From assembly GCF_057098645.1 (NCBI RefSeq), contig NZ_CM169472.1: a DNA stretch of 64,000 nt; one strand, 5' to 3'. A program made the translations under genes and the position numbers. How positions within the stretch are numbered: position 1 is the first letter of the stretch; each line of letters starts with the position of its first letter. Below are positions 1 through 64,000 of the stretch, piece by piece. The notes beneath the pieces were generated by a model. That model was not told where the DNA came from. It saw only the letters and a list, made by a program, of their open reading frames with translations, and ran no database searches.

Positions 1-46
1 ACCAAAAAATCACTAAAAGTGCTCTTTATTGGGGATGGATTTGCCC

Positions 47-952
47 CTATATTTCCAGACATCTGTTATCACTTAACCCATTACAAGCCCGCTGCCGCAG
101 ATATTCCCGTGGCGAGCGATAACCCAGCGCACTATGCGGATGCCATTCGTTATAATGCTCGAACGCCTCTGCAAGGTTCTTTGCTGCCGTTAACCCGTCT
201 GGTTTGGGCATGATACTGATGTAGTCACGCTTTATCGTTTTCACGAAGCTCTCTGCTATTCCGTTACTCTCCGGACTCCGCACCGCCGTGTTCTTCGGTT
301 CAAGTCCCAACATCCGGGCGAACTGGCGTGTTTCATTAGCCCGGTAGCATGAACCATTATCCGTCAGCCACTCCACTGGAGACGACGGAAGATCGTTGCC
401 GAAGCGGCGTTCCACCGCTCCCAGCATGACGTCCTGTACTGTTTCACTGTTGAAGCCGCCGGTAGTCACCGCCCAGTGCAGTGCCTCACGATCACAGCAG
501 TCCAGCGCGAACGTGACACGCAGTCTCTCTCCGTTATCACAGCAGAACTCGAACCCGTCAGAGCACCATCGCTGATTGCTTTCTTTCACGGCCACTCTGC
601 CTGTATGTGCCCGTTTCGATGGCGGTACAGCAGGTTTTCGCTCAAGCAACAGCGCATTCTGGCGCATGATCCGGTAAACACGTTTGGCATTGATCGCAGG
701 CATACCATCAAGTTCTGCCTGTCTGCGAAGCAGCGCCCATACCCGACGATAACCATACGTGGGCAGCTCTCCGATAACATGGTGTATACGGAGAAGCACA
801 TCCGTATCATCAGTGTGACGACTGCGGCGGCCATCCATCCAGTCATCGGTTCGTCTGAGAATGACGTGCAACTGCGCACGCGACACCCGGAGACAACGGC
901 TGACTAAGCTTACTCCCCATCCCCGGGCAATAAGGGCGCGTGCGCTATCCAC
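47..952 (-). CDS. insD: IS2 transposase OrfB (InsD), DDE integrase-type catalytic domain
   Basis: 301-aa ORF recognised as IS3-family OrfB; overlaps insC as expected for a -1 frameshift OrfAB arrangement. Confidence 0.9.
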
Positions 953-1275
953 TTTTTTGCCCGTCCATATTCAACGGCTTCTTTGAGGAGTTCATTTTCC
1001 ATCGTTTTCTTGCCGAGCAGGCGCTGGAGTTCTTTAATCTGCTTCATGGCGGCAGCAAGTTCAGAGGCAGGAACAACCTGTTCTCCGGCGGCCACAGCAG
1101 TAAGACTTCCTTCCTGGTATTGCTTACGCCAGAGAAATAACTGGCTGGCTGCTACACCATGTTGCCGGGCAACGAGGGAGACCGTCATCCCCGGTTCAAA
1201 GCTCTGCTGAACAATTGCGATCTTTTCCTGTGTGGTACGCCGTCTGCGTTTCTCCGGCCCTAAGACATCAATCAT
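910..1275 (-). CDS. insC: IS2 transposase OrfA (InsC), helix-turn-helix DNA-binding subunit
   Basis: ORF 910..1320; likely start at internal Met ([24 protein letters not shown]...), giving 121 aa. Confidence 0.85.
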
Positions 1276-1341
1276 CTGTTCTCCAATGACTAGTCTAAAA
1301 ACTAGTATTAAGACTATCACTTATTTAAGTGATACTGGTTG

Positions 1342-1391
1342 TCTGGAGATTCAGGGGGCCAGTCTATCTGGAGATTCAGGGGGCCAGTCTA
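1342..1391. repeat. Perfect 2 x 25-bp tandem direct repeat of the IS2 terminal sequence (tctggagattcagggggccagtcta)
   Basis: Read directly: 1342-1366 and 1367-1391 are identical; the first copy is the IS2 end. Confidence 0.85.
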
Positions 1392-1754
1392 AGATGTCCT
1401 TACCCTGCGCCATCTGCAGCTTCTGCACCAGAACCGGTGAATCTCACTCAACAGGCTTCATTTCCCCTGACGCCAGCCTGAATACAGCTGGCGTTTTCAT
1501 TTATAAACAGAAAGGAAAACCGATAATAATGGAATGGACGCCCCGACCATGAAGCAACGGTAGGATATTACTGATAAACCTTCCAGTGGAGGTGCGTTAT
1601 GGCCGTTTTAACGATTAGCATTGACCTGACAAAAAATGAATTCCAAATCCACGGTCTGGGTAGGAACAGAAAAATCTAAGCTCAGAAAACGGATTAAAGT
1701 AAGCGTCAACGGAGCACCGTATTGACGCTTATTTATTGGTGAGAACTACGTTCC

Positions 1755-2111
1755 ATGGCAGGAGTTCGTCAACACGGTTGGAGGGCCATTCCGGCAGTAT
1801 GCTCAGAATATGGCGCAGATACGCTTCCGGATCGATACCGTTCAGACGGCAGGTGCCTGCTTTTCCGGCAACAAGCAGGAATCTCAGTGCTGAAGCAGGA
1901 ATTAGAGGTAAAAACGCCCTACCGGGCCATGAATCACCCGGTCATTGGAGTAGTAACCAAAGCAGATTTAGCCAGCATGGAACAAATATCTTTGGTGAAA
2001 AGTTGGTTACGGGAAGCTGGAGCGCACAACGTGTTAGTAACCAGTGCAGTTAATAACAATGGAGTTACAGAACTTTTTGCCTTGCTGCATACAGAAGAAG
2101 GCTGTTGTTAA
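1755..2111 (+). pseudogene. yoeF: EutP/PduV-family GTPase-like C-terminal fragment (yoeF-like remnant), probably non-functional
   Basis: 118-aa ORF whose C-terminal half (VIGVVTKADLASMEQISLVKSWLREAGAH...) resembles EutP/PduV GTPase C-termini; no P-loop N-terminus in frame; position next to yeeX matches the K-12 yoeF remnant as I recall it. Confidence 0.45.
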
Positions 2112-2211
2112 TTTCGATTGGTTCTCAGATGAGAATGATGACGGTGATACACAGATAAGAATCAATGAGCAATGAGGGTTGCCGGGCAACCCTCATTGAA
2201 TAAAACGGGAA

Positions 2212-2541
2212 TTACTTCGCTTCGCCGTTTTTCATTTCGCCCATAGCTTTCAGCTTTTTGGAGATATCGCGGCGTTCTTTGGAGAGCTCGGCATTTTTGA
2301 TGATGTAATCGTCAACGCGATCTTCATAGTCACCTTTCATGCTGGCGATGATGCCCTGGATTGCTTCAACGCTCATCCCAGGCTTGATGTAATCGCTCAG
2401 GTTGTCCAGCAGCAGGACGCGCTTCTGGTTGTCACGGATCTTTTTCTCAACGTCCTGAATTTCACGTTGCAGTTTGTTCTTACGACGGAACAGACGAACA
2501 AATTCCAGTACGTCCTGGAATGAAGGCTTGGTAGTTTCCAT
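2212..2541 (-). CDS. yeeX: DUF496 family protein YeeX
   Basis: ORF 2212..2607 trimmed to internal Met ([30 protein letters not shown]...), 109 aa. Confidence 0.85.
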
Positions 2542-2712
2542 TTTTATACCCCTGATAATGTGAGAGTCGGATTCGTTTAAGCAACCGCTATTCGTTAGGG
2601 CCAACATTACTCATAGCTGCCGCAGATGACAATGCTTTTATCCCTTTTCACTATCATACCCTTTATCCTTGCTGAATCGAAGCAGCAGCAAGATGATTCT
2701 GAAGTTCAGGAA

Positions 2713-3771
2713 TTATTTGCGCAAGGCCCGGCAAATCAGATTCGATAGCAACTCAAGCTGATGCGCCGTTTCCATGTTCAGCCACACATAACCATAGATT
2801 GGTGTTTCCACTACCTTCAGGTCATGGTGGTTATTGAGCAACTGACGCAGCTCTTCCACAGCATCGTTCAATTTTTCCGTATTGGCAAAAACCGGCTGCG
2901 GATTACCTTCGTACAGCGCATGAACAAGGCTCAGCAGTATTTGCTGCATCATGTGCTGGGTATCACGAAGTTTTTGCGCGTTCAATAACACGAAATGGCT
3001 GGGGCGCGTGGCCCAGTACGCATTGATTTGCAACTCCAGCATACAAACCAGATTGCGGTTAATGGTCTGGATACCTTCATATATCGATTTTGGAATACGG
3101 GTTTCTTTGCTGGCGGGCGCAATCAGCCCACGCATTTTCACGGCATCGGTCAGGAGTTTTTGTAGATGGCTTTCCAGACGTGGGCGTTCGAGTAAGTTCG
3201 GTGAGAATGCAGATTGATAGACCCGATTATACTCGGTCAGACTTTTCGCCAGTTGAATGCGCCAGTGGATGAACGCCCGTTGTGGCCAGATACCGGTAAA
3301 CAACATTGCCAGTAAAGAGCCGAGGATCACATCGCCGCTTCGCCATAACGCCGTATTAATTTCACCTGTCGGGGAACCAACAACAATTGCCAGCGTCACC
3401 CCAATCAATAAACCTTGATACGGTTTCTTGCCCAGCGCCAGCCAACCGCAAAGAAACATAGCCGCCGCGCACCAGACTAACATCAGCGGTAACGAGATTA
3501 ACTCCAGTTGCAGAGCGATAAGACCTAAAATCGACCCCAACACCGTACCGCCAATACGTTCGAATGCGCGAGGGACAACGTTCCCCCAGAACGAGATTGG
3601 CCCCATAATCACCACCATGGTGACCAGCGGCCAGGTGCTTTCCGGGATAGTAAACAGGCGGATAATGAGAAAAGTGAGCAGGAATGCCAGCGCGACCCGA
3701 GTACCATGCACAATGCGGTAATGGCGGTATACCCGGATTTCAAACGGGCTTAATGACTTATCGGCACGCAC
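2713..3771 (-). CDS. yeeA: Inner-membrane protein YeeA (FUSC-like putative efflux protein)
   Basis: 352-aa ORF with multiple hydrophobic helices in the N-terminal half; conserved synteny yeeX-yeeA-sbmC. Confidence 0.85.
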   Translation of the reverse strand: MRADKSLSPFEIRVYRHYRIVHGTRVALAFLLTFLIIRLFTIPESTWPLVTMVVIMGPISFWGNVVPRAFERIGGTVLGSILGLIALQLELISLPLMLVWCAAAMFLCGWLALGKKPYQGLLIGVTLAIVVGSPTGEINTALWRSGDVILGSLLAMLFTGIWPQRAFIHWRIQLAKSLTEYNRVYQSAFSPNLLERPRLESHLQKLLTDAVKMRGLIAPASKETRIPKSIYEGIQTINRNLVCMLELQINAYWATRPSHFVLLNAQKLRDTQHMMQQILLSLVHALYEGNPQPVFANTEKLNDAVEELRQLLNNHHDLKVVETPIYGYVWLNMETAHQLELLSNLICRALRK

Positions 3772-3968
3772 GCAGAAACTCCGTAATGAAGATTAAAAGC
3801 GCTCATAACTCATCTGTCGGCCAGAAGGCGCGCCTCTGAATTATCCGACGGACAAACCGGGAACAGTGTAATTTCCCGGCAGGAGCGAAAAAATTGAAAG
3901 GCGCATCTTACTCTTTTCGCTTTCAAAAAAAGAGTGGTCATAGCGTTAACACACCGCCCTGAGATGAA

Positions 3969-4442
3969 TTAGTGATGTTTTGGCTGCACCGCAACATACA
4001 TTTCGATATCCCAGTACCCATCTTCCGCGCCATTGTTCAAATAAACCTCGAAGCAGGGCTTTGGTAACATTTCATAAGCACTGTCCTGCAAGAGGCTATT
4101 AAAGAACTGATACCAGGGTTTAGCAAAATCATCACCGACTACACGAGCCACCGCCACGGCATATTGACCACCTGAAATTTCTGTCAGAATGACGCCCTCA
4201 CTGTTTTCGGGGAGCGTAAAGTTATTCGGTACCGTCACGACGGTGTCGCAGCGTAATTTTTCGGCGGGTGTTTCATCCGGATTGTCGTAATAGACAGCAA
4301 CCCACTCCTTCGGCACAATATTTTTGCTATCTACCCACATCATCAACTGCTCAAAACCTTTCTTTACCGTCTGTTCCCACGGGCCAACGAGATGGAAACC
4401 TGCAACGGTACGTTTATCTTCCTGCTTAATCTCGTAGTTCAT
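3969..4442 (-). CDS. sbmC: DNA gyrase inhibitor SbmC (GyrI)
   Basis: 157-aa ORF recognised as SbmC; LexA box immediately upstream. Confidence 0.9.
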
Positions 4443-4459
4443 GACGCCTCCATTAATAC

Positions 4460-4475
4460 TGTTTTTATATACAGT
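4460..4475. promoter_or_regulatory. LexA (SOS) box upstream of sbmC
   Basis: ctgtttttatatacag fits CTGT-N8-ACAG; lies 18 bp upstream of the sbmC start codon. Confidence 0.7.
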
Positions 4476-4560
4476 ATAGTTGCAATATTAAAACCACAAG
4501 GAATGAGTGTTGATTATGCGAGCAGACTCGCACTCCTGCCAGTCTGCTGCAAAAGAAAGG

Positions 4561-5733
4561 TCAGGCCTTATGGTGGAAATAATCACTCAGGCGAGAAAAC
4601 ATGCTGCCTTCCCCGACAGATTCCAGGGTAACCAGCGGCCAGTGCGCCACCTGTTTATCACGGTCGTAAAGTTCAATTTCCCCTACCCGCTGATGGGCGC
4701 TAATTGGCGCGGTGAGCTCTTTACCATTAAGGGTATATTTGGCTTTGATATGTGGAATTTCGGCTTTCGGTAGCACCATCCAGAACTCTTGTTCCGTTCC
4801 CAGGGCGATATTTTCTTTATCACCATACCAGATGCGTTCCGTACCGACCTTTTTCCTACGGTGCAAAATTTGCACCGTAGTAAAGTTTTGTTGCCCCCAA
4901 CGCAGTAATTTTTTTGCCTCTTCCTCACGACCTTTTGCGCTGTCAGCACCCATTACCACTGCAATGAGGCGACGCTGCCCGTCTACAGCCGAAGCAATAA
5001 GATTAAACCCGGCACCAGAAGTATGGCCCGTTTTCAGGCCGTCAACATTCATGGTCTTATCCCACAATAACCCGTTACGGTTTTGCTGGGTGATACCGTT
5101 CCAGGTGAGACTTTTCTCACTGTACATATGATAAAACTCGGGCTCGCCGTGGATGATAGCGCGAGAAAGCACGGCTAAATCATAAGCCGAGCTATGCTGG
5201 CCAGGTGCATCCAGACCATGCACTGTTTCAAAATGCGTATCCTTGAGATGCAGCTTCTCGGCATAGTTGTTCATCATTTCAACAAACTGCCGTTGCCCAC
5301 CGGCAATATAGTCAGCCAGAGCAACACAAGCGTCATTTCCGGAATCCACAATTAAACCACGGCTTAAATCACGTACCGATACGCGATCGCCCTCTTTCAA
5401 AAACATCAGTGAAGAACCGACAAACACCGGATTATCTTTCGCCCACGCATCGCGCCCCACGGTGACAATATCGTCTGGCGTAATGCGATGACTATCGATA
5501 GCGCGATCCACGACATAACCCGTCATCAGCTTTGTCAGGCTGGCGGGATTGCGCTGTTGATGCTCATTACCCGCGGTGAGGATCTGTCCGGTGGTGTAAT
5601 CCATCAGTACCCAGGACCCGGCATGAATCTCTGGAGGCTGAGGTGAAAAAGGAATGTTTTCCGCCGCAAAACCAGACGATAAGTTAAAAACGAACAAAGA
5701 AGCAGCAATAATAAGACGGCGTTTCAACAGCAA
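4561..5733 (-). CDS. dacD: D-alanyl-D-alanine carboxypeptidase DacD (PBP6b)
   Basis: 390-aa ORF with signal peptide and PBP5/6-type S11 peptidase sequence. Confidence 0.9.
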   Translation of the reverse strand: MLLKRRLIIAASLFVFNLSSGFAAENIPFSPQPPEIHAGSWVLMDYTTGQILTAGNEHQQRNPASLTKLMTGYVVDRAIDSHRITPDDIVTVGRDAWAKDNPVFVGSSLMFLKEGDRVSVRDLSRGLIVDSGNDACVALADYIAGGQRQFVEMMNNYAEKLHLKDTHFETVHGLDAPGQHSSAYDLAVLSRAIIHGEPEFYHMYSEKSLTWNGITQQNRNGLLWDKTMNVDGLKTGHTSGAGFNLIASAVDGQRRLIAVVMGADSAKGREEEAKKLLRWGQQNFTTVQILHRRKKVGTERIWYGDKENIALGTEQEFWMVLPKAEIPHIKAKYTLNGKELTAPISAHQRVGEIELYDRDKQVAHWPLVTLESVGEGSMFSRLSDYFHHKA

Positions 5734-5935
5734 ACCCTCAGGAGTTTCAAATAGCTGTTCTTTTTACGGAAATACTTATGAACTGGCTGGAATAAAGTGC
5801 AAGAAAATGTGACTACCCTCTCATTTTTATCTGACATGATCTGTTGCCACTCGCTGTCAAATGGTTGCGCTAAAGCTGATTAGCACGGTGATATTTGATA
5901 CTCTGGCAAACAGCAGAAATAACGGATTTAACCTA

Positions 5936-7363
5936 ATGATGAATGACGGTAAGCAACAATCTACCTTTTTGTTTCACGATTACGAAACCTTTGGCACGCA
6001 CCCCGCGTTAGATCGCCCTGCACAGTTCGCAGCCATTCGCACCGATGACGAATTCAATGTCATCGGCGAACCCGAAGTCTTTTACTGCAAGCCCGCGGAT
6101 GACTATTTACCCCAGCCTGGAGCAGTATTAATTACCGGTATTACCCCGCAGGAGGCACGAGCGAAAGGAGAAAACGAAGCCGCGTTTGCCGCCCGTATTC
6201 ACTCGCTTTTTACCGTACCGAAGACCTGTATTCTGGGCTACAACAATGTGCGTTTCGACGACGAAGTCACACGCAACGTTTTTTATCGTAATTTCTACGA
6301 TCCTTACGCCTGGAGCTGGCAGCATGATAACTCGCGCTGGGATTTACTGGATGTTATGCGTGCCTGTTATGCCCTGCGCCCGGAAGGAATAAATTGGCCT
6401 GAAAATGATGACGGTCTACCGAGCTTTCGCCTTGAGCATTTAACCAAAGCGAATGGTATTGAACATAGCAACGCCCACGATGCGATGGCTGATGTGTACG
6501 CCACTATTGCGATGGCAAAACTGGTAAAAACGCGTCAGCCACGCCTGTTTGATTATCTCTTTACCCATCGTAATAAACACAAACTAATGGCGTTGATTGA
6601 TGTTCCGCAGATGAAACCCCTGGTTCACGTTTCCGGAATGTTTGGGGCATGGCGCGGCAATACAAGCTGGGTGGCACCGCTGGCGTGGCATCCTGAAAAT
6701 CGCAATGCCGTAATTATGGTGGATTTGGCAGGAGACATTTCGCCATTACTGGAGCTGGATAGCGACACATTGCGCGAGCGTTTATATACCGCAAAAGCCG
6801 ATCTTGGCGATAACGCCGCCGTTCCGGTTAAGCTGGTGCATATCAATAAATGTCCGGTACTGGCCCAGGCGAATACGCTACGCCCGGAAGATGCCGACCG
6901 ACTGGGAATTAATCGTCAGCATTGCCTCGATAACCTAAAAATTCTGCGTGAAAATCCGCAAGTGCGTGAAAAAGTGGTAGCGATATTCGTGGAAGCCGAA
7001 CCGTTTACACCTTCAGATAATGTGGATGCACAGCTTTATAACGGCTTTTTCAGTGACGCCGATCGTGCAGCAATGAAAATTGTGTTGGAAACCGAGCCGC
7101 GTAATTTACCGGCACTGGATATCACTTTTGTTGATAAACGAATTGAAAAGCTGTTGTTCAATTATCGGGCGCGCAACTTCCCGGGGACGCTGGATTATGC
7201 CGAGCAGCAACGCTGGCTGGAGCACCGCCGCCAGGTCTTCACGCCAGAGTTTTTACAAGGCTATGCAGAAGAGATTCAGATGCTGGCGCAGCAGTATGCC
7301 GACGATAAAGAAAAAGTGGCGCTGTTAAAAGCGCTTTGGCAGTACGCGGAAGAGATTGTCTAA
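5936..7363 (+). CDS. sbcB: Exodeoxyribonuclease I
   Basis: ORF 5861..7363 trimmed to the MMNDGKQQSTFLFHDYETFG start (ATG at 5936); 475 aa. Confidence 0.95.
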   Translation: MMNDGKQQSTFLFHDYETFGTHPALDRPAQFAAIRTDDEFNVIGEPEVFYCKPADDYLPQPGAVLITGITPQEARAKGENEAAFAARIHSLFTVPKTCILGYNNVRFDDEVTRNVFYRNFYDPYAWSWQHDNSRWDLLDVMRACYALRPEGINWPENDDGLPSFRLEHLTKANGIEHSNAHDAMADVYATIAMAKLVKTRQPRLFDYLFTHRNKHKLMALIDVPQMKPLVHVSGMFGAWRGNTSWVAPLAWHPENRNAVIMVDLAGDISPLLELDSDTLRERLYTAKADLGDNAAVPVKLVHINKCPVLAQANTLRPEDADRLGINRQHCLDNLKILRENPQVREKVVAIFVEAEPFTPSDNVDAQLYNGFFSDADRAAMKIVLETEPRNLPALDITFVDKRIEKLLFNYRARNFPGTLDYAEQQRWLEHRRQVFTPEFLQGYAEEIQMLAQQYADDKEKVALLKALWQYAEEIV

Positions 7364-7405
7364 TGTGAAGCCTCCGCCGCTGGTACGGCGGAGGACAATT
7401 TTGAG

Positions 7406-7633
7406 TCAGGCTTTTTGAACGGTGATGCTCCACGCTGCATCGCCAATCTGCTGATAATCGGTGATGGCATGTCCTTCTTCTGCCGCCCACTGTGGGATTG
7501 CTTCAGTTGCCTGGGTGCAATCAAACTCAATTACCAACTCATCGCCGCTGGCCATTTCTGCCAGTGCTGCTTTTGCTTCTATGAGTGGAAACGGACAGAC
7601 CTGCGTCACCACATCCAGCTTTTTAATCGCCAT
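7406..7633 (-). CDS. yeeD: TusA-like sulfur-carrier protein YeeD
   Basis: 75-aa ORF with the TusA-type CPxP motif (QVCPFPLIEAK). Confidence 0.85.
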   Translation of the reverse strand: MAIKKLDVVTQVCPFPLIEAKAALAEMASGDELVIEFDCTQATEAIPQWAAEEGHAITDYQQIGDAAWSITVQKA

Positions 7634-7646
7634 CTTTACACCTTAC

Positions 7647-8705
7647 TTAATTTGCCGCAGCAGTTGCCAGTCGTGCCTTACGCTGCGGTCGAACATACAC
7701 AAGCCAGGACGCAGTCCAGACTCCGAGAATCATAAATACAAGGCCAATCCAGCCCTGCCAGGTCATCATTGCAGTCATGACCAGTCCATTACCGATAGAG
7801 CAACCACCTGCAATGCTGGCACCGAAGCCCATCAGAACACCACCTAACCCGCTACGTAATGTTGTTTGTGCATCAGCAGCGCGAACGCGGAACTCACGGC
7901 TCGCTTTGGCTGCAATAAATGACCCCACGAAGATCCCTATCACCAGGAAAACGCCCCAGTTAATGTATTTCACGTCACCCGCGACCAGAAATTGCAGAAT
8001 ATTGGCCGTTGGGGAAGTGATTCCTAACCCAAACATGCGTCCGGTTGCTTCACTCAGGGGCCAGGCTAAAAGCGCAATCAAACCGATGAGTACAGCAGTG
8101 ACAAAGGGATGCCAGCGTTTTTCAAACAGAATATGAGCGATCCCGGTTCGGCGCGGCGGTAAGGTCGCGACTTTGAGTTTTGGCTTCTTCAACTCTTTCA
8201 TCACCACCCAGAGCGTTATCACCAGCAAAACGGCAACCAACGGCCACACAGACAAATTAAAAGTATCAGCAATAGAATTATGTTCAGTAGTGTAGTGCTG
8301 CAAGGTTTGATTTAAACCACTGACGTGTGGAGAACGCATCACCGCACTCATCACCATATAAGTGAAAAGCGCGATCCAACTGCCGATCAATCCCTCACCC
8401 GCGCGATACCAGGTCCCGGTGGCACATCCACCCGCCAGAACAATTCCCAGCCCGAAAAGATACCCACCTATAACAGTACCAAGCCACGGGAACGCCCCGG
8501 CTTCGTAAGTCAGTAGGCCCGCCTGAATTAACGCAAAAACCCCCACGCTTTGTACCGAAATTGCAATCAGCAAGGCGTAAAACATTCGATTATTTTTCGC
8601 GATATACATATCGCGAAAACCACCTGTCAGGCAAAAACGCCCACGCTGCATGACAAATCCCAGCAGAGCACCACAAATTAGCCCGCTTAATATCATTGAA
8701 AACAT
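7647..8705 (-). CDS. yeeE: YeeE/YedE family membrane transporter (thiosulfate uptake, TsuA)
   Basis: 352-aa polytopic membrane ORF directly upstream of and co-directional with yeeD. Confidence 0.85.
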   Translation of the reverse strand: MFSMILSGLICGALLGFVMQRGRFCLTGGFRDMYIAKNNRMFYALLIAISVQSVGVFALIQAGLLTYEAGAFPWLGTVIGGYLFGLGIVLAGGCATGTWYRAGEGLIGSWIALFTYMVMSAVMRSPHVSGLNQTLQHYTTEHNSIADTFNLSVWPLVAVLLVITLWVVMKELKKPKLKVATLPPRRTGIAHILFEKRWHPFVTAVLIGLIALLAWPLSEATGRMFGLGITSPTANILQFLVAGDVKYINWGVFLVIGIFVGSFIAAKASREFRVRAADAQTTLRSGLGGVLMGFGASIAGGCSIGNGLVMTAMMTWQGWIGLVFMILGVWTASWLVYVRPQRKARLATAAAN

Positions 8706-8884
8706 AAATTAATTAACCAGATGAATGTTAATGGGGAAATTATTCATGACTGGTGGAATGCAGACCAATAACCAAATTCTCTAAATTAGAACAAATGGTT
8801 ATTAATGAGGATTTCGATAAAAAAGAATAAAAAAAACCGGAGCCAAATGTTCATTCGACTCCGGTTTATTATTAGAAAAGATGA

Positions 8885-10243
8885 TTATGCTACGTCTTCG
8901 TACTGCGGAACCGGATTACGGAAACTCTTGGTTACGCAAGCCAGGTAAATCAGACCGATAGCAGCCCAGATCAGACCCAGAACCATTGAGCTTTCTTCCA
9001 GGTTAACCCACAGCGCACCAACGGTCAGCGCACCACACATCGGCAGGAACAGATACTGGAAGTGATCTTTCAGCGTCTTGTTACGCTTCTCACGGATCCA
9101 GAACTGCGAAATAACCGACAGGTTAACGAAGGTGAACGCCACCAGCGCACCAAAGTTAATCAGCGCCGTAGCCATTACCAGGTCGAAGTTGATTGCCAGC
9201 AAGGCAATCGCGCCAACCAGGATGATGTTCATTGCCGGAGTACGCCATTTCGGGTGTACATAACCGAAGAAGCTTTTCGGGAACACACCGTCACGCCCCA
9301 TTACGTACATCAGACGCGCTACGCCTGCATGCGCCGCCATACCGGACGCCAGTACGGTAATGGTGGAGAAGATCAGCGCGCCAACCTGGAACGCTTTACC
9401 CGCAACGTACAGCATGATTTCAGGCTGTGACGCATCCGGATCTTTAAAGCGAGAGATATCCGGGAAGTACAGCTGCAGGAAGTAAGTTGCAAAGATGAAG
9501 ATCATGCCGCCAATCAGCGCGGTCAGGAAAATCGCACGCGGGATCACGCGCTCTGCATCTTTGGTTTCTTCCGACAGGTTGCTGATGCCGTCAAAGCCGG
9601 TAAAGGAGAAGCACAGGATTGTCGCCCCGGTAATCATCGGGATAACATGCGCATCGCCAGACCAGAACGGACGAGTGCTCGCCAGCGTACCCGCGCCTTC
9701 ACCTTCAAATACGCCATAAACAACCATGCCCAGAATCACCGCGATCAGCACTACCTGCAACACGACGATTACAGTGTTGAAGTTCGCTACGGATTTCAGA
9801 CTACGCAGGTTAAAGGCGGTCATGAAGGCCACCAACGCCACCACAAACATCCACGATGGGATGGAAGGCACCAGAGCTTCAAAATAGATTTTCGCCAGCA
9901 GAATGTTGATCATCGGCGCGAACAGATAGTCGAGCAGAGAAGACCAACCCACCATAAAGCCGACAGTCGGGCTAATGGATTTCTGGGCGTAAGTGTATGC
10001 AGAGCCAGCAGAAGGATAGCGGCGAACCAGCTTCCCGTAGCTCAGAGCCGTAAACAGGATCGCAATCAATGCGAACGCATAGGCTGTCGGCACATGACCA
10101 TCCGTGAGGCCTGAAACGATACCAAAAGTATCAAACAGCGTCATCGGCTGCATATAGGCAAGACCCATCATTACAACCGGAACTAACGTAAGCGTTTTAC
10201 GCAATTCCACGCGAGAGGTGTTTGGAGTAACGTTATGCGACAT
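8885..10243 (-). CDS. plaP: APC-family amino acid/polyamine permease (putrescine importer PlaP/YeeF)
   Basis: ORF 8885..10249; probable start [16 protein letters not shown]; 12-TM permease. Confidence 0.85.
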
Positions 10244-10400
10244 GGTCATTCTCCTTTACGGTGATAACCGTCGCGTAAGCAAAAAATTGCCCCATTTTTT
10301 TGGATTCCTCAGCGACAACAACTGTCGATTTTTAGTAAATATCTATCCGGTACGAAGCCCGGCCTCTTGGTATGAATGATTGGTTTGAAGCAAAAAATAA

Positions 10401-10437
10401 CCGACGCTGATGAAACGTCGGTTTTTAGTCATTTTTT
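10401..10437. terminator. Candidate bidirectional intrinsic terminator between yeeY and plaP
   Basis: Hairpin accgacg...cgtcggt flanked by an A-run upstream and a T-run downstream. Confidence 0.5.
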
Positions 10438-10509
10438 GACAGCGGCGCATTGTGCCTAAATGGGGGGGAAATGACAAGAGAATGAGAGGCTTGTCATAAT
10501 AATTTTTCT

Positions 10510-11439
10510 TTAAATGGCTGATTTTCCGTCATCAGATTTTGCATAAACACCGGCGATCGCACTATTTGCTAAAATTTCATCCCGCCACCAGCCACTGGCA
10601 AGTCCTGCGGTCTGTTCATTCCAGCCAATCCAGACGGGTTCAAAGAGAGTTTGGGCGACCACTTTCTTCTCGATTAACGCGCCACTATCGAGAAAACGTT
10701 GCGCCAGATAACGGGGTAAATAGCCGCAGCCGAGGCCGCTAATTTGCAGCTCCAGCTTGGTTTTAAAATCGAAAACGGTAATGGCTTCTTGTTCGTCGAG
10801 AAGTTGTGAGGCCGTAGAAGCGCCGGCCTGCGCAGTGTCCCCCACCACAATCGCCCGATATCGTTTAATGATACGACGGTTTAACGGCTCTTCTTCCAGG
10901 GCTAACGGATGATGAGGCGCGACCGCAAAGACTTGTTCCAGATCGCCCAACCGCGAGAAACCAAACTCACTGGAAGATGGTGGTTCATGCATCGCGCCAA
11001 CAATAATATCCGCTCGCCCCTGAGTCAGGGCATCCCAGGAACCACCGAGTACGCCATTGATAAACTTCAGGCGCGTCACGCTATGATGTTGATAAAAAGC
11101 TTCAATCAGTGGCGCAAGCAGAGAAAAAGGAAACGTGTCGTCCACGCCAATCACCAGCTCGTTTTCCCAGCCTTCATGCAGTTTGATCGCCTGCTTTTCC
11201 AGTTCCCGCACGGTATGCAGAACTTCCCGCCCTTTCTCTAATAACATTTTTCCGGTACGGGTGAATTTAGCTCGGTGACCGCTACGATCAAGCAATTGAA
11301 TATTAAGGTCGCTTTCCAGCTTGTGAACGGTGTAACTCAGAGCGGACGGCGTCTTATAGAGTTTGGCCGACGCCGCCGCAAAACTGCCTTCTTTTTCTAA
11401 GGCATCGAGGATCATCAACACATCCAGCAGTGGTTTCAT
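10510..11439 (-). CDS. yeeY: LysR-family transcriptional regulator YeeY
   Basis: 309-aa ORF with N-terminal HTH and LysR substrate-binding domain. Confidence 0.85.
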   Translation of the reverse strand: MKPLLDVLMILDALEKEGSFAAASAKLYKTPSALSYTVHKLESDLNIQLLDRSGHRAKFTRTGKMLLEKGREVLHTVRELEKQAIKLHEGWENELVIGVDDTFPFSLLAPLIEAFYQHHSVTRLKFINGVLGGSWDALTQGRADIIVGAMHEPPSSSEFGFSRLGDLEQVFAVAPHHPLALEEEPLNRRIIKRYRAIVVGDTAQAGASTASQLLDEQEAITVFDFKTKLELQISGLGCGYLPRYLAQRFLDSGALIEKKVVAQTLFEPVWIGWNEQTAGLASGWWRDEILANSAIAGVYAKSDDGKSAI

Positions 11440-11484
11440 ACACGCCCCCTTGCAGTGTATGCGGCGTCCTGCTGGCGTGATCGT

Positions 11485-12309
11485 TTACTCCAGCGGCATT
11501 ACCAGCGGATCGGGATACTGGTATTCAAACCCCAGTTCATTACAAATCCGACTGCCATCAATAATCTTACCTTTGCCGCTGTCCAGACTATTTCTGAACT
11601 GCGGAGGTTCCAGCCCCAGTAAACGGGCCATCTGCGGATAGAAAACATTACGCGCAGGGTGAGCTGGCGCACATATATTATAGATGTGTCCGCCTTTAGG
11701 TGCCTGTAACAACAGAGTGATAGCGCCAATAACATCTTCTAAATGGACTAAATTAACACCATGTTCACCATCAGGCGCGGTTTTTCCGGCAAAGAAGCGT
11801 CCGGGATGACGTCCCGGTCCGACCAGGCCCGCAAGACGCAGAATATCGACCGAAGTACCGGGTAAATTGTGCAGCCAGTCTTCGAGTTCTTCTAATACTC
11901 GTCCACTGTTGGTTACCGGATTACGCGAGGTGGTTTCTTTCACCGTGCCTTGCGCGTCGCCATAGACAGATGTTGAGCTGGTAAAAATAATTCGGGGAAT
12001 ACGATGGGCCAGCGCGCTATCCACTAACTCTTGTACCGCTTGTAAATAGAACTCATCGCCGGAGCCGCTACGACGTGCCGGAAGCGTAATGACCAGTGCA
12101 TCGGCATCCATCAGGGCATCCAGATCGTCAGAATCGCAAACTAACTCAGGTTCCATGCGAAGCAGATAGCTATCAATGCCACTCATTCGGGCCGCTTCGA
12201 CACCATCTTGTGTGGTTTTACTCCCGGTGACTTGCCAGCCTCGCGCTGAAAGTGACATCGCCAGCGGCATACCTAACCACCCTAACCCGACAATTGCGAC
12301 CTTTTTCAT
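11485..12309 (-). CDS. yeeZ: NAD-dependent epimerase/dehydratase-family protein YeeZ
   Basis: 274-aa ORF with N-terminal Rossmann GxxGxxG (VAIVGLGWLG). Confidence 0.85.
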   Translation of the reverse strand: MKKVAIVGLGWLGMPLAMSLSARGWQVTGSKTTQDGVEAARMSGIDSYLLRMEPELVCDSDDLDALMDADALVITLPARRSGSGDEFYLQAVQELVDSALAHRIPRIIFTSSTSVYGDAQGTVKETTSRNPVTNSGRVLEELEDWLHNLPGTSVDILRLAGLVGPGRHPGRFFAGKTAPDGEHGVNLVHLEDVIGAITLLLQAPKGGHIYNICAPAHPARNVFYPQMARLLGLEPPQFRNSLDSGKGKIIDGSRICNELGFEYQYPDPLVMPLE

Positions 12310-12391
12310 CCGTTATCTCCTGATACACCTTAGATCTATAAGGCTACGCTAGCGTATCAAAACTGACAATTCATTCTATGAATGAATCTGT

Positions 12392-12646
12392 TCAATAATG
12401 ATAACGACATGCTGCAATGAGCAGTGAATCATCAGTAACCGCGTATACCAGACGGTGCTCCTCTGTAATGCGTCGGGACCAGAAACCTGACAAATTATGT
12501 TTCAGGGGTTCTGGTTTCCCCTTACCTTCAAATGGTGTTCTGCGGGTATCTTTGATAAGTTCATTGATCTTTTTAACAATTCGCTTATCTGTTTCCTGCC
12601 AGTACAGATAATCATCCCATGATTCCTCAGACCAGATTAGTTTCAC
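12392..12646 (-). CDS. yoeB: Type II toxin YoeB (ribosome-dependent mRNA interferase)
   Basis: 84-aa ORF recognised as YoeB; overlaps yefM by 4 nt. Confidence 0.9.
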
Positions 12647-12894
12647 TCAATAATGTCCTTTTCCGTTCCTTTGCCTGATTTCAGGCTATCGATTGAGTCC
12701 ATCAATCTCCGGGCGTTAGCGGGGGAACGCAGTAGATAAGCCGTCTCTTCCAGCGAGTTGTATTCTTCGAGTGACATCAGAACACAAGCCTCTCCATTCT
12801 GACGAGTAATGAGGATCGGGGCATGATCTTCAACGGCTTTCATCATTGTTGCCGACAAATTCTGACGCGCTTCGCTGTAACTAATTGTACGCAT
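12643..12894 (-). CDS. yefM: Type II antitoxin YefM
   Basis: 83-aa ORF recognised as YefM, directly upstream of yoeB. Confidence 0.9.
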
Positions 12895-12904
12895 GTCAAT
12901 CTCC

Positions 12905-12932
12905 TCTTTTGTACAGCTTATTGTACAATGAT
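12905..12932. promoter_or_regulatory. yefM-yoeB operator/promoter with two TGTACA core repeats
   Basis: tgtaca at 12910-12915 and 12922-12927 (centres 12 bp apart), 16 bp upstream of the yefM start. Confidence 0.6.
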
Positions 12933-13104
12933 AGACGTTGATTCACTATTTATTAATTAGTTTGTAGATCAAGACATTGTCAGTGAGACGAAAAATCCAG
13001 GCTTCGCTATTTTGGGTACCGTCAGGTTAGAGGACAGTCCTCTTAGCGCCCTCCTTTCCCCGCTCATTCATTAAACAAATCCATCGCCATAAAATATATA
13101 AAAA

Positions 13105-13145
13105 AGCCCTTGCTTTCTAACGTGAAAGTGGTTTAGGTTAAAAGA
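13105..13145 (+). promoter_or_regulatory. Candidate his operon promoter (-35 ttgctt, -10 taggtt)
   Basis: ttgctt at 13110-13115 and taggtt at 13134-13139, about 40 bp upstream of hisL; hexamer choice is by eye. Confidence 0.45.
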
Positions 13146-13177
13146 CATCAGTTGAATAAACATTCACAGAGACTTTT

Positions 13178-13228
13178 ATGACACGCGTTCAATTTAAACA
13201 CCACCATCATCACCATCATCCTGACTAG
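13178..13228 (+). CDS. hisL: his operon leader peptide (16 aa, seven consecutive His codons)
   Basis: ATG ACA CGC GTT CAA TTT AAA CAC CAC CAT CAT CAC CAT CAT CCT GAC TAG read directly. Confidence 0.95.
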   Translation: MTRVQFKHHHHHHHPD

Positions 13229-13289
13229 TCTTTCAGGCGATGTGTGCTGGAAGACATTCAGATCTTCCAGTGGTGCATGAACGCATGAG

Positions 13290-13330
13290 AGAGCCCCCGG
13301 AAGATCACCTTCCGGGGGCTTTTTTATTGC
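13290..13330 (+). terminator. his attenuator terminator hairpin plus U-tract
   Basis: agcccccggaagatcaccttccgggggc followed by ttttttatt, immediately upstream of hisG. Confidence 0.9.
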
Positions 13331-13373
13331 GCGGTTGATAACGGTTCAGACAGGTTTAAAGAGGAATAAGAAA

Positions 13374-14273
13374 ATGACAGACAACACTCGTTTACGCATA
13401 GCTATGCAGAAATCCGGCCGTTTAAGTGATGACTCACGCGAATTGCTGGCGCGCTGTGGCATTAAAATCAATCTTCACACCCAGCGCCTGATCGCGATGG
13501 CAGAAAACATGCCGATTGATATTCTGCGCGTGCGTGACGACGACATTCCCGGTCTGGTAATGGACGGCGTGGTAGACCTTGGAATTATCGGCGAAAACGT
13601 GCTGGAAGAAGAACTGCTTAACCGCCGCGCCCAGGGTGAAGATCCGCGCTACTTTACCCTGCGTCGACTGGATTTCGGCGGCTGCCGCCTTTCGCTGGCA
13701 ACGCCGGTTGATGAAGCCTGGGACGGCCCGCTCTCCTTAAATGGTAAACGTATCGCCACCTCTTATCCTCACCTGCTCAAGCGTTATCTCGACCAGAAAG
13801 GCATCTCTTTTAAATCCTGCTTACTGAACGGTTCTGTTGAAGTCGCCCCGCGTGCCGGACTGGCGGATGCGATTTGCGATCTGGTTTCCACCGGTGCCAC
13901 GCTGGAAGCAAACGGCCTGCGTGAAGTCGAAGTTATCTACCGCTCGAAAGCCTGCCTGATCCAGCGCGATGGCGAAATGGAAGAATCCAAACAGCAACTG
14001 ATCGACAAACTGCTGACCCGTATTCAGGGTGTGATCCAGGCGCGCGAATCAAAATACATCATGATGCACGCACCGACCGAACGTCTGGATGAAGTCATCG
14101 CCCTGCTGCCAGGTGCCGAACGCCCAACCATTCTGCCGCTGGCGGGTGACCAACAACGCGTAGCGATGCACATGGTCAGTAGCGAAACCCTGTTCTGGGA
14201 AACGATGGAAAAACTGAAAGCGCTGGGTGCCAGTTCAATCCTGGTCCTGCCGATTGAGAAGATGATGGAGTGA
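13374..14273 (+). CDS. hisG: ATP phosphoribosyltransferase
   Basis: ORF 13335..14273 trimmed to [16 protein letters not shown] (ATG at 13374); 299 aa. Confidence 0.95.
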
Positions 14274-14278
14274 TCGCC

Positions 14279-16649
<2,371 letters not shown>

Positions 16650-16650
<1 letters not shown>

Positions 16651-17716
16651 TGAGTCAGAAGTATCTTTTTATCGATCGCGATGGAACCCTGATTAGCGAA
16701 CCGCCGAGTGATTTTCAGGTGGACCGTTTTGACAAACTCGCCTTTGAACCGGGCGTGATCCCGGAGCTGCTGAAGCTGCAAAAAGCGGGATATAAGCTGG
16801 TGATGATCACTAATCAGGATGGTCTTGGAACACAAAGTTTCCCGCAGGCGGATTTCGATGGCCCGCACAACCTGATGATGCAGATCTTCACCTCGCAAGG
16901 CGTACAGTTTGATGAAGTGCTGATTTGCCCACACCTGCCCGCCGATGAGTGCGACTGCCGTAAGCCGAAAGTAAAACTGGTGGAGCGTTATCTCGCTGAG
17001 CAAGCGATGGATCGCGCCAACAGTTATGTGATTGGCGATCGCGCGACCGACATTCAACTGGCGGAAAACATGGGCATTAATGGTTTACGCTACGACCGCG
17101 AAGCCCTGAACTGGTCGATGATTGGCGAACAACTCACCAAACGAGACCGTTACGCCCATGTAGTGCGCAACACCAAAGAGACGCAGATTGACGTTCAGGT
17201 ATGGCTGGATCGCGAAGGTGGCAGCAAGATTAACACCGGCGTTGGCTTCTTTGATCATATGCTGGATCAGATCGCTACCCACGGCGGTTTCCGTATGGAA
17301 ATCAACGTCAAAGGCGACCTCTATATCGACGATCACCACACCGTCGAAGATACCGGCCTGGCGCTGGGGGAAGCGTTAAAAATTGCCCTCGGCGATAAAC
17401 GCGGTATTTGCCGCTTTGGTTTTGTGCTGCCGATGGACGAATGCCTTGCCCGCTGCGCGCTGGATATCTCTGGTCGCCCGCACCTGGAATATAAAGCTGA
17501 ATTTACCTACCAGCGCGTGGGCGATCTCAGCACCGAGATGATCGAGCACTTCTTCCGTTCGCTTTCATACACCATGGGCGTGACGCTACACCTGAAAACC
17601 AAAGGTAAAAACGATCACCACCGTGTAGAGAGCCTGTTCAAAGCCTTTGGTCGTACCCTGCGCCAGGCCATCCGCGTCGAAGGCGACACCCTGCCCTCGT
17701 CGAAAGGAGTGCTGTA

Positions 17717-17717
<1 letters not shown>
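16650..17717 (+). CDS. hisB: Bifunctional histidinol-phosphatase / imidazoleglycerol-phosphate dehydratase
   Basis: ATG at 16650 overlapping the hisC stop; [15 protein letters not shown] start; 355 aa. Confidence 0.95.
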
Positions 17718-19795
<2,078 letters not shown>

Positions 19796-19802
<7 letters not shown>

Positions 19803-20407
19803 CAGAACAACAACGTCGCGAACTGGACTGGGAAAAAACCGACGGACTGATGCCGGTGATTGTGCAACACGCGGTATCCGGCGAAGTGTTAATGCTGGGC
19901 TATATGAACCCGGAAGCCTTAGACAAAACCATCGAAAGCGGCAAAATCACCTTCTTCTCGCGCACTAAACAGCGACTGTGGACCAAAGGCGAAACGTCGG
20001 GCAATTTCCTCAACGTAGTAAATATTGCGCCGGACTGCGACAACGACACGCTACTGGTACTGGCGAATCCTATCGGACCAACCTGCCACAAAGGCACCAG
20101 CAGCTGCTTCGGCGACACCGCTCACCAATGGCTGTTCCTGTATCAACTGGAACAACTGCTCGCCGAACGCAAATCTGCCGACCCGGAAACCTCCTACACC
20201 GCCAAACTGTATGCCAGCGGCACCAAACGCATTGCGCAGAAAGTAGGTGAAGAAGGGGTGGAAACCGCACTGGCAGCGACGGTACATGACCGCTTTGAGC
20301 TGACCAACGAGGCATCTGACTTGATGTATCACCTGCTGGTGTTGTTGCAGGATCAGGATCTGGATTTAACAACGGTGATTGAGAACCTGCGTAAACGTCA
20401 TCAGTGA
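19796..20407 (+). CDS. hisI: Bifunctional phosphoribosyl-AMP cyclohydrolase / phosphoribosyl-ATP pyrophosphatase
   Basis: 203-aa ORF ending the his operon. Confidence 0.95.
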
Positions 20408-20449
20408 GTTGCGGGGTAAGCGGATGCGATGTTGTCGTCGCATCCGGCA

Positions 20450-20490
20450 AAAAAAACGGGCAAGGTGTCACCACCCTGCCCATTTTCTTT
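20450..20490. terminator. Bidirectional intrinsic terminator between hisI and wzzB
   Basis: Hairpin gggcaaggtgtcaccaccctgccc flanked by an A-run upstream and attttcttt downstream, so it reads as hairpin plus U-run on both strands. Confidence 0.75.
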
Positions 20491-20503
20491 AAAACCGAAA
20501 AGA

Positions 20504-21481
20504 TTACTTCGCGTTGTAATTACGCAGAGCATTACGCCCCAACACAATCCCCGCGCCAACCATGCCGCCCAGCAGCACCGCCAGAATCAAGGTAATTGCC
20601 TTTTTCGGGCTATCGCGACGAATAGGTAACGTCGGTTTCATCACATAACGGTAAGCATGAATATCAAGATCATCAACCTTTAAGTTTTCAATATCCAACA
20701 GGTTTTGACGTGTCTGATAGTAGTTTGGTGAGAACACCAACGGACGGGTCGCCTCATGCTTAATCATCGACTCCAGCGCTTCGCTACCCAAAAGGAACAA
20801 CGTATCTTGCGTCACATCTTCAGTCTGCTGAACCTGTGGCTTTGTCACCTGCGCCTGATTCGCATACTGCAACGCTTCCTGAATCTGACGGATACGCAGA
20901 TCTTTCTGCTCCTGCGCAACTACTTCCTGCGTTCTTAAAGAGTCCTGCAAGTTTTTCCGTCCCAGAGCAATGTTGTCCTTGAGATCCTTTTCTAACTCTT
21001 GATTCACTTTATCGTCAACTTGCTGAATGTATTGGGCCAACTTCATTTGTGCGCCCTCTGCAGTTTGCCCAACATAAGAAACAGTTAATGGTAATTGCTG
21101 GTTCTTAACAGAAGGTTCGATGGTAAGTTTTTCTGGTTCTTCCTGATTATCCAGCGTTTCTGCTAATGCAGAGAAGGCAGAACTGAAGCGACCAATTAAC
21201 GTCTCCTGCAAATCCGATACTTTCGGTGCAGCCTGACCATAGATAACATTCATGGCATTGTTATAGCCAGCAATTTGCCCCACGTCGGGCTGAGTGATAA
21301 TTGCTGTTGACGTCCATTTCTCCTTCGCTACTGCCAAATATCCAATAGCCAGGGCAATAGCCACAATGACGGAAATGATGATTGTCATCTTGCCACGCCA
21401 CAACTGCACTAGTAAATCAATCAAATCAATCTGTTCCGGGTCATGGTTTTGCCCAGAAACATTATTATTTTCTACTCTCAT
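20504..21481 (-). CDS. wzzB: O-antigen chain-length determinant (polysaccharide co-polymerase)
   Basis: ORF 20504..21517; probable start MRVENNNVSGQNHD (could be one codon earlier); PCP fold with N- and C-terminal TM helices. Confidence 0.9.
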   Translation of the reverse strand: MRVENNNVSGQNHDPEQIDLIDLLVQLWRGKMTIIISVIVAIALAIGYLAVAKEKWTSTAIITQPDVGQIAGYNNAMNVIYGQAAPKVSDLQETLIGRFSSAFSALAETLDNQEEPEKLTIEPSVKNQQLPLTVSYVGQTAEGAQMKLAQYIQQVDDKVNQELEKDLKDNIALGRKNLQDSLRTQEVVAQEQKDLRIRQIQEALQYANQAQVTKPQVQQTEDVTQDTLFLLGSEALESMIKHEATRPLVFSPNYYQTRQNLLDIENLKVDDLDIHAYRYVMKPTLPIRRDSPKKAITLILAVLLGGMVGAGIVLGRNALRNYNAK

Positions 21482-21626
21482 CATTACCCTAACTGACGGA
21501 AATTTCCAAGTCCGCATAGTTTAGCGATAATCTCCATGAATGCTATAGGATAAATGATAAAAATAATGAATTATTACTAAGGGAACATAAGAGAATCAGG
21601 GCGAAAATCGCCCTGATAACAGGATG

Positions 21627-22802
<1,176 letters not shown>

Positions 22803-22983
22803 TCAGAATTAACTTAACTGTGAATCATGATGTTTTTAGCATCCTGATAAGAGTTAAAAGTTTTAACGCTACGTCGATAGCTGGTCAACGCAACGAAAAA
22901 CAATTCAGATTTTCTTTATAAGAGTAGCTGATATTTATTAAGTTAATATTAAGCAGTGAAATTTAGTCTATAAGATAATTGGC

Positions 22984-23012
22984 AAAAAAAGCCCGGCACA
23001 ATTTACGCCGGG
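22984..23012 (-). terminator. Intrinsic terminator downstream of gnd
   Basis: On the minus strand the hairpin gcccggcg...gccgggc is followed by a T7 run. Confidence 0.7.
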
Positions 23013-23039
23013 CCTCAATTTATTGTTAGTTAAGTCAGA

Positions 23040-24446
23040 TTAATCCAGCCATTCGGTATGGAACACACCTTCTTTATCAATGCGCTTATAAGTATGTGCA
23101 CCGAAATAGTCACGCTGTGCCTGGATCAGGTTCGCAGGCAGAACAGCGGAACGGTAGCTGTCATAATAGGCAACCGCAGCGGCGAAGGTCGGAACCGGGA
23201 TACCGTTCTGTACTGCATAAGCAACGACATCGCGCAGCGCCTGCTGATAGTCATCGGCAATTTGCTTGAAGTACGGAGCCAGCAGCAGGTTAGCGATCTG
23301 CGGATTTTCGGCATAGGCATCGGTGATTTTCTGCAGGAACTGCGCACGGATGATGCAGCCAGCACGGAAAATCTTCGCGATTTCGCCGTAGTTCAGATCC
23401 CAGTTGTATTCTTCAGACGCAGCACGCAGCTGAGAGAAGCCCTGAGCGTAAGAAACGATTTTGCCCAGATACAGCGCACGACGAACTTTTTCAATGAACT
23501 CAGCTTTGTAGCCAGCTGGCTGCGCTTGCGGGCCAGAGAGAACTTTAGACGCGGCAACACGCTGATCTTTCAGAGAAGAGATATAACGTGCAAACACAGA
23601 CTCGGTAATCAGCGACAGCGGTTCGCCGAGATCCAGCGCGCTCTGGCTGGTCCATTTACCGGTACCTTTGTTAGCCGCTTCATCCAGAATCACATCAACC
23701 AGGTAGTTACCGTCTTCATCTTTTTTAGTGAAGATATCTTTGGTGATGTCGATCAGGTAGCTGCTCAGTTCACCGTTATTCCACTCGGTAAAGGTCTGTG
23801 CCAGTTCTTCGTTGGTGAGGTTCAGGCCACCTTTAAGCAGAGAATAAGCTTCAGCAATCAGCTGCATATCACCGTATTCAATACCGTTGTGAACCATCTT
23901 CACATAGTGACCCGCGCCATTGGCACCAATATAGGTAACGCATGGCTCACCGTCTTCAGCCACTGCGGCGATTTTGGTCAGGATCGGTGCAACCAGTTCA
24001 TAGGCTTCTTTCTGGCCACCAGGCATAATGGAAGGTCCTTTCAGTGCACCTTCTTCCCCACCGGAAACACCGGTACCAATGAAATTAAAGCCTTCTGCAG
24101 AAAGCTCACGATTACGACGAATAGTGTCCTGGAAGAAGGTATTACCACCGTCAATAATGATGTCACCTTTATCGAGGTATGGCTTGAGGGAATCAATAGC
24201 AGCATCCGTGCCTGCACCTGCTTTAACCATTAACAGGATGCGACGAGGCGTTTCCAGAGATTCAACGAACTCTTTCACCGTATAGTAAGGAACCAGTTTT
24301 TTGCCTGGATTTTCGGCAATCACTTCTTCCGTCTTTTCACGGGAACGGTTGAAAATAGAGACGGTATAACCACGGCTTTCGATGTTAAGCGCAAGATTGC
24401 GCCCCATCACTGCCATACCGACTACGCCAATCTGTTGCTTGGACAT
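23040..24446 (-). CDS. gnd: 6-phosphogluconate dehydrogenase (decarboxylating)
   Basis: 468-aa ORF recognised as Gnd. Confidence 0.95.
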
Positions 24447-24563
24447 TACATACTCCTGTCAGGGGGTGGTCACCGCGCAAGATATGCGCAGCTTGAAATA
24501 TGGTATGGATGTTAACTCAGGTTTAGCTTGAGTAGATAGCAGAAGATGTACTTTAGACAAGCA

Positions 24564-24962
24564 TCACACGAACGATTTTGCAAAAGAAGGGTCAAATGGC
24601 CCCTCTTTAACTTCCACCATAAGAGCACGCGGAGATAGGCATTCGACACTGTGTATATCGCCCGGAGAAAACTCCACAATGCTTATTCCAATATTATCTC
24701 CTGCTATAAATTGCTTTATAACCTCACCATTTCTACCATACAAACAAACCTGAAGTTGCCCCTCCATAACAATGAACATTTCCCACTGATGAGGAAGTTT
24801 GTGATAATGCGGTTCAACATAGCTGCCCTTTACTAATGCAATAAGTAAACGCTGTACCTTTTCTTGATGCGAGCCGTGCATAATAAGGTGGGAACGTAAA
24901 CGTTCCGATTGCTCGGCTTGATCATATAATTTGTCGAGTTGGTCATTATCAATTAATCGCAT
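24564..24962 (-). CDS. wbuC: WbuC-family cupin protein (function unknown, associated with L-FucNAc O-antigen clusters)
   Basis: 132-aa ORF; position after wbuB at the gnd-proximal end of the fnl module. Confidence 0.7.
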   Translation of the reverse strand: MRLIDNDQLDKLYDQAEQSERLRSHLIMHGSHQEKVQRLLIALVKGSYVEPHYHKLPHQWEMFIVMEGQLQVCLYGRNGEVIKQFIAGDNIGISIVEFSPGDIHSVECLSPRALMVEVKEGPFDPSFAKSFV

Positions 24963-26163
24963 TGCATGCCTCCAACCTCATTTCTATCGTCTGTGCCGCA
25001 GACTCAACGGAGAATTGTTCTTTCAACAATATATTCGCCCCCGAACCAAGTTGCCGGCGCACATCAATATCATGCAACATTAATAGCGCAGATTGACATA
25101 ATTTATCGTCCTCACCATTGACATGGATTAATCCGGCATTATTTTGATTGACAATGTCGAGCAAATCATTTCCGGCATTTACGCTACCTAAAATAGGTAG
25201 CGACTGAACCATATAGCCTAATAACTTACCAGGAAAATTATGGGAAGAGTGTCTAGCGGAAAGAGAAAACAAGCCGATATCCATTTCCGACAAAATGAAC
25301 TTAAATTCATCCTGATTAACCGAGGGCAAATAGGTGAAATTCGTCAATGCCCACTCAGAGGCTAATGAATTAATTAATTCAACTTCATCACCCTGGCCAA
25401 TAAATAGGAAATGAGCTTGAGGATATGCTGCCATGTTTCTCACAAGTCGCATCAAGTTTGTCATGTCCTGTGCATGACCTATGTTTCCACCATAGAAGAA
25501 AATGGTTTTATCCTCTAGGCCAAGTCGCTTACGTAGTGGTATGTAATCCTTGGGTATGATCGTTGGTGTTAGGGATGCCCAATTACGCAAAACTTCGCAC
25601 GGATAGCCTTTATTATCTTTCCGAAAAACATCAAGATTCTTATCAGACATAAGTCCAATACGATTTGCCTGACGATAAGATATTTTTTCAAAAAGACGAA
25701 AGTAGCGTTCTATTGGGGAACCAGCATTAAGGATTCCTGCATCAATTACCCATTGTGGAAACATATCTCTTAAAATAAGATAAGCAGGACATTGGCAACG
25801 AGCTTTAATTTTTTTAACTAAATACCCCCAGAATATGGAAGGTGAATAATAAATCACACCCTCAAAGGTCTCTTTTTTTACCCATTTTTTGATGGCTTTC
25901 CACGCCCGATAGGACAAAAGCGTTTCATTGACCACTCGCTGAATTTTACTTACATCCTTGAGCGGCCCGCTTTTAAAACGCCATGTTTTTACCCCCTGAA
26001 AGGTATCAAAAGAAATCTCTTCTTGCATGCCCGTACCAGGAGTAATTACCGTAACATCGTGCCCACGCTGGATAAATTCTTGAGCAAGTTCATGAAACAT
26101 TTTTGCACCAACACGAGTACTGTTGGGCAGGTAATCATCTATGATTAAAGCAAGTTTCATCAA
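24949..26163 (-). CDS. wbuB: GT4-family glycosyltransferase (putative L-FucNAc transferase WbuB)
   Basis: 404-aa ORF with GT-B fold features; directly downstream of fnlC. Confidence 0.75.
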   Translation of the reverse strand: MMKLALIIDDYLPNSTRVGAKMFHELAQEFIQRGHDVTVITPGTGMQEEISFDTFQGVKTWRFKSGPLKDVSKIQRVVNETLLSYRAWKAIKKWVKKETFEGVIYYSPSIFWGYLVKKIKARCQCPAYLILRDMFPQWVIDAGILNAGSPIERYFRLFEKISYRQANRIGLMSDKNLDVFRKDNKGYPCEVLRNWASLTPTIIPKDYIPLRKRLGLEDKTIFFYGGNIGHAQDMTNLMRLVRNMAAYPQAHFLFIGQGDEVELINSLASEWALTNFTYLPSVNQDEFKFILSEMDIGLFSLSARHSSHNFPGKLLGYMVQSLPILGSVNAGNDLLDIVNQNNAGLIHVNGEDDKLCQSALLMLHDIDVRRQLGSGANILLKEQFSVESAAQTIEMRLEACNAIN

Positions 26164-27290
26164 TATTCTTTCCAGACAACTCTCTTAACATAATCTGTGT
26201 AAGAGTGAACAATTCTGACAACTTTATCCGACACATTTGGCATGCTGTAATCACTAACCTGACGTAAAAGACGGACTTCACCTCGCGGTTGTGTTGCCAG
26301 AATATCCAGCGCTTGTAATACGCGTTCACACTCTAACCCCACCATCATGACGGATGCTTCCTCAAAGCCTTCCGGACGCTCATGCGCTTCCCGGATGTTT
26401 ACCGCTGGGAAATTCATGATGGATGACTCTTCAGTGATAGTACCGCTATCTGAAAGCACAGCTCGTGAGTTCTTCTGCAAGTGGTTATAATCATGGAAAC
26501 CCAATGGTTTCAGTAGATTTATATTTGAATGAAATTCAATTCCTTGCTCACGGATTCGGTTACGTGTCCTTGGGTGTGTGGAGACAATAACTGGAAGATT
26601 ATATTTTTCAGCAACAGTATTTAGAATGTTCGCAAGCTTTACGAGCTGTTTTGGAGAATCAACATTCTCTTCACGATGCGCACTTACTACAAAAAACTCA
26701 CCAGACTGTAGATTCAAACGCGATAGCACATCTGAACCATCAATTTGGGGCATATAATATGAAAGAACCTCAAACATAGGGCTACCAGTTTTTATAATCC
26801 GATCAGCTGGGATACCTTCAGCCAAGAGATATTCACGAGCAATATCACTGTAGGTCATATTGATATCAGCCGTATGGTCAACAATACGTCTGTTGGTTTC
26901 TTCAGGCACGCGTTGATCGAAACAACGGTTACCTGCTTCCATATGAAATATAGGAACTTTATGGCGTTTGGCCGGAATGGCAGAAATACATGAATTCGTA
27001 TCGCCCAATACCAGTATTGCTTCAGGTTTTTCGATTTCTAATACTTCATCTACCTTAATAATAACTTGGCCAATGGTTTCCGCCGCATTTTTTCCCGCTG
27101 CATTTAAAAAATAATCAGGTTTTCGAACACCCAAGTCATTGAAGAATACTTCATTTAATTCGTAATCATAATTTTGACCAGTATGGACAATAATATGCTC
27201 GCAGTATTCATCAAACTTAGCAAGAACCCTCGACAAACGGATAATCTCAGGACGGGTTCCAACAACAGACATAACTTTTAATTTTTTCAT
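26160..27290 (-). CDS. fnlC: UDP-N-acetylglucosamine 2-epimerase (FnlC/Cap5G type)
   Basis: 376-aa ORF with non-hydrolysing UDP-GlcNAc 2-epimerase sequence (MSVVGTRPEIIRLS, HTGQNYD, HMEAGNR). Confidence 0.85.
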   Translation of the reverse strand: MKKLKVMSVVGTRPEIIRLSRVLAKFDEYCEHIIVHTGQNYDYELNEVFFNDLGVRKPDYFLNAAGKNAAETIGQVIIKVDEVLEIEKPEAILVLGDTNSCISAIPAKRHKVPIFHMEAGNRCFDQRVPEETNRRIVDHTADINMTYSDIAREYLLAEGIPADRIIKTGSPMFEVLSYYMPQIDGSDVLSRLNLQSGEFFVVSAHREENVDSPKQLVKLANILNTVAEKYNLPVIVSTHPRTRNRIREQGIEFHSNINLLKPLGFHDYNHLQKNSRAVLSDSGTITEESSIMNFPAVNIREAHERPEGFEEASVMMVGLECERVLQALDILATQPRGEVRLLRQVSDYSMPNVSDKVVRIVHSYTDYVKRVVWKEY

Positions 27291-28411
27291 TATAGAGGTC
27301 TCGCAATAGTATCGGGCTCATCACGGTTGAAAATTTCATTTGCCCAGAGCATGACTATTAATTCCTCAGTTCCAATATTTGTAATGTCATGTGTCCAACC
27401 AGGAACTGTTTCAACAATCTTGAACTCATCCGATGAAACATTCAGTTCATATCGCTCACCGGTAATCACATGTTCAAATTTAAAGCATGCCTGACCTCGA
27501 ATGACCAAAAACTTCTCATTTTTACTGTGATGGTAATGTCCGCCACGCGTAATACCAGGGTGAGCAGTAAAAAATGAAAACTGCCCCGCTGAAGGCGTTT
27601 TCAACATCTCACAAAAGACTCCGCGGGCATCCCCATAAAAAGGTACCTTGTACGCAAACTTCTCTGCTGGTAAATAAGTCAGCCATGTAGAATACAATGC
27701 ACGGGTAAATCCCGTCCCGACAGCCTCTGTGATCAGGGTGGAACGGCTATTCTTGAATCTATAAATTAATTCTGCAACTTCACCAACAGTAGTTGAATAA
27801 ATTGGTGCAACAGCTTTATATCCGCTTTCAGTTGCCCCCGAGAGAAGCTCTATCGCTTTAGCACAAACATCATCAATATAAACCAAATTAACTGGCGCAG
27901 ATGCATCATTGATAGTTATGGCAAGATCATTCGCAATATTATAGCAAAAAGTCGCAACAAAAGAATTATAATTTGGTTTGCACCATTTGCCAAAAACGTT
28001 TGGATATCTGAAAATATAATATGGAGAACCACTAGTAGTAGCATATTTTTCAATATAACGTTCAGCTAAAGCTTTGCTTACCCCATAAGCATTGTCAAGT
28101 TCTGCTTGTATAGAAGAACTTAGCATAATTGGTATCTTCTTTCCTATAGAAATAAGATACTCAACTATGTATTTAGTTAAATCACTGTTTCCGGATTTAA
28201 ATTCATCATCAGTCTTTGGTCTATTGACTCCAGCCAAATGATAAATGAAATCAGCGTCCTGTAAGCCTTGTTCAAGATCTTGTTCTGTTGAATCCCGATC
28301 AATTCTAATAAGATTCTTGTAACCTAGTTCCTCAAGCCTCAAACTTAAATTACGGCCAATAAAACCATTTGCACCAGTAATCAATATTTTTATATCATGA
28401 GTCTTAGCCAT
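27290..28411 (-). CDS. fnlB: UDP-2-acetamido-2,6-dideoxy-hexose reductase/epimerase (FnlB/Cap5F type)
   Basis: ORF 27290..28435; probable start at internal Met MAKTHDIKILITGANGFIG (avoids overlap with fnlA); start uncertain. Confidence 0.8.
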   Translation of the reverse strand: MAKTHDIKILITGANGFIGRNLSLRLEELGYKNLIRIDRDSTEQDLEQGLQDADFIYHLAGVNRPKTDDEFKSGNSDLTKYIVEYLISIGKKIPIMLSSSIQAELDNAYGVSKALAERYIEKYATTSGSPYYIFRYPNVFGKWCKPNYNSFVATFCYNIANDLAITINDASAPVNLVYIDDVCAKAIELLSGATESGYKAVAPIYSTTVGEVAELIYRFKNSRSTLITEAVGTGFTRALYSTWLTYLPAEKFAYKVPFYGDARGVFCEMLKTPSAGQFSFFTAHPGITRGGHYHHSKNEKFLVIRGQACFKFEHVITGERYELNVSSDEFKIVETVPGWTHDITNIGTEELIVMLWANEIFNRDEPDTIARPL

Positions 28412-28415
28412 GTTG

Positions 28416-29432
28416 TTAACCTGCATGAAGTGCACGAATAAAATCCAATTTGAGCAAAAGCGTTTTCATGCCTTCAACGTTCAACCGTTGTGTATTATGA
28501 GAGTTGTAATCTTCAACCTCGGATATACGACTATCACCTTGTTCAACATATTTTCCATAATTAAGGTCACGAAGATCTGGTGGTATACGATAATAATCCC
28601 CCATATCTTCAGCAGAGAGCATTTCCTCACGACTGAGCAAAGCTTCAAATAACTTCTCACCATGACGCGTACCAATAATATTTACTGGGTGATGAGCAGC
28701 ATTTAGTAAATCCTTTAAAGCAGTTGCTAATGTTTCGATAGTTGCAGCTGGAGCTTTTTGTACAAAAATATCTCCGTTATTACCATGTTCGAATGCATAA
28801 AGTACTAAATCTACAGCATCCTCAAGAGTCATCATAAAACGGGTCATGTTAGGGTCAGTAATTGTTAGTGGCTTGCCAGATTTGATAAGATCAACAAATA
28901 ATGGAATAACAGATCCACGAGAGGCCATGACATTCCCATAACGGGTACCACATATTACTGTTTTGTTGCAGTCAACATTACGCGATTTCGCAACCATGAC
29001 TTTTTCCATCATAGCTTTTGAAATTCCCATAGCGTTGATCGGATATACAGCTTTATCAGTACTAAGACACACAACCCTTTTAACTTCATTCGCTATAGCA
29101 GCTTCAAGCACATTTTCTGTACCAAGAACATTAGTTTTAACAGCCTCCACAGGATGAAACTCACATGATGGAACTTGCTTAAGTGCCGCTGCGTGATATA
29201 TAAAATCAACTCCGCGAGTCGCATTCAAAATACTACGATAATCTCTAACATCACCAATATAGAATTTCAATTTTTTATTGTTATAATTTTTACGCATATC
29301 ATCTTGCTTTTTTTCATCACGACTAAATATGCGTATTTCTTTTACATCTGTGGAAAGAAAGCGATTTAATACAGCATTCCCAAATGAACCAGTACCACCA
29401 GTGATTAACAGTATTTTATCTTTGAACATCAT
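28416..29432 (-). CDS. fnlA: UDP-GlcNAc 4,6-dehydratase/5-epimerase (FnlA/Cap5E type)
   Basis: 338-aa ORF, ILLITGGTGSFG start and SDR sequence typical of FnlA/CapE. Confidence 0.85.
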   Translation of the reverse strand: MMFKDKILLITGGTGSFGNAVLNRFLSTDVKEIRIFSRDEKKQDDMRKNYNNKKLKFYIGDVRDYRSILNATRGVDFIYHAAALKQVPSCEFHPVEAVKTNVLGTENVLEAAIANEVKRVVCLSTDKAVYPINAMGISKAMMEKVMVAKSRNVDCNKTVICGTRYGNVMASRGSVIPLFVDLIKSGKPLTITDPNMTRFMMTLEDAVDLVLYAFEHGNNGDIFVQKAPAATIETLATALKDLLNAAHHPVNIIGTRHGEKLFEALLSREEMLSAEDMGDYYRIPPDLRDLNYGKYVEQGDSRISEVEDYNSHNTQRLNVEGMKTLLLKLDFIRALHAG

Positions 29433-29438
29433 AACCCC

Positions 29439-30230
29439 TTATAAACGATTACTCATTACACCATTACAAATAATATCTTTCTGTTCAGGTGTTGGATAGC
29501 TTATCAATACTGCCCTATACTTCCCTTTAAATACAAAAAGACTACCAGCTGCCGCACCAACGATGCCACATTGGTCAATCAGTGCAGAAAGATGGTCATA
29601 ACTACCAGCGCCCCCGAGAAACGTAACAGGAATATTTATTTGCGATTTGATAGTTGAGCAATATGCAACGTCATATCCTCCCATGACACCATCATTATCT
29701 ACAAAATTGATGACAATTTCTCCAGCTCCCAGATCGGCCATTTCCTTTGCAAACGAGACGGGATCGATTTTATGCTTGCGAGTGTTATTCCTTGTCGAAA
29801 GTTCATAGCCCTTTGAGAATAGACCTTTTCGTTTGATAATATCCAGCACAACAACAACACTTTGTTTTCCAACCGCTTCTGCCAATTCTCTAACAAGATT
29901 AGGATTTTCAACAGCTGCTGAACTTATTGATACCTTTTCAACACCAAGAGAGATAATTTTTGTAGCCTGTGCTACGCTGGTTACGCCTCCTCCATAGCAT
30001 AAAGGCATACGGCATTCCGCTGCGAGTTTTTTTATTAAATCATAATTAGGTTCGAGTCCCCTGGATGTCGCATCAATATCTAGGACCATCAATTCATCAG
30101 CTTCTTTCTCATTGAAAATTTTGACGGCATTAATTGGATCACCAACATACTTAGGGGATTTAAAATTAACTGTTTTGACTAAGCCAGAATCGTGGATAAG
30201 TAAACAGGGTATGATTCTTGGTCTAAGCAT
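29439..30230 (-). CDS. wbuZ: HisF-like cyclase subunit of an N-acetyl sugar amidotransferase system (WbuZ)
   Basis: ORF 29439..30248; start MLRPRIIPCLL aligns with the HisF N-terminus [11 protein letters not shown]; paralog of hisF at 19026. Confidence 0.8.
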   Translation of the reverse strand: MLRPRIIPCLLIHDSGLVKTVNFKSPKYVGDPINAVKIFNEKEADELMVLDIDATSRGLEPNYDLIKKLAAECRMPLCYGGGVTSVAQATKIISLGVEKVSISSAAVENPNLVRELAEAVGKQSVVVVLDIIKRKGLFSKGYELSTRNNTRKHKIDPVSFAKEMADLGAGEIVINFVDNDGVMGGYDVAYCSTIKSQINIPVTFLGGAGSYDHLSALIDQCGIVGAAAGSLFVFKGKYRAVLISYPTPEQKDIICNGVMSNRL

Positions 30231-30234
30231 GCTA

Positions 30235-30849
30235 TTAGATCTCTGCAAAATTTTTTAGTAGTTGGGATCCCGATGAATGGCTTTTCTCTGGATGACATTG
30301 AATACCATATATGTTATTCCTGCTAATTATACAATGAAAATTATGACCATAATTAGCAGTTGCCAATACATCACCTGTGTCATCACATTCGTAATAGTAT
30401 GAGTGTAAAAAATAAAATGAAGGTTCTACTGCGAAATCTTTCAGCAATGGTGTACTTGTTCTTTTAATTAAATTATTCCATCCCATGTGGGGCATCGGGA
30501 GGTTTTGTGAAGAGATATTGCTACTAAATGCTCGAACCGTACCTGGAATCCATCCTAAACCTGGCATGCTCCCCTCCTCACTAGAGGTCGCAAGCATTTG
30601 CATACCCACACAGATACCAATAATTGGAATCTTTTCTTCATATACACGTTTTTCAATACTATCTCGTAAACCTGAATTATTAAAAAGAGTCATAGCTTGA
30701 TCAAAAGCCCCAACTCCAGGCAGTATTAAATGTGTAGCACTAAAAATATCATCAACAGAACGAGCAACACCCGCATTAATGCCTAGTCGCTTATATACAT
30801 TCAAAAATGCTTGTATATTTCCAATACCATAATCAATGATTGTAATCAT
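30235..30849 (-). CDS. wbuY: HisH-like glutamine amidotransferase subunit (WbuY)
   Basis: ORF 30235..30912 trimmed to MITIIDYGIGNIQ (abuts the wbuX stop); class I GATase with catalytic Cys (GICVGMQ); paralog of hisH. Confidence 0.8.
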   Translation of the reverse strand: MITIIDYGIGNIQAFLNVYKRLGINAGVARSVDDIFSATHLILPGVGAFDQAMTLFNNSGLRDSIEKRVYEEKIPIIGICVGMQMLATSSEEGSMPGLGWIPGTVRAFSSNISSQNLPMPHMGWNNLIKRTSTPLLKDFAVEPSFYFLHSYYYECDDTGDVLATANYGHNFHCIISRNNIYGIQCHPEKSHSSGSQLLKNFAEI

Positions 30850-31988
30850 CTGAAATACCTTTTTTCTAATCCAAGTGCACGTAAGACATTCGCACCTAAA
30901 CCAATCAACCAACGCTTATTCTTATAATCCTTATATGTTTTTTTGGGCATAAAAAATAGCTCTTGCAAATTTTCAACACTAATACCAAGTTTGTGCGCTA
31001 CATACTCAAACTCTTGTTTAAGAAAGTGCTCATCCATTTCTGGTTTTGAAATCCTCTCAAGAGCTTGTTCACGAGACATTTGTCCCGTCATAATTAAACT
31101 CGAAAAGTGAGCTCTTCGTTTCTCATAACCAAATCTGCGTGGCAGCCAATAATCTTCATAAAACCGGGTGAAACGGGACTCATGATGTTTATGCTGGAAG
31201 GGTTGCCAGCCAAATTTTTTATTAAGTTCATTTTCTGCATCCTTCTTATTAAAAGGAACTAAATTTAGTGGATGATGCACTTTCATACCAAGAATTTTCT
31301 GATAGTAAATTTTATAAACCAATATATCCACTAAAGGAAAAGTTTTTAACGGTTTTTCTCCAAATTTCGTATGGATATCATTAAATAACAGAGTATCAAT
31401 GCCTAAATATCCTCCCCATTCTTCTGGTTCACGACAACACTCAGTAGAAAAATTGGACCCCGTAATGACATGTTTAATTCTATGTTGTCGAGCAAACTTA
31501 TATAATGATGAAAAAAAGGAAGCGTCCTGAACTAGATCTTGATCTGGAATTCCTGATTTTAAGAAAGACAGTTGAAGATCTTTCATTTCCTCCCAGTTTA
31601 CTACCTCTGTATAAAGTTCTAAACCAAGGCCTTCAATAAGTTTTTCAATATTACCAACAGCCTGATCTGTATTCCAGCCGGCATCAACATGGAATAATAA
31701 TGGGCGTAGCCCCATCTTTTCTTTTGCAATATATGCAGCATATGAACTATCAAGCCCCCCTGATAGTCCAATAATACAATCAAAATCACTATTCTTTGCG
31801 TCCGCCTTTATTTTACTTGCCATTTCAGATAAAGAAACATCTGAAAACAAACCTTTTCTCCATGTCGGCAATATATTGTTTTTATAATTGGCGCAGTAAT
31901 TGCATACTCCGCTATCATCAAAAGTAATATGAGGATCAGATGTATCCATAATACAATGATTACAAATTTGATAATTTTTATTTTCCAT
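30846..31988 (-). CDS. wbuX: N-acetyl sugar amidotransferase, PP-loop ATP pyrophosphatase family (WbuX/WbpG-like)
   Basis: 380-aa ORF with SGGLDSS PP-loop motif and N-terminal Cys cluster. Confidence 0.8.
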   Translation of the reverse strand: MENKNYQICNHCIMDTSDPHITFDDSGVCNYCANYKNNILPTWRKGLFSDVSLSEMASKIKADAKNSDFDCIIGLSGGLDSSYAAYIAKEKMGLRPLLFHVDAGWNTDQAVGNIEKLIEGLGLELYTEVVNWEEMKDLQLSFLKSGIPDQDLVQDASFFSSLYKFARQHRIKHVITGSNFSTECCREPEEWGGYLGIDTLLFNDIHTKFGEKPLKTFPLVDILVYKIYYQKILGMKVHHPLNLVPFNKKDAENELNKKFGWQPFQHKHHESRFTRFYEDYWLPRRFGYEKRRAHFSSLIMTGQMSREQALERISKPEMDEHFLKQEFEYVAHKLGISVENLQELFFMPKKTYKDYKNKRWLIGLGANVLRALGLEKRYFR

Positions 31989-33234
31989 ACACGCCCTTAT
32001 TTTTTCTAATGGTCATAAGTATCTCGTCAATTTTATTTTGATCAATATTATCTAATTCATGAAGAATAACTATTTTATTCAACTCTTTGTATTGATATGC
32101 CAAAGTGGAAGGATACGAAATGACAATATCTACATCAGGGAAATAATCATCATCTGTAATGAAATTCCATTTTGTCTTTTTGGCTTTTTCAGATGCTCTA
32201 GCTTTTGGATGTTCTTTATAATAAAGAACAATATTATCTGATAACGTTGAAAGTTGTGACCCAAGACTTAGTTGTCCTCGTTCACACAATGAATGCCCAA
32301 TAATTAGAATTGATAATCCTTTATTATTAATTGATGAAACATAAAATGGCTGTTGATAGAAATGAATTTTTATATTGTAATCATTAGCCTGTGAGATTAT
32401 ATGCTCTAAAAATAATTCAAGCTCAATTTCGTTAAAGATAGCGAGCTCTGATACAGCTTTCAGTTTATATGAGAGAGAGAAAAATTCATAACCCTTAGTC
32501 TTTAACGCCAGTAACGAGCCATGTTGAATTAATATATATCTTTTCCTTTTTATTCTGCATATAAAATCAGTTAAAACAGCCCAACGATCATAATGTTCAC
32601 TACTTGCGAGATTGCCTTTAATATTATTCATTCCCATAGCAACCAAAAACCAAGAAGGTGCTGTATAAATATGAAGAAGCCATTTTATACGTGATGGTTT
32701 TAAATAATAGATATAACTAAAAATAGATAACAAGAATGCTCTTGCCACATCTAGAAACGATGTTAATTCATATAAATTAATAGCATTAAAGTCACAACTC
32801 GTTGGTGTATAATTTACCCATGGTAATTTTATTATAATAAGTTCATCTCGAGATAATTTGTAACTATCATTATCTTTAAAAAAATAGCAAGTTTGCCTCA
32901 TTTCTAAATCTGAAAACGAAAAATAGTAAAATTTACCTTCCTTATTATTAGCAACCTTTATTTCTGAAATGGAATTTTTAAATTTAGCCAATATATATTT
33001 AGCAAAAAATAATATAACATATAATAAAAACCCCCCAAAAATAAAGGCAAACATAATCACTGCATAAATAATTTGCAAACTCGATGAACTCCACCTTTCC
33101 CCAGCCCATTTACTTGTCCTGGGAAGTGGTGGCATTTTTTTTGTAATGCTTTTTGATAAAGACTTATCGATATCTATTTCATTTTGTGTTGCGTGTAAAT
33201 AACATTCTATTATTTGCGACATTGATAATTGCAT
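31978..33234 (-). CDS. Uncharacterised membrane-anchored protein; candidate glycosyltransferase (possibly sialyltransferase)
   Basis: 418-aa ORF; one hydrophobic helix near residues 55-80; no recognisable motif by eye other than an HP dipeptide in the C-terminal half; position between wzy and wbuX. Confidence 0.45.
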   Translation of the reverse strand: MQLSMSQIIECYLHATQNEIDIDKSLSKSITKKMPPLPRTSKWAGERWSSSSLQIIYAVIMFAFIFGGFLLYVILFFAKYILAKFKNSISEIKVANNKEGKFYYFSFSDLEMRQTCYFFKDNDSYKLSRDELIIIKLPWVNYTPTSCDFNAINLYELTSFLDVARAFLLSIFSYIYYLKPSRIKWLLHIYTAPSWFLVAMGMNNIKGNLASSEHYDRWAVLTDFICRIKRKRYILIQHGSLLALKTKGYEFFSLSYKLKAVSELAIFNEIELELFLEHIISQANDYNIKIHFYQQPFYVSSINNKGLSILIIGHSLCERGQLSLGSQLSTLSDNIVLYYKEHPKARASEKAKKTKWNFITDDDYFPDVDIVISYPSTLAYQYKELNKIVILHELDNIDQNKIDEILMTIRKNKGVYGK

Positions 33235-33236
33235 AT

Positions 33237-34424
33237 TTATCTTCCTATAGAGCTTTTAACTAATTTATATTTATATATATAATATCCGCATGAGATAAAG
33301 AACAATTGATTTACAGGAAAAGAATTTATAAATGAATTTGAAAGCCCGGATATTAGGAAATAAATAAAAACAACTCTCCAAATGGCTATATCTTCAGCCA
33401 TTAACTCATTAAATATTTTAAATTGTATGTTCCAGAAGATAAGCAGCAATAAAATTAATAAAACAATAAAAAAGCCGATTAGACCGGCATAATTAAACAT
33501 TACGAGATAAAAGTTATCTGAAATGAGATTTATATTTTTATCTAAAAAATCAGGTAGCAACATATTCAGATCAACTAAATTTAAATATGTCAGAAAGTTT
33601 TCAACTCGAATTGATGCCGTATACGTATTAAGACCTCGATATTGTGATTCAATACCAGAGATACTGCCCATATAAAATATGGCGTACAATGCACCGCAAA
33701 CAGTGCCAATGCTTGCAAGAGTAAATATTTTTTTTCGCAAGCGAATGCTGGCACTGTCTCTCAATACTACTGTTAATAAAAGTGTCATACCAAGTGATAA
33801 CCATGCTGTGCGCGAACCACTGCTAATTAACGTTATCATCGGCATTATAAGAAATAAAGCTCTTTTAAAAAGACTTTTTATATTTGTCACCAAGGCGATT
33901 AAAATAATAATCGCTGAATAAGCACCACTATTCGTAGGATTCAGAAGAGAAGATATTGACCTAATCCCATCAGTGGCAGCCCAATATGAAACCATATAAT
34001 TATAAAATACCGTTAATTCTAATACAGAAATCGTGCCTACAATAACTCCTGTCCATAAAAGAACTCTATTAACTTTCACCATATTATAAGAAAATAGAGG
34101 AATAATCAGGCAAAAGCTGATCATAGTTGCAATAATCAACATTGTTGTTGCGTAAATTGTTACCGCACCACTGAAAAGGGCTGAAGCAACAGACAGGAAC
34201 AAGAAAAAAAACAATACAAAAAAATAATTAAATTTCTTGTAAATAAATAAGATACTTAGACTTATAACTAAGCAAACTATATATTTTATAATTTTTTGCG
34301 TTAAATCTTCATTATATTTTAATGTGTCAACACCAGAAAAAATAGCATTTAAGTAATATAACGAAGAAATAATTAACCAAAAAAAAAGCACTCCATTTAT
34401 AAACTTATCTTTCTTTATATTCAC
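33237..34424 (-). CDS. wzy: O-antigen polymerase
   Basis: 395-aa highly hydrophobic polytopic ORF, AT-rich, next to wzx. Confidence 0.7.
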   Translation of the reverse strand: MNIKKDKFINGVLFFWLIISSLYYLNAIFSGVDTLKYNEDLTQKIIKYIVCLVISLSILFIYKKFNYFFVLFFFLFLSVASALFSGAVTIYATTMLIIATMISFCLIIPLFSYNMVKVNRVLLWTGVIVGTISVLELTVFYNYMVSYWAATDGIRSISSLLNPTNSGAYSAIIILIALVTNIKSLFKRALFLIMPMITLISSGSRTAWLSLGMTLLLTVVLRDSASIRLRKKIFTLASIGTVCGALYAIFYMGSISGIESQYRGLNTYTASIRVENFLTYLNLVDLNMLLPDFLDKNINLISDNFYLVMFNYAGLIGFFIVLLILLLLIFWNIQFKIFNELMAEDIAIWRVVFIYFLISGLSNSFINSFPVNQLFFISCGYYIYKYKLVKSSIGR

Positions 34425-34431
34425 GTTTATT

Positions 34432-35670
34432 TTAAACCTTTTTTAGAATTTTATATAACGGGATCATTTTTAAGATCAAAAGTAATACAAAACTAGCTAT
34501 CATACCAATTAGCAAGTAATAGATATCACTTTGACATACGCTAAAAAAAACAAATAGTAAAAAAGATAAAAATGATATCAGTTGACTTACTAATATGTAA
34601 CGATCTTCTCTCATCGCGTATAAAGCAATATGTGGAATAAGACTTATACAATAGATATAAGTCGCTGCTATTAATAATATAAATACAGGAAATAATTGTA
34701 TGTAATCTCGTTTATCCAACCACTTAACCAATATAATCCCAGTAAAAAAGCAACAGATGCTCAAGAAAGATAGTAGTAAAATTAATTTATAAGTGAATTT
34801 TCTTAACTCAGATTTAAATTTTATATATTTTTTCCCTGAATATAACAAGGCAAGCTTTGGAAATGAAAAAGATATCAAAATAGTATCCAAAAATGATTGA
34901 ATAGCTGAAGTCATACTAACAAATAATGTATATCCCCCCAAAACTTCTAGGCCCGATATTTTTTCTACCGCGAATCTATCAAACGTGAAAAAGCCTCGTA
35001 GTGCAAGGGCTGCAATTAGCATTGGTACAGACAGCTTTATACCTTTTTTTATCCACGTCCAATCCCAGTTTGTAATATCGCTTTGTTTTTTTTTATTTAA
35101 AATATAAGCCACTCCAAGCACACTCGCGGACACAGTACCACCAAACCAAAAAATAAATACAACTGTTATATTTCTTAAGTTCGGATACACTAGCATCACA
35201 GCTATAGCTAACCAACACCATACACCTTGTCTTACAAAAAGAATAAAACTTGCAATCGATTGGCTTTCTATTGTTATTAGAACTCTATTAATCTCTTGTG
35301 ATAAGTGCTCAAAAAATAAAAGTAGGATAAACCAGTATTCACTTCCAGATGGTAATATTTCTAAATATAATAAAAAAATAAATGCCGGTATACATAGTAT
35401 ATAAGATATAACAGTAAATAGAGCTTGATTTTTTAGTATAAAAAAAAGCCTATTTTTTTGCGAGTTAATTATTTCTCTCGTTGAATACGTATAAAACTCA
35501 AAACCTACAACGAAAATACCATATCCTACAGCTGCATTAATTAATCCATACACTCCTAAATCTGTTGATGGTAAAAGTCGAGCAAGCAAAACAATGAAAA
35601 TAAATTTAGTAAGTAGAGTAATCCCTCTTAATCCAACACTTGAGTAATACTTAAGCATAGTATTAAACAT
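34432..35670 (-). CDS. wzx: O-antigen flippase (polysaccharide transporter family)
   Basis: 412-aa polytopic membrane ORF with Wzx-like N-terminus. Confidence 0.75.
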   Translation of the reverse strand: MFNTMLKYYSSVGLRGITLLTKFIFIVLLARLLPSTDLGVYGLINAAVGYGIFVVGFEFYTYSTREIINSQKNRLFFILKNQALFTVISYILCIPAFIFLLYLEILPSGSEYWFILLLFFEHLSQEINRVLITIESQSIASFILFVRQGVWCWLAIAVMLVYPNLRNITVVFIFWFGGTVSASVLGVAYILNKKKQSDITNWDWTWIKKGIKLSVPMLIAALALRGFFTFDRFAVEKISGLEVLGGYTLFVSMTSAIQSFLDTILISFSFPKLALLYSGKKYIKFKSELRKFTYKLILLLSFLSICCFFTGIILVKWLDKRDYIQLFPVFILLIAATYIYCISLIPHIALYAMREDRYILVSQLISFLSFLLFVFFSVCQSDIYYLLIGMIASFVLLLILKMIPLYKILKKV

Positions 35671-35801
35671 CCAAGGCCAATGTTAAAATCGGAAGTTTTT
35701 AATCTGTGATTATTAAATTTGCAATAATTTAAATATTAATATGAGGTTTTTAAATTTTAAATATCATACAAATAACTTATTAAAAACAATACCCATGTTG
35801 T

Positions 35802-36980
35802 TTATTTTAAATGACTATAGTCATATGCAACATCATAGAAGTCTTTATAATCCAACTTTTCATAAGTTAAAAAATCTTTAATGATTTTAACAATACTATT
35901 CATTACATCATTATTATAGTAAGGATTATGAGCATTTTTTACACGTTCAATGAAACTTTTCTGTTGTGAATAAGCAATGGCACATTCTATACTTTCTTTT
36001 TTACATATGGTATCTATTACCGAATCACCTCTAACCCTTCCTTTTTGGCGATCGCCTATATTAATCGTCGGAACCTTTAAGCTTGGAACCTCAATTAACC
36101 CAGATGACGAATTGCCTATTAAGCCATATGAATATTTTATCAAAGCTAGATATTCTTCAGGTCTCACAGAAATCATATATCGACAGCCATATACTCTACA
36201 AAAATCGAGAGTCATTTCTCTTATTTGTTCTGAACCAGTATCAGCATTTGAGCCAATAAAGATATAATCGTATTCTTCGCTAAAACTAGCTAATGCTTCT
36301 AGTAATTCTAAATACTGCTCTCTAACAGGTAAAGTTGATAACGTTTCAGGATGAAATACGACTACGAAATATTTTCTATTTAACCCACCGTACTTATTTT
36401 CAAGCTCCTTTTTAGAGGGTAATTCTAGTTGCAAACTGTTTTCAGCCCCTAGCGCACCTACATTAAATACACAATTAGGATCTTCACCAAGTTGGATAAC
36501 CCTTTTCCGATATTCATCAGTTGATACTAGATGTAGACGACTCATTTTCGTTATTGAATGTCGTATAAATTCATCATAATTCCCTAACGTTTTCTCTCCA
36601 CCATGAAGATGAATAATAGGTAGGTTATGCATAGAAGCTGCTACTGCCACTGAAAATATTTCGTATCGATCACCTAATATAATGACAGCATCATATTTTT
36701 TCTCTTGGAAATGCTCACCAAATGCTTGTTGGCATATCGACATCGTTTTCAAAACATCTGCGTTGGTTTTATTTTTCAGCTGCAAATCAATTAATTTTTC
36801 AATTAAGAAACCATCATTCTCGATTGTTTTATATGTATAACCATATTCAGAATCGCAATGCATACCTGTTGCAATAATTGATAAATCAATATCAGGATCA
36901 TCTTTTAGACTTTTTAATAGTCGTTTCATAATACCGTACTCAGCTCTTGAGCCGGTGACATAGAGCAATTTTCTTTTCAT
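35802..36980 (-). CDS. neuC: UDP-GlcNAc 2-epimerase (hydrolysing), ManNAc-forming, NeuC type
   Basis: 392-aa ORF, MKRKLLYVTGSRAEYG start typical of NeuC/SiaA. Confidence 0.85.
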   Translation of the reverse strand: MKRKLLYVTGSRAEYGIMKRLLKSLKDDPDIDLSIIATGMHCDSEYGYTYKTIENDGFLIEKLIDLQLKNKTNADVLKTMSICQQAFGEHFQEKKYDAVIILGDRYEIFSVAVAASMHNLPIIHLHGGEKTLGNYDEFIRHSITKMSRLHLVSTDEYRKRVIQLGEDPNCVFNVGALGAENSLQLELPSKKELENKYGGLNRKYFVVVFHPETLSTLPVREQYLELLEALASFSEEYDYIFIGSNADTGSEQIREMTLDFCRVYGCRYMISVRPEEYLALIKYSYGLIGNSSSGLIEVPSLKVPTINIGDRQKGRVRGDSVIDTICKKESIECAIAYSQQKSFIERVKNAHNPYYNNDVMNSIVKIIKDFLTYEKLDYKDFYDVAYDYSHLK

Positions 36981-47544: not shown

Positions 47545-48939
47545 TCAATATGCCGCTTTGTTAACGAAACCTTTGAATACCGTCAGGAAAACGATTTTGA
47601 TATCGAACCAGACGCTCCATTCGCGGATGTACTCAAGGTCGAACTCGACGCGTTTTTCCATTTTCTCCAGCGTGTCGGTTTCGCCACGCCAGCCGTTAAT
47701 CTGCGCCCAGCCGGTAATGCCCGGTTTCACCTTATGGCGCAGCATGTAGCCTTCAATGAGCTGTCGATACTGTTCGTTATGCGCCACCGCGTGCGGACGT
47801 GGACCGACAATCGACATCCCCCCGGTCAGCACATTGATAAACTGCGGCAGTTCATCCAGCGAGGTGCGGCGCAGAAAGTTCCCCACTTTGGTGACGCGCG
47901 GATCGTTCTGCGTCGCCTGAGTCACCACTTTGTCGTTCTCCATCACTTTCATAGAACGGAACTTCCACACTTTGATCGGCTTGCCATCCATGCCGTAGCG
48001 AGTCTGGCGGAAAATAACCGGCCCCGGTGAGCTCAGTTTCACCGCCAGCGCAATGCAGCACAGCACCGGGGAGATCAGCAGCAGGATAAGCGTCGCCAGC
48101 ACAATGTCTTCTGCACGTTTTATCAGACGGTTAACCCCGGAAAGCGGCGTGTCATACAGCGGCACCACCGGTACGCCGTTCATCTCTTCGATACGGGAAT
48201 GGAGAATGTTGAAGGTAAAGACATCGGGGATCAGCAGCACCGAACAGGTGGTGTCCGCCAGTTGATGGACCAGTTTTTTCACTCGCGCGCCGTCGCACAT
48301 CTGCATCGCGATATAGACGTTATGAATCTTGCCCGCTTTCGCATCCTCGACCAGTTGTTGCAGATTGCCCGCCCAGTCGTTAGAAATGCCGCCCGGTTTT
48401 GGGTCGTGGTATACGCCCACCACTTCAAACCCTAACCACGGCTGATTACGGAAGCTCTCCATCAGCATTTGTCCGGCGGCTAAATCCCCCGCCACCGCGA
48501 CCATCCGCTTGTTATAGCCATGATTACGCAGCCAGCCCGCCCCAATGCGAATACATGAACGGCAAACCACCAGTCCGATGCTGGTCAGCCCATACCACGC
48601 CAGCCAGATTTTCAGTTGCGTGTCGAAATCATTGTTGAACGCCACCAGTCCGGCGCTGAAAATCACGCTTAAGGTCCAGTTTTGTAGCAGCAGGGCAAAT
48701 TCTGTCGCGGCCCGAACACCGCGCCATGAGCGATAAAAATCGGTGATGCCGCCCAGCATCTGGAACACCACCAGCGTAATCAGCGCCACCAACAGGTGCA
48801 TGTAGAGGAATGACAGTCCGCTGACTTCGCAAACCAGCCATAGCCCGGCAAACATGATGGTGATATCTGAAAAGCGTTGCACCATAGAGATTAACGATGC
48901 ATTGGTTTTCGCTCGCTCGCGCTTTTTTAGATTTGTCAT
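47545..48939 (-). CDS. wcaJ: UDP-glucose:undecaprenyl-phosphate glucose-1-phosphate transferase WcaJ
   Basis: ORF 47545..48990 trimmed to MTNLKKRERAKTNASLISMV; 464 aa. Confidence 0.9.
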   Translation of the reverse strand: MTNLKKRERAKTNASLISMVQRFSDITIMFAGLWLVCEVSGLSFLYMHLLVALITLVVFQMLGGITDFYRSWRGVRAATEFALLLQNWTLSVIFSAGLVAFNNDFDTQLKIWLAWYGLTSIGLVVCRSCIRIGAGWLRNHGYNKRMVAVAGDLAAGQMLMESFRNQPWLGFEVVGVYHDPKPGGISNDWAGNLQQLVEDAKAGKIHNVYIAMQMCDGARVKKLVHQLADTTCSVLLIPDVFTFNILHSRIEEMNGVPVVPLYDTPLSGVNRLIKRAEDIVLATLILLLISPVLCCIALAVKLSSPGPVIFRQTRYGMDGKPIKVWKFRSMKVMENDKVVTQATQNDPRVTKVGNFLRRTSLDELPQFINVLTGGMSIVGPRPHAVAHNEQYRQLIEGYMLRHKVKPGITGWAQINGWRGETDTLEKMEKRVEFDLEYIREWSVWFDIKIVFLTVFKGFVNKAAY

Positions 48940-48954
48940 CGTTGTTCCTGTTCT

Positions 48955-49070
48955 ATTGTCGCCTCGCCCCTCACCCCGGCCCTCTCCCAAAGGGGCGAGG
49001 GGGAGAAGAAAGTTCCGTGCTCACTTCTCTCCGCAGACAGTAGAGCGTCAGGGTGAGGGGGAAAGTAATG
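48955..49070. repeat. GC-rich nested palindromic element in the wcaJ-cpsG intergenic region
   Basis: ctcgcccctcaccccggccctctcccaaaggggcgaggggg ... gggtgaggggg; complementary arms read directly; family not identified. Confidence 0.4.
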
Positions 49071-49073
49071 ACA

Positions 49074-50444
49074 TTACTCGTTCAGCAACGTCAGCAGAGT
49101 TCGCGTTCGCGCTTCCATCAGCGGTACATCACCGCGCGATTCCACATTCAACCGCACCACCGGTTCGGTGTTGGAGGAGCGCAGGTTAAAGCGCCAGTCG
49201 GCAAAGGTCATGCTGATACCATCGGTGCGATCCACCGCCAGCGCCTCGCGGCTAAAATGCTGTTCGACGCGGTTAATCGCCTCAACGGGTTGTGACAGTT
49301 TGCTGTTGATCTCACCGCTTGCCGGGAATGCCGCCATCCGGTCGCGCACCAGTTCGCCCAGCGTTTTTCCTTTCAGGCACACCAGTTCGGCGACCAGCAG
49401 CCACGGGATCATGCCGCTGTCGCAGTAAGCGAAATCACGGAAGTAATGGTGGGCGCTCATTTCGCCACCGTAGATGGCGTCTTCCTTGCGCATACGTTCT
49501 TTAATAAAGGCGTGTCCGGTTTTCGACATCACCGGCGTACCGCCAGCGGCAGTCACCACATCAACGGTATTCCAGGAGAGACGTGGATCGTGGATGATCT
49601 TCGCGCCGGGATTTTTTTCGAGGAACGCTTCTGCCAGCAGGCCGACAATGTAGTAGCCTTCGATAAACTGCCCTTTTTCGTCAAACAGGAAGCAGCGGTC
49701 AAAATCGCCATCAAAGGCAATGCCCATATCCGCGCCGTGTTTGATGACCGCATTGCGGGTGTCGTCGCGGCATTCCGGCAGTAGCGGGTTAGGAATACCG
49801 TTGGGGAAATTGCCGTCCGGCGTGTTGTGCACTTTGATTAATTCCACAGGTGCGCCGAGGGCTTTAAAGCGGGCTTCGATGGCGTCCACCACCGGACCCG
49901 CTGCGCCGTTCCCGGAGTTGATCACCAGCTTGAGCGGCGTGAGGTTTTTGACGTTGATATAACCGAACAGGTGATCAACGTAAGCGTCACGCAGGTTGAT
50001 TTGCTGATAGCGACCGCGTTTGGTTTCATCGACGGGAGGAAAGTCGTTGGCTTCAGCCAGGCGCTGGACATCGCGCAGTCCGGTATCACCGCTGATCGGG
50101 CGAGCCCCTTCGCGCACCAGCTTCATGCCGTTGTAATCCATCGGATTATGGCTGGCAGTAACTTCAATGCCGCCATCCACGCCGAGATGGAACGTGGCGA
50201 AATAGATCTCTTCGGTGCCGGACATACCGATATCCAGCACGTCAACGCCCGCATCCTGTAAACCTTTTGCCAGCGCCAGTTTTAAGGTTTCGCTGGTGAG
50301 ACGGACATCACCGCCTAACACAATGGTTTTCGGTTTGAGAAATTCGCCATAGGCGCGACCAATGCGCCAGGCGATATCTTCATTCAGTTCTTCGCCTAAT
50401 TTCCCGCGAATATCATAGGCTTTAAAGCAGGTTAATTTTTTCAT
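49074..50444 (-). CDS. cpsG: Phosphomannomutase
   Basis: ORF 49074..50492 trimmed to [20 protein letters not shown]; 456 aa. Confidence 0.95.
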
Positions 50445-50519
50445 GTCGTTACCCTTTTTCAGGCAATAGTTGGCCCTGACCGAAACGGCCAATTTTGTTT
50501 TTGTCGTTATTTACATCTC

Positions 50520-50636
<117 letters not shown>

Positions 50637-52073
50637 TTACACCCGTCCGTAGCGATCCGCGAAGCGCACCACATCATCCTCTTCGAGATAAGAGCCGGAG
50701 CGCACTTCAATTAAATCGAGCGGAATTTTCCCCGGGTTTTCCAGGCAGTGCGTCGCCCCCAGCGGAATATAAATGGACTCGTTTTCACCAAGCAGTTTGA
50801 TATCACCATCAATGGTGACTTTTGCCGTTCCCGCGACCACTACCCAGTGTTCCGCGCGGTGATGGTGCATCTGTACCGACAAACCCTCGCCCGGTTTCAC
50901 GGTGATGCGTTTCACCTGGTAGCGGTCGCCCGCGTCGATAGAGTCATATTTGCCCCACGGACGATACACTTCGCGATGCACCCGATGCTCATGGCGACCA
51001 TCGGCTTTGATCTGCTCGACCACTTTTTTCACATCCTGTACCGCGTTACGGTCGGCAATCAGCACCGCATCTTTGGTCTGCACCACTACCAGATCTTTCA
51101 CCCCGACGGTGGTGACCAGGCCAGATTCGGCATACACATAGCTGTTTTCAGTTTTGTGATTAATCACATCGCCGTGGCAAACGTTGCCCTCGGCGGTGTG
51201 GGCGCTGATCTCCCATAATGAAGACCAGGAACCAACATCGCTCCAGCCCGCATCCATCGGCACCACAACAGCATCTGCCGTACGTTCCATGACCGCGTAA
51301 TCCACCGACTCTTCCGGGCAGGCGAGAAACGCTTCTTCATCCACACGAATAAAATCAAGATCCGGATCGACGGAGCTCATCGCTTTTTCACAGGCATCGA
51401 GAATATCCGGGCGATATTTTTTCAGTTCTTCGAGATAGCGTCCGGCGCGGAACAGGAACATGCCGCTGTTCCAGTAATATTCGCCGCTTGCCACATAGGC
51501 CTGGGCGGTTTCCAGATTCGGTTTTTCGACAAACTGCGCCACTTCAAAGGCCACCGTATCCTGCTCACCCGCCGACACTTCACCGCGACGAATATAGCCA
51601 TATCCGGTTTCAGGTAGATCCGGCACAATGCCGAAGGTCACCAGCTTGCCCGCTTCGGCATACGGCATGGCATTACGCACGGCGGCACGGAACGCGTCTT
51701 CATCGGCAATCACATGATCCGCCGCCAGCACCAGCATTAACGGGTCGCTCTCCGGGCTATGACGTTTTGCCGCCAGCGCCGCCAGTGCAATGGCAGGTGC
51801 AGTGTTACGCCCTGCCGGTTCGAGAATAATGTTCTCGGTGAGTTTGTTCAGTTGACGCAGCTGTTCCGCGACAATAAAGCGGTGCTGCTCATTGCAAATC
51901 ACCACCGGGCTTTCGCACTCCACGCCGTTCAGGCGGCAGATGGTGGTTTGCAGCATGGTGAGATCGCCTTTCAGGCATAAAAACTGCTTGGGGTAAAGTA
52001 CGCGGGAAAGCGGCCATAAGCGGCTACCGGAGCCACCTGCCATCACAACTGGATAGAGTTTCGACTGCGCCAT
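50637..52073 (-). CDS. cpsB: Mannose-1-phosphate guanylyltransferase
   Basis: 478-aa ORF. Confidence 0.95.
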
Positions 52074-52075
52074 AA

Positions 52076-53299
52076 TTATCCCCGAATATCATTTATAAAT
52101 TGACGTAACACGTTCTCTTTATCGAGCGTGCGTTCGGCATATTCACGTGCCACCGTGTTGTGTTTGGGCAGCAGGAGCGCCTGACGGATCCCCGCCACCA
52201 GCGCCTCGACCGATTCCGGTTCTACGCAAACCGCAATGCCCGGAAAGGTTTCGCAAAGCTGCCCCAGTTCTGTGTGGGCTTCTGCGGTAATCACCGCGTT
52301 ACCGCCTACTGCCAGAATATTGGTCAGTTTCGACGGTAATACGGCATCTGCCGCGCCGCGTTTTTGCACCACCAGATGGCAATCGCCCATCTTCAGCAGT
52401 GCGGGTAAAGCGTCATACGATTGCAGCGGAAAAAATTGCATGTTGCGCAGACCACGCTGTTGCGCCATTTTTTCCAGCCGCGCTTTGCCGCCGCCCTGCC
52501 CGACAATGGCAAAAATCAGCGGTTCATCGCGCAGGCGATCGGCAGCTTCAATAACGTTTTCCAGCCCCTGCTTTTCACCAATATTGCCGGAGTAAAGAAT
52601 GATTTTTTTGTTATCCGGCAGGCCAAGCTGGTTACGAAGGGCATCAACATCGGCCTCTGCGACATGCTGAAAACGGGCAATTTCCGACCAGTTGGGGAAG
52701 AAGATGACGTTTTCCGCCGCCACGCCCTTTTCGATGGCTTTATTCATCATCGAACGCGAAATCGTGGAGACGTTATCGACGTTATGCAGTCCGCTACGTT
52801 CGAACGCCGTTGCCAGCTGTGCCACTTTGCTGCCTTTGCCTTTTCCGGCAAGGCCCAGCCCCAGCATGGCGTCCACTTCGTAATCCTGAATATGCAGCAC
52901 GGTACGCGCACCAGAGAGTTTCGCCAGCAGGCGCATTCCCGGCGCGCAAAACAGCGTTGGCACCACGCCAATAATGCGATCCGGCTTCCAGCGACGTTGC
53001 GCCATCAGCGGAAAGAAACTGCTGACGGCAAAACTGCCCAGATGCAACAGGCGTTTCAGGGTGCTCGGCTGTTTTGGCACATACAGCGGGCAGCGCCACA
53101 CCGTGGCGGCCCCCTCTTCTCGTTTGTAGCGCCAGGCGGAATAGTTCTCGCCCACCTGCCATTGCGGGTAGTAAGGCGGTGCGGTAATGACCCGCACCTC
53201 ATGACCTTGTGCCGCCAGCCATTCCACCATCTCGCCGGTGTATTTGCCGATGCCGGTTAACTCCGGCGAGTAGTTAATGCCGTAGACCAGTATTTTCAT
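52076..53299 (-). CDS. wcaI: Colanic acid biosynthesis glycosyltransferase WcaI
   Basis: 407-aa GT4-type ORF. Confidence 0.9.
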
Positions 53300-53775
53300 A
53301 ATCCGGGTACTCCGGTACGCTTCTCAGCGAGAAAATAGGCGCGGCTGTTAGCATGAACATTATCACTGGCGAGCAGCGCGTCCGACGTCAGCCAGCGGTA
53401 ATCGTCATGCTGCTCATCCGGCAGTAACAGCTCTTCTTCCGCTACCGTGAAGCGAAAACCGAGCACCACATAGTGAGTGGTGAAATCCGTGCCAGAGAAG
53501 TTATCGTCATAAAAGTGCTGCCAGACACCGTAAAACTGGCCTGCTGTTATCGGCAGACGCAGCCCCAGTTCCGCCATCGTCAGCCGCTCAAATGCGGCCT
53601 CCAGCGTTTCGTCTTTCTGCACGCGCCCTCCCGGCACAAACCAGTAACCCTGCGCCGGGCGGTTGGTTCTTTTGCCAAGCAGAAACTCGCCGCGACTGTT
53701 CTCGACAATAAAGTCGAGAGAGACAAGCGGGGTGGAGCGCACTACCGTGGCAAAGTCTTCCTGACGTAAAAACAT
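53296..53775 (-). CDS. gmm: GDP-mannose mannosyl hydrolase (NUDIX)
   Basis: ORF 53296..53778; start [12 protein letters not shown]; 159 aa. Confidence 0.9.
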
Positions 53776-53777
53776 CA

Positions 53778-54743
53778 TTACCCCCGAAAGCGGTCTTGAT
53801 TCTCAAGGAACCACTGGTAAGTGCTGGCAAGCCCCGCTTCCAGTGAGATTTCGTGATACCAGCCAAGCTGATGCAGGCGCGTCACATCCAGCAGTTTGCG
53901 CGGCGTACCATCCGGTTTGCTGGCATCAAAAACCACCCGACCTTTGTAACCCACCACTTTGGCGATGGTTTGCGCCAGCTCGCGGATAGTGCAGTCAACG
54001 CCCGTACCAACGTTAATGTGCGACAGCATCGGCTGGGTGTTCTCCAGCCAGACTTCATGCGCCAGCTCCATCACATGAATGCTCGCCGCCGCCATGTCAT
54101 CGACGTGCAGGAATTCACGCATCGGTGTACCGCTGCCCCATACCACCACGTCCGGCGCATTCTGTGCCGTCGCCTCGTGGAAGCGACGCAGCAATGCTGG
54201 GATCACATGCGAGTTACTCGGGTGGAAGTTGTCATGCGGCCCGTACAGGTTGGTCGGCATGACAGAGCGGTAATCGCGTCCATACTGGCGGTTGTATGAT
54301 TCGCACAGTTTGATCCCGGCGATTTTGGCAATGGCGTAAGACTCGTTGGTCGGCTCCAGCGTGCCCTGCAATAACTCGCTTTCTGCCATCGGCTGTTTTG
54401 CCAGTTTCGGGTAGATACAGGACGATCCAAGAAACAGCAGTTTGTTCACGTCGTTCTGATGCGCGGCGTGAATGATGTTGCTCTCAATCATCATGTTCTG
54501 GTAGATGAAATCCGCCGGATAGGTGTTGTTGGCAACAATGCCGCCCACTTTCGCCGCCGCCAGATAGACCTGGTCAATGCGTTCGCTGGCAAAGAAATCA
54601 TGCACCGCGCGGCTGTCCAGCAGGTTCAGCTCGTCGCGGGTGCGTAATACCAGTTCCACATCACCGCGCTGTTCGAGCTGCCGCGTGATGGCGGAACCGA
54701 CCATTCCGCGATGGCCAGCGATAAAAATGCGTTGTCTACTCAT
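53778..54743 (-). CDS. fcl: GDP-L-fucose synthase
   Basis: 321-aa [22 protein letters not shown] start. Confidence 0.95.
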
Positions 54744-54745
54744 GC

Positions 54746-55867
54746 TTATGACTCCAGCGCGATCGCCACGTCGTAGCCGTGAGATTTCAGCAGAGAGTGT
54801 TTTTTCGCCGCTTCGAGGTCATTAGCCACCATTTCAGACACCATCTCTCTGAGGGTGATTTCCGGTTTCCAGCCCAGTTTTTCGTGCGCTTTGGTCGGGT
54901 CGCCGAGCAGCGTTTCAACTTCCGCCGGACGGAAGTAACGCGGGTCAACGGCGATAATCACATCGCCCGGTTTAACGCCCGGCGCGTCATGCCCGGTGAC
55001 GGAAACCACAATGCCCTTCTCTTCAACGCCCGTGCCTTCAAAGCGCAGTTTGATGCCCAGCTGTGCTGCCGCCATTTCCACGAACTGACGTACGGAGTAC
55101 TGAACGCCGGTCGCGATAACGAAATCTTCTGGCTGTTCCTGTTGCAGCATCATCCACTGCATTTTTACGTAGTCTTTGGCGTGGCCCCAGTCACGCAGGG
55201 AATCCATATTGCCGAGGTACAGACACGACTCCAGCCCCTGGGCGATGTTGGCGATTGCGCGGGTGATTTTGCGGGTAACGAAGGTTTCGCCGCGGCGCGG
55301 GGATTCATGGTTGAAGAGAATACCGTTACAGGCGTACATGCCGTAGGATTCGCGGTAGTTAACGGTGATCCAGTAGGCATACAGTTTGGCGACCGCATAC
55401 GGAGATCGCGGGTAGAACGGCGTGGTTTCTTTCTGCGGAATTTCCTGCACCAGACCGTACAGTTCAGAGGTGGAAGCCTGATAGAAACGGGTTTTCTTTT
55501 CCAGACCGAGGAAGCGGATCGCCTCCAGCAGGCGCAGCGTACCCATCGCGTCGACGTCAGCGGTATATTCCGGTGACTCAAAAGAAACCGCAACGTGGCT
55601 CATTGCGCCCAGGTTGTACACTTCATCCGGCTGCACTTCACGCAAAATGCGCGTCAGGTTGGAGGTATCACTCAGGTCGCCATAATGCAGATGGAATTTC
55701 GGGTTGCAGGTGTGCGGATCCTGATAAATGTGATCCACGCGCTCGGTGTTGAATGACGATGCACGACGCTTAATACCATGCACCTCGTAACCTTTTTCCA
55801 GCAGAAACTCTGCCAGGTAAGAACCGTCTTGTCCGGTTACACCGGTGATGAGAGCGACTTTTGACAT
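54746..55867 (-). CDS. gmd: GDP-mannose 4,6-dehydratase
   Basis: 373-aa [34 protein letters not shown] start. Confidence 0.95.
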
Positions 55868-55894
55868 GTCTTATTCCTCTGTATTTTTTTGAAT

Positions 55895-56443
55895 TTATTT
55901 AGTTTCAACGCGTTCGCGTATCACCACTGCGGGATTCCCCCGGCAAACCACATTTGCCGGAAGCGATTTAAAAACACTGCTTCGTGCACCCACGACGGTG
56001 CCGTCGCCAATCGTGACGCCAGGGGCAACAAAAACATCGGTTGCCAGCCAGCATTTCTCGCCAATCACAATAGGCGTGGCATTAATGGTGAAATGTTGAC
56101 TTGCATGGTCGTGGCTACCGGTGCATAAATAACTTTTTTGCGATATCACCGAATGTGCGCCAATGGTTATTTCACCGAGGGTATATAAATTGACGTCATC
56201 GCCGACCCACGCGTAATCACCTAAGGTTAATTTCCACGGATAGGTAATTTTTACTGACGGACGAATAACTACGTTTTTTCCTATTTTTGCGCCGAATAAA
56301 CGTAATAAAAAAGCCCGCCAGCGATACAATACTTGTGGCGACCAGGCAAATATTGTTGCCTGTACTGCCCACCATAATTGCACTTTAATAGCGTTGCCGC
56401 CCCGGAACCCTTTCGGCACCGAGAAACCGCTTAAATCTTGCAT
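55895..56443 (-). CDS. wcaF: Colanic acid acetyltransferase WcaF (hexapeptide repeat)
   Basis: 182-aa ORF. Confidence 0.9.
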   Translation of the reverse strand: MQDLSGFSVPKGFRGGNAIKVQLWWAVQATIFAWSPQVLYRWRAFLLRLFGAKIGKNVVIRPSVKITYPWKLTLGDYAWVGDDVNLYTLGEITIGAHSVISQKSYLCTGSHDHASQHFTINATPIVIGEKCWLATDVFVAPGVTIGDGTVVGARSSVFKSLPANVVCRGNPAVVIRERVETK

Positions 56444-56458
56444 CGTTTTCCCTTATAT

Positions 56459-57205
56459 TCAGCTTTTGTTATATAAGGCTTTCGTCTTTGAGGTAGTACG
56501 TTGGCGTAAATGCCAGGATAATTCTGCCCAGAAGCCAGGCACATGTAATATTTGCCGTTGGACTTTTTTCGCGTCAGCACACAATTCCATATTATTGGTG
56601 GTAGATACCCCACCCATAGAAAATTCAGACACCAGGCCATTGAGTTTTTTAAATGCATAACCTGCTTTATACATTTTGGCTGCCAGCGCGTAATCAGAAG
56701 AAACTTTATATTCCAGGTCATAACGCCATTTTTTCAAACCGGATACCGGGAAAAATATCGCCTGATGACTGGCGGGCAGGCTGTGATAAATATACCAACC
56801 CGGTTTGGCGCTACGTTTAATTTTATGCCCGTCGCCAAAATCCAGCAGCGCATCGCCGGTGATCATCACGTTATCTTTTTGCATTTTTAACTTACGGACA
56901 AAATATGCGGCATCCTGATGAAAAATATCGCCCGAGTTGAGAAACAACGCGAACTTGCCTTGTGCCATCGCAATGCCCTTGTTCATGGCGTCGTAGATAC
57001 CGTTATCTGGCTCGCTGACAAAGCGTAGGTTATAGATACCATTGAGATTTTCCAGATACTCACGGGTGCCGTCATTGGAGCCGCCATCGACAACAATCCA
57101 TTCGAAGCTGATATCGTCCGCCTGCGCCAGATGCGCCAGCGAGGCATGTGTTTTGACTATCCCTTCGAGGTTACGAAACGCGACAGTGATTATGCTAAGC
57201 AACAT
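56459..57205 (-). CDS. wcaE: Colanic acid biosynthesis glycosyltransferase WcaE (GT2)
   Basis: 248-aa ORF. Confidence 0.9.
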
Positions 57206-57215
57206 GTTCTTATTC

Positions 57216-58433
57216 TTACCTCGTAATATTTAACGCTTTTCGCAAAATAAACGGACAGACGATTAAAAATGCATATTCCGGGCTAAATATCGAACCGGTA
57301 AAAAACAGCGATACCGGAGTAAAAAGATATAATTGCACGCGAAAATTGCGGTTATCACCAAAAGCGTTGATCATCATTTTTATCACTTTCCCCATGTACC
57401 ACAGCGATAAAAACACCGCGAACCAGGAAAAATAAATAATCAGCAGATACAAACCATTGTCTATGGTTTTTCCGACATCCGCACCGTTAAATATTCCGAA
57501 TGATGCGACATATTCATAAAGTGAGCCAAATCTGACTACACCGTCAATATGGGTCAAAGAATAACCGACCATCACCAGCGGACCGACAATACGATAATAC
57601 GATGACGATCCTTCCGTACCTAAATCGCCCAGACGGGTGGAAATATAAGGAAACGCGATTACCACACCAACCAGGAATACAGCCAGAGAAATCAATGCTA
57701 ACGGTAACCTTTTCTTAATCGCCTCTTTATTCAGATATTGGAATGCCCACTCCAGCAAATAAAACAGGATAAAGGTCATAACCCCTGAAAACGATCCGGA
57801 TAATATTATCCCTGCGAGAATCATAGCATCGGTTTTAGGCGTTTTGATACCAAACTGTTTGATGCTGAGCCAAATTGAGATTAATGCCAGAGCGAAAAAT
57901 GCCGGTTCGAAATAAAGTGCTGTCGTGCGCTTGCCGCCGAATTTAATGAAATTCAGTACATAGCTGTTGCTGTAAATCAGATATTTCGAAATCGACTCCA
58001 TAATACTGCTGCCACCGGTGAGGATAATTTGCGCCATCTCCACCGCCGCCAGCGCCACCACCAGCCCGACCACCAGATAAAAGAAACGTAATATCTTGCG
58101 ATGGTTGTGTGGCGAAATCGTTTTAAAGCGAATACTCCACACCATGCCAATAATGATCACAATATAGACAAACAGCATGGTTGAAGTGACGTATTTACTG
58201 GCATCCAACGACTGACCAAACAGGTAGTTAAACGCCGTGAGTCCCGCACCAATCCCTAAGGCAATAATCAATTTTTTAACGCTGATGCGTTCTAAAAACA
58301 GCAGTAATAAGACAGGTAAAAAAGTGACGATGGTGATGGGGAAACTTTCGCCAAGCTGGGCGATTTTGACGTTAACCAGCAGGTAGATCAGCGGCAGCAG
58401 CAGGTAGCTACAGATTCTGATAGAAGTTGACAT
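57216..58433 (-). CDS. wcaD: Colanic acid polymerase WcaD
   Basis: ORF 57216..58505 trimmed to [19 protein letters not shown]; 405 aa polytopic membrane protein. Confidence 0.9.
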
Positions 58434-59625
58434 ACTCCTCCAGCATCTGTTGTCCACTGTAGGCGGCGCGGCTGCGTTGGCTGAACTCAGCCAGCGTGGT
58501 ACCAAATATCGCCTGCGCGATTTCCGGTTTGCTTAACTGCACCAGTTGCAGCACGTCTTCTTCGCTGACGGTTTTACCGCCGGATTTTTGCAGCACTTCC
58601 CGCGCCGCGTCGCTATGGGTGGCAATCACCGGCACGCCAATCGATAGCGCCTCACACAAAATCAGCGGGTAGTTATCGACGCGAGAACTGAACACCAGCG
58701 CATCCATCTGATTGAGCGCGCTCATCAACTTGCGCTTGTCAGTTTCAAAGCCGTGATTAACCACGTTGCCAGCGGTGAACGGCGAGAACTTACCAAAGGT
58801 ATGCAGTTCGATTTTATCGCCCAGCGCCATCATCTCACGCACCAGTTGCTGGTTAGTCTTGCCGTCGTAACGCAGGTCATGCGCCACCACCGCGATTTTC
58901 GGCTTGCCCTGGGTTTCGCGTACCGGAGGCAAGTCCGCCAGAATCGCTTCTGTTGCCACATCAATACCATTATTGATAATCCGGCAACGCCCTGGACCGT
59001 ACAGACTATTGAAAGCGTCAGCCACATGCTGGCTGGGGGAAATAAACTGACAGCCCAGTGCCAGCATCTCGCGGAATAACTGGCGTTTGCCCGCCACCAG
59101 CTGGTGCGCCCGATCAATCTTCACCGGCGGATAGTTATTTAAGGTCGGGCATTTCTGGCAGCCCGTTTTCCAGCCTTCGCAACCGTCGGTAAAGGCGCAG
59201 CGTCCGGTAACGCTCCAGTGATCGTGCAGCGTCCAGACCAGAGTGGCGTCCGGTTTATGGTTTTTCACCTTTTCGCAAAAGCGCACCACGCTGTTAAGAT
59301 TCAACCAGTAGCTGTGCAGCACATGAAAATGCAGGACCACCGGACCCGGTGTGCGAGTAATGGTGCGATATAACTCATTGAAATTGCCGAACAGATCGCG
59401 ATTAAACAGACGAAACAGGGCAATATTCGCCATCGCGGTCATCCGCGGCGTATGTTTGATGACCTGCGGATAGTTCTGATGGCTGACGCTCTCTTTGCCG
59501 CCTTTGCCGTAGCCATAGACAAAATGTGACGCCAGCCCCTGTTGCAGCGCACGCTGGTGGAGATCTAACGCCACACCTGCTGCCCCGCCTTCCGCCAGTC
59601 GCACATTAAATTGCAAAATATTCAT
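58408..59625 (-). CDS. wcaC: Colanic acid biosynthesis glycosyltransferase WcaC
   Basis: 405-aa ORF. Confidence 0.9.
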   Translation of the reverse strand: MNILQFNVRLAEGGAAGVALDLHQRALQQGLASHFVYGYGKGGKESVSHQNYPQVIKHTPRMTAMANIALFRLFNRDLFGNFNELYRTITRTPGPVVLHFHVLHSYWLNLNSVVRFCEKVKNHKPDATLVWTLHDHWSVTGRCAFTDGCEGWKTGCQKCPTLNNYPPVKIDRAHQLVAGKRQLFREMLALGCQFISPSQHVADAFNSLYGPGRCRIINNGIDVATEAILADLPPVRETQGKPKIAVVAHDLRYDGKTNQQLVREMMALGDKIELHTFGKFSPFTAGNVVNHGFETDKRKLMSALNQMDALVFSSRVDNYPLILCEALSIGVPVIATHSDAAREVLQKSGGKTVSEEDVLQLVQLSKPEIAQAIFGTTLAEFSQRSRAAYSGQQMLEEYVNFYQNL

Positions 59626-60110
59626 TTAATTACCTTCACTCGCGCTTTTTCTCCCACCACCAGCGCGTTGTCCGGGACAGAGTCGAGCACCACGCTGCCC
59701 GCGCCCACGGTGACGTTGTTACCAAGCGTGATATCACCAAGAATAATGACGTTGGCACCGAGTTCGACGCCGTTGCCAATGTGTGGACATGCCATGTTAT
59801 CGGCACCACGATTGCCGATAGTGACGCCGTGGCGAATGGTGAAATCATCCCCCGCTACCACGTTTTTATTGATCACTACGGCGTAACCGTGATGGATAGT
59901 AAAGCGGCGGCCAATGGTCGCGGCTGCCTGGATTTCATAACCGAAAAAGCATTCGGTGATAATGCGATACAGCACCAGCAGCGGGGCCGCCCACAGATTG
60001 TTGAGGACGTTCTTTTTGCGCCACACCGAACAAAAATGAGCGACGCGATAGGCAAGAACCATGCAGCACGGGCGTAAACTCCAGCTGTTGGCGCGTAGAT
60101 CTTCCAGCAT
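59622..60110 (-). CDS. wcaB: Colanic acid acetyltransferase WcaB (serine acetyltransferase family)
   Basis: 162-aa hexapeptide-repeat ORF. Confidence 0.9.
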   Translation of the reverse strand: MLEDLRANSWSLRPCCMVLAYRVAHFCSVWRKKNVLNNLWAAPLLVLYRIITECFFGYEIQAAATIGRRFTIHHGYAVVINKNVVAGDDFTIRHGVTIGNRGADNMACPHIGNGVELGANVIILGDITLGNNVTVGAGSVVLDSVPDNALVVGEKARVKVIK

Positions 60111-60112
60111 CT

Positions 60113-60952
60113 TTAGCGCCCCCGAATACCATCAGCCAGACGTTTGCCGTTACGCACCGACAGCAGCGTCAGCAAAGTGCGCCAGGTCATACGTTTATTG
60201 CGGATCTGGTAGAGGGTAAACAGCTGATATTTTTTACTGGCACGGTCGAATTTGTCTTTGTGCTTGCGGTAAAAGTGGAAGTATCCGGAGAATTTTTTCG
60301 GTGACGAGGTGATCTGCATTTCACCGTGATTGATATGCAGGATCTGCGTCGCCTCTTCCACTTTCCACGGTTCGCCGTACTCCACCACCATCCGCAGGAA
60401 GATGTCGTAATCCTGTGCTGCTTTCAGTTCGGTATCGAACAAACACTCTTTGAAACGCCATGCCCAGGTAAAGACCTGATTGCCAATGATATTGCGTTTA
60501 TAGAACAGGCGGCGTGAGTACGGCGATTTGGGATACAGTGGTAAGCTTGCCGGTTGGGAATAAACTTCTCCCTGGCAAACGTAGTCGTTAGCGTACAAAA
60601 AGGCGTGTGTGACCAGTTGCTGTTTATGGGCGAGGAAGACGCTCAGGCGGTTGGGCGTCCATTCATCATCATCATCGATCCCGGTGATGTATTCCCCTTG
60701 CGCCAGCATAATCGCCTGGTTACGTACCGCGCACGCCCCGCTGTTAATGTCGTTGTGAATGTAGGTGATACGCGGATCGTTGAGGGCGGTGACGTACTGT
60801 TGCAGCTGTTCCCAGGAGGTGGAGCAATCATCCACGATGATCATCTCCCAGTTGCTGTAGTCCTGGCGCAAGACCGATTTTATCGCCCGAATCGCCAGTT
60901 GTTGGCGGTTCCAGGTCGGCATATAGATTGAGATCAGCGGATTGTCTTTCAT
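60113..60952 (-). CDS. wcaA: Colanic acid biosynthesis glycosyltransferase WcaA (GT2)
   Basis: 279-aa ORF. Confidence 0.9.
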   Translation of the reverse strand: MKDNPLISIYMPTWNRQQLAIRAIKSVLRQDYSNWEMIIVDDCSTSWEQLQQYVTALNDPRITYIHNDINSGACAVRNQAIMLAQGEYITGIDDDDEWTPNRLSVFLAHKQQLVTHAFLYANDYVCQGEVYSQPASLPLYPKSPYSRRLFYKRNIIGNQVFTWAWRFKECLFDTELKAAQDYDIFLRMVVEYGEPWKVEEATQILHINHGEMQITSSPKKFSGYFHFYRKHKDKFDRASKKYQLFTLYQIRNKRMTWRTLLTLLSVRNGKRLADGIRGR

Positions 60953-61004
60953 AGGTTGTTCTCCCGGAGTGTCGAGATGTTCTGCCGGTTTATAAGCTTG
61001 TTTA

Positions 61005-61125
61005 CGGGTTCTGTTGCCGGATGCGGCGTGAGCGCCTTATCCGGCCTACGGAGCTGGTTTGCTTGCCGGATGCGGCGTGAGCGTAGGTCGGATAAGATGC
61101 GTCAGCATCGCATCCGACAGCGGAT
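61005..61125. repeat. Cluster of REP palindromic units (BIME) between wcaA and wzc
   Basis: Repeated gccggatgcggcgtgagcgccttatccggcctac-type units. Confidence 0.8.
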
Positions 61126-61129
61126 GTCG

Positions 61130-63292
61130 TTATTTCGCATCCGACTTATATTCGTATTCGTAATAGCCATAATCCTGATACGCGCTGGCGCGGCGGAAGA
61201 TGGAGTTCAGAATCACCCCTTTCACCGGAATACCGTTTTGCTCAAAGCGGCTCAGACTGGTTTCCACTTCTTTCAATGTGTTGACCGCATAACGCGCCAC
61301 CATTAACGTGGTTCCAACATGACGACCAACAATTGCCGCATCGGTCACTGCCAGAATCGGCGGCGTATCAATCAACACCAGGTTATAGTTTTTACTCGCC
61401 CAGTTCACCAGTTCGGCAAAGCGTTCGCTCATCAACAGTTCAGAAGGATTTGGCGGTACCTGACCGCGCGGGATCAGGTCAAATTTGGCAATAGAGGTCG
61501 GTTTAGCAGCGGTAGTAATATCGCCCTGACCAATCAGAATTTCCGACAGGCCATTGACGTTATTAGTGCCCAACAGCTCGTGGGTGTAGCCTTTGCGCAT
61601 ATCGCAGTCGATCAACAACACCCGTTTATTGGTCTGACTGATCACCGCCGCCAGGTTGGCGCAGACAAAGGTTTTACCGATTGACGGGCTAACCCCTGTC
61701 ATCATCAACACATTGTTCTGCGCCTGCATCATCGCGAAGTGCAGACTGGTACGCAGACTGCGGATGGCTTCAATCGCCAGATCGGTTGGATTCCCCAACG
61801 CCAGTAGCTGGCTCTGCTTATAGCGTTTAACCCCTTTGATGGTTTTGACGCTATCGCGCGCTTTCTGCCACTCCGACAGCGGGATGCTGGCATAGACGCT
61901 GATACCGTGTTCTTCCAGCACCTGCGGGCTTTCGATGCCGCGATTAAACAACGAGCGCAGCAGCACACCCACGATAGAGAGCATCAGGCCAAGGATAATC
62001 GCGCCGAGGATAATCAGCCCTTTCTTCGGTTTTAGCACGCCAGGCTGGGTGATTGCCGGGTCAACAATGCGCACATCGCCGACGGTGCTGGCTTCGGTGA
62101 TTTTCAGCTCCTGCTCTTTATTCAGCAGTTGCATATAGACCTGCTGACCAGACTCGACATCGCGGGTCAGACGGACAATTTCCTGCTGGGTTTTCGGCAT
62201 CGCCGTTACGCGACCGTTAAGTTTGGCTTTTTCGTCTTCCAGCGCCTGCCGTTTCTCCAGCAGCGTGCGATACGCCGGGTGAACTTTGGTGTACAGCTTG
62301 GAGATTTCCGCTTCTTTAAAGGTCAGTTCGTTCAATTGTGCGTCGATGTTCACCATCGAATCGAGCACCGCTTTCGCTTCCAGCGGCAGATCAACAGAAT
62401 CTTGATCCTGACGGAAGGCATTCAGTTTGTTTTCGGCAACATCGAGGCGGCTACGTACTTCCGGTAACTGTTGCGCGAGGAAAGCGAGGCTTTTCGACGC
62501 TTCCGCCGATTTGCGCTCAATATTTTGTTCCTGATAGTTACGGGCGATGCTGTTAAGAATGTCGCGGATCTGTTCGCGATCTTCACCGGTATAAGTCAGG
62601 CTCAAAACGCCTGCGTCTTTGCCGTTCTCCGTTACCGTCAGGCTGTTTTGCAGTTGGTTGATCATCCCCAGCGTGGAGTATTTGGTGACGGTAAACTCAC
62701 TGCCCGGGCGGGCGTGAATAGCTTCAACCATCAGCGTGACGCCTTCTTTTGTCAGCATCTGGCCCGCTTGCCCACGGGCGCTAAAGCCGCCATCACTGCT
62801 CAGAGTGTAGTTTTTGTCATCCAGCACATTAAGCGTAAACACCTGGTCCGCCATCTCTTTCGGGCGGTTAAAGGTGGTCACTTTCACCGTCTCGTTCTGA
62901 CGTCCCATCAGGCGATCCCAACCCGCACCGAAAATCGGGAACGTGTTTTTGCTCACCGCAATATCGAGGTCTAGATCGTCCACCGTTTTACCAAGCACCA
63001 GACGCGAACGAATCAACTGGATCTCGGCATCCGATGCTGGCGGTTTATTGGCTAATGCCGATCCGATATCCTGCACTAACGAATTGCCGCTGCTTTGCTC
63101 GATTTGTACCAGTGCGTCGGCACTGTATATCGGCGTGGCGAAGAAGGTGTAAACCACAGCACAGAGGGCGAATACGGCGGTGATGCCAATCACCCACCAG
63201 CGCGCTTCAATGACGGTGCCGACCAGGCGACCAATATCGATTTCATCACTGCCCGTTACCGGAGCGGCATGTTGTTTTACTTTTTCTGTCAT
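61130..63292 (-). CDS. wzc: Tyrosine autokinase / polysaccharide co-polymerase Wzc
   Basis: ORF 61130..63328 trimmed to MTEKVKQHAAPVTGSDEIDIGRL; 720 aa; C-terminal Tyr-rich tail (YQDYGYYEYEYKSDAK). Confidence 0.95.
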   Translation of the reverse strand: MTEKVKQHAAPVTGSDEIDIGRLVGTVIEARWWVIGITAVFALCAVVYTFFATPIYSADALVQIEQSSGNSLVQDIGSALANKPPASDAEIQLIRSRLVLGKTVDDLDLDIAVSKNTFPIFGAGWDRLMGRQNETVKVTTFNRPKEMADQVFTLNVLDDKNYTLSSDGGFSARGQAGQMLTKEGVTLMVEAIHARPGSEFTVTKYSTLGMINQLQNSLTVTENGKDAGVLSLTYTGEDREQIRDILNSIARNYQEQNIERKSAEASKSLAFLAQQLPEVRSRLDVAENKLNAFRQDQDSVDLPLEAKAVLDSMVNIDAQLNELTFKEAEISKLYTKVHPAYRTLLEKRQALEDEKAKLNGRVTAMPKTQQEIVRLTRDVESGQQVYMQLLNKEQELKITEASTVGDVRIVDPAITQPGVLKPKKGLIILGAIILGLMLSIVGVLLRSLFNRGIESPQVLEEHGISVYASIPLSEWQKARDSVKTIKGVKRYKQSQLLALGNPTDLAIEAIRSLRTSLHFAMMQAQNNVLMMTGVSPSIGKTFVCANLAAVISQTNKRVLLIDCDMRKGYTHELLGTNNVNGLSEILIGQGDITTAAKPTSIAKFDLIPRGQVPPNPSELLMSERFAELVNWASKNYNLVLIDTPPILAVTDAAIVGRHVGTTLMVARYAVNTLKEVETSLSRFEQNGIPVKGVILNSIFRRASAYQDYGYYEYEYKSDAK

Positions 63293-63294
63293 TC

Positions 63295-63738
63295 TTATAC
63301 CTGCTCTGCGTTCAATGCCTGCGCCCACTGGCGGGCAGACCGTTCAAGTAATGTGTACACCGCTGCAAACGTTTCCCGGCTTTTGCGATACGGATCGGGG
63401 ATTTCACATTCGTTATCCCAGTGACCAAACAGCATCACTTTGCCGCGCATCTCAGGTGCCATCTCGCATAAGCGTTCGATATGGCGCTTTTCCATGGTCA
63501 AAATCAGGTCATAGTTGCGACACAGGCGGCGGCTGATTTGCCGTGCACAGTGACCTTCCAGAGACAGTTGATGTTCTGCGGCGACGCTGATAGCGGTAGG
63601 ATCAGCGCCCTTACCGACCAGCGCGCCGAGTCCAGCGGACTCCACTTTCAGTTCCGGGTGATAACGTTGCAGTAAGCGTTCCGCCGTCGGGGAACGGCAA
63701 ATATTGCCGACACAGACAACTAAGATGTTGTTAAACAT
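63295..63738 (-). CDS. wzb: Low-molecular-weight protein-tyrosine phosphatase Wzb
   Basis: 147-aa ORF with CVGNICRS catalytic loop. Confidence 0.95.
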   Translation of the reverse strand: MFNNILVVCVGNICRSPTAERLLQRYHPELKVESAGLGALVGKGADPTAISVAAEHQLSLEGHCARQISRRLCRNYDLILTMEKRHIERLCEMAPEMRGKVMLFGHWDNECEIPDPYRKSRETFAAVYTLLERSARQWAQALNAEQV

Positions 63739-63744
63739 GACGAT

Positions 63745-64000
63745 TACCAGTTATGAATGTCGCTGGCTGTATCCGTCATGTAACGGACACCGCTAATAGT
63801 TGGCAGCAACTGATTGATCAGACGGTTCCAGCGGGAAACCGGGGCGGTGGTGACATACACCACGTCATAAGGTTGCAGGCGGAATTCTGTCGCCATCACC
63901 AGCGACGTCGCATCGGACATATCCAGCTGGTAGATATTGGCAATCTTGCCATTACGCCCGCCCTCGCCTTTCAGCGGACGAATGACAAAGATGCCGCTGG
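63745..64000 (-). CDS. wza: Outer-membrane polysaccharide export lipoprotein Wza, 3' end only (gene runs past the window edge)
   Basis: Minus-strand frame ending ...HNW* at 63745, immediately upstream of wzb; partial. Confidence 0.8.

What the first reader, a model, noticed from the sequence alone, without database searches (positions are those of the whole stretch)
1..1400. IS2 lacking a target-site duplication and carrying a 25-bp tandem copy of its terminus
IS2 normally leaves 5-bp direct repeats, but the flanks here (gggga on the left, tctgg or agatg on the right) do not match, suggesting an adjacent deletion or rearrangement. The outer 25 bp of the IS2 end are duplicated in tandem at 1342-1366 and 1367-1391, which is unusual and could be a scar of abortive or circle-junction transposition, or an assembly artefact.
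Basis: seen in the sequence. Interest (0 to 1): 0.5.

Follow-up and report, generated by a model that had tools for sequence, protein, structure and literature searches.

The report
IS2 with a 25-bp left-end tail
An ordinary, intact IS2 insertion sequence sits at a deletion joint in an E. coli genomic island and carries an extra copy of its outermost 25 bases, a small scar also found at other IS2 copies in unrelated strains, most likely left when one IS2 end was joined into the end of another IS2.

Summary
Both observations are confirmed. Window 36-1366 is an intact 1331-bp IS2, differing from K-12 IS2A at 4 of 1241 compared bases. Positions 1367-1391 exactly repeat the outer 25 bp of its left end (IRL). 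The flanks do not form a target-site duplication. The left flank comes from a glutamine amidotransferase gene that lies 5.5-33 kb upstream in the same island in other strains, so IS2 marks a deletion joint.

The tail is probably not an assembly artefact, nor a native feature of IS2. The same 25-bp tail occurs once per genome in 4 of 5426 complete E. coli genomes (3 loci) and in one draft genome, on IS2 backbones about 4% apart. In two loci a 5-bp duplication brackets IS2 plus tail. At one locus, another strain has the identical IS2 at the identical site without the tail. In the draft genome the tail differs from the adjacent IRL by one base. No equivalent duplication exists at the right end. 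Tails of 51 and 54 bp also exist.

Best explanation (inferred): an IS2 circle or dimer junction integrated into positions L21-25 of a resident IS2 left end, and the redundant copy was then lost. This is a modestly interesting variant of known inverted-repeat targeting.

The parts
1..35 (+). Left flank: bases about 10-44 of a glutamine amidotransferase gene of the island. The rest of the gene and the downstream island DNA are missing.
   Evidence: A 35/35 match lies inside the annotated glutamine amidotransferase CDS in about 1500 E. coli genomes. Its position in 300709 and SK1144 is given.
36..1366 (-). Complete IS2, 1331 bp, with its genes on the minus strand.
   Evidence: It differs from K-12 IS2A at 4 of 1241 compared bases. 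It differs at 6 of 1331 from another annotated IS2. Annotated hits are called 'IS3-like element IS2 family transposase'.
36..76 (.). IRR, the 41-bp right inverted repeat, whose tip reads TGGATTTGCCCC...
   Evidence: Sequence read. It is one arm of inverted repeat I1. The 41/42-bp definition of the ends is from PMC3299598.
47..952 (-). orfB reading frame, 301 codons, intact.
   Evidence: the ORF listing.
952..958 (-). A6G slippery site for the programmed -1 frameshift that makes OrfAB.
   Evidence: AAAAAAG lies at IS2 coordinate 409. The role of this site is described in PMC3299598.
910..1275 (-). orfA, 121 aa, intact.
   Evidence: Translation; ORF listed.
1325..1366 (.). IRL, the 42-bp left inverted repeat, complete. 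L1 is at 1366 and L25 at 1342. L32 is G here and A in K-12.
1342..1346 (.). TCTGG (L25-L21). Its copy at 1367-1371 is the inferred 5-bp target of the incoming IS2 junction.
   Evidence: This is an inference from the structure: a complete IS2 tip (1366) is followed directly by L25->L1.
1367..1391 (.). The tail: a second copy of the outer 25 bp of IRL (L25->L1). It is interpreted as the remnant of the left end of a second, resident IS2.
   Evidence: The same tail occurs at four other loci.
1392..1552 (+). Right flank: the 3' remnant of a DUF957-family pseudogene at the right end of the CP4-44-like island. It is followed by the yoeF-like EutP/PduV gene, tmaR, yeeA, sbmC, dacD and sbcB.
   Evidence: 100% match to many genomes from window 1391/1392 onward. 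Annotation. The uninterrupted sequence is shown.

Best explanation
The element is a normal, potentially active IS2 followed by a 25-bp remnant (L25->L1) of the left end of a second IS2. Shown: the tail is real sequence, recurs at independent loci and on different IS2 backbones, arose or was lost in place, and does not spread with the element. Inferred mechanism: a reactive IRL-IRR junction was cleaved at both tips. This junction belonged either to a free IS2 minicircle or to a chromosomal (IS2)2 tandem dimer. It integrated, with the usual 5-bp stagger, into positions L21-L25 (TCTGG) of the left end of a resident IS2 in the same orientation. This joined the incoming IRL tip (...GTCTA-3') directly to L25 of the resident end. 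The redundant IS2 copy was then lost. Loss could be by homologous recombination between the two direct 1.3-kb copies. Alternatively it happened in the same step, if the junction and the target were in one molecule (a 'dimer dissolution' type deletion). What remains is one full IS2 plus the 25-bp tail, still bracketed by the resident copy's flanks. In this window the two flanks come from sites 5.5-33 kb apart in the same island. The same activity, or plain recombination between two IS2 copies, therefore also deleted the intervening island DNA, which explains the missing target-site duplication. The outer 25-mer lacks most of the transposase-binding domain (about L14-L42). Transposase should therefore use the inner, complete IRL and emit ordinary 1331-bp circles. 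The tail is thus a dead-end scar, which explains why each genome has only one.
For: 1. Structure. A complete IS2 tip at 1366 is followed immediately by L25->L1 and then by unrelated flank.

2. Recurrence. The exact duplication junction occurs in 4 of 5426 complete E. coli genomes, one place per genome although these genomes carry 14-32 IS2 left ends. The three loci are ecpD, a ydfO-like DUF1398 gene, and an AAA-domain gene. A fifth locus is in draft GCA_030511535.1.

3. Backbones. The tail-bearing IS2 bodies differ from the window's IS2 at 54-57 of 1331 positions, and from each other by up to 21. The tail is therefore not a marker of one IS2 lineage.

4. Target-site duplications. AAAAC (ecpD) and ATAGT (ydfO-like) bracket IS2 plus tail, as expected if the tail belongs to the original resident insertion.

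5. Polymorphism in place. Strain 300709 has an IS2 with 0/1331 differences at the same ydfO-like site, with the same ATAGT duplication and near-identical flanks, but no tail.

6. Arguments against an artefact or replication slippage. The draft-genome tail differs from its adjacent IRL by one base. No 25-bp duplication of the IRR tip exists in any of the 5426 genomes. There is no microhomology between the repeat boundaries and any of the four different flanks.

7. Other tail lengths. Tails of 54 and 51 nt exist at other loci (L019 and L020), as expected from integration at varying positions in the left end.

8. Literature. IRL tips acquire a 3'-OH only in step II, at the minicircle junction. 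IRL is recipient-only in step I, and the transposase-binding domain lies inside the tip. L25 is a predicted curvature maximum, and IS2 is reported to insert at or near bent DNA (PMC3299598). (IS2)2 dimers, inverted-repeat targeting and dimer dissolution are described for IS30 and IS911 (PMC9333248).

9. Deletion joint.
Against: No unresolved intermediate was found in 5426 complete genomes. Such an intermediate would be an IS2 interrupted at L21 by a second IS2, with the junction ...GGTTGTCTGG|TGGATTTGCC.

The direction of the ydfO-like polymorphism (gain versus loss of the tail) is not established.

Whether L21-25 is a true hot spot is not shown. I searched complete genomes only for the 25-bp length, and the length-agnostic protein route gave one case each of 25, 51, 54 and 131 nt.

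The S. sonnei case has a 4-nt non-IS2 filler (AAAA) that this model does not predict.

No reads were available for the window itself.

Nothing was found in plasmids, GTDB representatives or JGI metagenomes.
Confidence: 0.62

Rival explanations
1. A 1356-bp IS2 isoform carries the duplication natively and transposes with it, using the outer tip as its end. The tail-less copy at the ydfO-like site lost the repeat by slippage. The different backbones arose by recombination between IS2 copies.
For: Target-site duplications bracket the extended element at two loci. The tail is identical, or differs by one base, at five loci. IS2 copies are visibly mosaic.
Against: There is one tail-bearing copy per genome, even in genomes with 14-32 IS2 left ends. 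The tail sits on backbones 4% apart. An identical IS2 without the tail occupies the same site. The outer 25-mer lacks most of the transposase-binding domain defined for IRL (PMC3299598), so circle formation should occur at the inner tip. Tails of 51 and 54 nt exist as well. None was found on 72,556 plasmids.
Confidence: 0.1
2. Assembly or finishing artefact. An untrimmed overlap was left when a repeat contig ending at the IS2 tip was joined to a unique contig that begins with the last k bases of the repeat.
For: That process would create exactly a tandem copy of the terminal bases ending at the IS boundary, once per mis-joined repeat. The ydfO-like polymorphism and the single copy per genome fit it equally well. 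No reads were available.
Against: The same 25-nt length appears in assemblies from at least five unrelated projects and in two sister isolates. The draft-genome tail differs from the adjacent copy by one base. There are no such duplications at the IRR tip in 5426 genomes, although an overlap artefact should affect both ends. There is no other exact tandem duplication in the window. The lengths 25, 51 and 54 do not correspond to one overlap convention.
Confidence: 0.08
3. Transposase-independent tandem duplication (replication slippage or template switching) at the IS2 end, recurring because of local DNA structure.
For: Short tandem duplications are common replication errors. Ghosal and Saedler's mini-insertions IS2-6 and IS2-7 (recalled from memory, not checked here) showed replication-type rearrangements near an IS2 end.
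Against: The duplicated unit ends exactly at the IS2 terminus next to four different flanks, with no microhomology at either boundary. The 51- and 54-nt tails also end exactly at the tip. A boundary defined by the transposon tip points to transposase chemistry.
Confidence: 0.07

Closest known systems
IS2 (IS3 family), canonical 1331-bp element such as IS2A of E. coli K-12
   Same: It has the same length, the same 41/42-bp ends, orfA/orfB with the A6G frameshift site, and 99.7% identity.
   Different: It has no 5-bp target-site duplication, and an extra L25->L1 copy follows the left end.
Inverted-repeat targeting and 'dimer dissolution' by IR-IR junctions of copy-out-paste-in insertion sequences (IS30; targeted insertion of IS911), and (IS2)2 dimers
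   Same: A reactive IRL-IRR junction reacts with an inverted repeat of a resident copy of the same IS. The reaction is orientation-specific and can remove one element from a dimer (PMC9333248).
   Different: In IS30 and IS911 the insertion is described as occurring next to the targeted repeat, regenerating a junction. Here the inferred strand transfer is 20-25 bp inside IRL (or about 50 bp inside in two other cases) and leaves a stable, inert tail. None of this has been shown experimentally for IS2.
IS-mediated adjacent deletion, or recombination between two directly repeated IS copies
   Same: A single IS lies between two formerly distant sequences and has no target-site duplication.
   Different: Those processes alone do not create a terminal partial duplication.
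IS2 mini-insertions IS2-6 and IS2-7 (Ghosal and Saedler, late 1970s; from memory, not verified here)
   Same: They are small sequence additions, derived from IS2's own sequence, near an IS2 end.
   Different: As I recall, those are 54-108-bp inverted copies inside the element, selected for promoter activity. Here the addition is a direct copy of the outermost 25 bp, outside the element, and no promoter-like site is created.

Membership tests
IS2 (IS3 family insertion sequence) | About 1331 bp with high nucleotide identity to reference IS2 | tested here: met
   36-1366 is 1331 bp and differs at 4 of 1241 compared bases from K-12 IS2A.
IS2 (IS3 family insertion sequence) | Imperfect terminal inverted repeats: IRR 41 bp (TGGATTTGCC...) and IRL 42 bp (TAGACTGGCC...) | tested here: met
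   The definition of the ends is from PMC3299598.
IS2 (IS3 family insertion sequence) | orfA and orfB overlapping in the -1 frame, with an A6G slippery site | tested here: met
   orfA of 121 aa is intact, the orfB frame of 301 codons is open, and AAAAAAG lies at 952-958.
IS2 (IS3 family insertion sequence) | 5-bp direct target-site duplication flanking a simple insertion | tested here: not met
   GGGGA on the left versus TCTGG or AGATG on the right. This is explained by the deletion joint. It concerns the history of this copy, not the identity of the element.
Inverted-repeat-targeted junction integration / dimer dissolution (as in IS30 and IS911) | A strand-transfer junction between an IS tip and the inverted repeat of a resident copy of the same IS, in a fixed relative orientation | tested here: met
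   The IRL tip is joined to L25 of a second IRL in direct orientation at five loci. Tips joined at L51 and L54 occur at two more.
Inverted-repeat-targeted junction integration / dimer dissolution (as in IS30 and IS911) | Dependence on transposase and on an IRL-IRR junction donor (minicircle or dimer) | not testable with these tools
   This needs genetics or biochemistry. It is only inferred, from the fact that an IRL 3'-OH is produced solely at the junction (PMC3299598).
Inverted-repeat-targeted junction integration / dimer dissolution (as in IS30 and IS911) | Observable intermediate (IS inserted in or next to the repeat of another copy; a new IR-IR junction) | tested here: not met
   The exact ...GGTTGTCTGG|TGGATTTGCC... 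junction is absent from 5426 complete genomes. Such intermediates are expected to be unstable, so this weakens the reading but does not exclude it.
Transposition-competent extended IS2 isoform (1356 bp) | Multiple copies of the extended form per genome or lineage, each with its own target-site duplication | tested here: not met
   There is one place per genome in all four genomes, and a tail-less identical copy occupies the same site in another strain.

The most novel reading that the evidence does not exclude
IS2 junctions (minicircle or (IS2)2 dimer) have a specific self-targeting site inside the element's own left end. The main site is L21-25, next to the predicted L25 bend and about 1.5 helical turns from the OrfA operator (L39-48). 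Secondary sites lie at L47-54, on the other side of that operator. Natural genomes would then preserve datable footprints of dimer dissolution or self-insertion. The 25-bp tail would be a genomic marker of past bursts of IS2 junction activity, here coupled to a 5.5-33 kb island deletion.
Probability: 0.3. Interest if true: 0.5.

Novelty: new variant of a known kind. Interest (0 to 1): 0.33.

Why it matters
For genome annotation, the tail is a real, recurrent structure. It should not be 'corrected' as a misassembly, and it should not be mistaken for a new IS2 isoform.

For transposition biology, it offers natural-genome evidence that the reactive IS2 junction can attack the left end of another IS2 copy. 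Targeting of an element's own inverted repeats has been documented experimentally for IS30 and IS911, but I found no such report for IS2. The observation also suggests a defined position (L21-25) that can be tested directly in vitro.

For this locus, it shows that the CP4-44-like island has lost 5.5-33 kb through IS2 activity. In SK1144 the lost segment includes the toxin-antitoxin genes cbtA/cbeA and an iron-uptake cluster.

The effect on cell physiology is probably nil, so the overall importance is modest.

Tried and rejected
1. Unresolved intermediate. I searched for an IS2 interrupted at L21 by a second IS2. There was no exact hit in 5426 genomes, only chance flank similarities.

2. Other collections. 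The duplication junction was absent from PLSDB plasmids, from GTDB species representatives and from JGI metagenomes (searches's counterpart), even with a gapped pattern allowing tails of 19-49 nt.

3. Source genome. Neither the left nor the right junction of the window occurs in any complete E. coli genome, so no same-locus comparison was possible for the window itself.

4. Hits H35-H44. These cover the whole 161-nt junction query at 82% identity. They turned out to be an IS2 inserted at a different position in a paralogous DUF957 gene, without duplication.

5. Hits H96-H111. These extend 10-16 nt past the IS2 tip but are chance flank similarity.

6. Chimeric junction ORFs. Those of the window and of the three complete-genome loci are not in the protein collection.

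7. P0013 and P0035. Their '...GASLSGD...' tails are amino-acid coincidences only.

8. Promoter created by the duplication. No sigma-70-like site was found on either strand at 1150-1550, apart from an unrelated one at 1500-1527.

9. Same-site checks for the ecpD and AAA-gene insertions. Both are private to their strains.

10. Slippage model. Rejected for lack of any microhomology at the repeat boundaries.

Full report
**What is in the sequence**

Window 36-1366 is a complete IS2 of 1331 bp, lying with its right inverted repeat (IRR, TGGATTTGCCCC...) at 36-76. Its left inverted repeat (IRL) is at 1325-1366 and ends ...GGGGGCCAGTCTA. It differs from IS2A of E. coli K-12 at 4 of 1241 compared positions. 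It has an intact 121-codon orfA (910-1275, minus strand), an open 301-codon orfB frame (47-952) and the A6G frameshift site (952-958). Directly after the IRL tip, positions 1367-1391 repeat the outer 25 bp of IRL exactly (TCTGGAGATTCAGGGGGCCAGTCTA). This is the only exact two-copy tandem duplication in the 64-kb window. The 5 bp to the left are GGGGA. To the right they are TCTGG or AGATG, depending on which copy is taken as the end. There is therefore no target-site duplication.

**Context and the missing target-site duplication**

From 1391/1392 rightwards the window matches thousands of E. coli genomes at 100%. This stretch is the 3' remnant of a DUF957-family pseudogene at the right end of a CP4-44-like island, followed by a yoeF-like EutP/PduV gene, tmaR, yeeA, sbmC, dacD and sbcB. 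In uninterrupted genomes the sequence reads ...caggcaagag|aagatgtcc..., which has nothing in common with the window's left flank. Window 1-35 instead matches the first bases of a glutamine amidotransferase gene in about 1500 genomes. In strains carrying both sites they lie on the same strand, 5.5 kb apart in 300709 and about 33 kb apart in SK1144. In SK1144 the intervening DNA holds a transporter, a phosphotriesterase-related gene, an iron-uptake cluster, dynamin-like and patatin-like genes, yeeS/yeeT, cbeA/cbtA and yeeW. IS2 therefore sits at a deletion joint. No complete E. coli genome has either junction.

**The tail is recurrent**

A 38-nt probe centred on the copy-to-copy junction cannot match a normal IS2 end. 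It hits exactly 4 of 5426 complete E. coli genomes, one place each, although those genomes hold 14-32 IS2 left ends. The loci are ecpD (sister isolates 33-6 and 58-3), a ydfO-like DUF1398 gene (WS4437A-1) and an AAA-domain gene (2017.17.03CC). A protein search with the ORF that reads out of the IS2 left end found a fifth locus, in draft assembly GCA_030511535.1. The IS2 bodies at these loci differ from the window's IS2 at 54-57 of 1331 positions, and from one another by up to 21. The tail is therefore not a lineage marker.

**The tail belongs to the locus, not to a mobile isoform**

At ecpD and at the ydfO-like gene, 5-bp duplications (AAAAC and ATAGT) bracket IS2 plus tail. Strain 300709 carries an IS2 with 0/1331 differences at exactly the same ydfO-like position. 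It has the same ATAGT duplication and one difference in 1.7 kb of flank, but no tail. The tail was therefore gained or lost in place. Together with one tail per genome and the different backbones, this argues against a 1356-bp isoform that transposes as such. It also fits published biochemistry. Transposase binds an inner domain of IRL, and in step I the right end is joined one base outside the tip of the bound IRL (PMC3299598). The outer 25-mer lacks most of that binding domain. A tail-bearing copy should therefore emit normal 1331-bp circles and leave the tail behind. That last step is an inference.

**Artefact and slippage**

An untrimmed k-mer overlap between a repeat contig and a unique contig would produce just such a terminal duplication, so I took this possibility seriously. 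Four results count against it.
- The same 25-nt length occurs in assemblies from unrelated projects.
- In the draft genome the tail differs from the adjacent IRL by one base (TCTGGGGATT versus TCTGGAGATT).
- No 25-bp duplication of the IRR tip exists in any of the 5426 genomes, although an overlap artefact should affect both ends.
- The window has no other such duplication.

Slippage is unlikely because the repeat ends exactly at the transposon tip next to four different flanks, with no microhomology at either boundary. I could not inspect reads, so a residual artefact probability remains.

**Other tail lengths**

The same protein search found contigs in which a complete IS2 tip is followed by L54->L1 (GCA_016858685.1) and by L51->L1 (GCA_050286245.1). 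It also found a Shigella sonnei arrangement with AAAA plus L131->L1. All are in direct orientation and all end at L1. This is what integration of an IS2 into the left-end region of another IS2, followed by loss of the duplicated body, would leave.

**Mechanism (inferred)**

The top-strand junction ...GTCTA|TCTGG... requires the 3'-OH of an IRL tip to be joined to L25 of another IRL. IRL is never cleaved in step I. Its 3'-OH is made only when an IRL-IRR junction is processed in step II (PMC3299598). The simplest pathway is therefore as follows.
- A minicircle junction, or the junction of a chromosomal (IS2)2 dimer, integrates with the usual 5-bp stagger into L21-L25 (TCTGG) of a resident IS2 in the same orientation.
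- The redundant copy is then lost, either by homologous recombination between the two 1.3-kb direct repeats or in the same step as an intramolecular deletion.

That intramolecular deletion is the 'dimer dissolution' described for IS30. (IS2)2 dimers are listed among known intermediates in PMC9333248. Lewis et al. predicted a curvature maximum at L25 and proposed that IS2 prefers bent targets. This gives a possible reason for the position, but it is only a correlation.

In the window, a dimer formed between two IS2 copies 5.5-33 kb apart would at once explain the deletion, the missing target-site duplication and the tail. Plain recombination between two copies explains the deletion equally well.

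**Weak points**

No unresolved intermediate was found. The polarity of the ydfO-like polymorphism is unknown. I searched complete genomes only for the 25-bp length, so I cannot claim that L21-25 is the dominant site. The AAAA filler in S. sonnei is unexplained.

**Comparison with known systems, and verdict**

The element is IS2 by every structural criterion except the target-site duplication, whose absence reflects the history of this copy. The tail resembles the products expected from inverted-repeat targeting and dimer dissolution in copy-out-paste-in insertion sequences. It differs in that the joint lies 20-25 bp inside the repeat rather than next to it, and I found no report of this for IS2 in the searchable literature. 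I rate it a new variant of a known kind. It is real, recurrent, mechanistically informative and testable, but small and probably without physiological consequence. Interest is 0.33.

Noticed in passing
L014-L017 (NZ_AGTD01000001.1, NZ_CP045190.1, NZ_CP125889.1, NZ_CP104117.1): Four independent IS2 insertions share the target ...(T)TCCAGAC with target-site duplication CAGAC. The heptamer TCCAGAC is the conserved block of IS2's own ends (IRR R19-25, IRL L20-26). Finding 7-8 identical flank bases at four loci looks more frequent than chance, which hints that IS2 prefers targets resembling its own inverted repeats. The probe used selected for this motif, so the enrichment is not quantified.
   Followed up: partly
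L006 1841-1870 (NZ_CP195330.1, rhs/ybfB region): An IS2 with target-site duplication AGGAG lies next to host sequence (AGGAGATGGTCTATGGGGGCCAGG) that resembles the IRL tip region (GGAGAT...GGGGGCCAG). This is either chance or another case of insertion at an IRL-like target.
   Followed up: no
L021 1-210 (Shigella sonnei GCA_900160495.1; protein cluster of 33 members): A complete IS2 tip is followed by AAAA and then the outer 131 nt of an IS2 left end. The arrangement is apparently widespread in S. sonnei. The 4-nt filler does not derive from IS2 and is unexplained.
   Followed up: partly
L019 and L020 (GCA_016858685.1, GCA_050286245.1): IS2 left ends are followed by exact 54-nt and 51-nt direct copies of the terminus. 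The inferred target sites L50-54 and L47-51 abut the OrfA operator (L39-48, PMC3299598).
   Followed up: partly
window 1880-2111 and 1560-1700: A short EutP/PduV-family ORF (yoeF-like) and a remnant annotated 'transposase domain-containing' lie between the island end and tmaR. Both are conserved at 100% in many E. coli genomes.
   Followed up: no
window 2170-2198: A perfect 14-bp inverted repeat with a 1-nt loop (CAATGAGGGTTGCC/GGCAACCCTCATTG) lies between the convergent yoeF-like ORF and tmaR. It is probably a bidirectional terminator. Its core GTTGCCGGGCAAC also occurs inside IS2 at 1161-1173, presumably by chance.
   Followed up: no
L001 2501-2674 (NZ_CP010172.1 and nine other genomes): A divergent IS2 (41/1331 differences from the window's) is inserted in a paralogous DUF957 gene of another island, about 40 bp from the position equivalent to the window's right junction, without any duplication. 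The ends of these islands seem to be repeatedly hit by IS2.
   Followed up: partly
L005 (NZ_AP027829.1): The tail-bearing IS2 in strain 2017.17.03CC also lacks a target-site duplication (CCGGG versus TTTTC). Its body is a mosaic of two IS2 lineages between about IS2 positions 800 and 1250. Two of the four tail-bearing loci whose flanks are both known are thus associated with a further rearrangement.
   Followed up: partly

Follow-up and report, generated by a model that had tools for sequence, protein, structure and literature searches.

Fragments of insertion sequences, a CP4-44-type island and pduV between an IS2 copy and tmaR in Escherichia coli

The window analysed here is a stretch of 64,000 nucleotides (NCBI RefSeq assembly GCF_057098645.1, contig NZ_CM169472.1). 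Between an IS2 copy and tmaR (yeeX) it carries 820 bases, positions 1392-2211, with an open reading frame (ORF) that resembles part of a GTPase. What are these bases made of, where does the GTPase-like piece originate, and does any part of the stretch still serve a function? A sequence-only reading had described a truncated EutP/PduV-type GTPase fragment and an IS110-family N-terminal stub at the eroded edge of a prophage or island, beside an IS2 copy without target duplication. Based on profile searches, alignments and comparisons to 5,426 complete E. coli genomes, we propose that 1392-2211 very probably represents the non-functional, eroded right-hand edge of a CP4-44-type genomic island, lying against the last 60 codons of pduV. 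This overall picture is in agreement with the earlier one, to which several corrections and additions are made below.

Composition of the stretch between IS2 and tmaR

The identity and the boundaries of every fragment between 1392 and 2211 can be read directly from the comparisons. Together with their immediate neighbours, the features are as follows.

1-35, plus strand: nt 10-44, from the 5' part of an accessory 'glutamine amidotransferase' gene; left flank of IS2, with a 100% match to this gene in many E. coli genomes
36-1391, minus strand: IS2 variant of 1,356 bp, i.e. a standard 1,331-bp IS2 (36-1366) with a tandem second 25-bp IRL terminus (1342-1366 and 1367-1391)
1393-1440, plus strand: last 15 codons and stop of the DUF957 island gene, from the RefSeq annotation of the 100%-identical stretch of RM9872 and alignment to an intact DUF957 tail
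1441-1530, plus strand: island spacer between DUF957 and DUF4942, collinear with the intergenic region of an island lacking the IS110 element (locus L011)
1543-1698, plus strand (end somewhere in 1531-1543): left end of a decayed IS110-family element, from collinearity with a fuller pseudogene, the left boundary by comparison to L011
1699-1857, minus strand: terminal 159 bp of an IS66-family (ISEc23-like) element, from plasmid IS66 copies, mapping of the terminus and Pfam
1755-2111, plus strand: chimeric 118-codon ORF, K-12 yoeF (b4538), with 34 codons antisense to the IS66 TnpC remnant, 24 from DUF4942 and 60 from pduV
1858-1928, plus strand: codons ~38-61 of the DUF4942 island gene, in frame with the pduV tail, from alignments to DUF4942 genes
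1929-2111, plus strand: pduV codons 88-147 with the stop, from the end of the propanediol-utilisation operon, assigned by DNA and protein alignment to intact pduV
2170-2198, no strand assigned: hairpin with a perfect 13-bp stem between the pduV stop and the tmaR stop (-25.3 kcal/mol, z=-4.46)
2212-2541, minus strand: tmaR (yeeX), intact and convergent with the pduV relic (NF040881, E=4e-56), annotated in K-12 and RefSeq

Between 1392 and 2211, three insertion sequences and two island genes have hence left nested fragments, abutting the tail of pduV. The IS66, DUF957 and DUF4942 fragments had been overlooked in the sequence-only reading, as had the non-GTPase nature of the first 58 codons of the ORF.

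Of the 5,426 complete E. coli genomes, 3,170 carry the 820 bases at 80% coverage or more, and 5,421 carry at least their 3' part. The window is not from K-12: positions 1391-3000 match STEC O145 strain RM9872 at 100% identity and are collinear with K-12 MG1655 at 99.6%. The comparison to reference E. coli that had been suggested places the region on the annotated K-12 pseudogenes yoeD and yoeF, at the right end of the cryptic prophage CP4-44: yoeF (b4538) of MG1655 is the same 357-nt ORF as 1755-2111, and yoeD (b4642), a pseudogene on the opposite strand that overlaps the 5' end of yoeF, corresponds to 1729-1857 (minus strand). The 820-base stretch is already annotated in K-12 or RefSeq and holds nothing new.

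The chimeric ORF yoeF and the pduV relic

The 118-aa ORF at 1755-2111 exists as described. The Pfam profile PduV-EutP (PF10662) matches only its residues 57-112, corresponding to profile positions 86-142 of 143 (E=6.7e-13), in agreement with a C-terminal part without P-loop, and NCBIfam TIGR02528 aligns over profile positions 87-141 of 142, scoring ~42-43 bits against a cut-off of 138. The resemblance to the C-terminal half of a GTPase had been assigned to the ORF as a whole; it holds for codons 59-118 (1929-2111), where the tail is that of PduV, but not for the first 58 codons. yoeF is a three-part chimera, and the tail of the lost pdu operon is its only recognisable domain. The full-length EutP/PduV domain of ~142 residues is not present in the ORF, and the G1 (P-loop) and G3 motifs, GPSQCGKT and DTPGE in intact PduV, have no counterpart in it. 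Compared to the intact PduV of strain MS1657, the relic has lost residues 1-87 and both motifs with them, whereas residues 88-147 are 95% identical (57/60), including the G4 motif TKAD. The relic cannot function as a GTPase.

yoeF is nevertheless still carried as an uncharacterised protein. The K-12 CDS entry reads 'putative uncharacterized protein YoeF', RefSeq calls a 60-aa version a protein, and the ORF has stayed open and at least 99% conserved across thousands of genomes, all of which would suit a real, expressed small protein, encoded by yoeF or by the 60-codon ORF at 1929-2111, in which the half-GTPase domain has been re-purposed. We consider this very unlikely. Neutral DNA inherited from a common ancestor within one species would show such conservation, and the reading frame is chimeric, its first 58 codons stemming from antisense IS66 sequence and a DUF4942 fragment. 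Not only are the P-loop and the G3 motif both absent, but the N-terminus also varies by lineage (118-aa, 121-aa and 60-aa versions), and no obvious Shine-Dalgarno motif precedes either ATG. Furthermore, no promoter-like signal was detected upstream of the ORF, with one site found at 1500-1527 compared to 2.0 expected by chance, and the promoter and terminator scan of the region as a whole remained at chance level. In our literature search yoeF occurred in gene lists only, and its origin was dealt with in none of the papers retrieved.

Regarding that origin, the GTPase fragment is a chromosomal relic of the pdu operon and not island cargo. In the pdu-positive strains MS1657 and M10, a 147-aa pduV closes the series pduL-M-N-O-P-Q-S-T-U-V and is convergent with tmaR, and the relic occupies this orthologous position, that of the last pdu gene, after pduU. 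DNA homology to the intact pduV of pdu-positive E. coli opens exactly at 1929 (pduV codon 88), with 94.9-97.8% identity, and the spacing from the stop codon to tmaR is 100 bp in the window as well as in pdu-positive strains. The shared spacing, together with the 95-98% DNA identity from 1929 on, shows that the relic descends from pduV. The label of a CP4-44 prophage gene, on the other hand, implies that the fragment arrived as cargo of the prophage or island: a 2024 survey of the y-ome places yoeF in its 'CP4-44 prophage region' cluster (PMC11551758), and the fragment does directly adjoin island remnants. Arrival as cargo is, however, extremely unlikely, as pdu-positive E. coli without an island here carry full-length pduV after pduU at exactly this place, with the spacing and identity given above. 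The 3' end is moreover carried by nearly all complete genomes (the 5,421 mentioned above, a count in which island carriage was not recorded), and the annotated CP4-44 feature of K-12 stops at the equivalent of window position 1928, coinciding with the island edge at 1928/1929. An eroded edge of a prophage or island, as proposed from the letters, is accordingly present at 1928/1929, but the GTPase fragment lies outside it, as the tail of the chromosomal pdu operon.

The pduU-pduV pair has been kept intact at this site in 644 of the 5,426 complete genomes. Approximately 170 further genomes (e.g. strains JNEC-KY179 and 2017-02-2CC) contain another, longer pduV stub, starting from about codon 49, so the operon has apparently undergone independent truncations in different lineages. 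Strains that lack both the island and pdu carry a cbi gene remnant beside cobU on the other side of the scar. The pdu-positive state could in principle reflect re-acquisition by recombination instead of being ancestral.

The hairpin at 2170-2198 is also found in pdu-positive strains. It belongs to the chromosomal backbone and is probably the terminator of tmaR or a 3' stabiliser. That the 183-bp pduV tail and the adjacent hairpin have been kept for function too, either as a convergent terminator or 3' insulator of tmaR or through a newly adopted role of a small G4/G5-only peptide translated from yoeF or the 60-codon ORF, appears highly improbable. With the exception of this backbone hairpin, function is not likely anywhere in 1392-2211.

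Island remnants and nested insertion sequences

Islands of the CP4-44 type, i.e. those bearing cbtA/cbeA, end in the order yeeW(DUF5983)-DUF957-DUF4942, which is intact in L011. Of this series, the window preserves, in unchanged order, the DUF957 tail, the spacer and codons 38-61 of DUF4942. The DUF957 gene is already a pseudogene in relatives and has here been cut further by IS2. For DUF4942, less decayed strains retain codons 1-61, whose identity to DUF4942 genes in other islands is 74-77% at the DNA level (E down to 1e-27) and 64% at the protein level. Neither the two pieces nor an intact 65-aa DUF957 gene is matched by Pfam or NCBIfam profiles, so both names rest on RefSeq annotation and alignments.

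Two further observations were made in this part of the island. RefSeq lists a 121-aa 'EutP/PduV family microcompartment system protein' (e.g. WP_001280454.1; L005 6399-6764, also at L006, L007 and L009), which is an in-frame fusion of 61 N-terminal DUF4942 residues and the last 60 residues of PduV. Just past the DUF957 stop, a terminator-like hairpin followed by a T-run can be read directly from the letters at 1470-1494, as ACGCCAGC-9 nt-GCTGGCGT, then TTTCATTT (1470-1502); it is conserved in other islands (L011), and was missed by the scan because its loop measures 9 nt.

Between spacer and DUF4942 lies the IS110-family stub. Its 26-codon ORF, MAVLTISIDLTKNEFQIHGLGRNRKI, does exist, yet at 1599-1679, ten bases further to the right than the approximate 1589-1669 first reported. 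After ...IHGLG the frame is shifted, and ...TEKSKLRKRIK, in the next frame, leads on to the break at 1698. The assignment of this ORF to the N-terminus of IS110-family transposases is borne out by less decayed strains. In strains 3502, NDM6, N2512 and Ec-042, the same ATG as that at 1599 opens a 1029-nt RefSeq pseudogene (frameshifted, with an internal stop) annotated as 'IS110 family (RNA-guided) transposase', whose start codon and first ~100 bp are common to the window, and positions 1391-1698 are 99.4-99.7% identical to the less decayed loci L005 and L006. The window retains ~33 codons, whereas the catalytic domains and the 3' non-coding end of the fuller pseudogene have been deleted.

The DEDD and Transposase_20 domains of the family (NF033542; PF01548 and PF02371) are found in the L005 pseudogene and not in the window stub. 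When its frames are stitched, the L005 pseudogene reaches 206.8 bits with NCBIfam NF033542, for a cut-off of 140, in an alignment that starts at residue 6, and the product also matches Pfam Transposase_20 and, weakly, DEDD_Tnp_IS110. Pfam and NCBIfam give no transposase match for the 26-aa ORF or for the 32-aa frameshift-corrected stub, so the identity of the stub rests on DNA collinearity, which derives it from an IS110 family member and which we regard as decisive. A mere chance resemblance to IS110 N-termini, for which this missing profile match might speak, has a practically negligible probability and is refuted by the collinear, 99.4-99.7% identical first 100 bp of the 1029-nt pseudogene as well as by the score of the latter, which passes the IS110 equivalog model.

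Compared to the island without the element (L011), IS110 is inserted just upstream of the DUF4942 start, with its left end at ~1531-1543 and its right end at ~L005 6380. The less decayed form, with the full IS110 pseudogene and the 121-aa DUF4942'-PduV' fusion, was detected in 656 genomes. No intact close IS110 relative (>90% identity) occurred among the matches listed from the E. coli collection. Rfam (E≤0.1) gave no match in window positions 1-4500 or in the fuller IS110 locus, which left no bridge or seek RNA to assign.

The IS110 stub is broken at 1698 by the IS66-family fragment. The terminal inverted repeat of the latter, GTAAGCGTCAACGG, with the typical GTAAGCG start, begins exactly at 1699, and an independent plasmid copy ends at the same base with a different flank. 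Throughout 1699-1857, identity with IS66-family copies on many plasmids is 96-99%. The part at 1729-1857 (minus strand), i.e. yoeD, encodes the last 42 codons and the stop of TnpC, and its product is matched by the Pfam profile DDE_Tnp_IS66_C (PF13817, E=5.3e-16). While an ISEc23-type IS66 normally measures ~2.5 kb, the window keeps 159 bp, having lost tnpA, tnpB and the greater part of tnpC; the IS66 sequence breaks off sharply at 1857, and the second end is absent. In the less decayed strains, the place of these 159 bp is taken by 1,311 bp (L005 5200-6510), which cover the remaining IS110 element and codons 1-37 of the gene that follows. The 1857/1858 deletion junction shows no microhomology.

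On the left, the stretch is delimited by the IS2 copy, which is intact and 99.6% identical to IS2F of K-12. IS2 (IS3 family) is a 1,331-bp orfA/orfB element with a 5-bp target duplication; the window copy differs in its extra 25-bp terminus and in its left and right flanks, GGGGA and AGATG, which confirms the reported absence of a target duplication. We note that this rare duplicated terminus is present in four other genomes, at three unrelated annotated loci among them. Both copies that were inspected (L014 and L015; ecpD and a DUF1398 gene) have perfect 5-bp duplications (AAAAC and ATAGT) outside the extra copy, indicating that the variant moves as a unit, using the outer terminus.

The surroundings of IS2 differ from those in MG1655. 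There the island extends leftwards via yeeW, cbtA, cbeA ... flu, and IS2F is located ~8 kb away inside yoeA, whereas in the window the IS2 variant directly abuts the DUF957 tail and the left flank belongs to a different accessory gene. In strain SK1144, ~32.8 kb of island separate the glutamine amidotransferase gene from the DUF957 remnant; the gene has the same orientation there and lies on the same side. By analogy with SK1144, and with 35 bp left of IS2 to go by, the simplest reading would be an IS2-associated deletion of roughly 33 kb, removing most of the island, in the source strain. The exact IS2 junction is present in none of the complete E. coli genomes of the collection.

Two other candidate explanations were rejected in the course of the junction analysis. 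The left flank is not a cbiP relic beside cobU but an unrelated accessory gene, and records that match 36-1519 in one piece do not share the IS2 junction but represent independent insertions at least 38 bp away. In total, three independent IS2 or IS2-like insertions were observed within ~250 bp in the yeeW/DUF957 tail of this island type in different strains (L003 at ~5330, L004 at ~5330 and the window at 1391), a clustering that may reflect local target preference.

Proposed order of events and implications

For the order of events and the deletion mechanisms we infer the following scheme, in which the second to fifth steps are reconstructed from only three extant states. The site would initially have held the pdu operon, ending in pduV and convergent with tmaR. 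An island of the arrangement ...cbeA-cbtA-yeeW-DUF957-DUF4942 would then have taken the site, along with the loss of the remaining pdu genes, joining DUF4942 codon 61 in frame to pduV codon 88. Next, an IS110-family element presumably entered just upstream of the DUF4942 start codon and subsequently decayed, before an IS66-family element entered the IS110 transposase gene after approximately codon 33 (1698/1699). A deletion from inside IS66 may thereafter have taken most of IS66, the remaining IS110 element and DUF4942 codons 1-37, leaving 159 bp of IS66 in place of the 1,311 bp. Finally, and in this strain only, the IS2 variant would have joined the DUF957 tail to the unrelated gene on its left, consistent with an IS2-associated deletion of the ~33 kb of island.

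In conclusion, the locus carries little biological weight, and the result is mainly an annotation clean-up of yoeF, which the survey cited above keeps in a cluster of prophage genes. The locus nonetheless illustrates neatly how nested insertion sequences decay, and public genomes offer four comparable states of it. These could be used as markers of the lineages in which E. coli lost propanediol utilisation.

Follow-up and report, generated by a model that had tools for sequence, protein, structure and literature searches.

The 64-kb stretch of DNA analyzed here (the window) almost certainly carries the canonical chromosomal type II toxin-antitoxin (TA) operon of E. coli, yefM-yoeB, intact and in an O145:H28-type genome. 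The antitoxin gene yefM lies directly upstream of the toxin gene yoeB on one strand and with overlapping codons, which is the type II gene order, and both proteins are identical to those of the K-12 operon (b2017/b4539), which occupies the same place between yeeZ and hisL. As the original prediction had said, the module is known biology and not new: its proteins are those already characterized as YefM and YoeB, and RefSeq already labels identical DNA yoeB and yefM in many genomes. Because yefM-yoeB is among the best characterized TA pairs and this exact DNA is annotated, the locus carries little weight as a discovery. Its confirmation instead validates a first call made unaided, fixes the anatomy of the operon with respect to strand and to deviations in the promoter and operator, and gives the module a population context.

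Toxin and antitoxin genes

The toxin gene yoeB (12392-12646, minus strand, GTG start) encodes an 84-aa ribosome-dependent mRNA endoribonuclease, identified by ORF listing, family models and PDB identity. Its product matches the Pfam family YoeB_toxin PF06769 over profile positions 1-80 of 80 (E 2.8e-43; 146.3 bits, cutoff 27) and the NCBIfam equivalog TIGR02116 (132.8 bits, cutoff 51.8), and it is 100% identical over 84/84 residues to chain E of PDB 2A6Q. The identical sequence is also present in the ribosome complexes 4V8X, 6OTR, 6OXA and 6OXI. YoeB has its toxin fold class and A-site mRNA cleavage in common with RelBE, YafQ and the other ribosome-dependent mRNA interferases of the RelE superfamily, from which it differs in that its Glu/His acid-base pair is complete, as it is in RNase T1/Sa (PMC3814384). 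Since the RelE/StbE and YafQ models gave weak matches that fall under their cutoffs, the toxin is assigned to YoeB proper; the Pfam ParE_toxin model scored 25.2 bits, narrowly above its 23-bit cutoff.

The antitoxin gene yefM (12643-12894, minus strand, ATG start) was identified by the same three lines of evidence and encodes an 83-aa protein that serves as antitoxin and primary transcriptional repressor. YefM matches Pfam PhdYeFM_antitox PF02604 (E 6.1e-28; 96.8 bits, cutoff 29.8) and the NCBIfam equivalog NF008499 (186.6 bits, cutoff 121), and is 100% identical (83/83) to residues 4-86 of chain A in PDB 2A6Q. Two N-terminal arginines, R10 and R31, are both found in the window's YefM; we take these to be the residues for operator recognition, in a numbering that reportedly goes back to Bailey & Hayes 2009. 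"Dual conserved arginine residues" have been described for YefM (PMC3920265).

Between the two genes, the TGA stop of yefM and the GTG start of yoeB share 4 nt, GTGA at 12643-12646, within the junction ATTGAGTGAAACTA (minus strand ATT GAG TGA / GTG AAA). This is the characteristic overlap that had been claimed for the module and, as far as it can be read from the sequence, it implies translational coupling of yefM and yoeB. The original prediction had named a frameshift, a premature stop or the loss of YoeB catalytic residues as the lesions that would speak against an intact module. Full-length alignment to the characterized YefM and YoeB, at 100% identity, finds no frameshift or premature stop in either gene, and Glu46, Arg59, Arg65, His83 and Tyr84 of YoeB, which make up its catalytic and substrate-binding residues, all stand at the expected positions. 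At the DNA level the genes differ from those of K-12 MG1655 by four codons in yefM (4/4 synonymous) and five in yoeB (5/5 synonymous); that all nine differences over 504 coding positions are silent is as expected from purifying selection. Plus-strand ORFs of 64, 41 and 45 aa run antisense to the module and are mechanical ORFs without supporting evidence.

Promoter and operator

The element TGTACANNNNNNTGTACA, of the form TGTACA-N6-TGTACA, occurs once in the window (12910-12927) and in 0/100 dinucleotide-preserving shuffles. Its hexamers at 12910-12915 and 12922-12927 bear out the claim of two TGTACA cores 12 bp apart upstream of yefM: they are spaced 12 bp centre to centre, lie less than 80 bp from the yefM ATG, and begin 21 nt (proximal) and 33 nt (distal) upstream of it, exactly as in K-12. 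K-12 further shares the GTGA overlap, the Shine-Dalgarno sequence and the -10 box TACAAT with the window.

Around these cores the elements of the published K-12 promoter can be placed one by one. The Shine-Dalgarno sequence GAGGAG (12901-12906, minus strand), read directly from the sequence, precedes the yefM ATG by 6 nt and fits the published ribosome binding site, which has a 6-bp distance to the start codon (PMC1802561). With the yefM ATG at +21, as published (PMC1802561), +1 falls on the G at 12914 (minus strand), as in K-12. The short operator repeat S, whose TGTACA core is 12910-12915 and the same in K-12, spans this +1. The long repeat L, TCATTGTACAATAA in minus-strand reading, occupies 12918-12931, and its core at 12922-12927 is again that of K-12. 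Inside L lies the -10 box TACAAT of the promoter pyy (12920-12925, minus strand), equal to the published TAcAAT (PMC7730913), and 17 bp from it is the -35 box TAGTGA (12943-12948, minus strand), which in K-12 reads TAGTTA and thus differs at base 12944. The published description has a -35 box TaGttA, a 17-bp linker and a G at +1, with the whole -10 box covered by L and S surrounding the start site (PMC7730913). With the two boxes and the ATG at +21 as reference, the window has this architecture: L lies over the -10 box and S over +1. The interval 12392-12932 accordingly takes in both genes, both hexamers and the -10 box, and ends before the -35 box.

Comparison with the published promoter was the check proposed for the operator, and it yields agreement in the cores, their spacing, the -10 box, the Shine-Dalgarno sequence and +1, and disagreement in L, in two spacer bases and in the -35 box. 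In K-12 the L repeat is 5'-TCATTGTACAATGA-3', and S has the same TGTACA core at 12 bp centre to centre (PMC1802561). The window's L repeat agrees with this perfect palindrome at 13/14 positions, the variant base, 12919, being in the outer arm; the 14-bp palindrome is therefore imperfect here, while the 10-bp inner palindrome ATTGTACAAT is perfect. The imperfection does not exclude L from the operator family, because in the published survey only the cores and their spacing are common to all members (PMC1802561). The same change at 12919 abolishes an in-frame upstream ATG, described for K-12 as an alternative start at -7 (PMC1802561). Between the hexamers the window reads ATAAGC as opposed to ATGAAC in K-12, and four more changes fall in the linker between the -35 and -10 boxes. 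A related arrangement is known from the homologous TA pair Axe-Txe of the Enterococcus faecium plasmid pRUM, which, going by its published description, has equally spaced L and S TGTACA repeats (PMC1802561, PMC7730913). Its pat promoter differs in that the operator sits in the -35/-10 linker, and it is about 40 times stronger and more poorly repressed (PMC7730913).

These deviations raise the question of whether the module, although intact, has a minority promoter-operator allele that is regulated unlike that of K-12, through weaker binding of YefM to L or through higher basal transcription. Differences from K-12 are denser upstream of the ATG (7/71 positions) than in the coding sequence (9/504). 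The extra palindromic bases have been suggested to favor YefM binding to L (PMC1802561), and promoter strength is set by the -35 box (PMC7730913), which is changed here. As a consequence of the upstream changes, a consensus scan also reports an overlapping promoter-like site, TTAATA-17-TATCAT (12956-12928), with a score of 9/12. The allele is uncommon: its exact 66-bp form (12895-12960) is found in 200/5426 complete E. coli genomes, and of nine other strains sampled one has it and eight have a perfect L repeat. Against this, the allele retains both cores at the same spacing, together with the -10 box and +1, and TAGTGA and TAGTTA score equally (3/6) against the -35 consensus. The scan that reports the additional site finds no excess of sites over shuffles (2 versus a mean of 2.6), and a plasmid copy of the module in E. 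marmotae also reads ...TTGTACAATAA. Among homologues, moreover, spacers and flanks are diverse and the cores and 6-bp gap constant (PMC1802561). We therefore regard altered regulation as unlikely.

Because homologues tolerate such variation in spacers and flanks (PMC1802561), and because it is altered spacing that breaks cooperative binding (PMC3920265), the regulatory allele in the window is most likely functionally equivalent to that of K-12; the chance that it differs quantitatively is modest. The features that set apart the O145:H28/S88-type allele are the imperfect L, the -35 box TAGTGA, the strengthened TTAATA-17-TATCAT and the missing upstream in-frame ATG. It is correspondingly doubtful that this allele has another level of autorepression or another start site than its K-12 counterpart, the subject of all published regulation studies; if it did, lineages with identical proteins would differ in how easily YoeB is released.

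Genomic context

The module had been placed directly upstream of the his operon. It does adjoin that operon, but as a minus-strand operon on the opposite strand and in divergent orientation: hisL begins on the plus strand at 13178, with the Rfam His_leader at 13204-13327, and 283 bp separate the start codons. Rfam searches of the whole window at the gathering threshold, and of 12250-13400 with permissive E-values, report the His leader alone in or beside the module and thus give no hint of an antisense or sRNA component.

On the other side, an AT-rich inverted repeat, ATTCATTC-TAT-GAATGAAT (12369-12387, minus strand), begins 4 nt 3' of the yoeB stop codon and could form a hairpin of -14 kcal/mol (z = -1.73). 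It folds modestly better than shuffled sequences and would at best be a weak terminator. The hairpin is kept in O157:H7 and E. albertii and partly in Salmonella, including genomes that lack the module; it was therefore rejected as a part of the cassette and assigned to the yeeZ flank. A consensus scan for intrinsic terminators found no clear one after yoeB, its single hit being an antisense-strand site inside yoeB.

E. coli O145:H28 strain RM12761 matches the window from base 1391 onward at 99.95% identity, and the window includes the O145 O-antigen cluster; judged by this identity, the window is part of an E. coli O145:H28-type chromosome. The annotation of that genome offers a partial test of the statement that the window has no TA module besides yefM-yoeB: it contains no other TA from 1391 onward, and to this extent the statement stands. 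Collinearity over the whole window would have placed the type IV TA pair cbeA/cbtA at 294-1124. This was rejected by BLAST: the first 1390 bases differ from RM12761, and cbeA/cbtA is therefore absent from the window. An IS2-like element takes up ~35-1390, where RM12761 has the cbeA/cbtA pair just to the left.

Distribution and origin of the module

Among 5426 complete E. coli genomes, 4211 (78%) carry the module, whereas in 1197 (22%), O157:H7 included, an unrelated filler of ~213 bp lies between the same flanks; in a few genomes IS elements have inserted at the yeeZ-hisL site. The site is thus a clean two-allele locus in E. coli. Alignments delimit the segment specific to module-carrying genomes as 12393-13040 (~650 bp), in place of which O157:H7-type E. 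coli and other Escherichia have the filler, in which two REP-type repeats form a pair. One 27-mer of the filler is found again at 50590 and 61015 in the window. Many O145:H28 genomes, as well as strains such as S88, have an 871-bp yeeZ-hisL interval that is 100% identical to the window's.

Beyond E. coli, a scan with a hisL pattern over one genome per species returned 39 loci, 36 of which held the flank upstream of hisL. Only one of these 36 has the module next to hisL (E. whittamii, with 99-100% protein identity), and the other 35 are without it. E. albertii and two other Escherichia species have the REP filler in a 426-bp interval; in Salmonella, Citrobacter, Enterobacter, Leclercia, Kosakonia and others yeeZ lies ~165-180 bp from hisL with neither filler nor module. 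The species scan and the two-allele locus together give an order of events in which a short interval came first and received a REP insertion in Escherichia, whose core then gave way to the yefM-yoeB cassette in the lineage of E. coli; the filler is the ancestral of the two E. coli alleles. The junctions lie at the yoeB stop codon (~12392) on the left and near 13040 on the right. The module is a derived, horizontally acquired cassette that replaced the REP pair between yeeZ and hisL.

Cassettes homologous to the one in the window, at 73-85% DNA identity and 80-95% protein identity, occur in Citrobacter, Salmonella, E. marmotae, Enterobacter and Pantoea on plasmids, several of which belong to IncF. 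Unlike the window's module they are plasmid-located, with flanks that do not resemble the chromosomal locus. They share the two-gene layout, and all catalytic and DNA-binding residues are kept, as is the GAGTGAA junction in five homologues. The L core, TTGTACAAT or (C)ATTGTACAAT, is likewise conserved, and the second hexamer follows exactly 12 bp downstream. This S hexamer differs from the perfect TGTACA, being AGTACA or TGAACA, and the surrounding sequence varies. DNA homology to the plasmid copies spans window positions 12392-12958, which is to say the two genes and the promoter and no more; because it covers exactly these, the cassette is taken to be a self-contained mobile unit.

Predicted function

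That the module is functional and autoregulated, as had been proposed, we infer from its identity to the characterized operon. The mechanism outlined below follows published work on the identical proteins; the window itself shows that the genes are intact, that the proteins are identical and that the operator is conserved and in the expected place. Transcription would start from the weak sigma-70 promoter pyy (-35 TAGTGA, 17 bp, -10 TACAAT, +1 G at 12914), with yefM translated from GAGGAG-N6-ATG and yoeB coupled to it through the GTGA overlap. One YoeB would be bound per YefM dimer, and the resulting distortion of the YoeB active site would neutralize the toxin. YefM alone is expected to occupy the L repeat (-10 box) first and the S repeat (+1) second, whereas the YefM-YoeB complex would bind both repeats cooperatively, in a manner that needs the 12-bp spacing, and would occlude RNA polymerase sterically; YoeB would in this way act as co-repressor with YefM.

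YefM is a Lon substrate and is degraded by Lon. On depletion of this labile antitoxin, free YoeB could enter the ribosomal A site. Given its identity to the characterized protein, YoeB would then be expected to cleave mRNA there in a ribosome-dependent manner and to arrest growth. The cut would fall past the second nucleotide of the A-site codon, with Glu46 as general base, His83 as general acid, and Arg65 and Tyr84 stabilizing the transition state, as published for YoeB (PMC3814384). Regulation of yefM-yoeB has been summarized elsewhere (PMC3920265).

The physiological role of the operon is unsettled in the literature. Heat stress activates YoeB, and an earlier tie of yefM-yoeB to persister formation has since been withdrawn. 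In strain CFT073, deletion of yefM-yoeB lowered bladder colonization in competition assays only (PMC3464220).

A further reading makes the module mainly an anti-phage (abortive infection) defense system, as opposed to a stress-response or addiction cassette; the original prediction had called it defense-like. Type II TA modules are generally linked to phage defense in reviews (PMC10532202), and the patchy distribution and horizontal acquisition described above are often true of defense genes. Nevertheless, the label is unsupported, since PADLOC-DB v2 has no family matching YoeB or YefM at E <= 0.001, and a PADLOC scan gave nothing convincing for YoeB, YefM and eight ORFs nearby, ten proteins in all from 1-12.9 kb. 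No defense genes are annotated among the neighbors, no sequence related to the cassette is present among 50,697 phage records, and a limited literature search found no anti-phage phenotype of E. coli yefM-yoeB. A primary role in defense is thus quite improbable. One transposase in the PADLOC scan gave a marginal DrmC match (E = 7.8e-4).

The module is not kept equally well in all E. coli strains. The YoeB allele R65L, which alters a catalytic residue, is present in 413/5426 complete genomes (~8%; exact match over 67 bp), one sampled strain has both a yoeB frameshift and a mutated L core, TGCACA, and another has YefM R10C. Because the E. coli population shows both absence of the module and R65L decay, the word "intact" needs strain-by-strain checking. 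Such decay notwithstanding, it is scarcely credible that the genes in the window look intact and are cryptically dead, silent or non-toxic in this strain, given that none of these lesions is found there, that the coding substitutions relative to K-12 are all synonymous, that the core promoter elements are intact and that both proteins are identical to active, crystallized ones.

Alternative alleles between yeeZ and hisL

Comparison of the yeeZ-hisL interval across complete genomes showed that E. coli carries one of two alleles at this position, represented by the yefM-yoeB cassette (window 12393-13040) and by a filler of approximately 213 bp containing a REP pair (L002:3075-3285, and the comparison loci L019, L035, L039, L041 and L055, extracted from other genomes). 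The cassette was found in 4211 of 5426 E. coli genomes and the filler in 1197, and the filler also occupies this site in E. albertii and two further Escherichia species. Locus comparison of Salmonella, Citrobacter and Enterobacter found neither cassette nor filler. This distribution of alleles within and beyond E. coli argues that the yefM-yoeB cassette is the derived state, which would have taken the place of the REP pair.

In K-12, the right junction of the cassette forms a perfect hairpin with a 9-bp stem (CTAAGAGGA-CAG-TCCTCTTAG), while in the window (13026-13046) the hairpin is shorter owing to substitutions (GTTAGAGGA...). Only the right arm is common to genomes lacking the module, which indicates that the hairpin was created by insertion of the cassette.

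Sequence variation within the module

In K-12 (L001:3739), the genuine yefM start codon is preceded, nine codons earlier and in the same frame, by another ATG, which formerly gave rise to a 92-aa yefM annotation. In the window the corresponding codon is ATA (variant base 12919), and there is therefore no ambiguity in the yefM start; the variant base is also the sole mismatch of the long palindrome (L) upstream of the gene.

Damaged alleles of the module were found in other E. coli genomes. One is YoeB R65L (CGT to CTT), seen in E. coli M24 (L010:212-278) and 412 further genomes; the 67-bp segment containing the substitution has an exact match in 413 of the 5426 complete E. coli genomes. Arg65 stabilizes the transition state in YoeB (PMC3814384), and the R65L protein is probably a naturally disarmed toxin; in M24 it is accompanied by YoeB T19A and YefM G74D. 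RefSeq annotation still treats the R65L yoeB as intact. In E. coli LCP30S3_I5 (L011), yoeB is frameshifted, the core of the L operator has become TGCACA, and YefM has several substitutions, while fS149a (L006) combines YefM R10C, affecting a DNA-binding arginine, with YoeB D72Y. Both are examples of yefM-yoeB decay.

Other features of the window

At the left end, an IS2-like element of the IS3 family (35-1390, minus strand) encodes orfA (910-1320, minus, 136 aa) and orfB (47-952, minus, 301 aa). The inverted-repeat terminus of the element is tandemly duplicated over approximately 24 bp (1343-1390). RM12761, the most similar genome, lacks an IS at this site; its sequence differs to the left of the position equivalent to window 1391, where it contains cbeA, yeeW and a cbtA with a frameshift, all belonging to the CP4-44 prophage remnant. 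A copy of IS1 separates galF from the colanic acid gene wcaM (41301-42300 and 42190-43485), and wcaM is annotated in the near-identical RM12761 as truncated with its C-terminus missing, so the colanic acid cluster looks disrupted in its final gene.

SbmC (GyrI), a DNA gyrase inhibitor, shields gyrase from microcin B17 and CcdB. Its gene (3969-4442, minus; named from the annotation of a near-identical genome) is arguably a "protective" gene absent from the survey behind the original prediction, and PADLOC returned no match for its product.

Within the O145 O-antigen cluster, hisH-like and AglZ/HisF2-like genes (29439-30849, minus) adjoin an N-acetyl sugar amidotransferase gene and are paralogs of genes in the his operon, located 10 kb away in the window. 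Rfam matches scoring above the gathering threshold, all on the minus strand, comprised the STnc240 sRNA (10390-10464, 68 bits), flanked by yoeI/plaP and yeeY; a JUMPstart element (40007-40045) upstream of the O145 O-antigen cluster; and, in the colanic acid cluster, an algC RNA motif (50449-50498) that occupies the cpsG-cpsB interval immediately 5' of cpsG.

Follow-up and report, generated by a model that had tools for sequence, protein, structure and literature searches.

The HP motif of bacterial sialyltransferases has a role in the binding of CMP-Neu5Ac (PMC2169525). The Pse/Leg transferases of Tannerella forsythia (Tanf_01245/BFO_1060), which were defined genetically, are TagB-like GT-B proteins that carry both this motif and a D/E-D/E-G motif (PMC5420450). 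In family GT52 (Neisseria Lst/NST; the alpha-2,3-sialyltransferase WbwA of E. coli O104), a GT-B fold is combined with a K/R-x-H-P strand and an E-D-G motif, and the acceptor is Gal. Members of GT38 (E. coli K1 NeuS; Mannheimia SiaD, PDB 5wc6) are processive, polymerizing enzymes with sialic acid acceptors and belong to ABC transporter capsule loci, and those of GT80 (Pasteurella PmST1; Photobacterium 2zwi) have a D-D-G motif.

The window analyzed here is a 64,000-nucleotide stretch of contig NZ_CM169472.1 (assembly GCF_057098645.1), which contains the O-antigen operon of E. coli O145. This is one of the main non-O157 serogroups of Shiga toxin E. coli, and its O antigen is a serotyping and vaccine target. 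Both Neu5Ac and FucNAm are present in the O145 O antigen, and its FucNAm-GlcNAc linkage has been assigned to WbuB. The published repeat is said to consist of GlcNAc, FucNAm, and Neu5Ac only, with no phosphodiester, and the Neu5Ac is reportedly linked alpha-(2->3) to FucNAm. To our knowledge, the enzyme that adds this sialic acid has never been characterized, and annotation pipelines call it hypothetical.

A preliminary description of the window had drawn attention to a 418-aa ORF at 31978-33234 inside the operon. This ORF, which we take to be wbuW, the name reportedly given in the 2005 O145 paper, is indeed found on the minus strand, with an ATG start and 418 codons followed by a stop. Its ATG lies 2 nt past the wzy stop codon, with the sequence AGGAAG 9 nt upstream; at the other end, the ORF runs 11 nt into the start of the amidotransferase gene. 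The O-antigen loci of 37 E. coli O145 genomes were 100% identical to the window. Homologs with 25 to 70% identity span the Proteobacteria and beyond, and the family comprises 685 cluster representatives. Since homologs exist and a 1.25-kb ORF at 29% G+C is very improbable by chance, the gene is real. In the O145 genomes, PGAP labels its product "hypothetical protein" (WP_001177241.1) and names each of its neighbors, in agreement with the earlier reading that all other genes of the locus have a recognizable role. That reading had also seen wbuB (GT4) as the only recognized glycosyltransferase gene and had found no recognizable sialyltransferase in the locus, and both points held. Because the remaining genes are all named, WbuB takes the FucNAm-GlcNAc linkage, and O145 contains Neu5Ac, the 418-aa protein is the candidate sialyltransferase by elimination.

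Table. Features of the O145 O-antigen operon and of the 418-aa protein (positions in the window)
Feature	Position	Strand	Basis
418-aa ORF, candidate CMP-Neu5Ac:L-FucNAm-GlcNAc-PP-undecaprenol sialyltransferase	31978..33234	-	annotation, homologs, predicted fold, context
neuD, neuB, neuA, neuC: synthesis of the donor CMP-Neu5Ac	35802..39921	-	
wzx, O-unit flippase	34432..35670	-	
wzy, O-unit polymerase	33237..34424	-	
wbuX (amidotransferase), hisH-like, hisF-like, fnlA/B/C: synthesis of UDP-L-FucNAm, the acceptor sugar	26160..31988	-	
wbuB, GT4, makes L-FucNAm-(alpha1-3)-D-GlcNAc; step preceding that of the candidate	24949..26163	-	
JUMPstart element with ops sequence, head of the operon	40007..40045	-	
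Conserved N-terminal segment, residues 1-47; helix ~4-28; near-invariant N18, P38, R39	33094..33234	-	alignment, model
Hydrophobic helix, residues 53-84, G67-G68 at mid-helix	32983..33078	-	hydropathy, model
N-terminal Rossmann-like domain (GT-B), residues ~100-300; presumed acceptor side	32335..32937	-	predicted fold
E-H-Y-D-R-W, residues 213-218, follows N-domain beta-strand	32581..32598	-	alignment, model
Q237-H238-G239, 100% conserved, immediately after N-domain beta-strand	32518..32526	-	alignment, model
C-terminal Rossmann-like domain (GT-B), residues ~301-418; presumed CMP-sugar side; long C-terminal helix at end	31981..32334	-	predicted fold
G313-H314-x-x-C317-E318, after C-domain strand 1	32281..32298	-	alignment
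K340-x-H342-P343 ("HP motif"), invariant, after C-domain strand 2	32206..32217	-	alignment; motif definition PMC2169525
Y374-P-S376-T377-L378, helix start after C-domain strand 4	32101..32115	-	alignment, model

The preliminary description could not place the protein in a known glycosyltransferase family by eye, and HMM searches of Pfam and NCBIfam likewise gave no GT52 or GT38 match. The protein had no Pfam match at an E value of ≤10, none of 34 relatives scored against the GT52 family at ≤0.001, and no NCBIfam entry, including "glycosyltransferase family 52," matched the family significantly. One relative showed a sub-threshold match to Pfam Glyco_transf_52 (E = 6.8e-3), and one gave a weak, nonsignificant NCBIfam match (E = 0.023), located in the HP region, to the family of the Tannerella transferases; two structural relatives carry the name "GT52" in UniProt. 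PDB sequences were not matched by single-sequence or profile queries, the Glycos_transf_1 and Glyco_trans_4 profiles did not place the protein in GT4, and no sequence similarity to GT80 was detected. With hhalign, the probability was 26% against GT52 (PF07922) and 2.8% against GT38 (PF07388), neither of which indicates membership, compared to 92.9% for GT52 against GT38 as a positive control. For the KpsS/KpsC beta-Kdo transferases (Capsule_synth), no Pfam match was obtained, and hhalign gave 0.2% against E. coli K1 KpsS; neither KpsS nor NeuE yielded an alignment. When hhalign was run against WbwA, NeuS, and the GT52 and GT38 profiles, the top-scoring local segment was each time the K-x-H-P strand; the two profile comparisons gave this strand only, below significance. 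With the alignment expanded to 163 sequences and the stringency reduced, the probability was no higher, and the registers obtained for the N-domain motif were inconsistent. A literature search for a characterized homolog found none, and none of the searches linked the protein confidently to a family other than glycosyltransferases. The protein is a member of a widespread family, most probably of glycosyltransferases, that is undescribed in the protein family databases searched (Pfam and NCBIfam).

Structure prediction, which had been suggested as a check, gave a GT-B fold with two Rossmann-like domains, a cleft, and a C-terminal helix, though sialyltransferases were not singled out among the Foldseek matches. 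Indeed, Foldseek against the PDB returned only generic GT-B matches with weak E values, and in fold searches GT4 enzymes and NeuC-type epimerases scored as well as sialyltransferases. The sequence KEHPKA, whose HP dipeptide had already been pointed out, was located at residues 340 to 345, and H342-P343 was invariant in 163 of 163 relatives. This dipeptide follows a predicted strand at 334 to 339 (model numbering is full-length numbering minus 1). In each of the two predicted Rossmann domains, the residues invariant among the 163 relatives (K-x-H-P, Y-P-S-T-L, G-H, H-x-D-R-W, and Q-H-G) are located at C-terminal strand ends, and H214, D216, R217, and W218 are each ≥99% conserved. The G-H-x-x-C-E segment aligns with T-Q-P-L-S-E of GT52, one strand before HP. 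At the position of Y-P-S-T-L, the helix N terminus is the donor-phosphate binding site in GT-B enzymes. The 163-relative alignment contained no conserved acidic-acidic-Gly tripeptide of the D/E-D/E-G type. Q237-H238-G239 is a candidate positional equivalent of that motif; in a low-stringency alignment it fell on E-E-G of NeuS but in another register against WbwA. The roles suggested for these residues are putative and follow from their secondary-structure positions in the model. One strong hydrophobic segment is present, as previously described (maximum 19-residue Kyte-Doolittle mean, 2.72), but not at the extreme N terminus: it spans residues 53 to 84 and is preceded by about 50 conserved residues. 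It may anchor the protein in the membrane or lie at the membrane interface.

Gene neighborhoods were counted in the 29 loci that had a family member and usable flanks. A NeuB-type nonulosonic acid (NulO) synthase of the Neu, Leg, or Pse type was encoded within 10 kb of the family member in all 29 loci, and a CMP-transferase homolog was encoded within 10 kb in 28 of them. The donor cassette was of the Neu type in 3 loci, of the Leg type in 17, and of the Pse type in 5. The FucNAm module was a frequent, not an obligatory, companion of the family; because it co-occurs in 23 of the 29 loci, the context signal partly reflects synteny passed on by descent and not independent events. E. coli O104 and O131 (GT52) and K1 (GT38) make CMP-Neu5Ac, lack the gene studied here, and have another sialyltransferase in the locus. 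E. coli 14EC029, which has neuDBAC and fnlABC and no amidotransferase genes, encodes a divergent homolog (hhalign probability, 95.7%). The family likely represents the NulO transferases of O-antigen loci in Salmonella, Citrobacter, Photorhabdus, Aeromonas, and Pseudomonas aeruginosa (PA7 type). The preliminary description had named our ORF as the likeliest place for the missing transferase activity, and this is supported by the lack of a confident match outside the glycosyltransferases, the predicted GT-B fold, the invariant HP, the NulO genes in all 29 loci counted, and the GT52 or GT38 enzymes in E. coli loci that lack the gene; the checks suggested there that were run all pointed this way. 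We conclude that the 418-aa protein is very probably the sialyltransferase of the O145 O unit and transfers Neu5Ac onto L-FucNAm.

A GT-B-fold protein could also serve a NulO-FucNAm glycan otherwise, as a scaffold or partner of Wzy/Wzx or as a transferase for another group, with Neu5Ac being added by an enzyme encoded elsewhere. Such a role would fit the lack of significant similarity to characterized sialyltransferases, the generic outcome of the fold searches, and the conserved N-terminal module, which is unexplained. We nevertheless regard it as unlikely, given that the invariant residues, K-x-H-P included, occupy GT-B donor and acceptor binding positions, that the locus offers no other candidate transferase, that each of the inspected E. 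coli Neu5Ac loci (O104, O131, and K1) holds a sialyltransferase gene of its own, and that co-occurrence with a NulO synthase was complete.

A function in the L-FucNAm branch, either in aiding the acetamidino modification by WbuX/HisH/HisF or in transferring FucNAm itself, would explain why the gene immediately precedes wbuX in the majority of loci: in the window and in about 23 of the 29 loci, it is adjacent to the amidotransferase gene or overlaps with it. The E. coli O118/O151 locus, however, shares the FucNAm module with O145 (wbuX DNA is 82% identical), has a GT4 gene in the corresponding slot, and contains neither NulO genes nor a homolog of our ORF. FucNAm is made there by the same module without such a protein, and on the strength of this control a FucNAm-pathway role was rejected. 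Moreover, two loci (L026 and L027) have a family member without wbuX or fnl genes, two others (L036 and L013) have one together with fnlABC and without the amidotransferase, and the FucNAm-GlcNAc linkage is already accounted for by WbuB-type enzymes, so that we give this function very little credence. It is also highly improbable that the protein belongs to another GT-B-like class, such as the hydrolyzing UDP-HexNAc 2-epimerases of the NeuC type or the CDP-alcohol phosphotransferases of the TagF type. Pfam Epimerase_2 and Glyphos_transf were unmatched even at an E value of ≤10, neuC and fnlC are already present in the locus, and tblastn with NeuC and FnlC gave no matches in any locus beyond the neuC and fnlC genes already known; for a TagF-like enzyme, the O145 repeat reportedly offers no phosphodiester. 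Both classes were rejected because profile matches were absent and the functions were already covered in the locus.

With the 418-aa protein as the sialyltransferase, the O unit would be started by WecA, encoded outside the locus, which would form GlcNAc-PP-undecaprenol, and WbuB would add L-FucNAm. The 418-aa protein, with the donor, acceptor, and membrane topology that we infer for it, would act on the cytoplasmic side of the inner membrane and move Neu5Ac from CMP-Neu5Ac, supplied by NeuDBAC of the same operon, to L-FucNAm, and the finished trisaccharide would be flipped by Wzx and then polymerized by Wzy. Such an enzyme would be a GT-B glycosyltransferase attached to the membrane by its N-terminal helical module, with the donor site in the C-terminal Rossmann domain. 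H342 of K-x-H-P, together with S376/T377 at the helix N terminus, may contact the CMP phosphate, comparable to the HP histidine in GT38, GT52, and GT80. The base acting on the acceptor hydroxyl could be a residue of H214-x-D216-R217-W218 or of Q237-H238-G239, and an inverting transfer would yield alpha-linked Neu5Ac. The wider family would consist of nonulosonic acid transferases that use a Neu, Leg, or Pse donor depending on the locus.

It is quite possible, if still short of probable, that these proteins form a new GT family of native NulO transferases for Wzy-dependent polysaccharides, with Neu5Ac, legionaminic/8-epilegionaminic, and pseudaminic acid donors. Such a family would have kept the HP and Ser/Thr donor site, have exchanged D/E-D/E-G for the His-containing H-x-D-R-W and/or Q-H-G, and have an N-terminal membrane module (N18, P38, R39, and the GG helix) that maybe recognizes the undecaprenyl-diphosphate-linked acceptor. 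If the family were defined, with an active site open to testing, it would yield annotation rules and anti-virulence targets, as well as enzymes for NulO-FucNAc glycans in glycoconjugate vaccines.

The GT52 enzymes resemble the 418-aa protein in their GT-B fold and K/R-x-H-P strand, and our candidate, in its proposed role, would match WbwA in serving as sialyltransferase in an O-antigen locus of the Wzy-dependent type, encoded beside neuDBAC. In contrast to GT52, the 418-aa protein has about 100 additional residues and an N-terminal module that is helical and hydrophobic, has other invariant motifs in place of E-D-G, and would use L-FucNAm instead of Gal as the acceptor. Unlike GT38 enzymes, it is expected to add a single residue and to belong to a Wzx/Wzy pathway, and the D-D-G motif of GT80 is absent from it. 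The Tannerella Pse/Leg transferases differ in acting in protein O-glycosylation, on a ManNAcA acceptor. A structural relative, Gtr100 (Foldseek E value, 1e-18; TM score, 0.64 to 0.73; 19% identity; about 360 aa compared to 418 aa), is encoded in the hypervirulence-associated capsule locus KL49 of A. baumannii, and knockout of gtr100 reduces the virulence of this organism (PMC7669520). This Leg-FucNAc-GlcNAc capsule locus encodes just one glycosyltransferase besides Gtr100 and follows the same logic as the O145 locus, with Leg/8eLeg genes, wzy, gtr100, wzx, fnlABC, and a gene for the WbuB-like Gtr20. Its trisaccharide, made of a NulO, L-FucNAc, and GlcNAc, is similar to that in the scheme proposed here for O145.

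The candidate O145 sialyltransferase gene lies within a run of same-strand genes bounded by galF and gnd, with a JUMPstart element carrying the ops sequence at the operon head. Its ATG follows the wzy stop by 2 nt, with AGGAAG 9 nt 5' of this ATG, and its final 11 nt overlap the start of the amidotransferase gene (wbuX). By megablast, 37 complete E. coli genomes carry its 1,257 bases with 100% identity, in one copy per chromosome; the serotype was O145 wherever labelled. In the RefSeq annotation of O145:H28 strain RM12581, the order is galF, acetyltransferase (neuD), neuB, cytidylyltransferase (neuA), neuC, wzx and wzy (both O145 family), the hypothetical protein WP_001177241.1 (our target), N-acetyl sugar amidotransferase, hisH, AglZ/HisF2 acetamidino protein, fnlA, wbjC, wecB-type epimerase, GT4 glycosyltransferase, WbuC and gnd. 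According to this annotation, the target is thus the sole locus gene without a role, and WbuB (GT4) the sole recognised glycosyltransferase.

The G+C content of the gene is 29%, within a surrounding trough of 28-37% that is typical of O-antigen loci. Between positions 32000 and 40000 (neuDBAC, wzx, wzy and the target) it is 28-33%, compared to ~50-55% in the flanks, and it climbs in steps to 40% at wbuB, which suggests that the sialic-acid and FucNAm halves of the locus have different histories. A 391-aa ORF antisense within gnd is almost certainly a shadow ORF of this highly expressed, codon-biased gene, not a gene itself. Three Rfam matches at gathering score fit the his-gnd-wca region of the chromosome.

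Features of the window and of the predicted protein structure
Feature	Position	Strand	Source
Target ORF, 418 aa, ATG start	31978..33234	-	ORF list
galF	40246-41151
gnd	23040-24446
JUMPstart element with ops sequence	40007-40045
391-aa ORF antisense within gnd	23058-24233	+
Histidine operon leader	13204-13327	+	Rfam
sRNA STnc240	10390-10464	-	Rfam
algC RNA motif	50449-50498	-	Rfam
Target residues 1-47	33094-33234	-
Helices	model residues 4-28 and 49-87		AlphaFold2
First beta/alpha domain	model residues ~100-300		AlphaFold2
Second beta/alpha domain	model residues ~305-395		AlphaFold2
Long C-terminal helix	model residues 398-416		AlphaFold2

The target had no match in NCBIfam, nor in Pfam even at E <= 10, so that the HMM search proposed in the preliminary description brought up no non-glycosyltransferase family either. 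A PDB sequence search was empty both with the target alone and with a 34-sequence profile. A word-indexed search recovered 39 clusters at 23-100% identity from Salmonella, Citrobacter, Xenorhabdus, Pseudomonas and metagenomes, none of them named or carrying a Pfam domain; the target is thus not an orphan. Exhaustive profile search extended the family to 685 representatives (clustered at 50% identity) at E <= 1e-3 and 342 at E <= 1e-30, nearly all of 390-440 aa and matching end to end. A Pfam scan of all 34 aligned relatives detected no family at E <= 0.001, one of them showing a sub-threshold match to Glyco_transf_52 (6.8e-3). Ten diverse relatives gave nothing in NCBIfam beyond one weak match (E = 0.023), at the HP region, to the BFO_1060 family (Tannerella nonulosonic acid [NulO] transferase).

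The AlphaFold2 model, built from a 34-sequence alignment and numbered one below the full-length protein, was confident (mean pLDDT 89.6, pTM 0.88). Foldseek searches of PDB agreed with GT-B, though weakly (best E-value 1.4e-5), and many GT4 enzymes were among the fold matches. Against AFDB50, Foldseek recovered the target family itself, most members being "Uncharacterized" and a few auto-named glycosyltransferase, GT52 or capsule biosynthesis protein; Acinetobacter baumannii Gtr100 was also matched (E 1e-18). The predicted fold reads "GT-B glycosyltransferase-like" and does not by itself point to "sialyltransferase". Another AFDB match, Q5E8G1 from Aliivibrio fischeri ES114, is a weak structural relative (E 2e-16, TM ~0.5) and could form a further, distant branch of this functional class; the V. 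fischeri O-antigen contains 8-epilegionaminic acid and FucNAc.

The preliminary description had reported an ORF with an N-terminal hydrophobic helix and a KEHPKA sequence. All three were confirmed, the latter at residues 340-345 and the helix as the single strongly hydrophobic stretch (residues 53-84, Kyte-Doolittle maximum 2.72), which is, in fact, preceded by about 50 residues. Residues 1-47 were modelled at pLDDT 85-97, and within them N18, P38 and R39 are at least 98% conserved and D23 93%, which is unexpected for a simple membrane anchor. In enterobacterial members the helix is hydrophobic enough for a transmembrane segment, but in many relatives it is weak (maximum Kyte-Doolittle mean: median 1.69, minimum 0.76, with 1.6 reached in 99/162 members), so that the N-terminal module may lie at the interface or re-enter the membrane instead of simply spanning it.

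Columns at least 95% identical in 163 full-length relatives (full-length numbering) comprised N18, P38, R39, Y190, W195, H214, D216, R217, W218, A219, D223, Q237, H238, G239, F275, L310, G313 (H314 at 85%), Y339, K340, H342, P343, P366, V368, Y374, S376, T377, L378, Y382 and H392. Mapped on the model, H-x-D-R-W and Q-H-G each follow an N-domain strand, G-H and K-x-H-P follow the first and second C-domain strands, and Y-P-S-T-L starts the helix behind the fourth. It is established for the fold that Rossmann-type GT-B enzymes hold acceptor and nucleotide-sugar at such crevice positions.

Freiberger et al. defined D/E-D/E-G and HP motifs common to GT38, GT52, GT80 and Pfam PF05855; in PmST1 the CMP phosphate is contacted by the histidine of HP, and mutating HP in the meningococcal polysialyltransferase increases the Km for CMP-Neu5Ac (PMC2169525). 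For comparison, we built family alignments around WbwA (GT52, O104 genome) and NeuS (GT38, K1 genome), whose alignment invariants were E-D-G, T-Q-P-L-S-E, K-x-H-P-R-E and T-x-x-S, and E-E-G, Q, K-x-H-P-K-E and S, respectively. With hhalign, the target family matched GT52 at a probability of 26%, placing L-I-I-G-H-S-L-C-E on L-T-Q-P-L-S-E and Y-Y-K-E-H-P on I-R-Q-H-P, and GT38 at 2.8%, again through the K-x-H-P strand, compared to 92.9% for GT52 against GT38 as positive control. Single-sequence comparisons also picked this strand, and KpsS and NeuE of the K1 locus gave no alignment with the target. Lower stringency with a 163-sequence profile brought no higher probability; this comparison placed Q-H-G on E-E-G of NeuS and S-Y-P-S-T-L on T-S-S-S-L, with a different N-domain register against WbwA. 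The family thus carries the HP feature and lacks a literal D/E-D/E-G; judged by sequence, it is outside GT52 and GT38.

Genomic context provided the strongest evidence. Seven relatives' loci were located by exact sequence and 23 were taken from species-representative genomes via patterns derived solely from the target family; all were scored by tblastn with the window's proteins. The counts below refer to the 29 loci that had usable flanks and contained a family member. A NeuB-type nonulosonic-acid synthase lay within 10 kb of the family gene in 29/29 loci, and a CMP-transferase homolog was present in 28. FnlA (at least 67% identity) was found in 23/29, as was the WbuX amidotransferase; both were missing in Mesorhizobium (L026), Agrobacterium (L027) and two further fetched loci (L016, L035), and another (L036) had fnlABC and no amidotransferase. 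Typed by marker genes, the upstream donor cassettes were of Neu type in E. coli O145, Xenorhabdus and Photorhabdus, of Leg type in 17 loci, including Pseudomonas aeruginosa PA7, and of Pse type in 5. Since many of these loci have inherited a common module (family gene, wbuX, hisH, hisF, fnlABC, GT4), they do not represent 29 independent events. The order family gene, amidotransferase, hisH-like, hisF-like, fnlA/B/C, GT4 was constant in fetched loci L002-L008 and L014-L036 (~10001-18500 of each), from Enterobacterales to Pseudomonas, Aeromonas, Burkholderiales, Neisseriales and Sphingomonadaceae, while the NulO cassette upstream alternated between Neu, Leg and Pse types. The arrangement resembles a mobile module of "acceptor plus transferase" joined to interchangeable donor cassettes.

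E. coli itself offered natural controls. In the O118/O151 locus, the FucNAm module is the same (wbuX DNA 82% identical, FnlC and WbuB proteins 99%), there are neither NulO genes nor a target homolog, and the slot directly upstream of wbuX is filled by a GT4 gene. The O104 and O131 loci combine neuDBAC with a GT52 gene, and K1 combines it with the GT38 polysialyltransferase. In strain 14EC029 (NZ_CP024141.1), neuDBAC is accompanied by wzy, wzx, a 353-aa "hypothetical" and fnlABC, and amidotransferase and acetamidino genes are lacking. The 353-aa protein belongs to the family as a divergent member (hhalign probability 95.7%, E 1e-8, 255 columns) and shows the motifs G-H-Y-D-R-Y, Y-Q-H-G-A, L-K-H-P and F-S-R-Y-S-S-L. 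Thus, the family gene tracks nonulosonic-acid synthesis and not FucNAm synthesis, as seen in both the 29 loci and these controls, and in E. coli it and the recognised sialyltransferases are mutually exclusive. In the fetched 14EC029 locus (L013:12451-15948), a 415-aa Wzx-like ORF at 13653-14900 is absent from the RefSeq feature table, and no named O-family is given for wzx or wzy; this strain may represent an undescribed sialylated O-type.

Feng et al. reportedly described the O145 repeat in 2005 as a trisaccharide of GlcNAc, L-FucNAm and Neu5Ac. If WecA starts such a repeat with GlcNAc and Wzy forms one of its linkages, exactly one more transferase would be needed, for Neu5Ac, the L-FucNAm-(alpha1-3)-D-GlcNAc linkage being assigned to WbuB of O118 and O145 in a 2019 review. 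This review also lists O145 among the five E. coli O-antigens with Neu5Ac and the three with acetimidoyl groups. We propose that the target is an inverting GT-B enzyme which works at the cytoplasmic face of the membrane and transfers Neu5Ac from CMP-beta-Neu5Ac to L-FucNAm in FucNAm-GlcNAc-PP-undecaprenol. The CMP phosphate might be held by H342 and S376/T377, H238, D216 or H214 could serve as base, and R217 may pair with the sialic-acid carboxylate.

The idea that this gene encodes the O145 sialyltransferase probably dates back to the description of the locus, where the gene was reportedly named wbuW and termed a putative glycosyltransferase. What appear undescribed in the literature searched are a large, coherent GT-B family beyond Pfam, NCBIfam and the sialyltransferase families, its tie to Neu, Leg and Pse cassettes, and its HP site combined with a non-canonical N-domain motif. 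Reviews describe the enzymes adding sialic acid to E. coli O-chains as "not well characterized" (PMC9631793) and information on legionaminyltransferases as "very limited" (PMC11356810).

In architecture and donor-side motifs, the target family resembles GT52 and GT38. The elimination logic applied to O145 is the same in A. baumannii KL49, whose unit consists of Leg, FucNAc and GlcNAc and whose locus has two gtr genes: Gtr20 makes FucNAc-GlcNAc, and knockout of the other, gtr100, was attenuated (PMC7669520).

Follow-up and report, generated by a model that had tools for sequence, protein, structure and literature searches.

A BoxC repeat pair between cpsG and wcaJ occupies an intercistronic hairpin slot that is probably kept for pairing

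What is the palindrome that separates cpsG from wcaJ in the colanic-acid (cps) operon, and does it play a role there? The question matters for how much of the initiating transferase WcaJ is made relative to the operon's other products. In the window (the whole 64-kb stretch of DNA analysed here) both genes lie on the minus strand, with the phosphomannomutase gene cpsG (49074-50444) upstream and wcaJ (47545-48939), which encodes the 464-residue undecaprenyl-phosphate glucose phosphotransferase, downstream. The intercistronic spacer between them is limited by the cpsG stop codon (49074-49076) and the wcaJ ATG (reverse complement of 48937-48939) and spans 134 nt (48940-49073, minus strand); it represents the longer of the alleles discussed below. 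Gene names and gene ends follow the RefSeq annotation of homologous E. coli regions. A possible upstream TTG start of wcaJ at 48990 was rejected, because RefSeq takes the ATG in genomes with the long as well as the short spacer allele. A preliminary description of the sequence had placed a GC-rich palindromic element between the two genes and had proposed folding of the minus strand of the spacer, a genome-wide search for further copies and a comparison with the same spacer in other strains, the outcomes of which are given below. The GC-rich palindrome is confirmed as real, and it is strictly intergenic, within 48940-49073.

Both arm pairs listed in that description are borne out. CCTCGCCCCT (48962-48971) pairs with AGGGGCGAGG (48991-49000) over 10 nt with 100% complementarity, and CCCCTCACCCCGGCCCTCT (48967-48985) pairs with 49042-49060 over 19 nt with 84%. 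The compound structure is, however, not cleanly nested as had been thought, since the two 5' arms share five bases (48967-48971) and the two pairings are thus partly alternative. On the minus strand, positions 48967-49001 form an intact unit of the BoxC/PIT/TMECO repeat family, with the layout CCCTCGCCC-CTTT-GGGAGAGGG-CCG-GGGTGAGGG-G. In this family the second loop sets the type (TTA for A, CCG for B), and units with one mismatched triplet, which is allowed, are denoted 'mm' (PMC4666352). The unit here is of type B because its second loop is CCG, and 'mm' because the central G of the C-block is found opposite the A of the first G-block. An extra G-rich block AGGGGCGAGG (48962-48971, minus strand) overlaps the TMECO tail and is the perfect complement of the C-block at 48991-49000. 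The unit is joined by a linker of ~22 nt (49002-49023, no strand assigned), which is homologous to the linker of other BoxC composites (alignments A4 and A5) and through which the BLAST match to the K-12 copy near yagE continues (query positions 27-81). Beyond the linker sits a decayed inverted partner unit on the plus strand (49024-49061), CTTCTCTCC-GCAGACAGT-AGAGCG-TCA-GGGTGAGGGGG, in which the outer block GGGTGAGGGG alone is intact. In this family A-type and B-type units are often combined in inverted pairs. With its TCA loop the partner is type-A-like, and although it fails the TMECO consensus it aligns column by column with intact units of Enterobacter, Kluyvera, Buttiauxella and Lelliottia and with the K-12 yagE copy. 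The element is a head-to-head BoxC pair, made of an intact type B unit, the linker and a mutationally decayed inverted partner. The sense run GGGAGAGGGCCGGGGTGAGGGG (48967-48988, minus strand) also fits the canonical four-tract G-quadruplex motif; a quadruplex was ruled out by NMR for the DNA oligonucleotide (Holder et al., PMC4666352).

The same E. coli repeat has been named BoxC, then PIT element (for potential intrastrand triplex) and then TMECO (PMC4666352), in the work of Bachellier et al. in the 1990s, Hoyne and Maher (2000/2002) and Holder et al. (2015; PMC4666352), and BoxC is also known as a 56-bp E. coli family of ~32 copies (Cozzuto et al., 2008). The suggestion that the element belongs to another class of intergenic repeat was correct in this sense, the class being a family of the 1990s. 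The published consensus is 5'-CCCTCNCCC N3-6 GGGNGAGGG N3 GGGNGAGGG[G/T/C/-]-3' (CCCTCNCCCN3-6GGGNGAGGGN3GGGNGAGGG; PMC4666352). Searched as a pattern with 27 specified bases, it is matched exactly and only once in the window, on the minus strand at 49001..48968, and in none of 100 shuffles of the window. Among the K-12 copies the closest is TMECO no. 3, which lies beside yagE and relative to which the first loop is one G shorter here. This copy aligns end to end with the whole composite and likewise carries a degenerate second unit, while its flanks are unrelated. The 'mm' state is common to our unit and K-12 nos. 3, 10 and 18. Nos. 17 and 18 of K-12 form a head-to-head A+B pair in the arrangement found here, in contrast to the four other K-12 pairs, which are tail-to-tail.

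Copies are also abundant in other genomes. Among 5,426 E. coli genomes, 4,893 were matched by a 64-nt query (unit plus linker, relaxed E-value), at 65,411 places in all. The median per genome is 15 places and the maximum 29; 65,361 places are chromosomal and 50 are on plasmids. With the full 134-nt query the BoxC core was matched at unrelated loci in 3,530 genomes. The copies per genome from the shorter query agree with the published figures, which are 23 for K-12 and between 1 and 29 for individual strains (PMC4666352). The element thus resembles the published family in its three-block C/G/G layout, type-B CCG loop, intergenic location, multi-copy chromosomal distribution and strain polymorphism; it differs in the heavy decay of the partner unit, and the published TMECO account is without orthologous occupancy across genera. 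No second BoxC is found within the 64-kb window, and an Rfam 15 scan of 48500-49500 (E up to 10) returned three chance-level matches (at most 15.5 bits against gathering thresholds of 40-60, E >1). This single copy and the empty Rfam result are what could be said for a chance palindrome, or a locus-specific hairpin outside any repeat family. Such a reading is refuted, with next to no probability left to it, by the exact consensus match absent from shuffles, the tens of thousands of E. coli copies and the yagE homology. We regard it as almost certain, judging from sequence, that the element is a BoxC and not a new repeat class, because the exact match (0/100 shuffles), the dispersed copies and the yagE homology, which reaches into the linker and second unit, all agree. 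The preliminary description missed three points: that the family is already known, that the second half is a decayed inverted partner, and that the whole is an allele of ~11% of E. coli.

The contrast drawn earlier with the REP units near 50.5 and 61.0 kb also stands. A search with a 34-nt REP consensus, allowing up to 3 mismatches, identified only two matches, both canonical: 50582-50615 on the minus strand, in the cpsB-cpsG spacer, and 61016-61049 on the plus strand, in the spacer near 61.0 kb. Membership of the element in the REP/BIME family was rejected, as the REP stem (of the GCCGGATG...CATCCGGC type) is absent from it. There is no sequence relationship between the two families, BoxC being built of three blocks and REP of a single imperfect stem. 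BoxC is not known to be associated with RAYT/TnpA-REP. The three larger intercistronic spacers of the cps operon each contain a palindromic repeat (REP, REP and BoxC).

What would the element look like in the mRNA? The whole spacer on the transcribed (minus) strand is predicted to be stable, with a folding energy of -56.3 kcal/mol and a z-score of -2.75 (2 of 200 shuffles fold as well). The 101-nt core alone reaches -52.2 kcal/mol (z -3.04, with none of 200 shuffles as good), and the plus strand folds less well (z -1.79). In the minimum-energy fold of the mRNA a 12-bp outer stem, formed by 49049-49060 as the 5' strand in mRNA sense (minus strand) with 48967-48978, surrounds three small hairpins; the same stem is found in the centroid fold and is the consensus stem in alignment A4. 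It begins 13 nt past the cpsG stop here compared to 10 nt in K-12, and it finishes 27 nt before the wcaJ ATG compared to a cross-species median of 19 nt. The wcaJ ribosome-binding region AACAGGAACAACG (48940-48952, minus strand), with the Shine-Dalgarno AGGA at 48946-48949, is conserved in nearly all species. The fold leaves it unpaired, which makes it unlikely that the structure directly occludes wcaJ translation. The short hairpins of other genomes, taken by themselves, give modest z-scores (-1.66 in K-12 and -1.67 in Salmonella).

Comparison with other E. coli strains revealed that the 134-nt spacer is a minority allele. It is present in 508 of 5,426 genomes, which is ~11% of the ~4,650 with the locus (locus flanks are found in 4,669 genomes), while K-12, EDL933 and ST131 have a spacer of 54-55 nt with one plain hairpin. 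In a spread sample of 40 matches, 5 places of ~729-732 bp correspond to the long allele and 34 of 648-652 bp to the short, and one is a partial rfbK match and so not this locus. All E. coli sampled are collinear in the coding sequence on both sides and differ only in the spacer. Between long-allele strains and the window the flanks are 97.3-99.9% identical, a range shared by short-allele strains, and the long spacer is at least 97.8% identical among carriers, which have the decayed half in common. Since the flank identities are equal in range and the spacers so similar, down to the same decayed half, we read the long form as probably one old allele on diverse backgrounds and not as the product of repeated insertion. 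The E. coli E69 spacer (L006 1374-1500) is a long-allele variant that has lost 7 nt between short direct repeats of the G-rich tail (GGGGTGAGG|CGACAAT), has point changes as well and no longer matches the TMECO consensus; this deletion exemplifies the slippage-type decay reported for TMECO loci.

The short-allele hairpin of K-12, CCCTTACCCC-ACUGC-GGGTAAGGGG, has arms which resemble the outer BoxC arms, and compared to the long allele the outer arms CCCCTCACCC and CCCTTACCCC and the loop ACTG..GCGG look related. We make no claim that the K-12 hairpin derives from the long allele by specific deletions, as the flanks differ too and the pathway is not reconstructable. It can be noted that the published 'palindrome effect' of TMECO consists of deletions that leave a hairpin, and that a short hairpin is the alternative allele here as well.

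Is the hairpin itself a feature of this junction beyond E. coli? Using a WcaJ query we collected the locus from 80 GTDB species representatives, among which the wcaJ product is 77-99% identical, and extracted 74 cpsG-wcaJ spacers in mRNA sense; with K-12 and the window this makes 76, in which helices of at least 7 bp were counted. Such a helix is found in 75 of the 76 spacers. The median distance from the cpsG stop to the start of the helix is 7 nt (at most 15 nt in 69/75), and from its end to the wcaJ ATG 19 nt (IQR 18-23). These boundaries hold steady in spacers of anywhere between 39 and 357 nt, so that all the length variation is inside the stem. What fills the slot comes in three grades. 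The first is a plain hairpin of 9-13 bp, as in E. whittamii, Citrobacter, Salmonella arizonae, Leclercia, Kosakonia, Silvania and some Lelliottia and Enterobacter. The second, in three spacers (L020, L028 and L031), is a single palindrome of four blocks, with a TMECO match on each strand. The third is the head-to-head pair, found in the long alleles of E. coli and in Enterobacter, Lelliottia, Kluyvera, Buttiauxella, Pseudenterobacter and others. BoxC-type double blocks occupy 29 of 75 spacers in at least 11 genera and are always in the same order in mRNA sense, with the C-rich double block 5' and the G-rich one 3'.

The interior of the composites is more variable. The loops read TAA...CCG in the window, Enterobacter cloacae DSM 26481, Kluyvera and Buttiauxella, and CGG...TTA in Lelliottia and Pseudenterobacter; the block order of the window composite is that of the Enterobacter, Kluyvera and Buttiauxella alignment. 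Both internal orientations are present at the slot (L020, L023, L038, L054 and L061 against the window, L032, L045, L068-L077 and L085) with the outer arms unchanged, which suggests either flipping by recombination between the element's own inverted arms or independent insertions. In the 357-nt spacer of Enterobacteriaceae bacterium UBA5654 (L056) three tandem copies of a ~65-nt unit are found in the slot, and in the 247-nt spacer of RIT714 (L030) several tandem partial BoxC units of ~43 nt; parts of the repeat can thus be amplified in tandem inside the outer stem. One record labelled Chryseobacterium sp. 18061 (L080, contig NODE_1) carries an Enterobacteriaceae-type wcaJ, 82% identical, with a typical hairpin spacer, and this assembly is probably mislabelled or contaminated.

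The plain hairpins allowed us to ask what is maintained at the site. As the MAFFT alignment of 31 short spacers (A2) is not structure-aware, pairs were counted instead in a set of 13 spacers with a stated 9-bp stem (A3), from E. coli K-12, E. whittamii, Citrobacter, Salmonella and one metagenome-assembled genome. Standard pairs fill 97.4% of the cells, and three of the nine pairs have changed on both sides (C-G to U-A, U-A to C-G and G-C to A-U). The covariation score was reached by none of 500 shuffles, and in controls where the partner was slid by 1-3 columns pairing fell to 38-74% with 0-1 double changes. The long alleles analysed by RNAalifold have almost no covariation (term +0.33), because the BoxC blocks are nearly invariant, and so they are uninformative about selection. 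Quasi-palindromes may gain seemingly compensatory changes by template-switch mutation, and the changes seen here consequently support selection without proving it. Taken as they stand, the alignments make it likely that the slot is kept for pairing, and we infer that it is pairing, and not BoxC sequence, that is kept at the cpsG-wcaJ site.

As a whole the element is best explained as a BoxC pair in a conserved hairpin slot, serving as a REP-like intercistronic element, to which we assign a probability of about 0.6. What could the role be then? The parallel with REP/BIME elements such as that between malE and malF is close in position: both are stable GC-rich palindromes within operons, placed after the stop codon of one gene and ahead of the ribosome-binding site of the next, and the element begins within 15 nt of the stop, where REPs depress upstream translation. 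As summarised in PMC12306157, REPs stabilise mRNA (Newbury, 1987) and reduce translation of the upstream gene only if less than 16 nt from its stop codon (Liang, Rudd and Deutscher, 2015). By analogy, the element would fold in the polycistronic cps mRNA into a stable branched hairpin, which could act as a barrier to 3'-to-5' exonucleases and thereby stabilise the mRNA upstream of it (cpsB-cpsG). As the stem begins no more than 15 nt past the cpsG stop, terminating ribosomes could also be held up, with less CpsG made as a result. Through either effect the element would determine the ratio of expression between the sugar-nucleotide genes and the initiating transferase gene wcaJ. The presence of REPs in the operon's other two sizeable spacers fits the notion that the repeat family is interchangeable and the stem is what counts. 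This specific REP-like mRNA mechanism is, in our opinion, the most likely role, although it can be put forward only tentatively. The two other options of the preliminary description, that the element may be a transcript-stabilising structure or a regulatory hairpin, gain indirect support from the helix at this slot in 75/76 Enterobacteriaceae spacers and from the compensatory changes. A 10-bp hairpin suffices for about 89% of E. coli, which makes the extra 80 nt dispensable, and the decayed state of the 5' unit indicates that most of the sequence is without constraint. Colanic-acid genes are poorly expressed under laboratory conditions.

A bolder version of this reading makes the cpsG-wcaJ stem-loop a cis-acting RNA element that is conserved in colanic-acid operons across the Enterobacteriaceae, and holds that BoxC composites are not there at random: they would be ancient orthologous occupants, or else the outcome of repeated insertion or expansion targeted to hairpins. 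We consider this version rather unlikely. If it is true, BoxC repeats arise from, or home to, functional intercistronic hairpins, and the long/short polymorphism of E. coli tunes expression of wcaJ and cpsG and hence mucoidy. The feature alone matters little, as it is one more BoxC copy of a family known for ~30 years; the fresh part is the conserved slot before wcaJ and its recurrent occupancy by BoxC. BoxC has so far been treated as an unstable, functionless triplex motif, and here it is found in a slot of fixed boundaries where plain hairpins substitute for it. The question addressed is whether BoxC units are interchangeable intercistronic mRNA hairpins, like REPs, and there is also a modest lead on the origin of BoxC units. 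The 134-nt and 54-nt alleles, in otherwise collinear E. coli operons, represent a natural test case. We found no published account of BoxC at cpsG-wcaJ: the accessible part of the supplement to PMC4666352, a study of 63 TMECO loci, has no mention of wcaJ, cpsG, manB, colanic acid or the exact sequence, and in the literature searched on BoxC/BIME/ERIC surveys nothing specific on the cpsG-wcaJ stem-loop was found.

The serious alternative, somewhat improbable in our view, is a neutral or selfish BoxC pair without any role, which landed in or grew from a pre-existing hairpin and is now decaying and being lost by internal deletions. The apparent conservation of pairing would then reflect the way palindromes mutate, by template switching and intrastrand gene conversion, and not selection. 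Much of the polymorphism described above would be expected for such an unstable repeat: the presence/absence variation (508 long alleles among ~4,650 genomes with the locus), the decay of one half of the pair, the loss of the consensus in E69 by the 7-nt slippage deletion, the tandem amplification of partial units in L030 and L056, and the two composite orientations at one site. TMECO loci have been tied to intergenic instability and the 'palindrome effect' (PMC4666352), and in the earlier reporter tests summarised in the same paper, a list that does not extend to mRNA stability or ribosome stalling, PIT elements had no promoter or terminator activity and RNA polymerase was unaffected by them. 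A neutral repeat does not readily explain, however, why the boundaries of the slot are fixed in at least 11 genera and in 75/76 spacers while the interior is free to change, why BoxC-free species retain a 9-13 bp stem with double compensatory changes, or why occupancy of 29/75 spacers is far above the random-site expectation from the copy numbers in the literature, which are 23 for K-12 and as many as 143 for Enterobacter asburiae (PMC4666352). A role at the level of DNA, improbable as we see it, would involve an intrastrand purine-motif triplex on the G-rich strand, or a cruciform, that pauses replication or transcription and promotes recombination or rearrangement beside the cps/O-antigen region, which is highly recombinogenic. 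Oligonucleotides nearly identical to our type B 'mm' unit do form stable triplexes in vitro, with a Tm of ~70 C, as seen by CD and NMR, and TMECO loci vary more than control loci (PMC4666352). This locus, too, is polymorphic, and in cps transcription the G-rich TMECO strand serves as the non-template strand, which would be single-stranded in the transcription bubble. On the other hand, in vivo DMS footprinting did not support a stable triplex, and a duplex forms if the complement is present (PMC4666352). In the E. coli sampled the coding sequence to either side is always collinear and the spacer alone differs, and species with plain hairpins are without the three-block layout that a triplex needs.

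The hairpin could also be imagined as an internal attenuator or terminator, limiting read-through into wcaJ and the distal genes and overridden by RfaH, a proposal which we consider quite improbable. It would place a stable GC-rich stem directly upstream of the initiating-transferase gene, and stem-loop attenuators have been published for the colanic-acid operon (after wzc) and for Klebsiella cps clusters (between wzc and wbaP). Those of group 1 capsule and colanic-acid operons share with our element the setting of an intra-operon hairpin in an RfaH/JUMPStart-controlled operon, here directly upstream of the initiating phosphotransferase gene, but they are found at another junction (after wzc, before wbaP) and not at cpsG-wcaJ. 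No U-tract follows the stem, the tail being GGGGCGAGGCGACAAUAGAAC here and GGGGCUAAUAAC in K-12. An intrinsic (Rho-independent) terminator was rejected, since this tail is not T-rich and the terminator scan finds nothing at the element; the reporter results cited above likewise speak against terminator activity. The combined scan identified neither a promoter-like site nor a terminator at the element, and on the same grounds an independent antisense sRNA was rejected. A weak terminator-like hairpin does straddle the cpsG stop on the minus strand (49069-49093), with 10 pairs, 3 of them GC, followed by TTACTTTCCC; it comes from a consensus scan only, in which 2 sites were found against 0.7 expected, and is probably due to chance.
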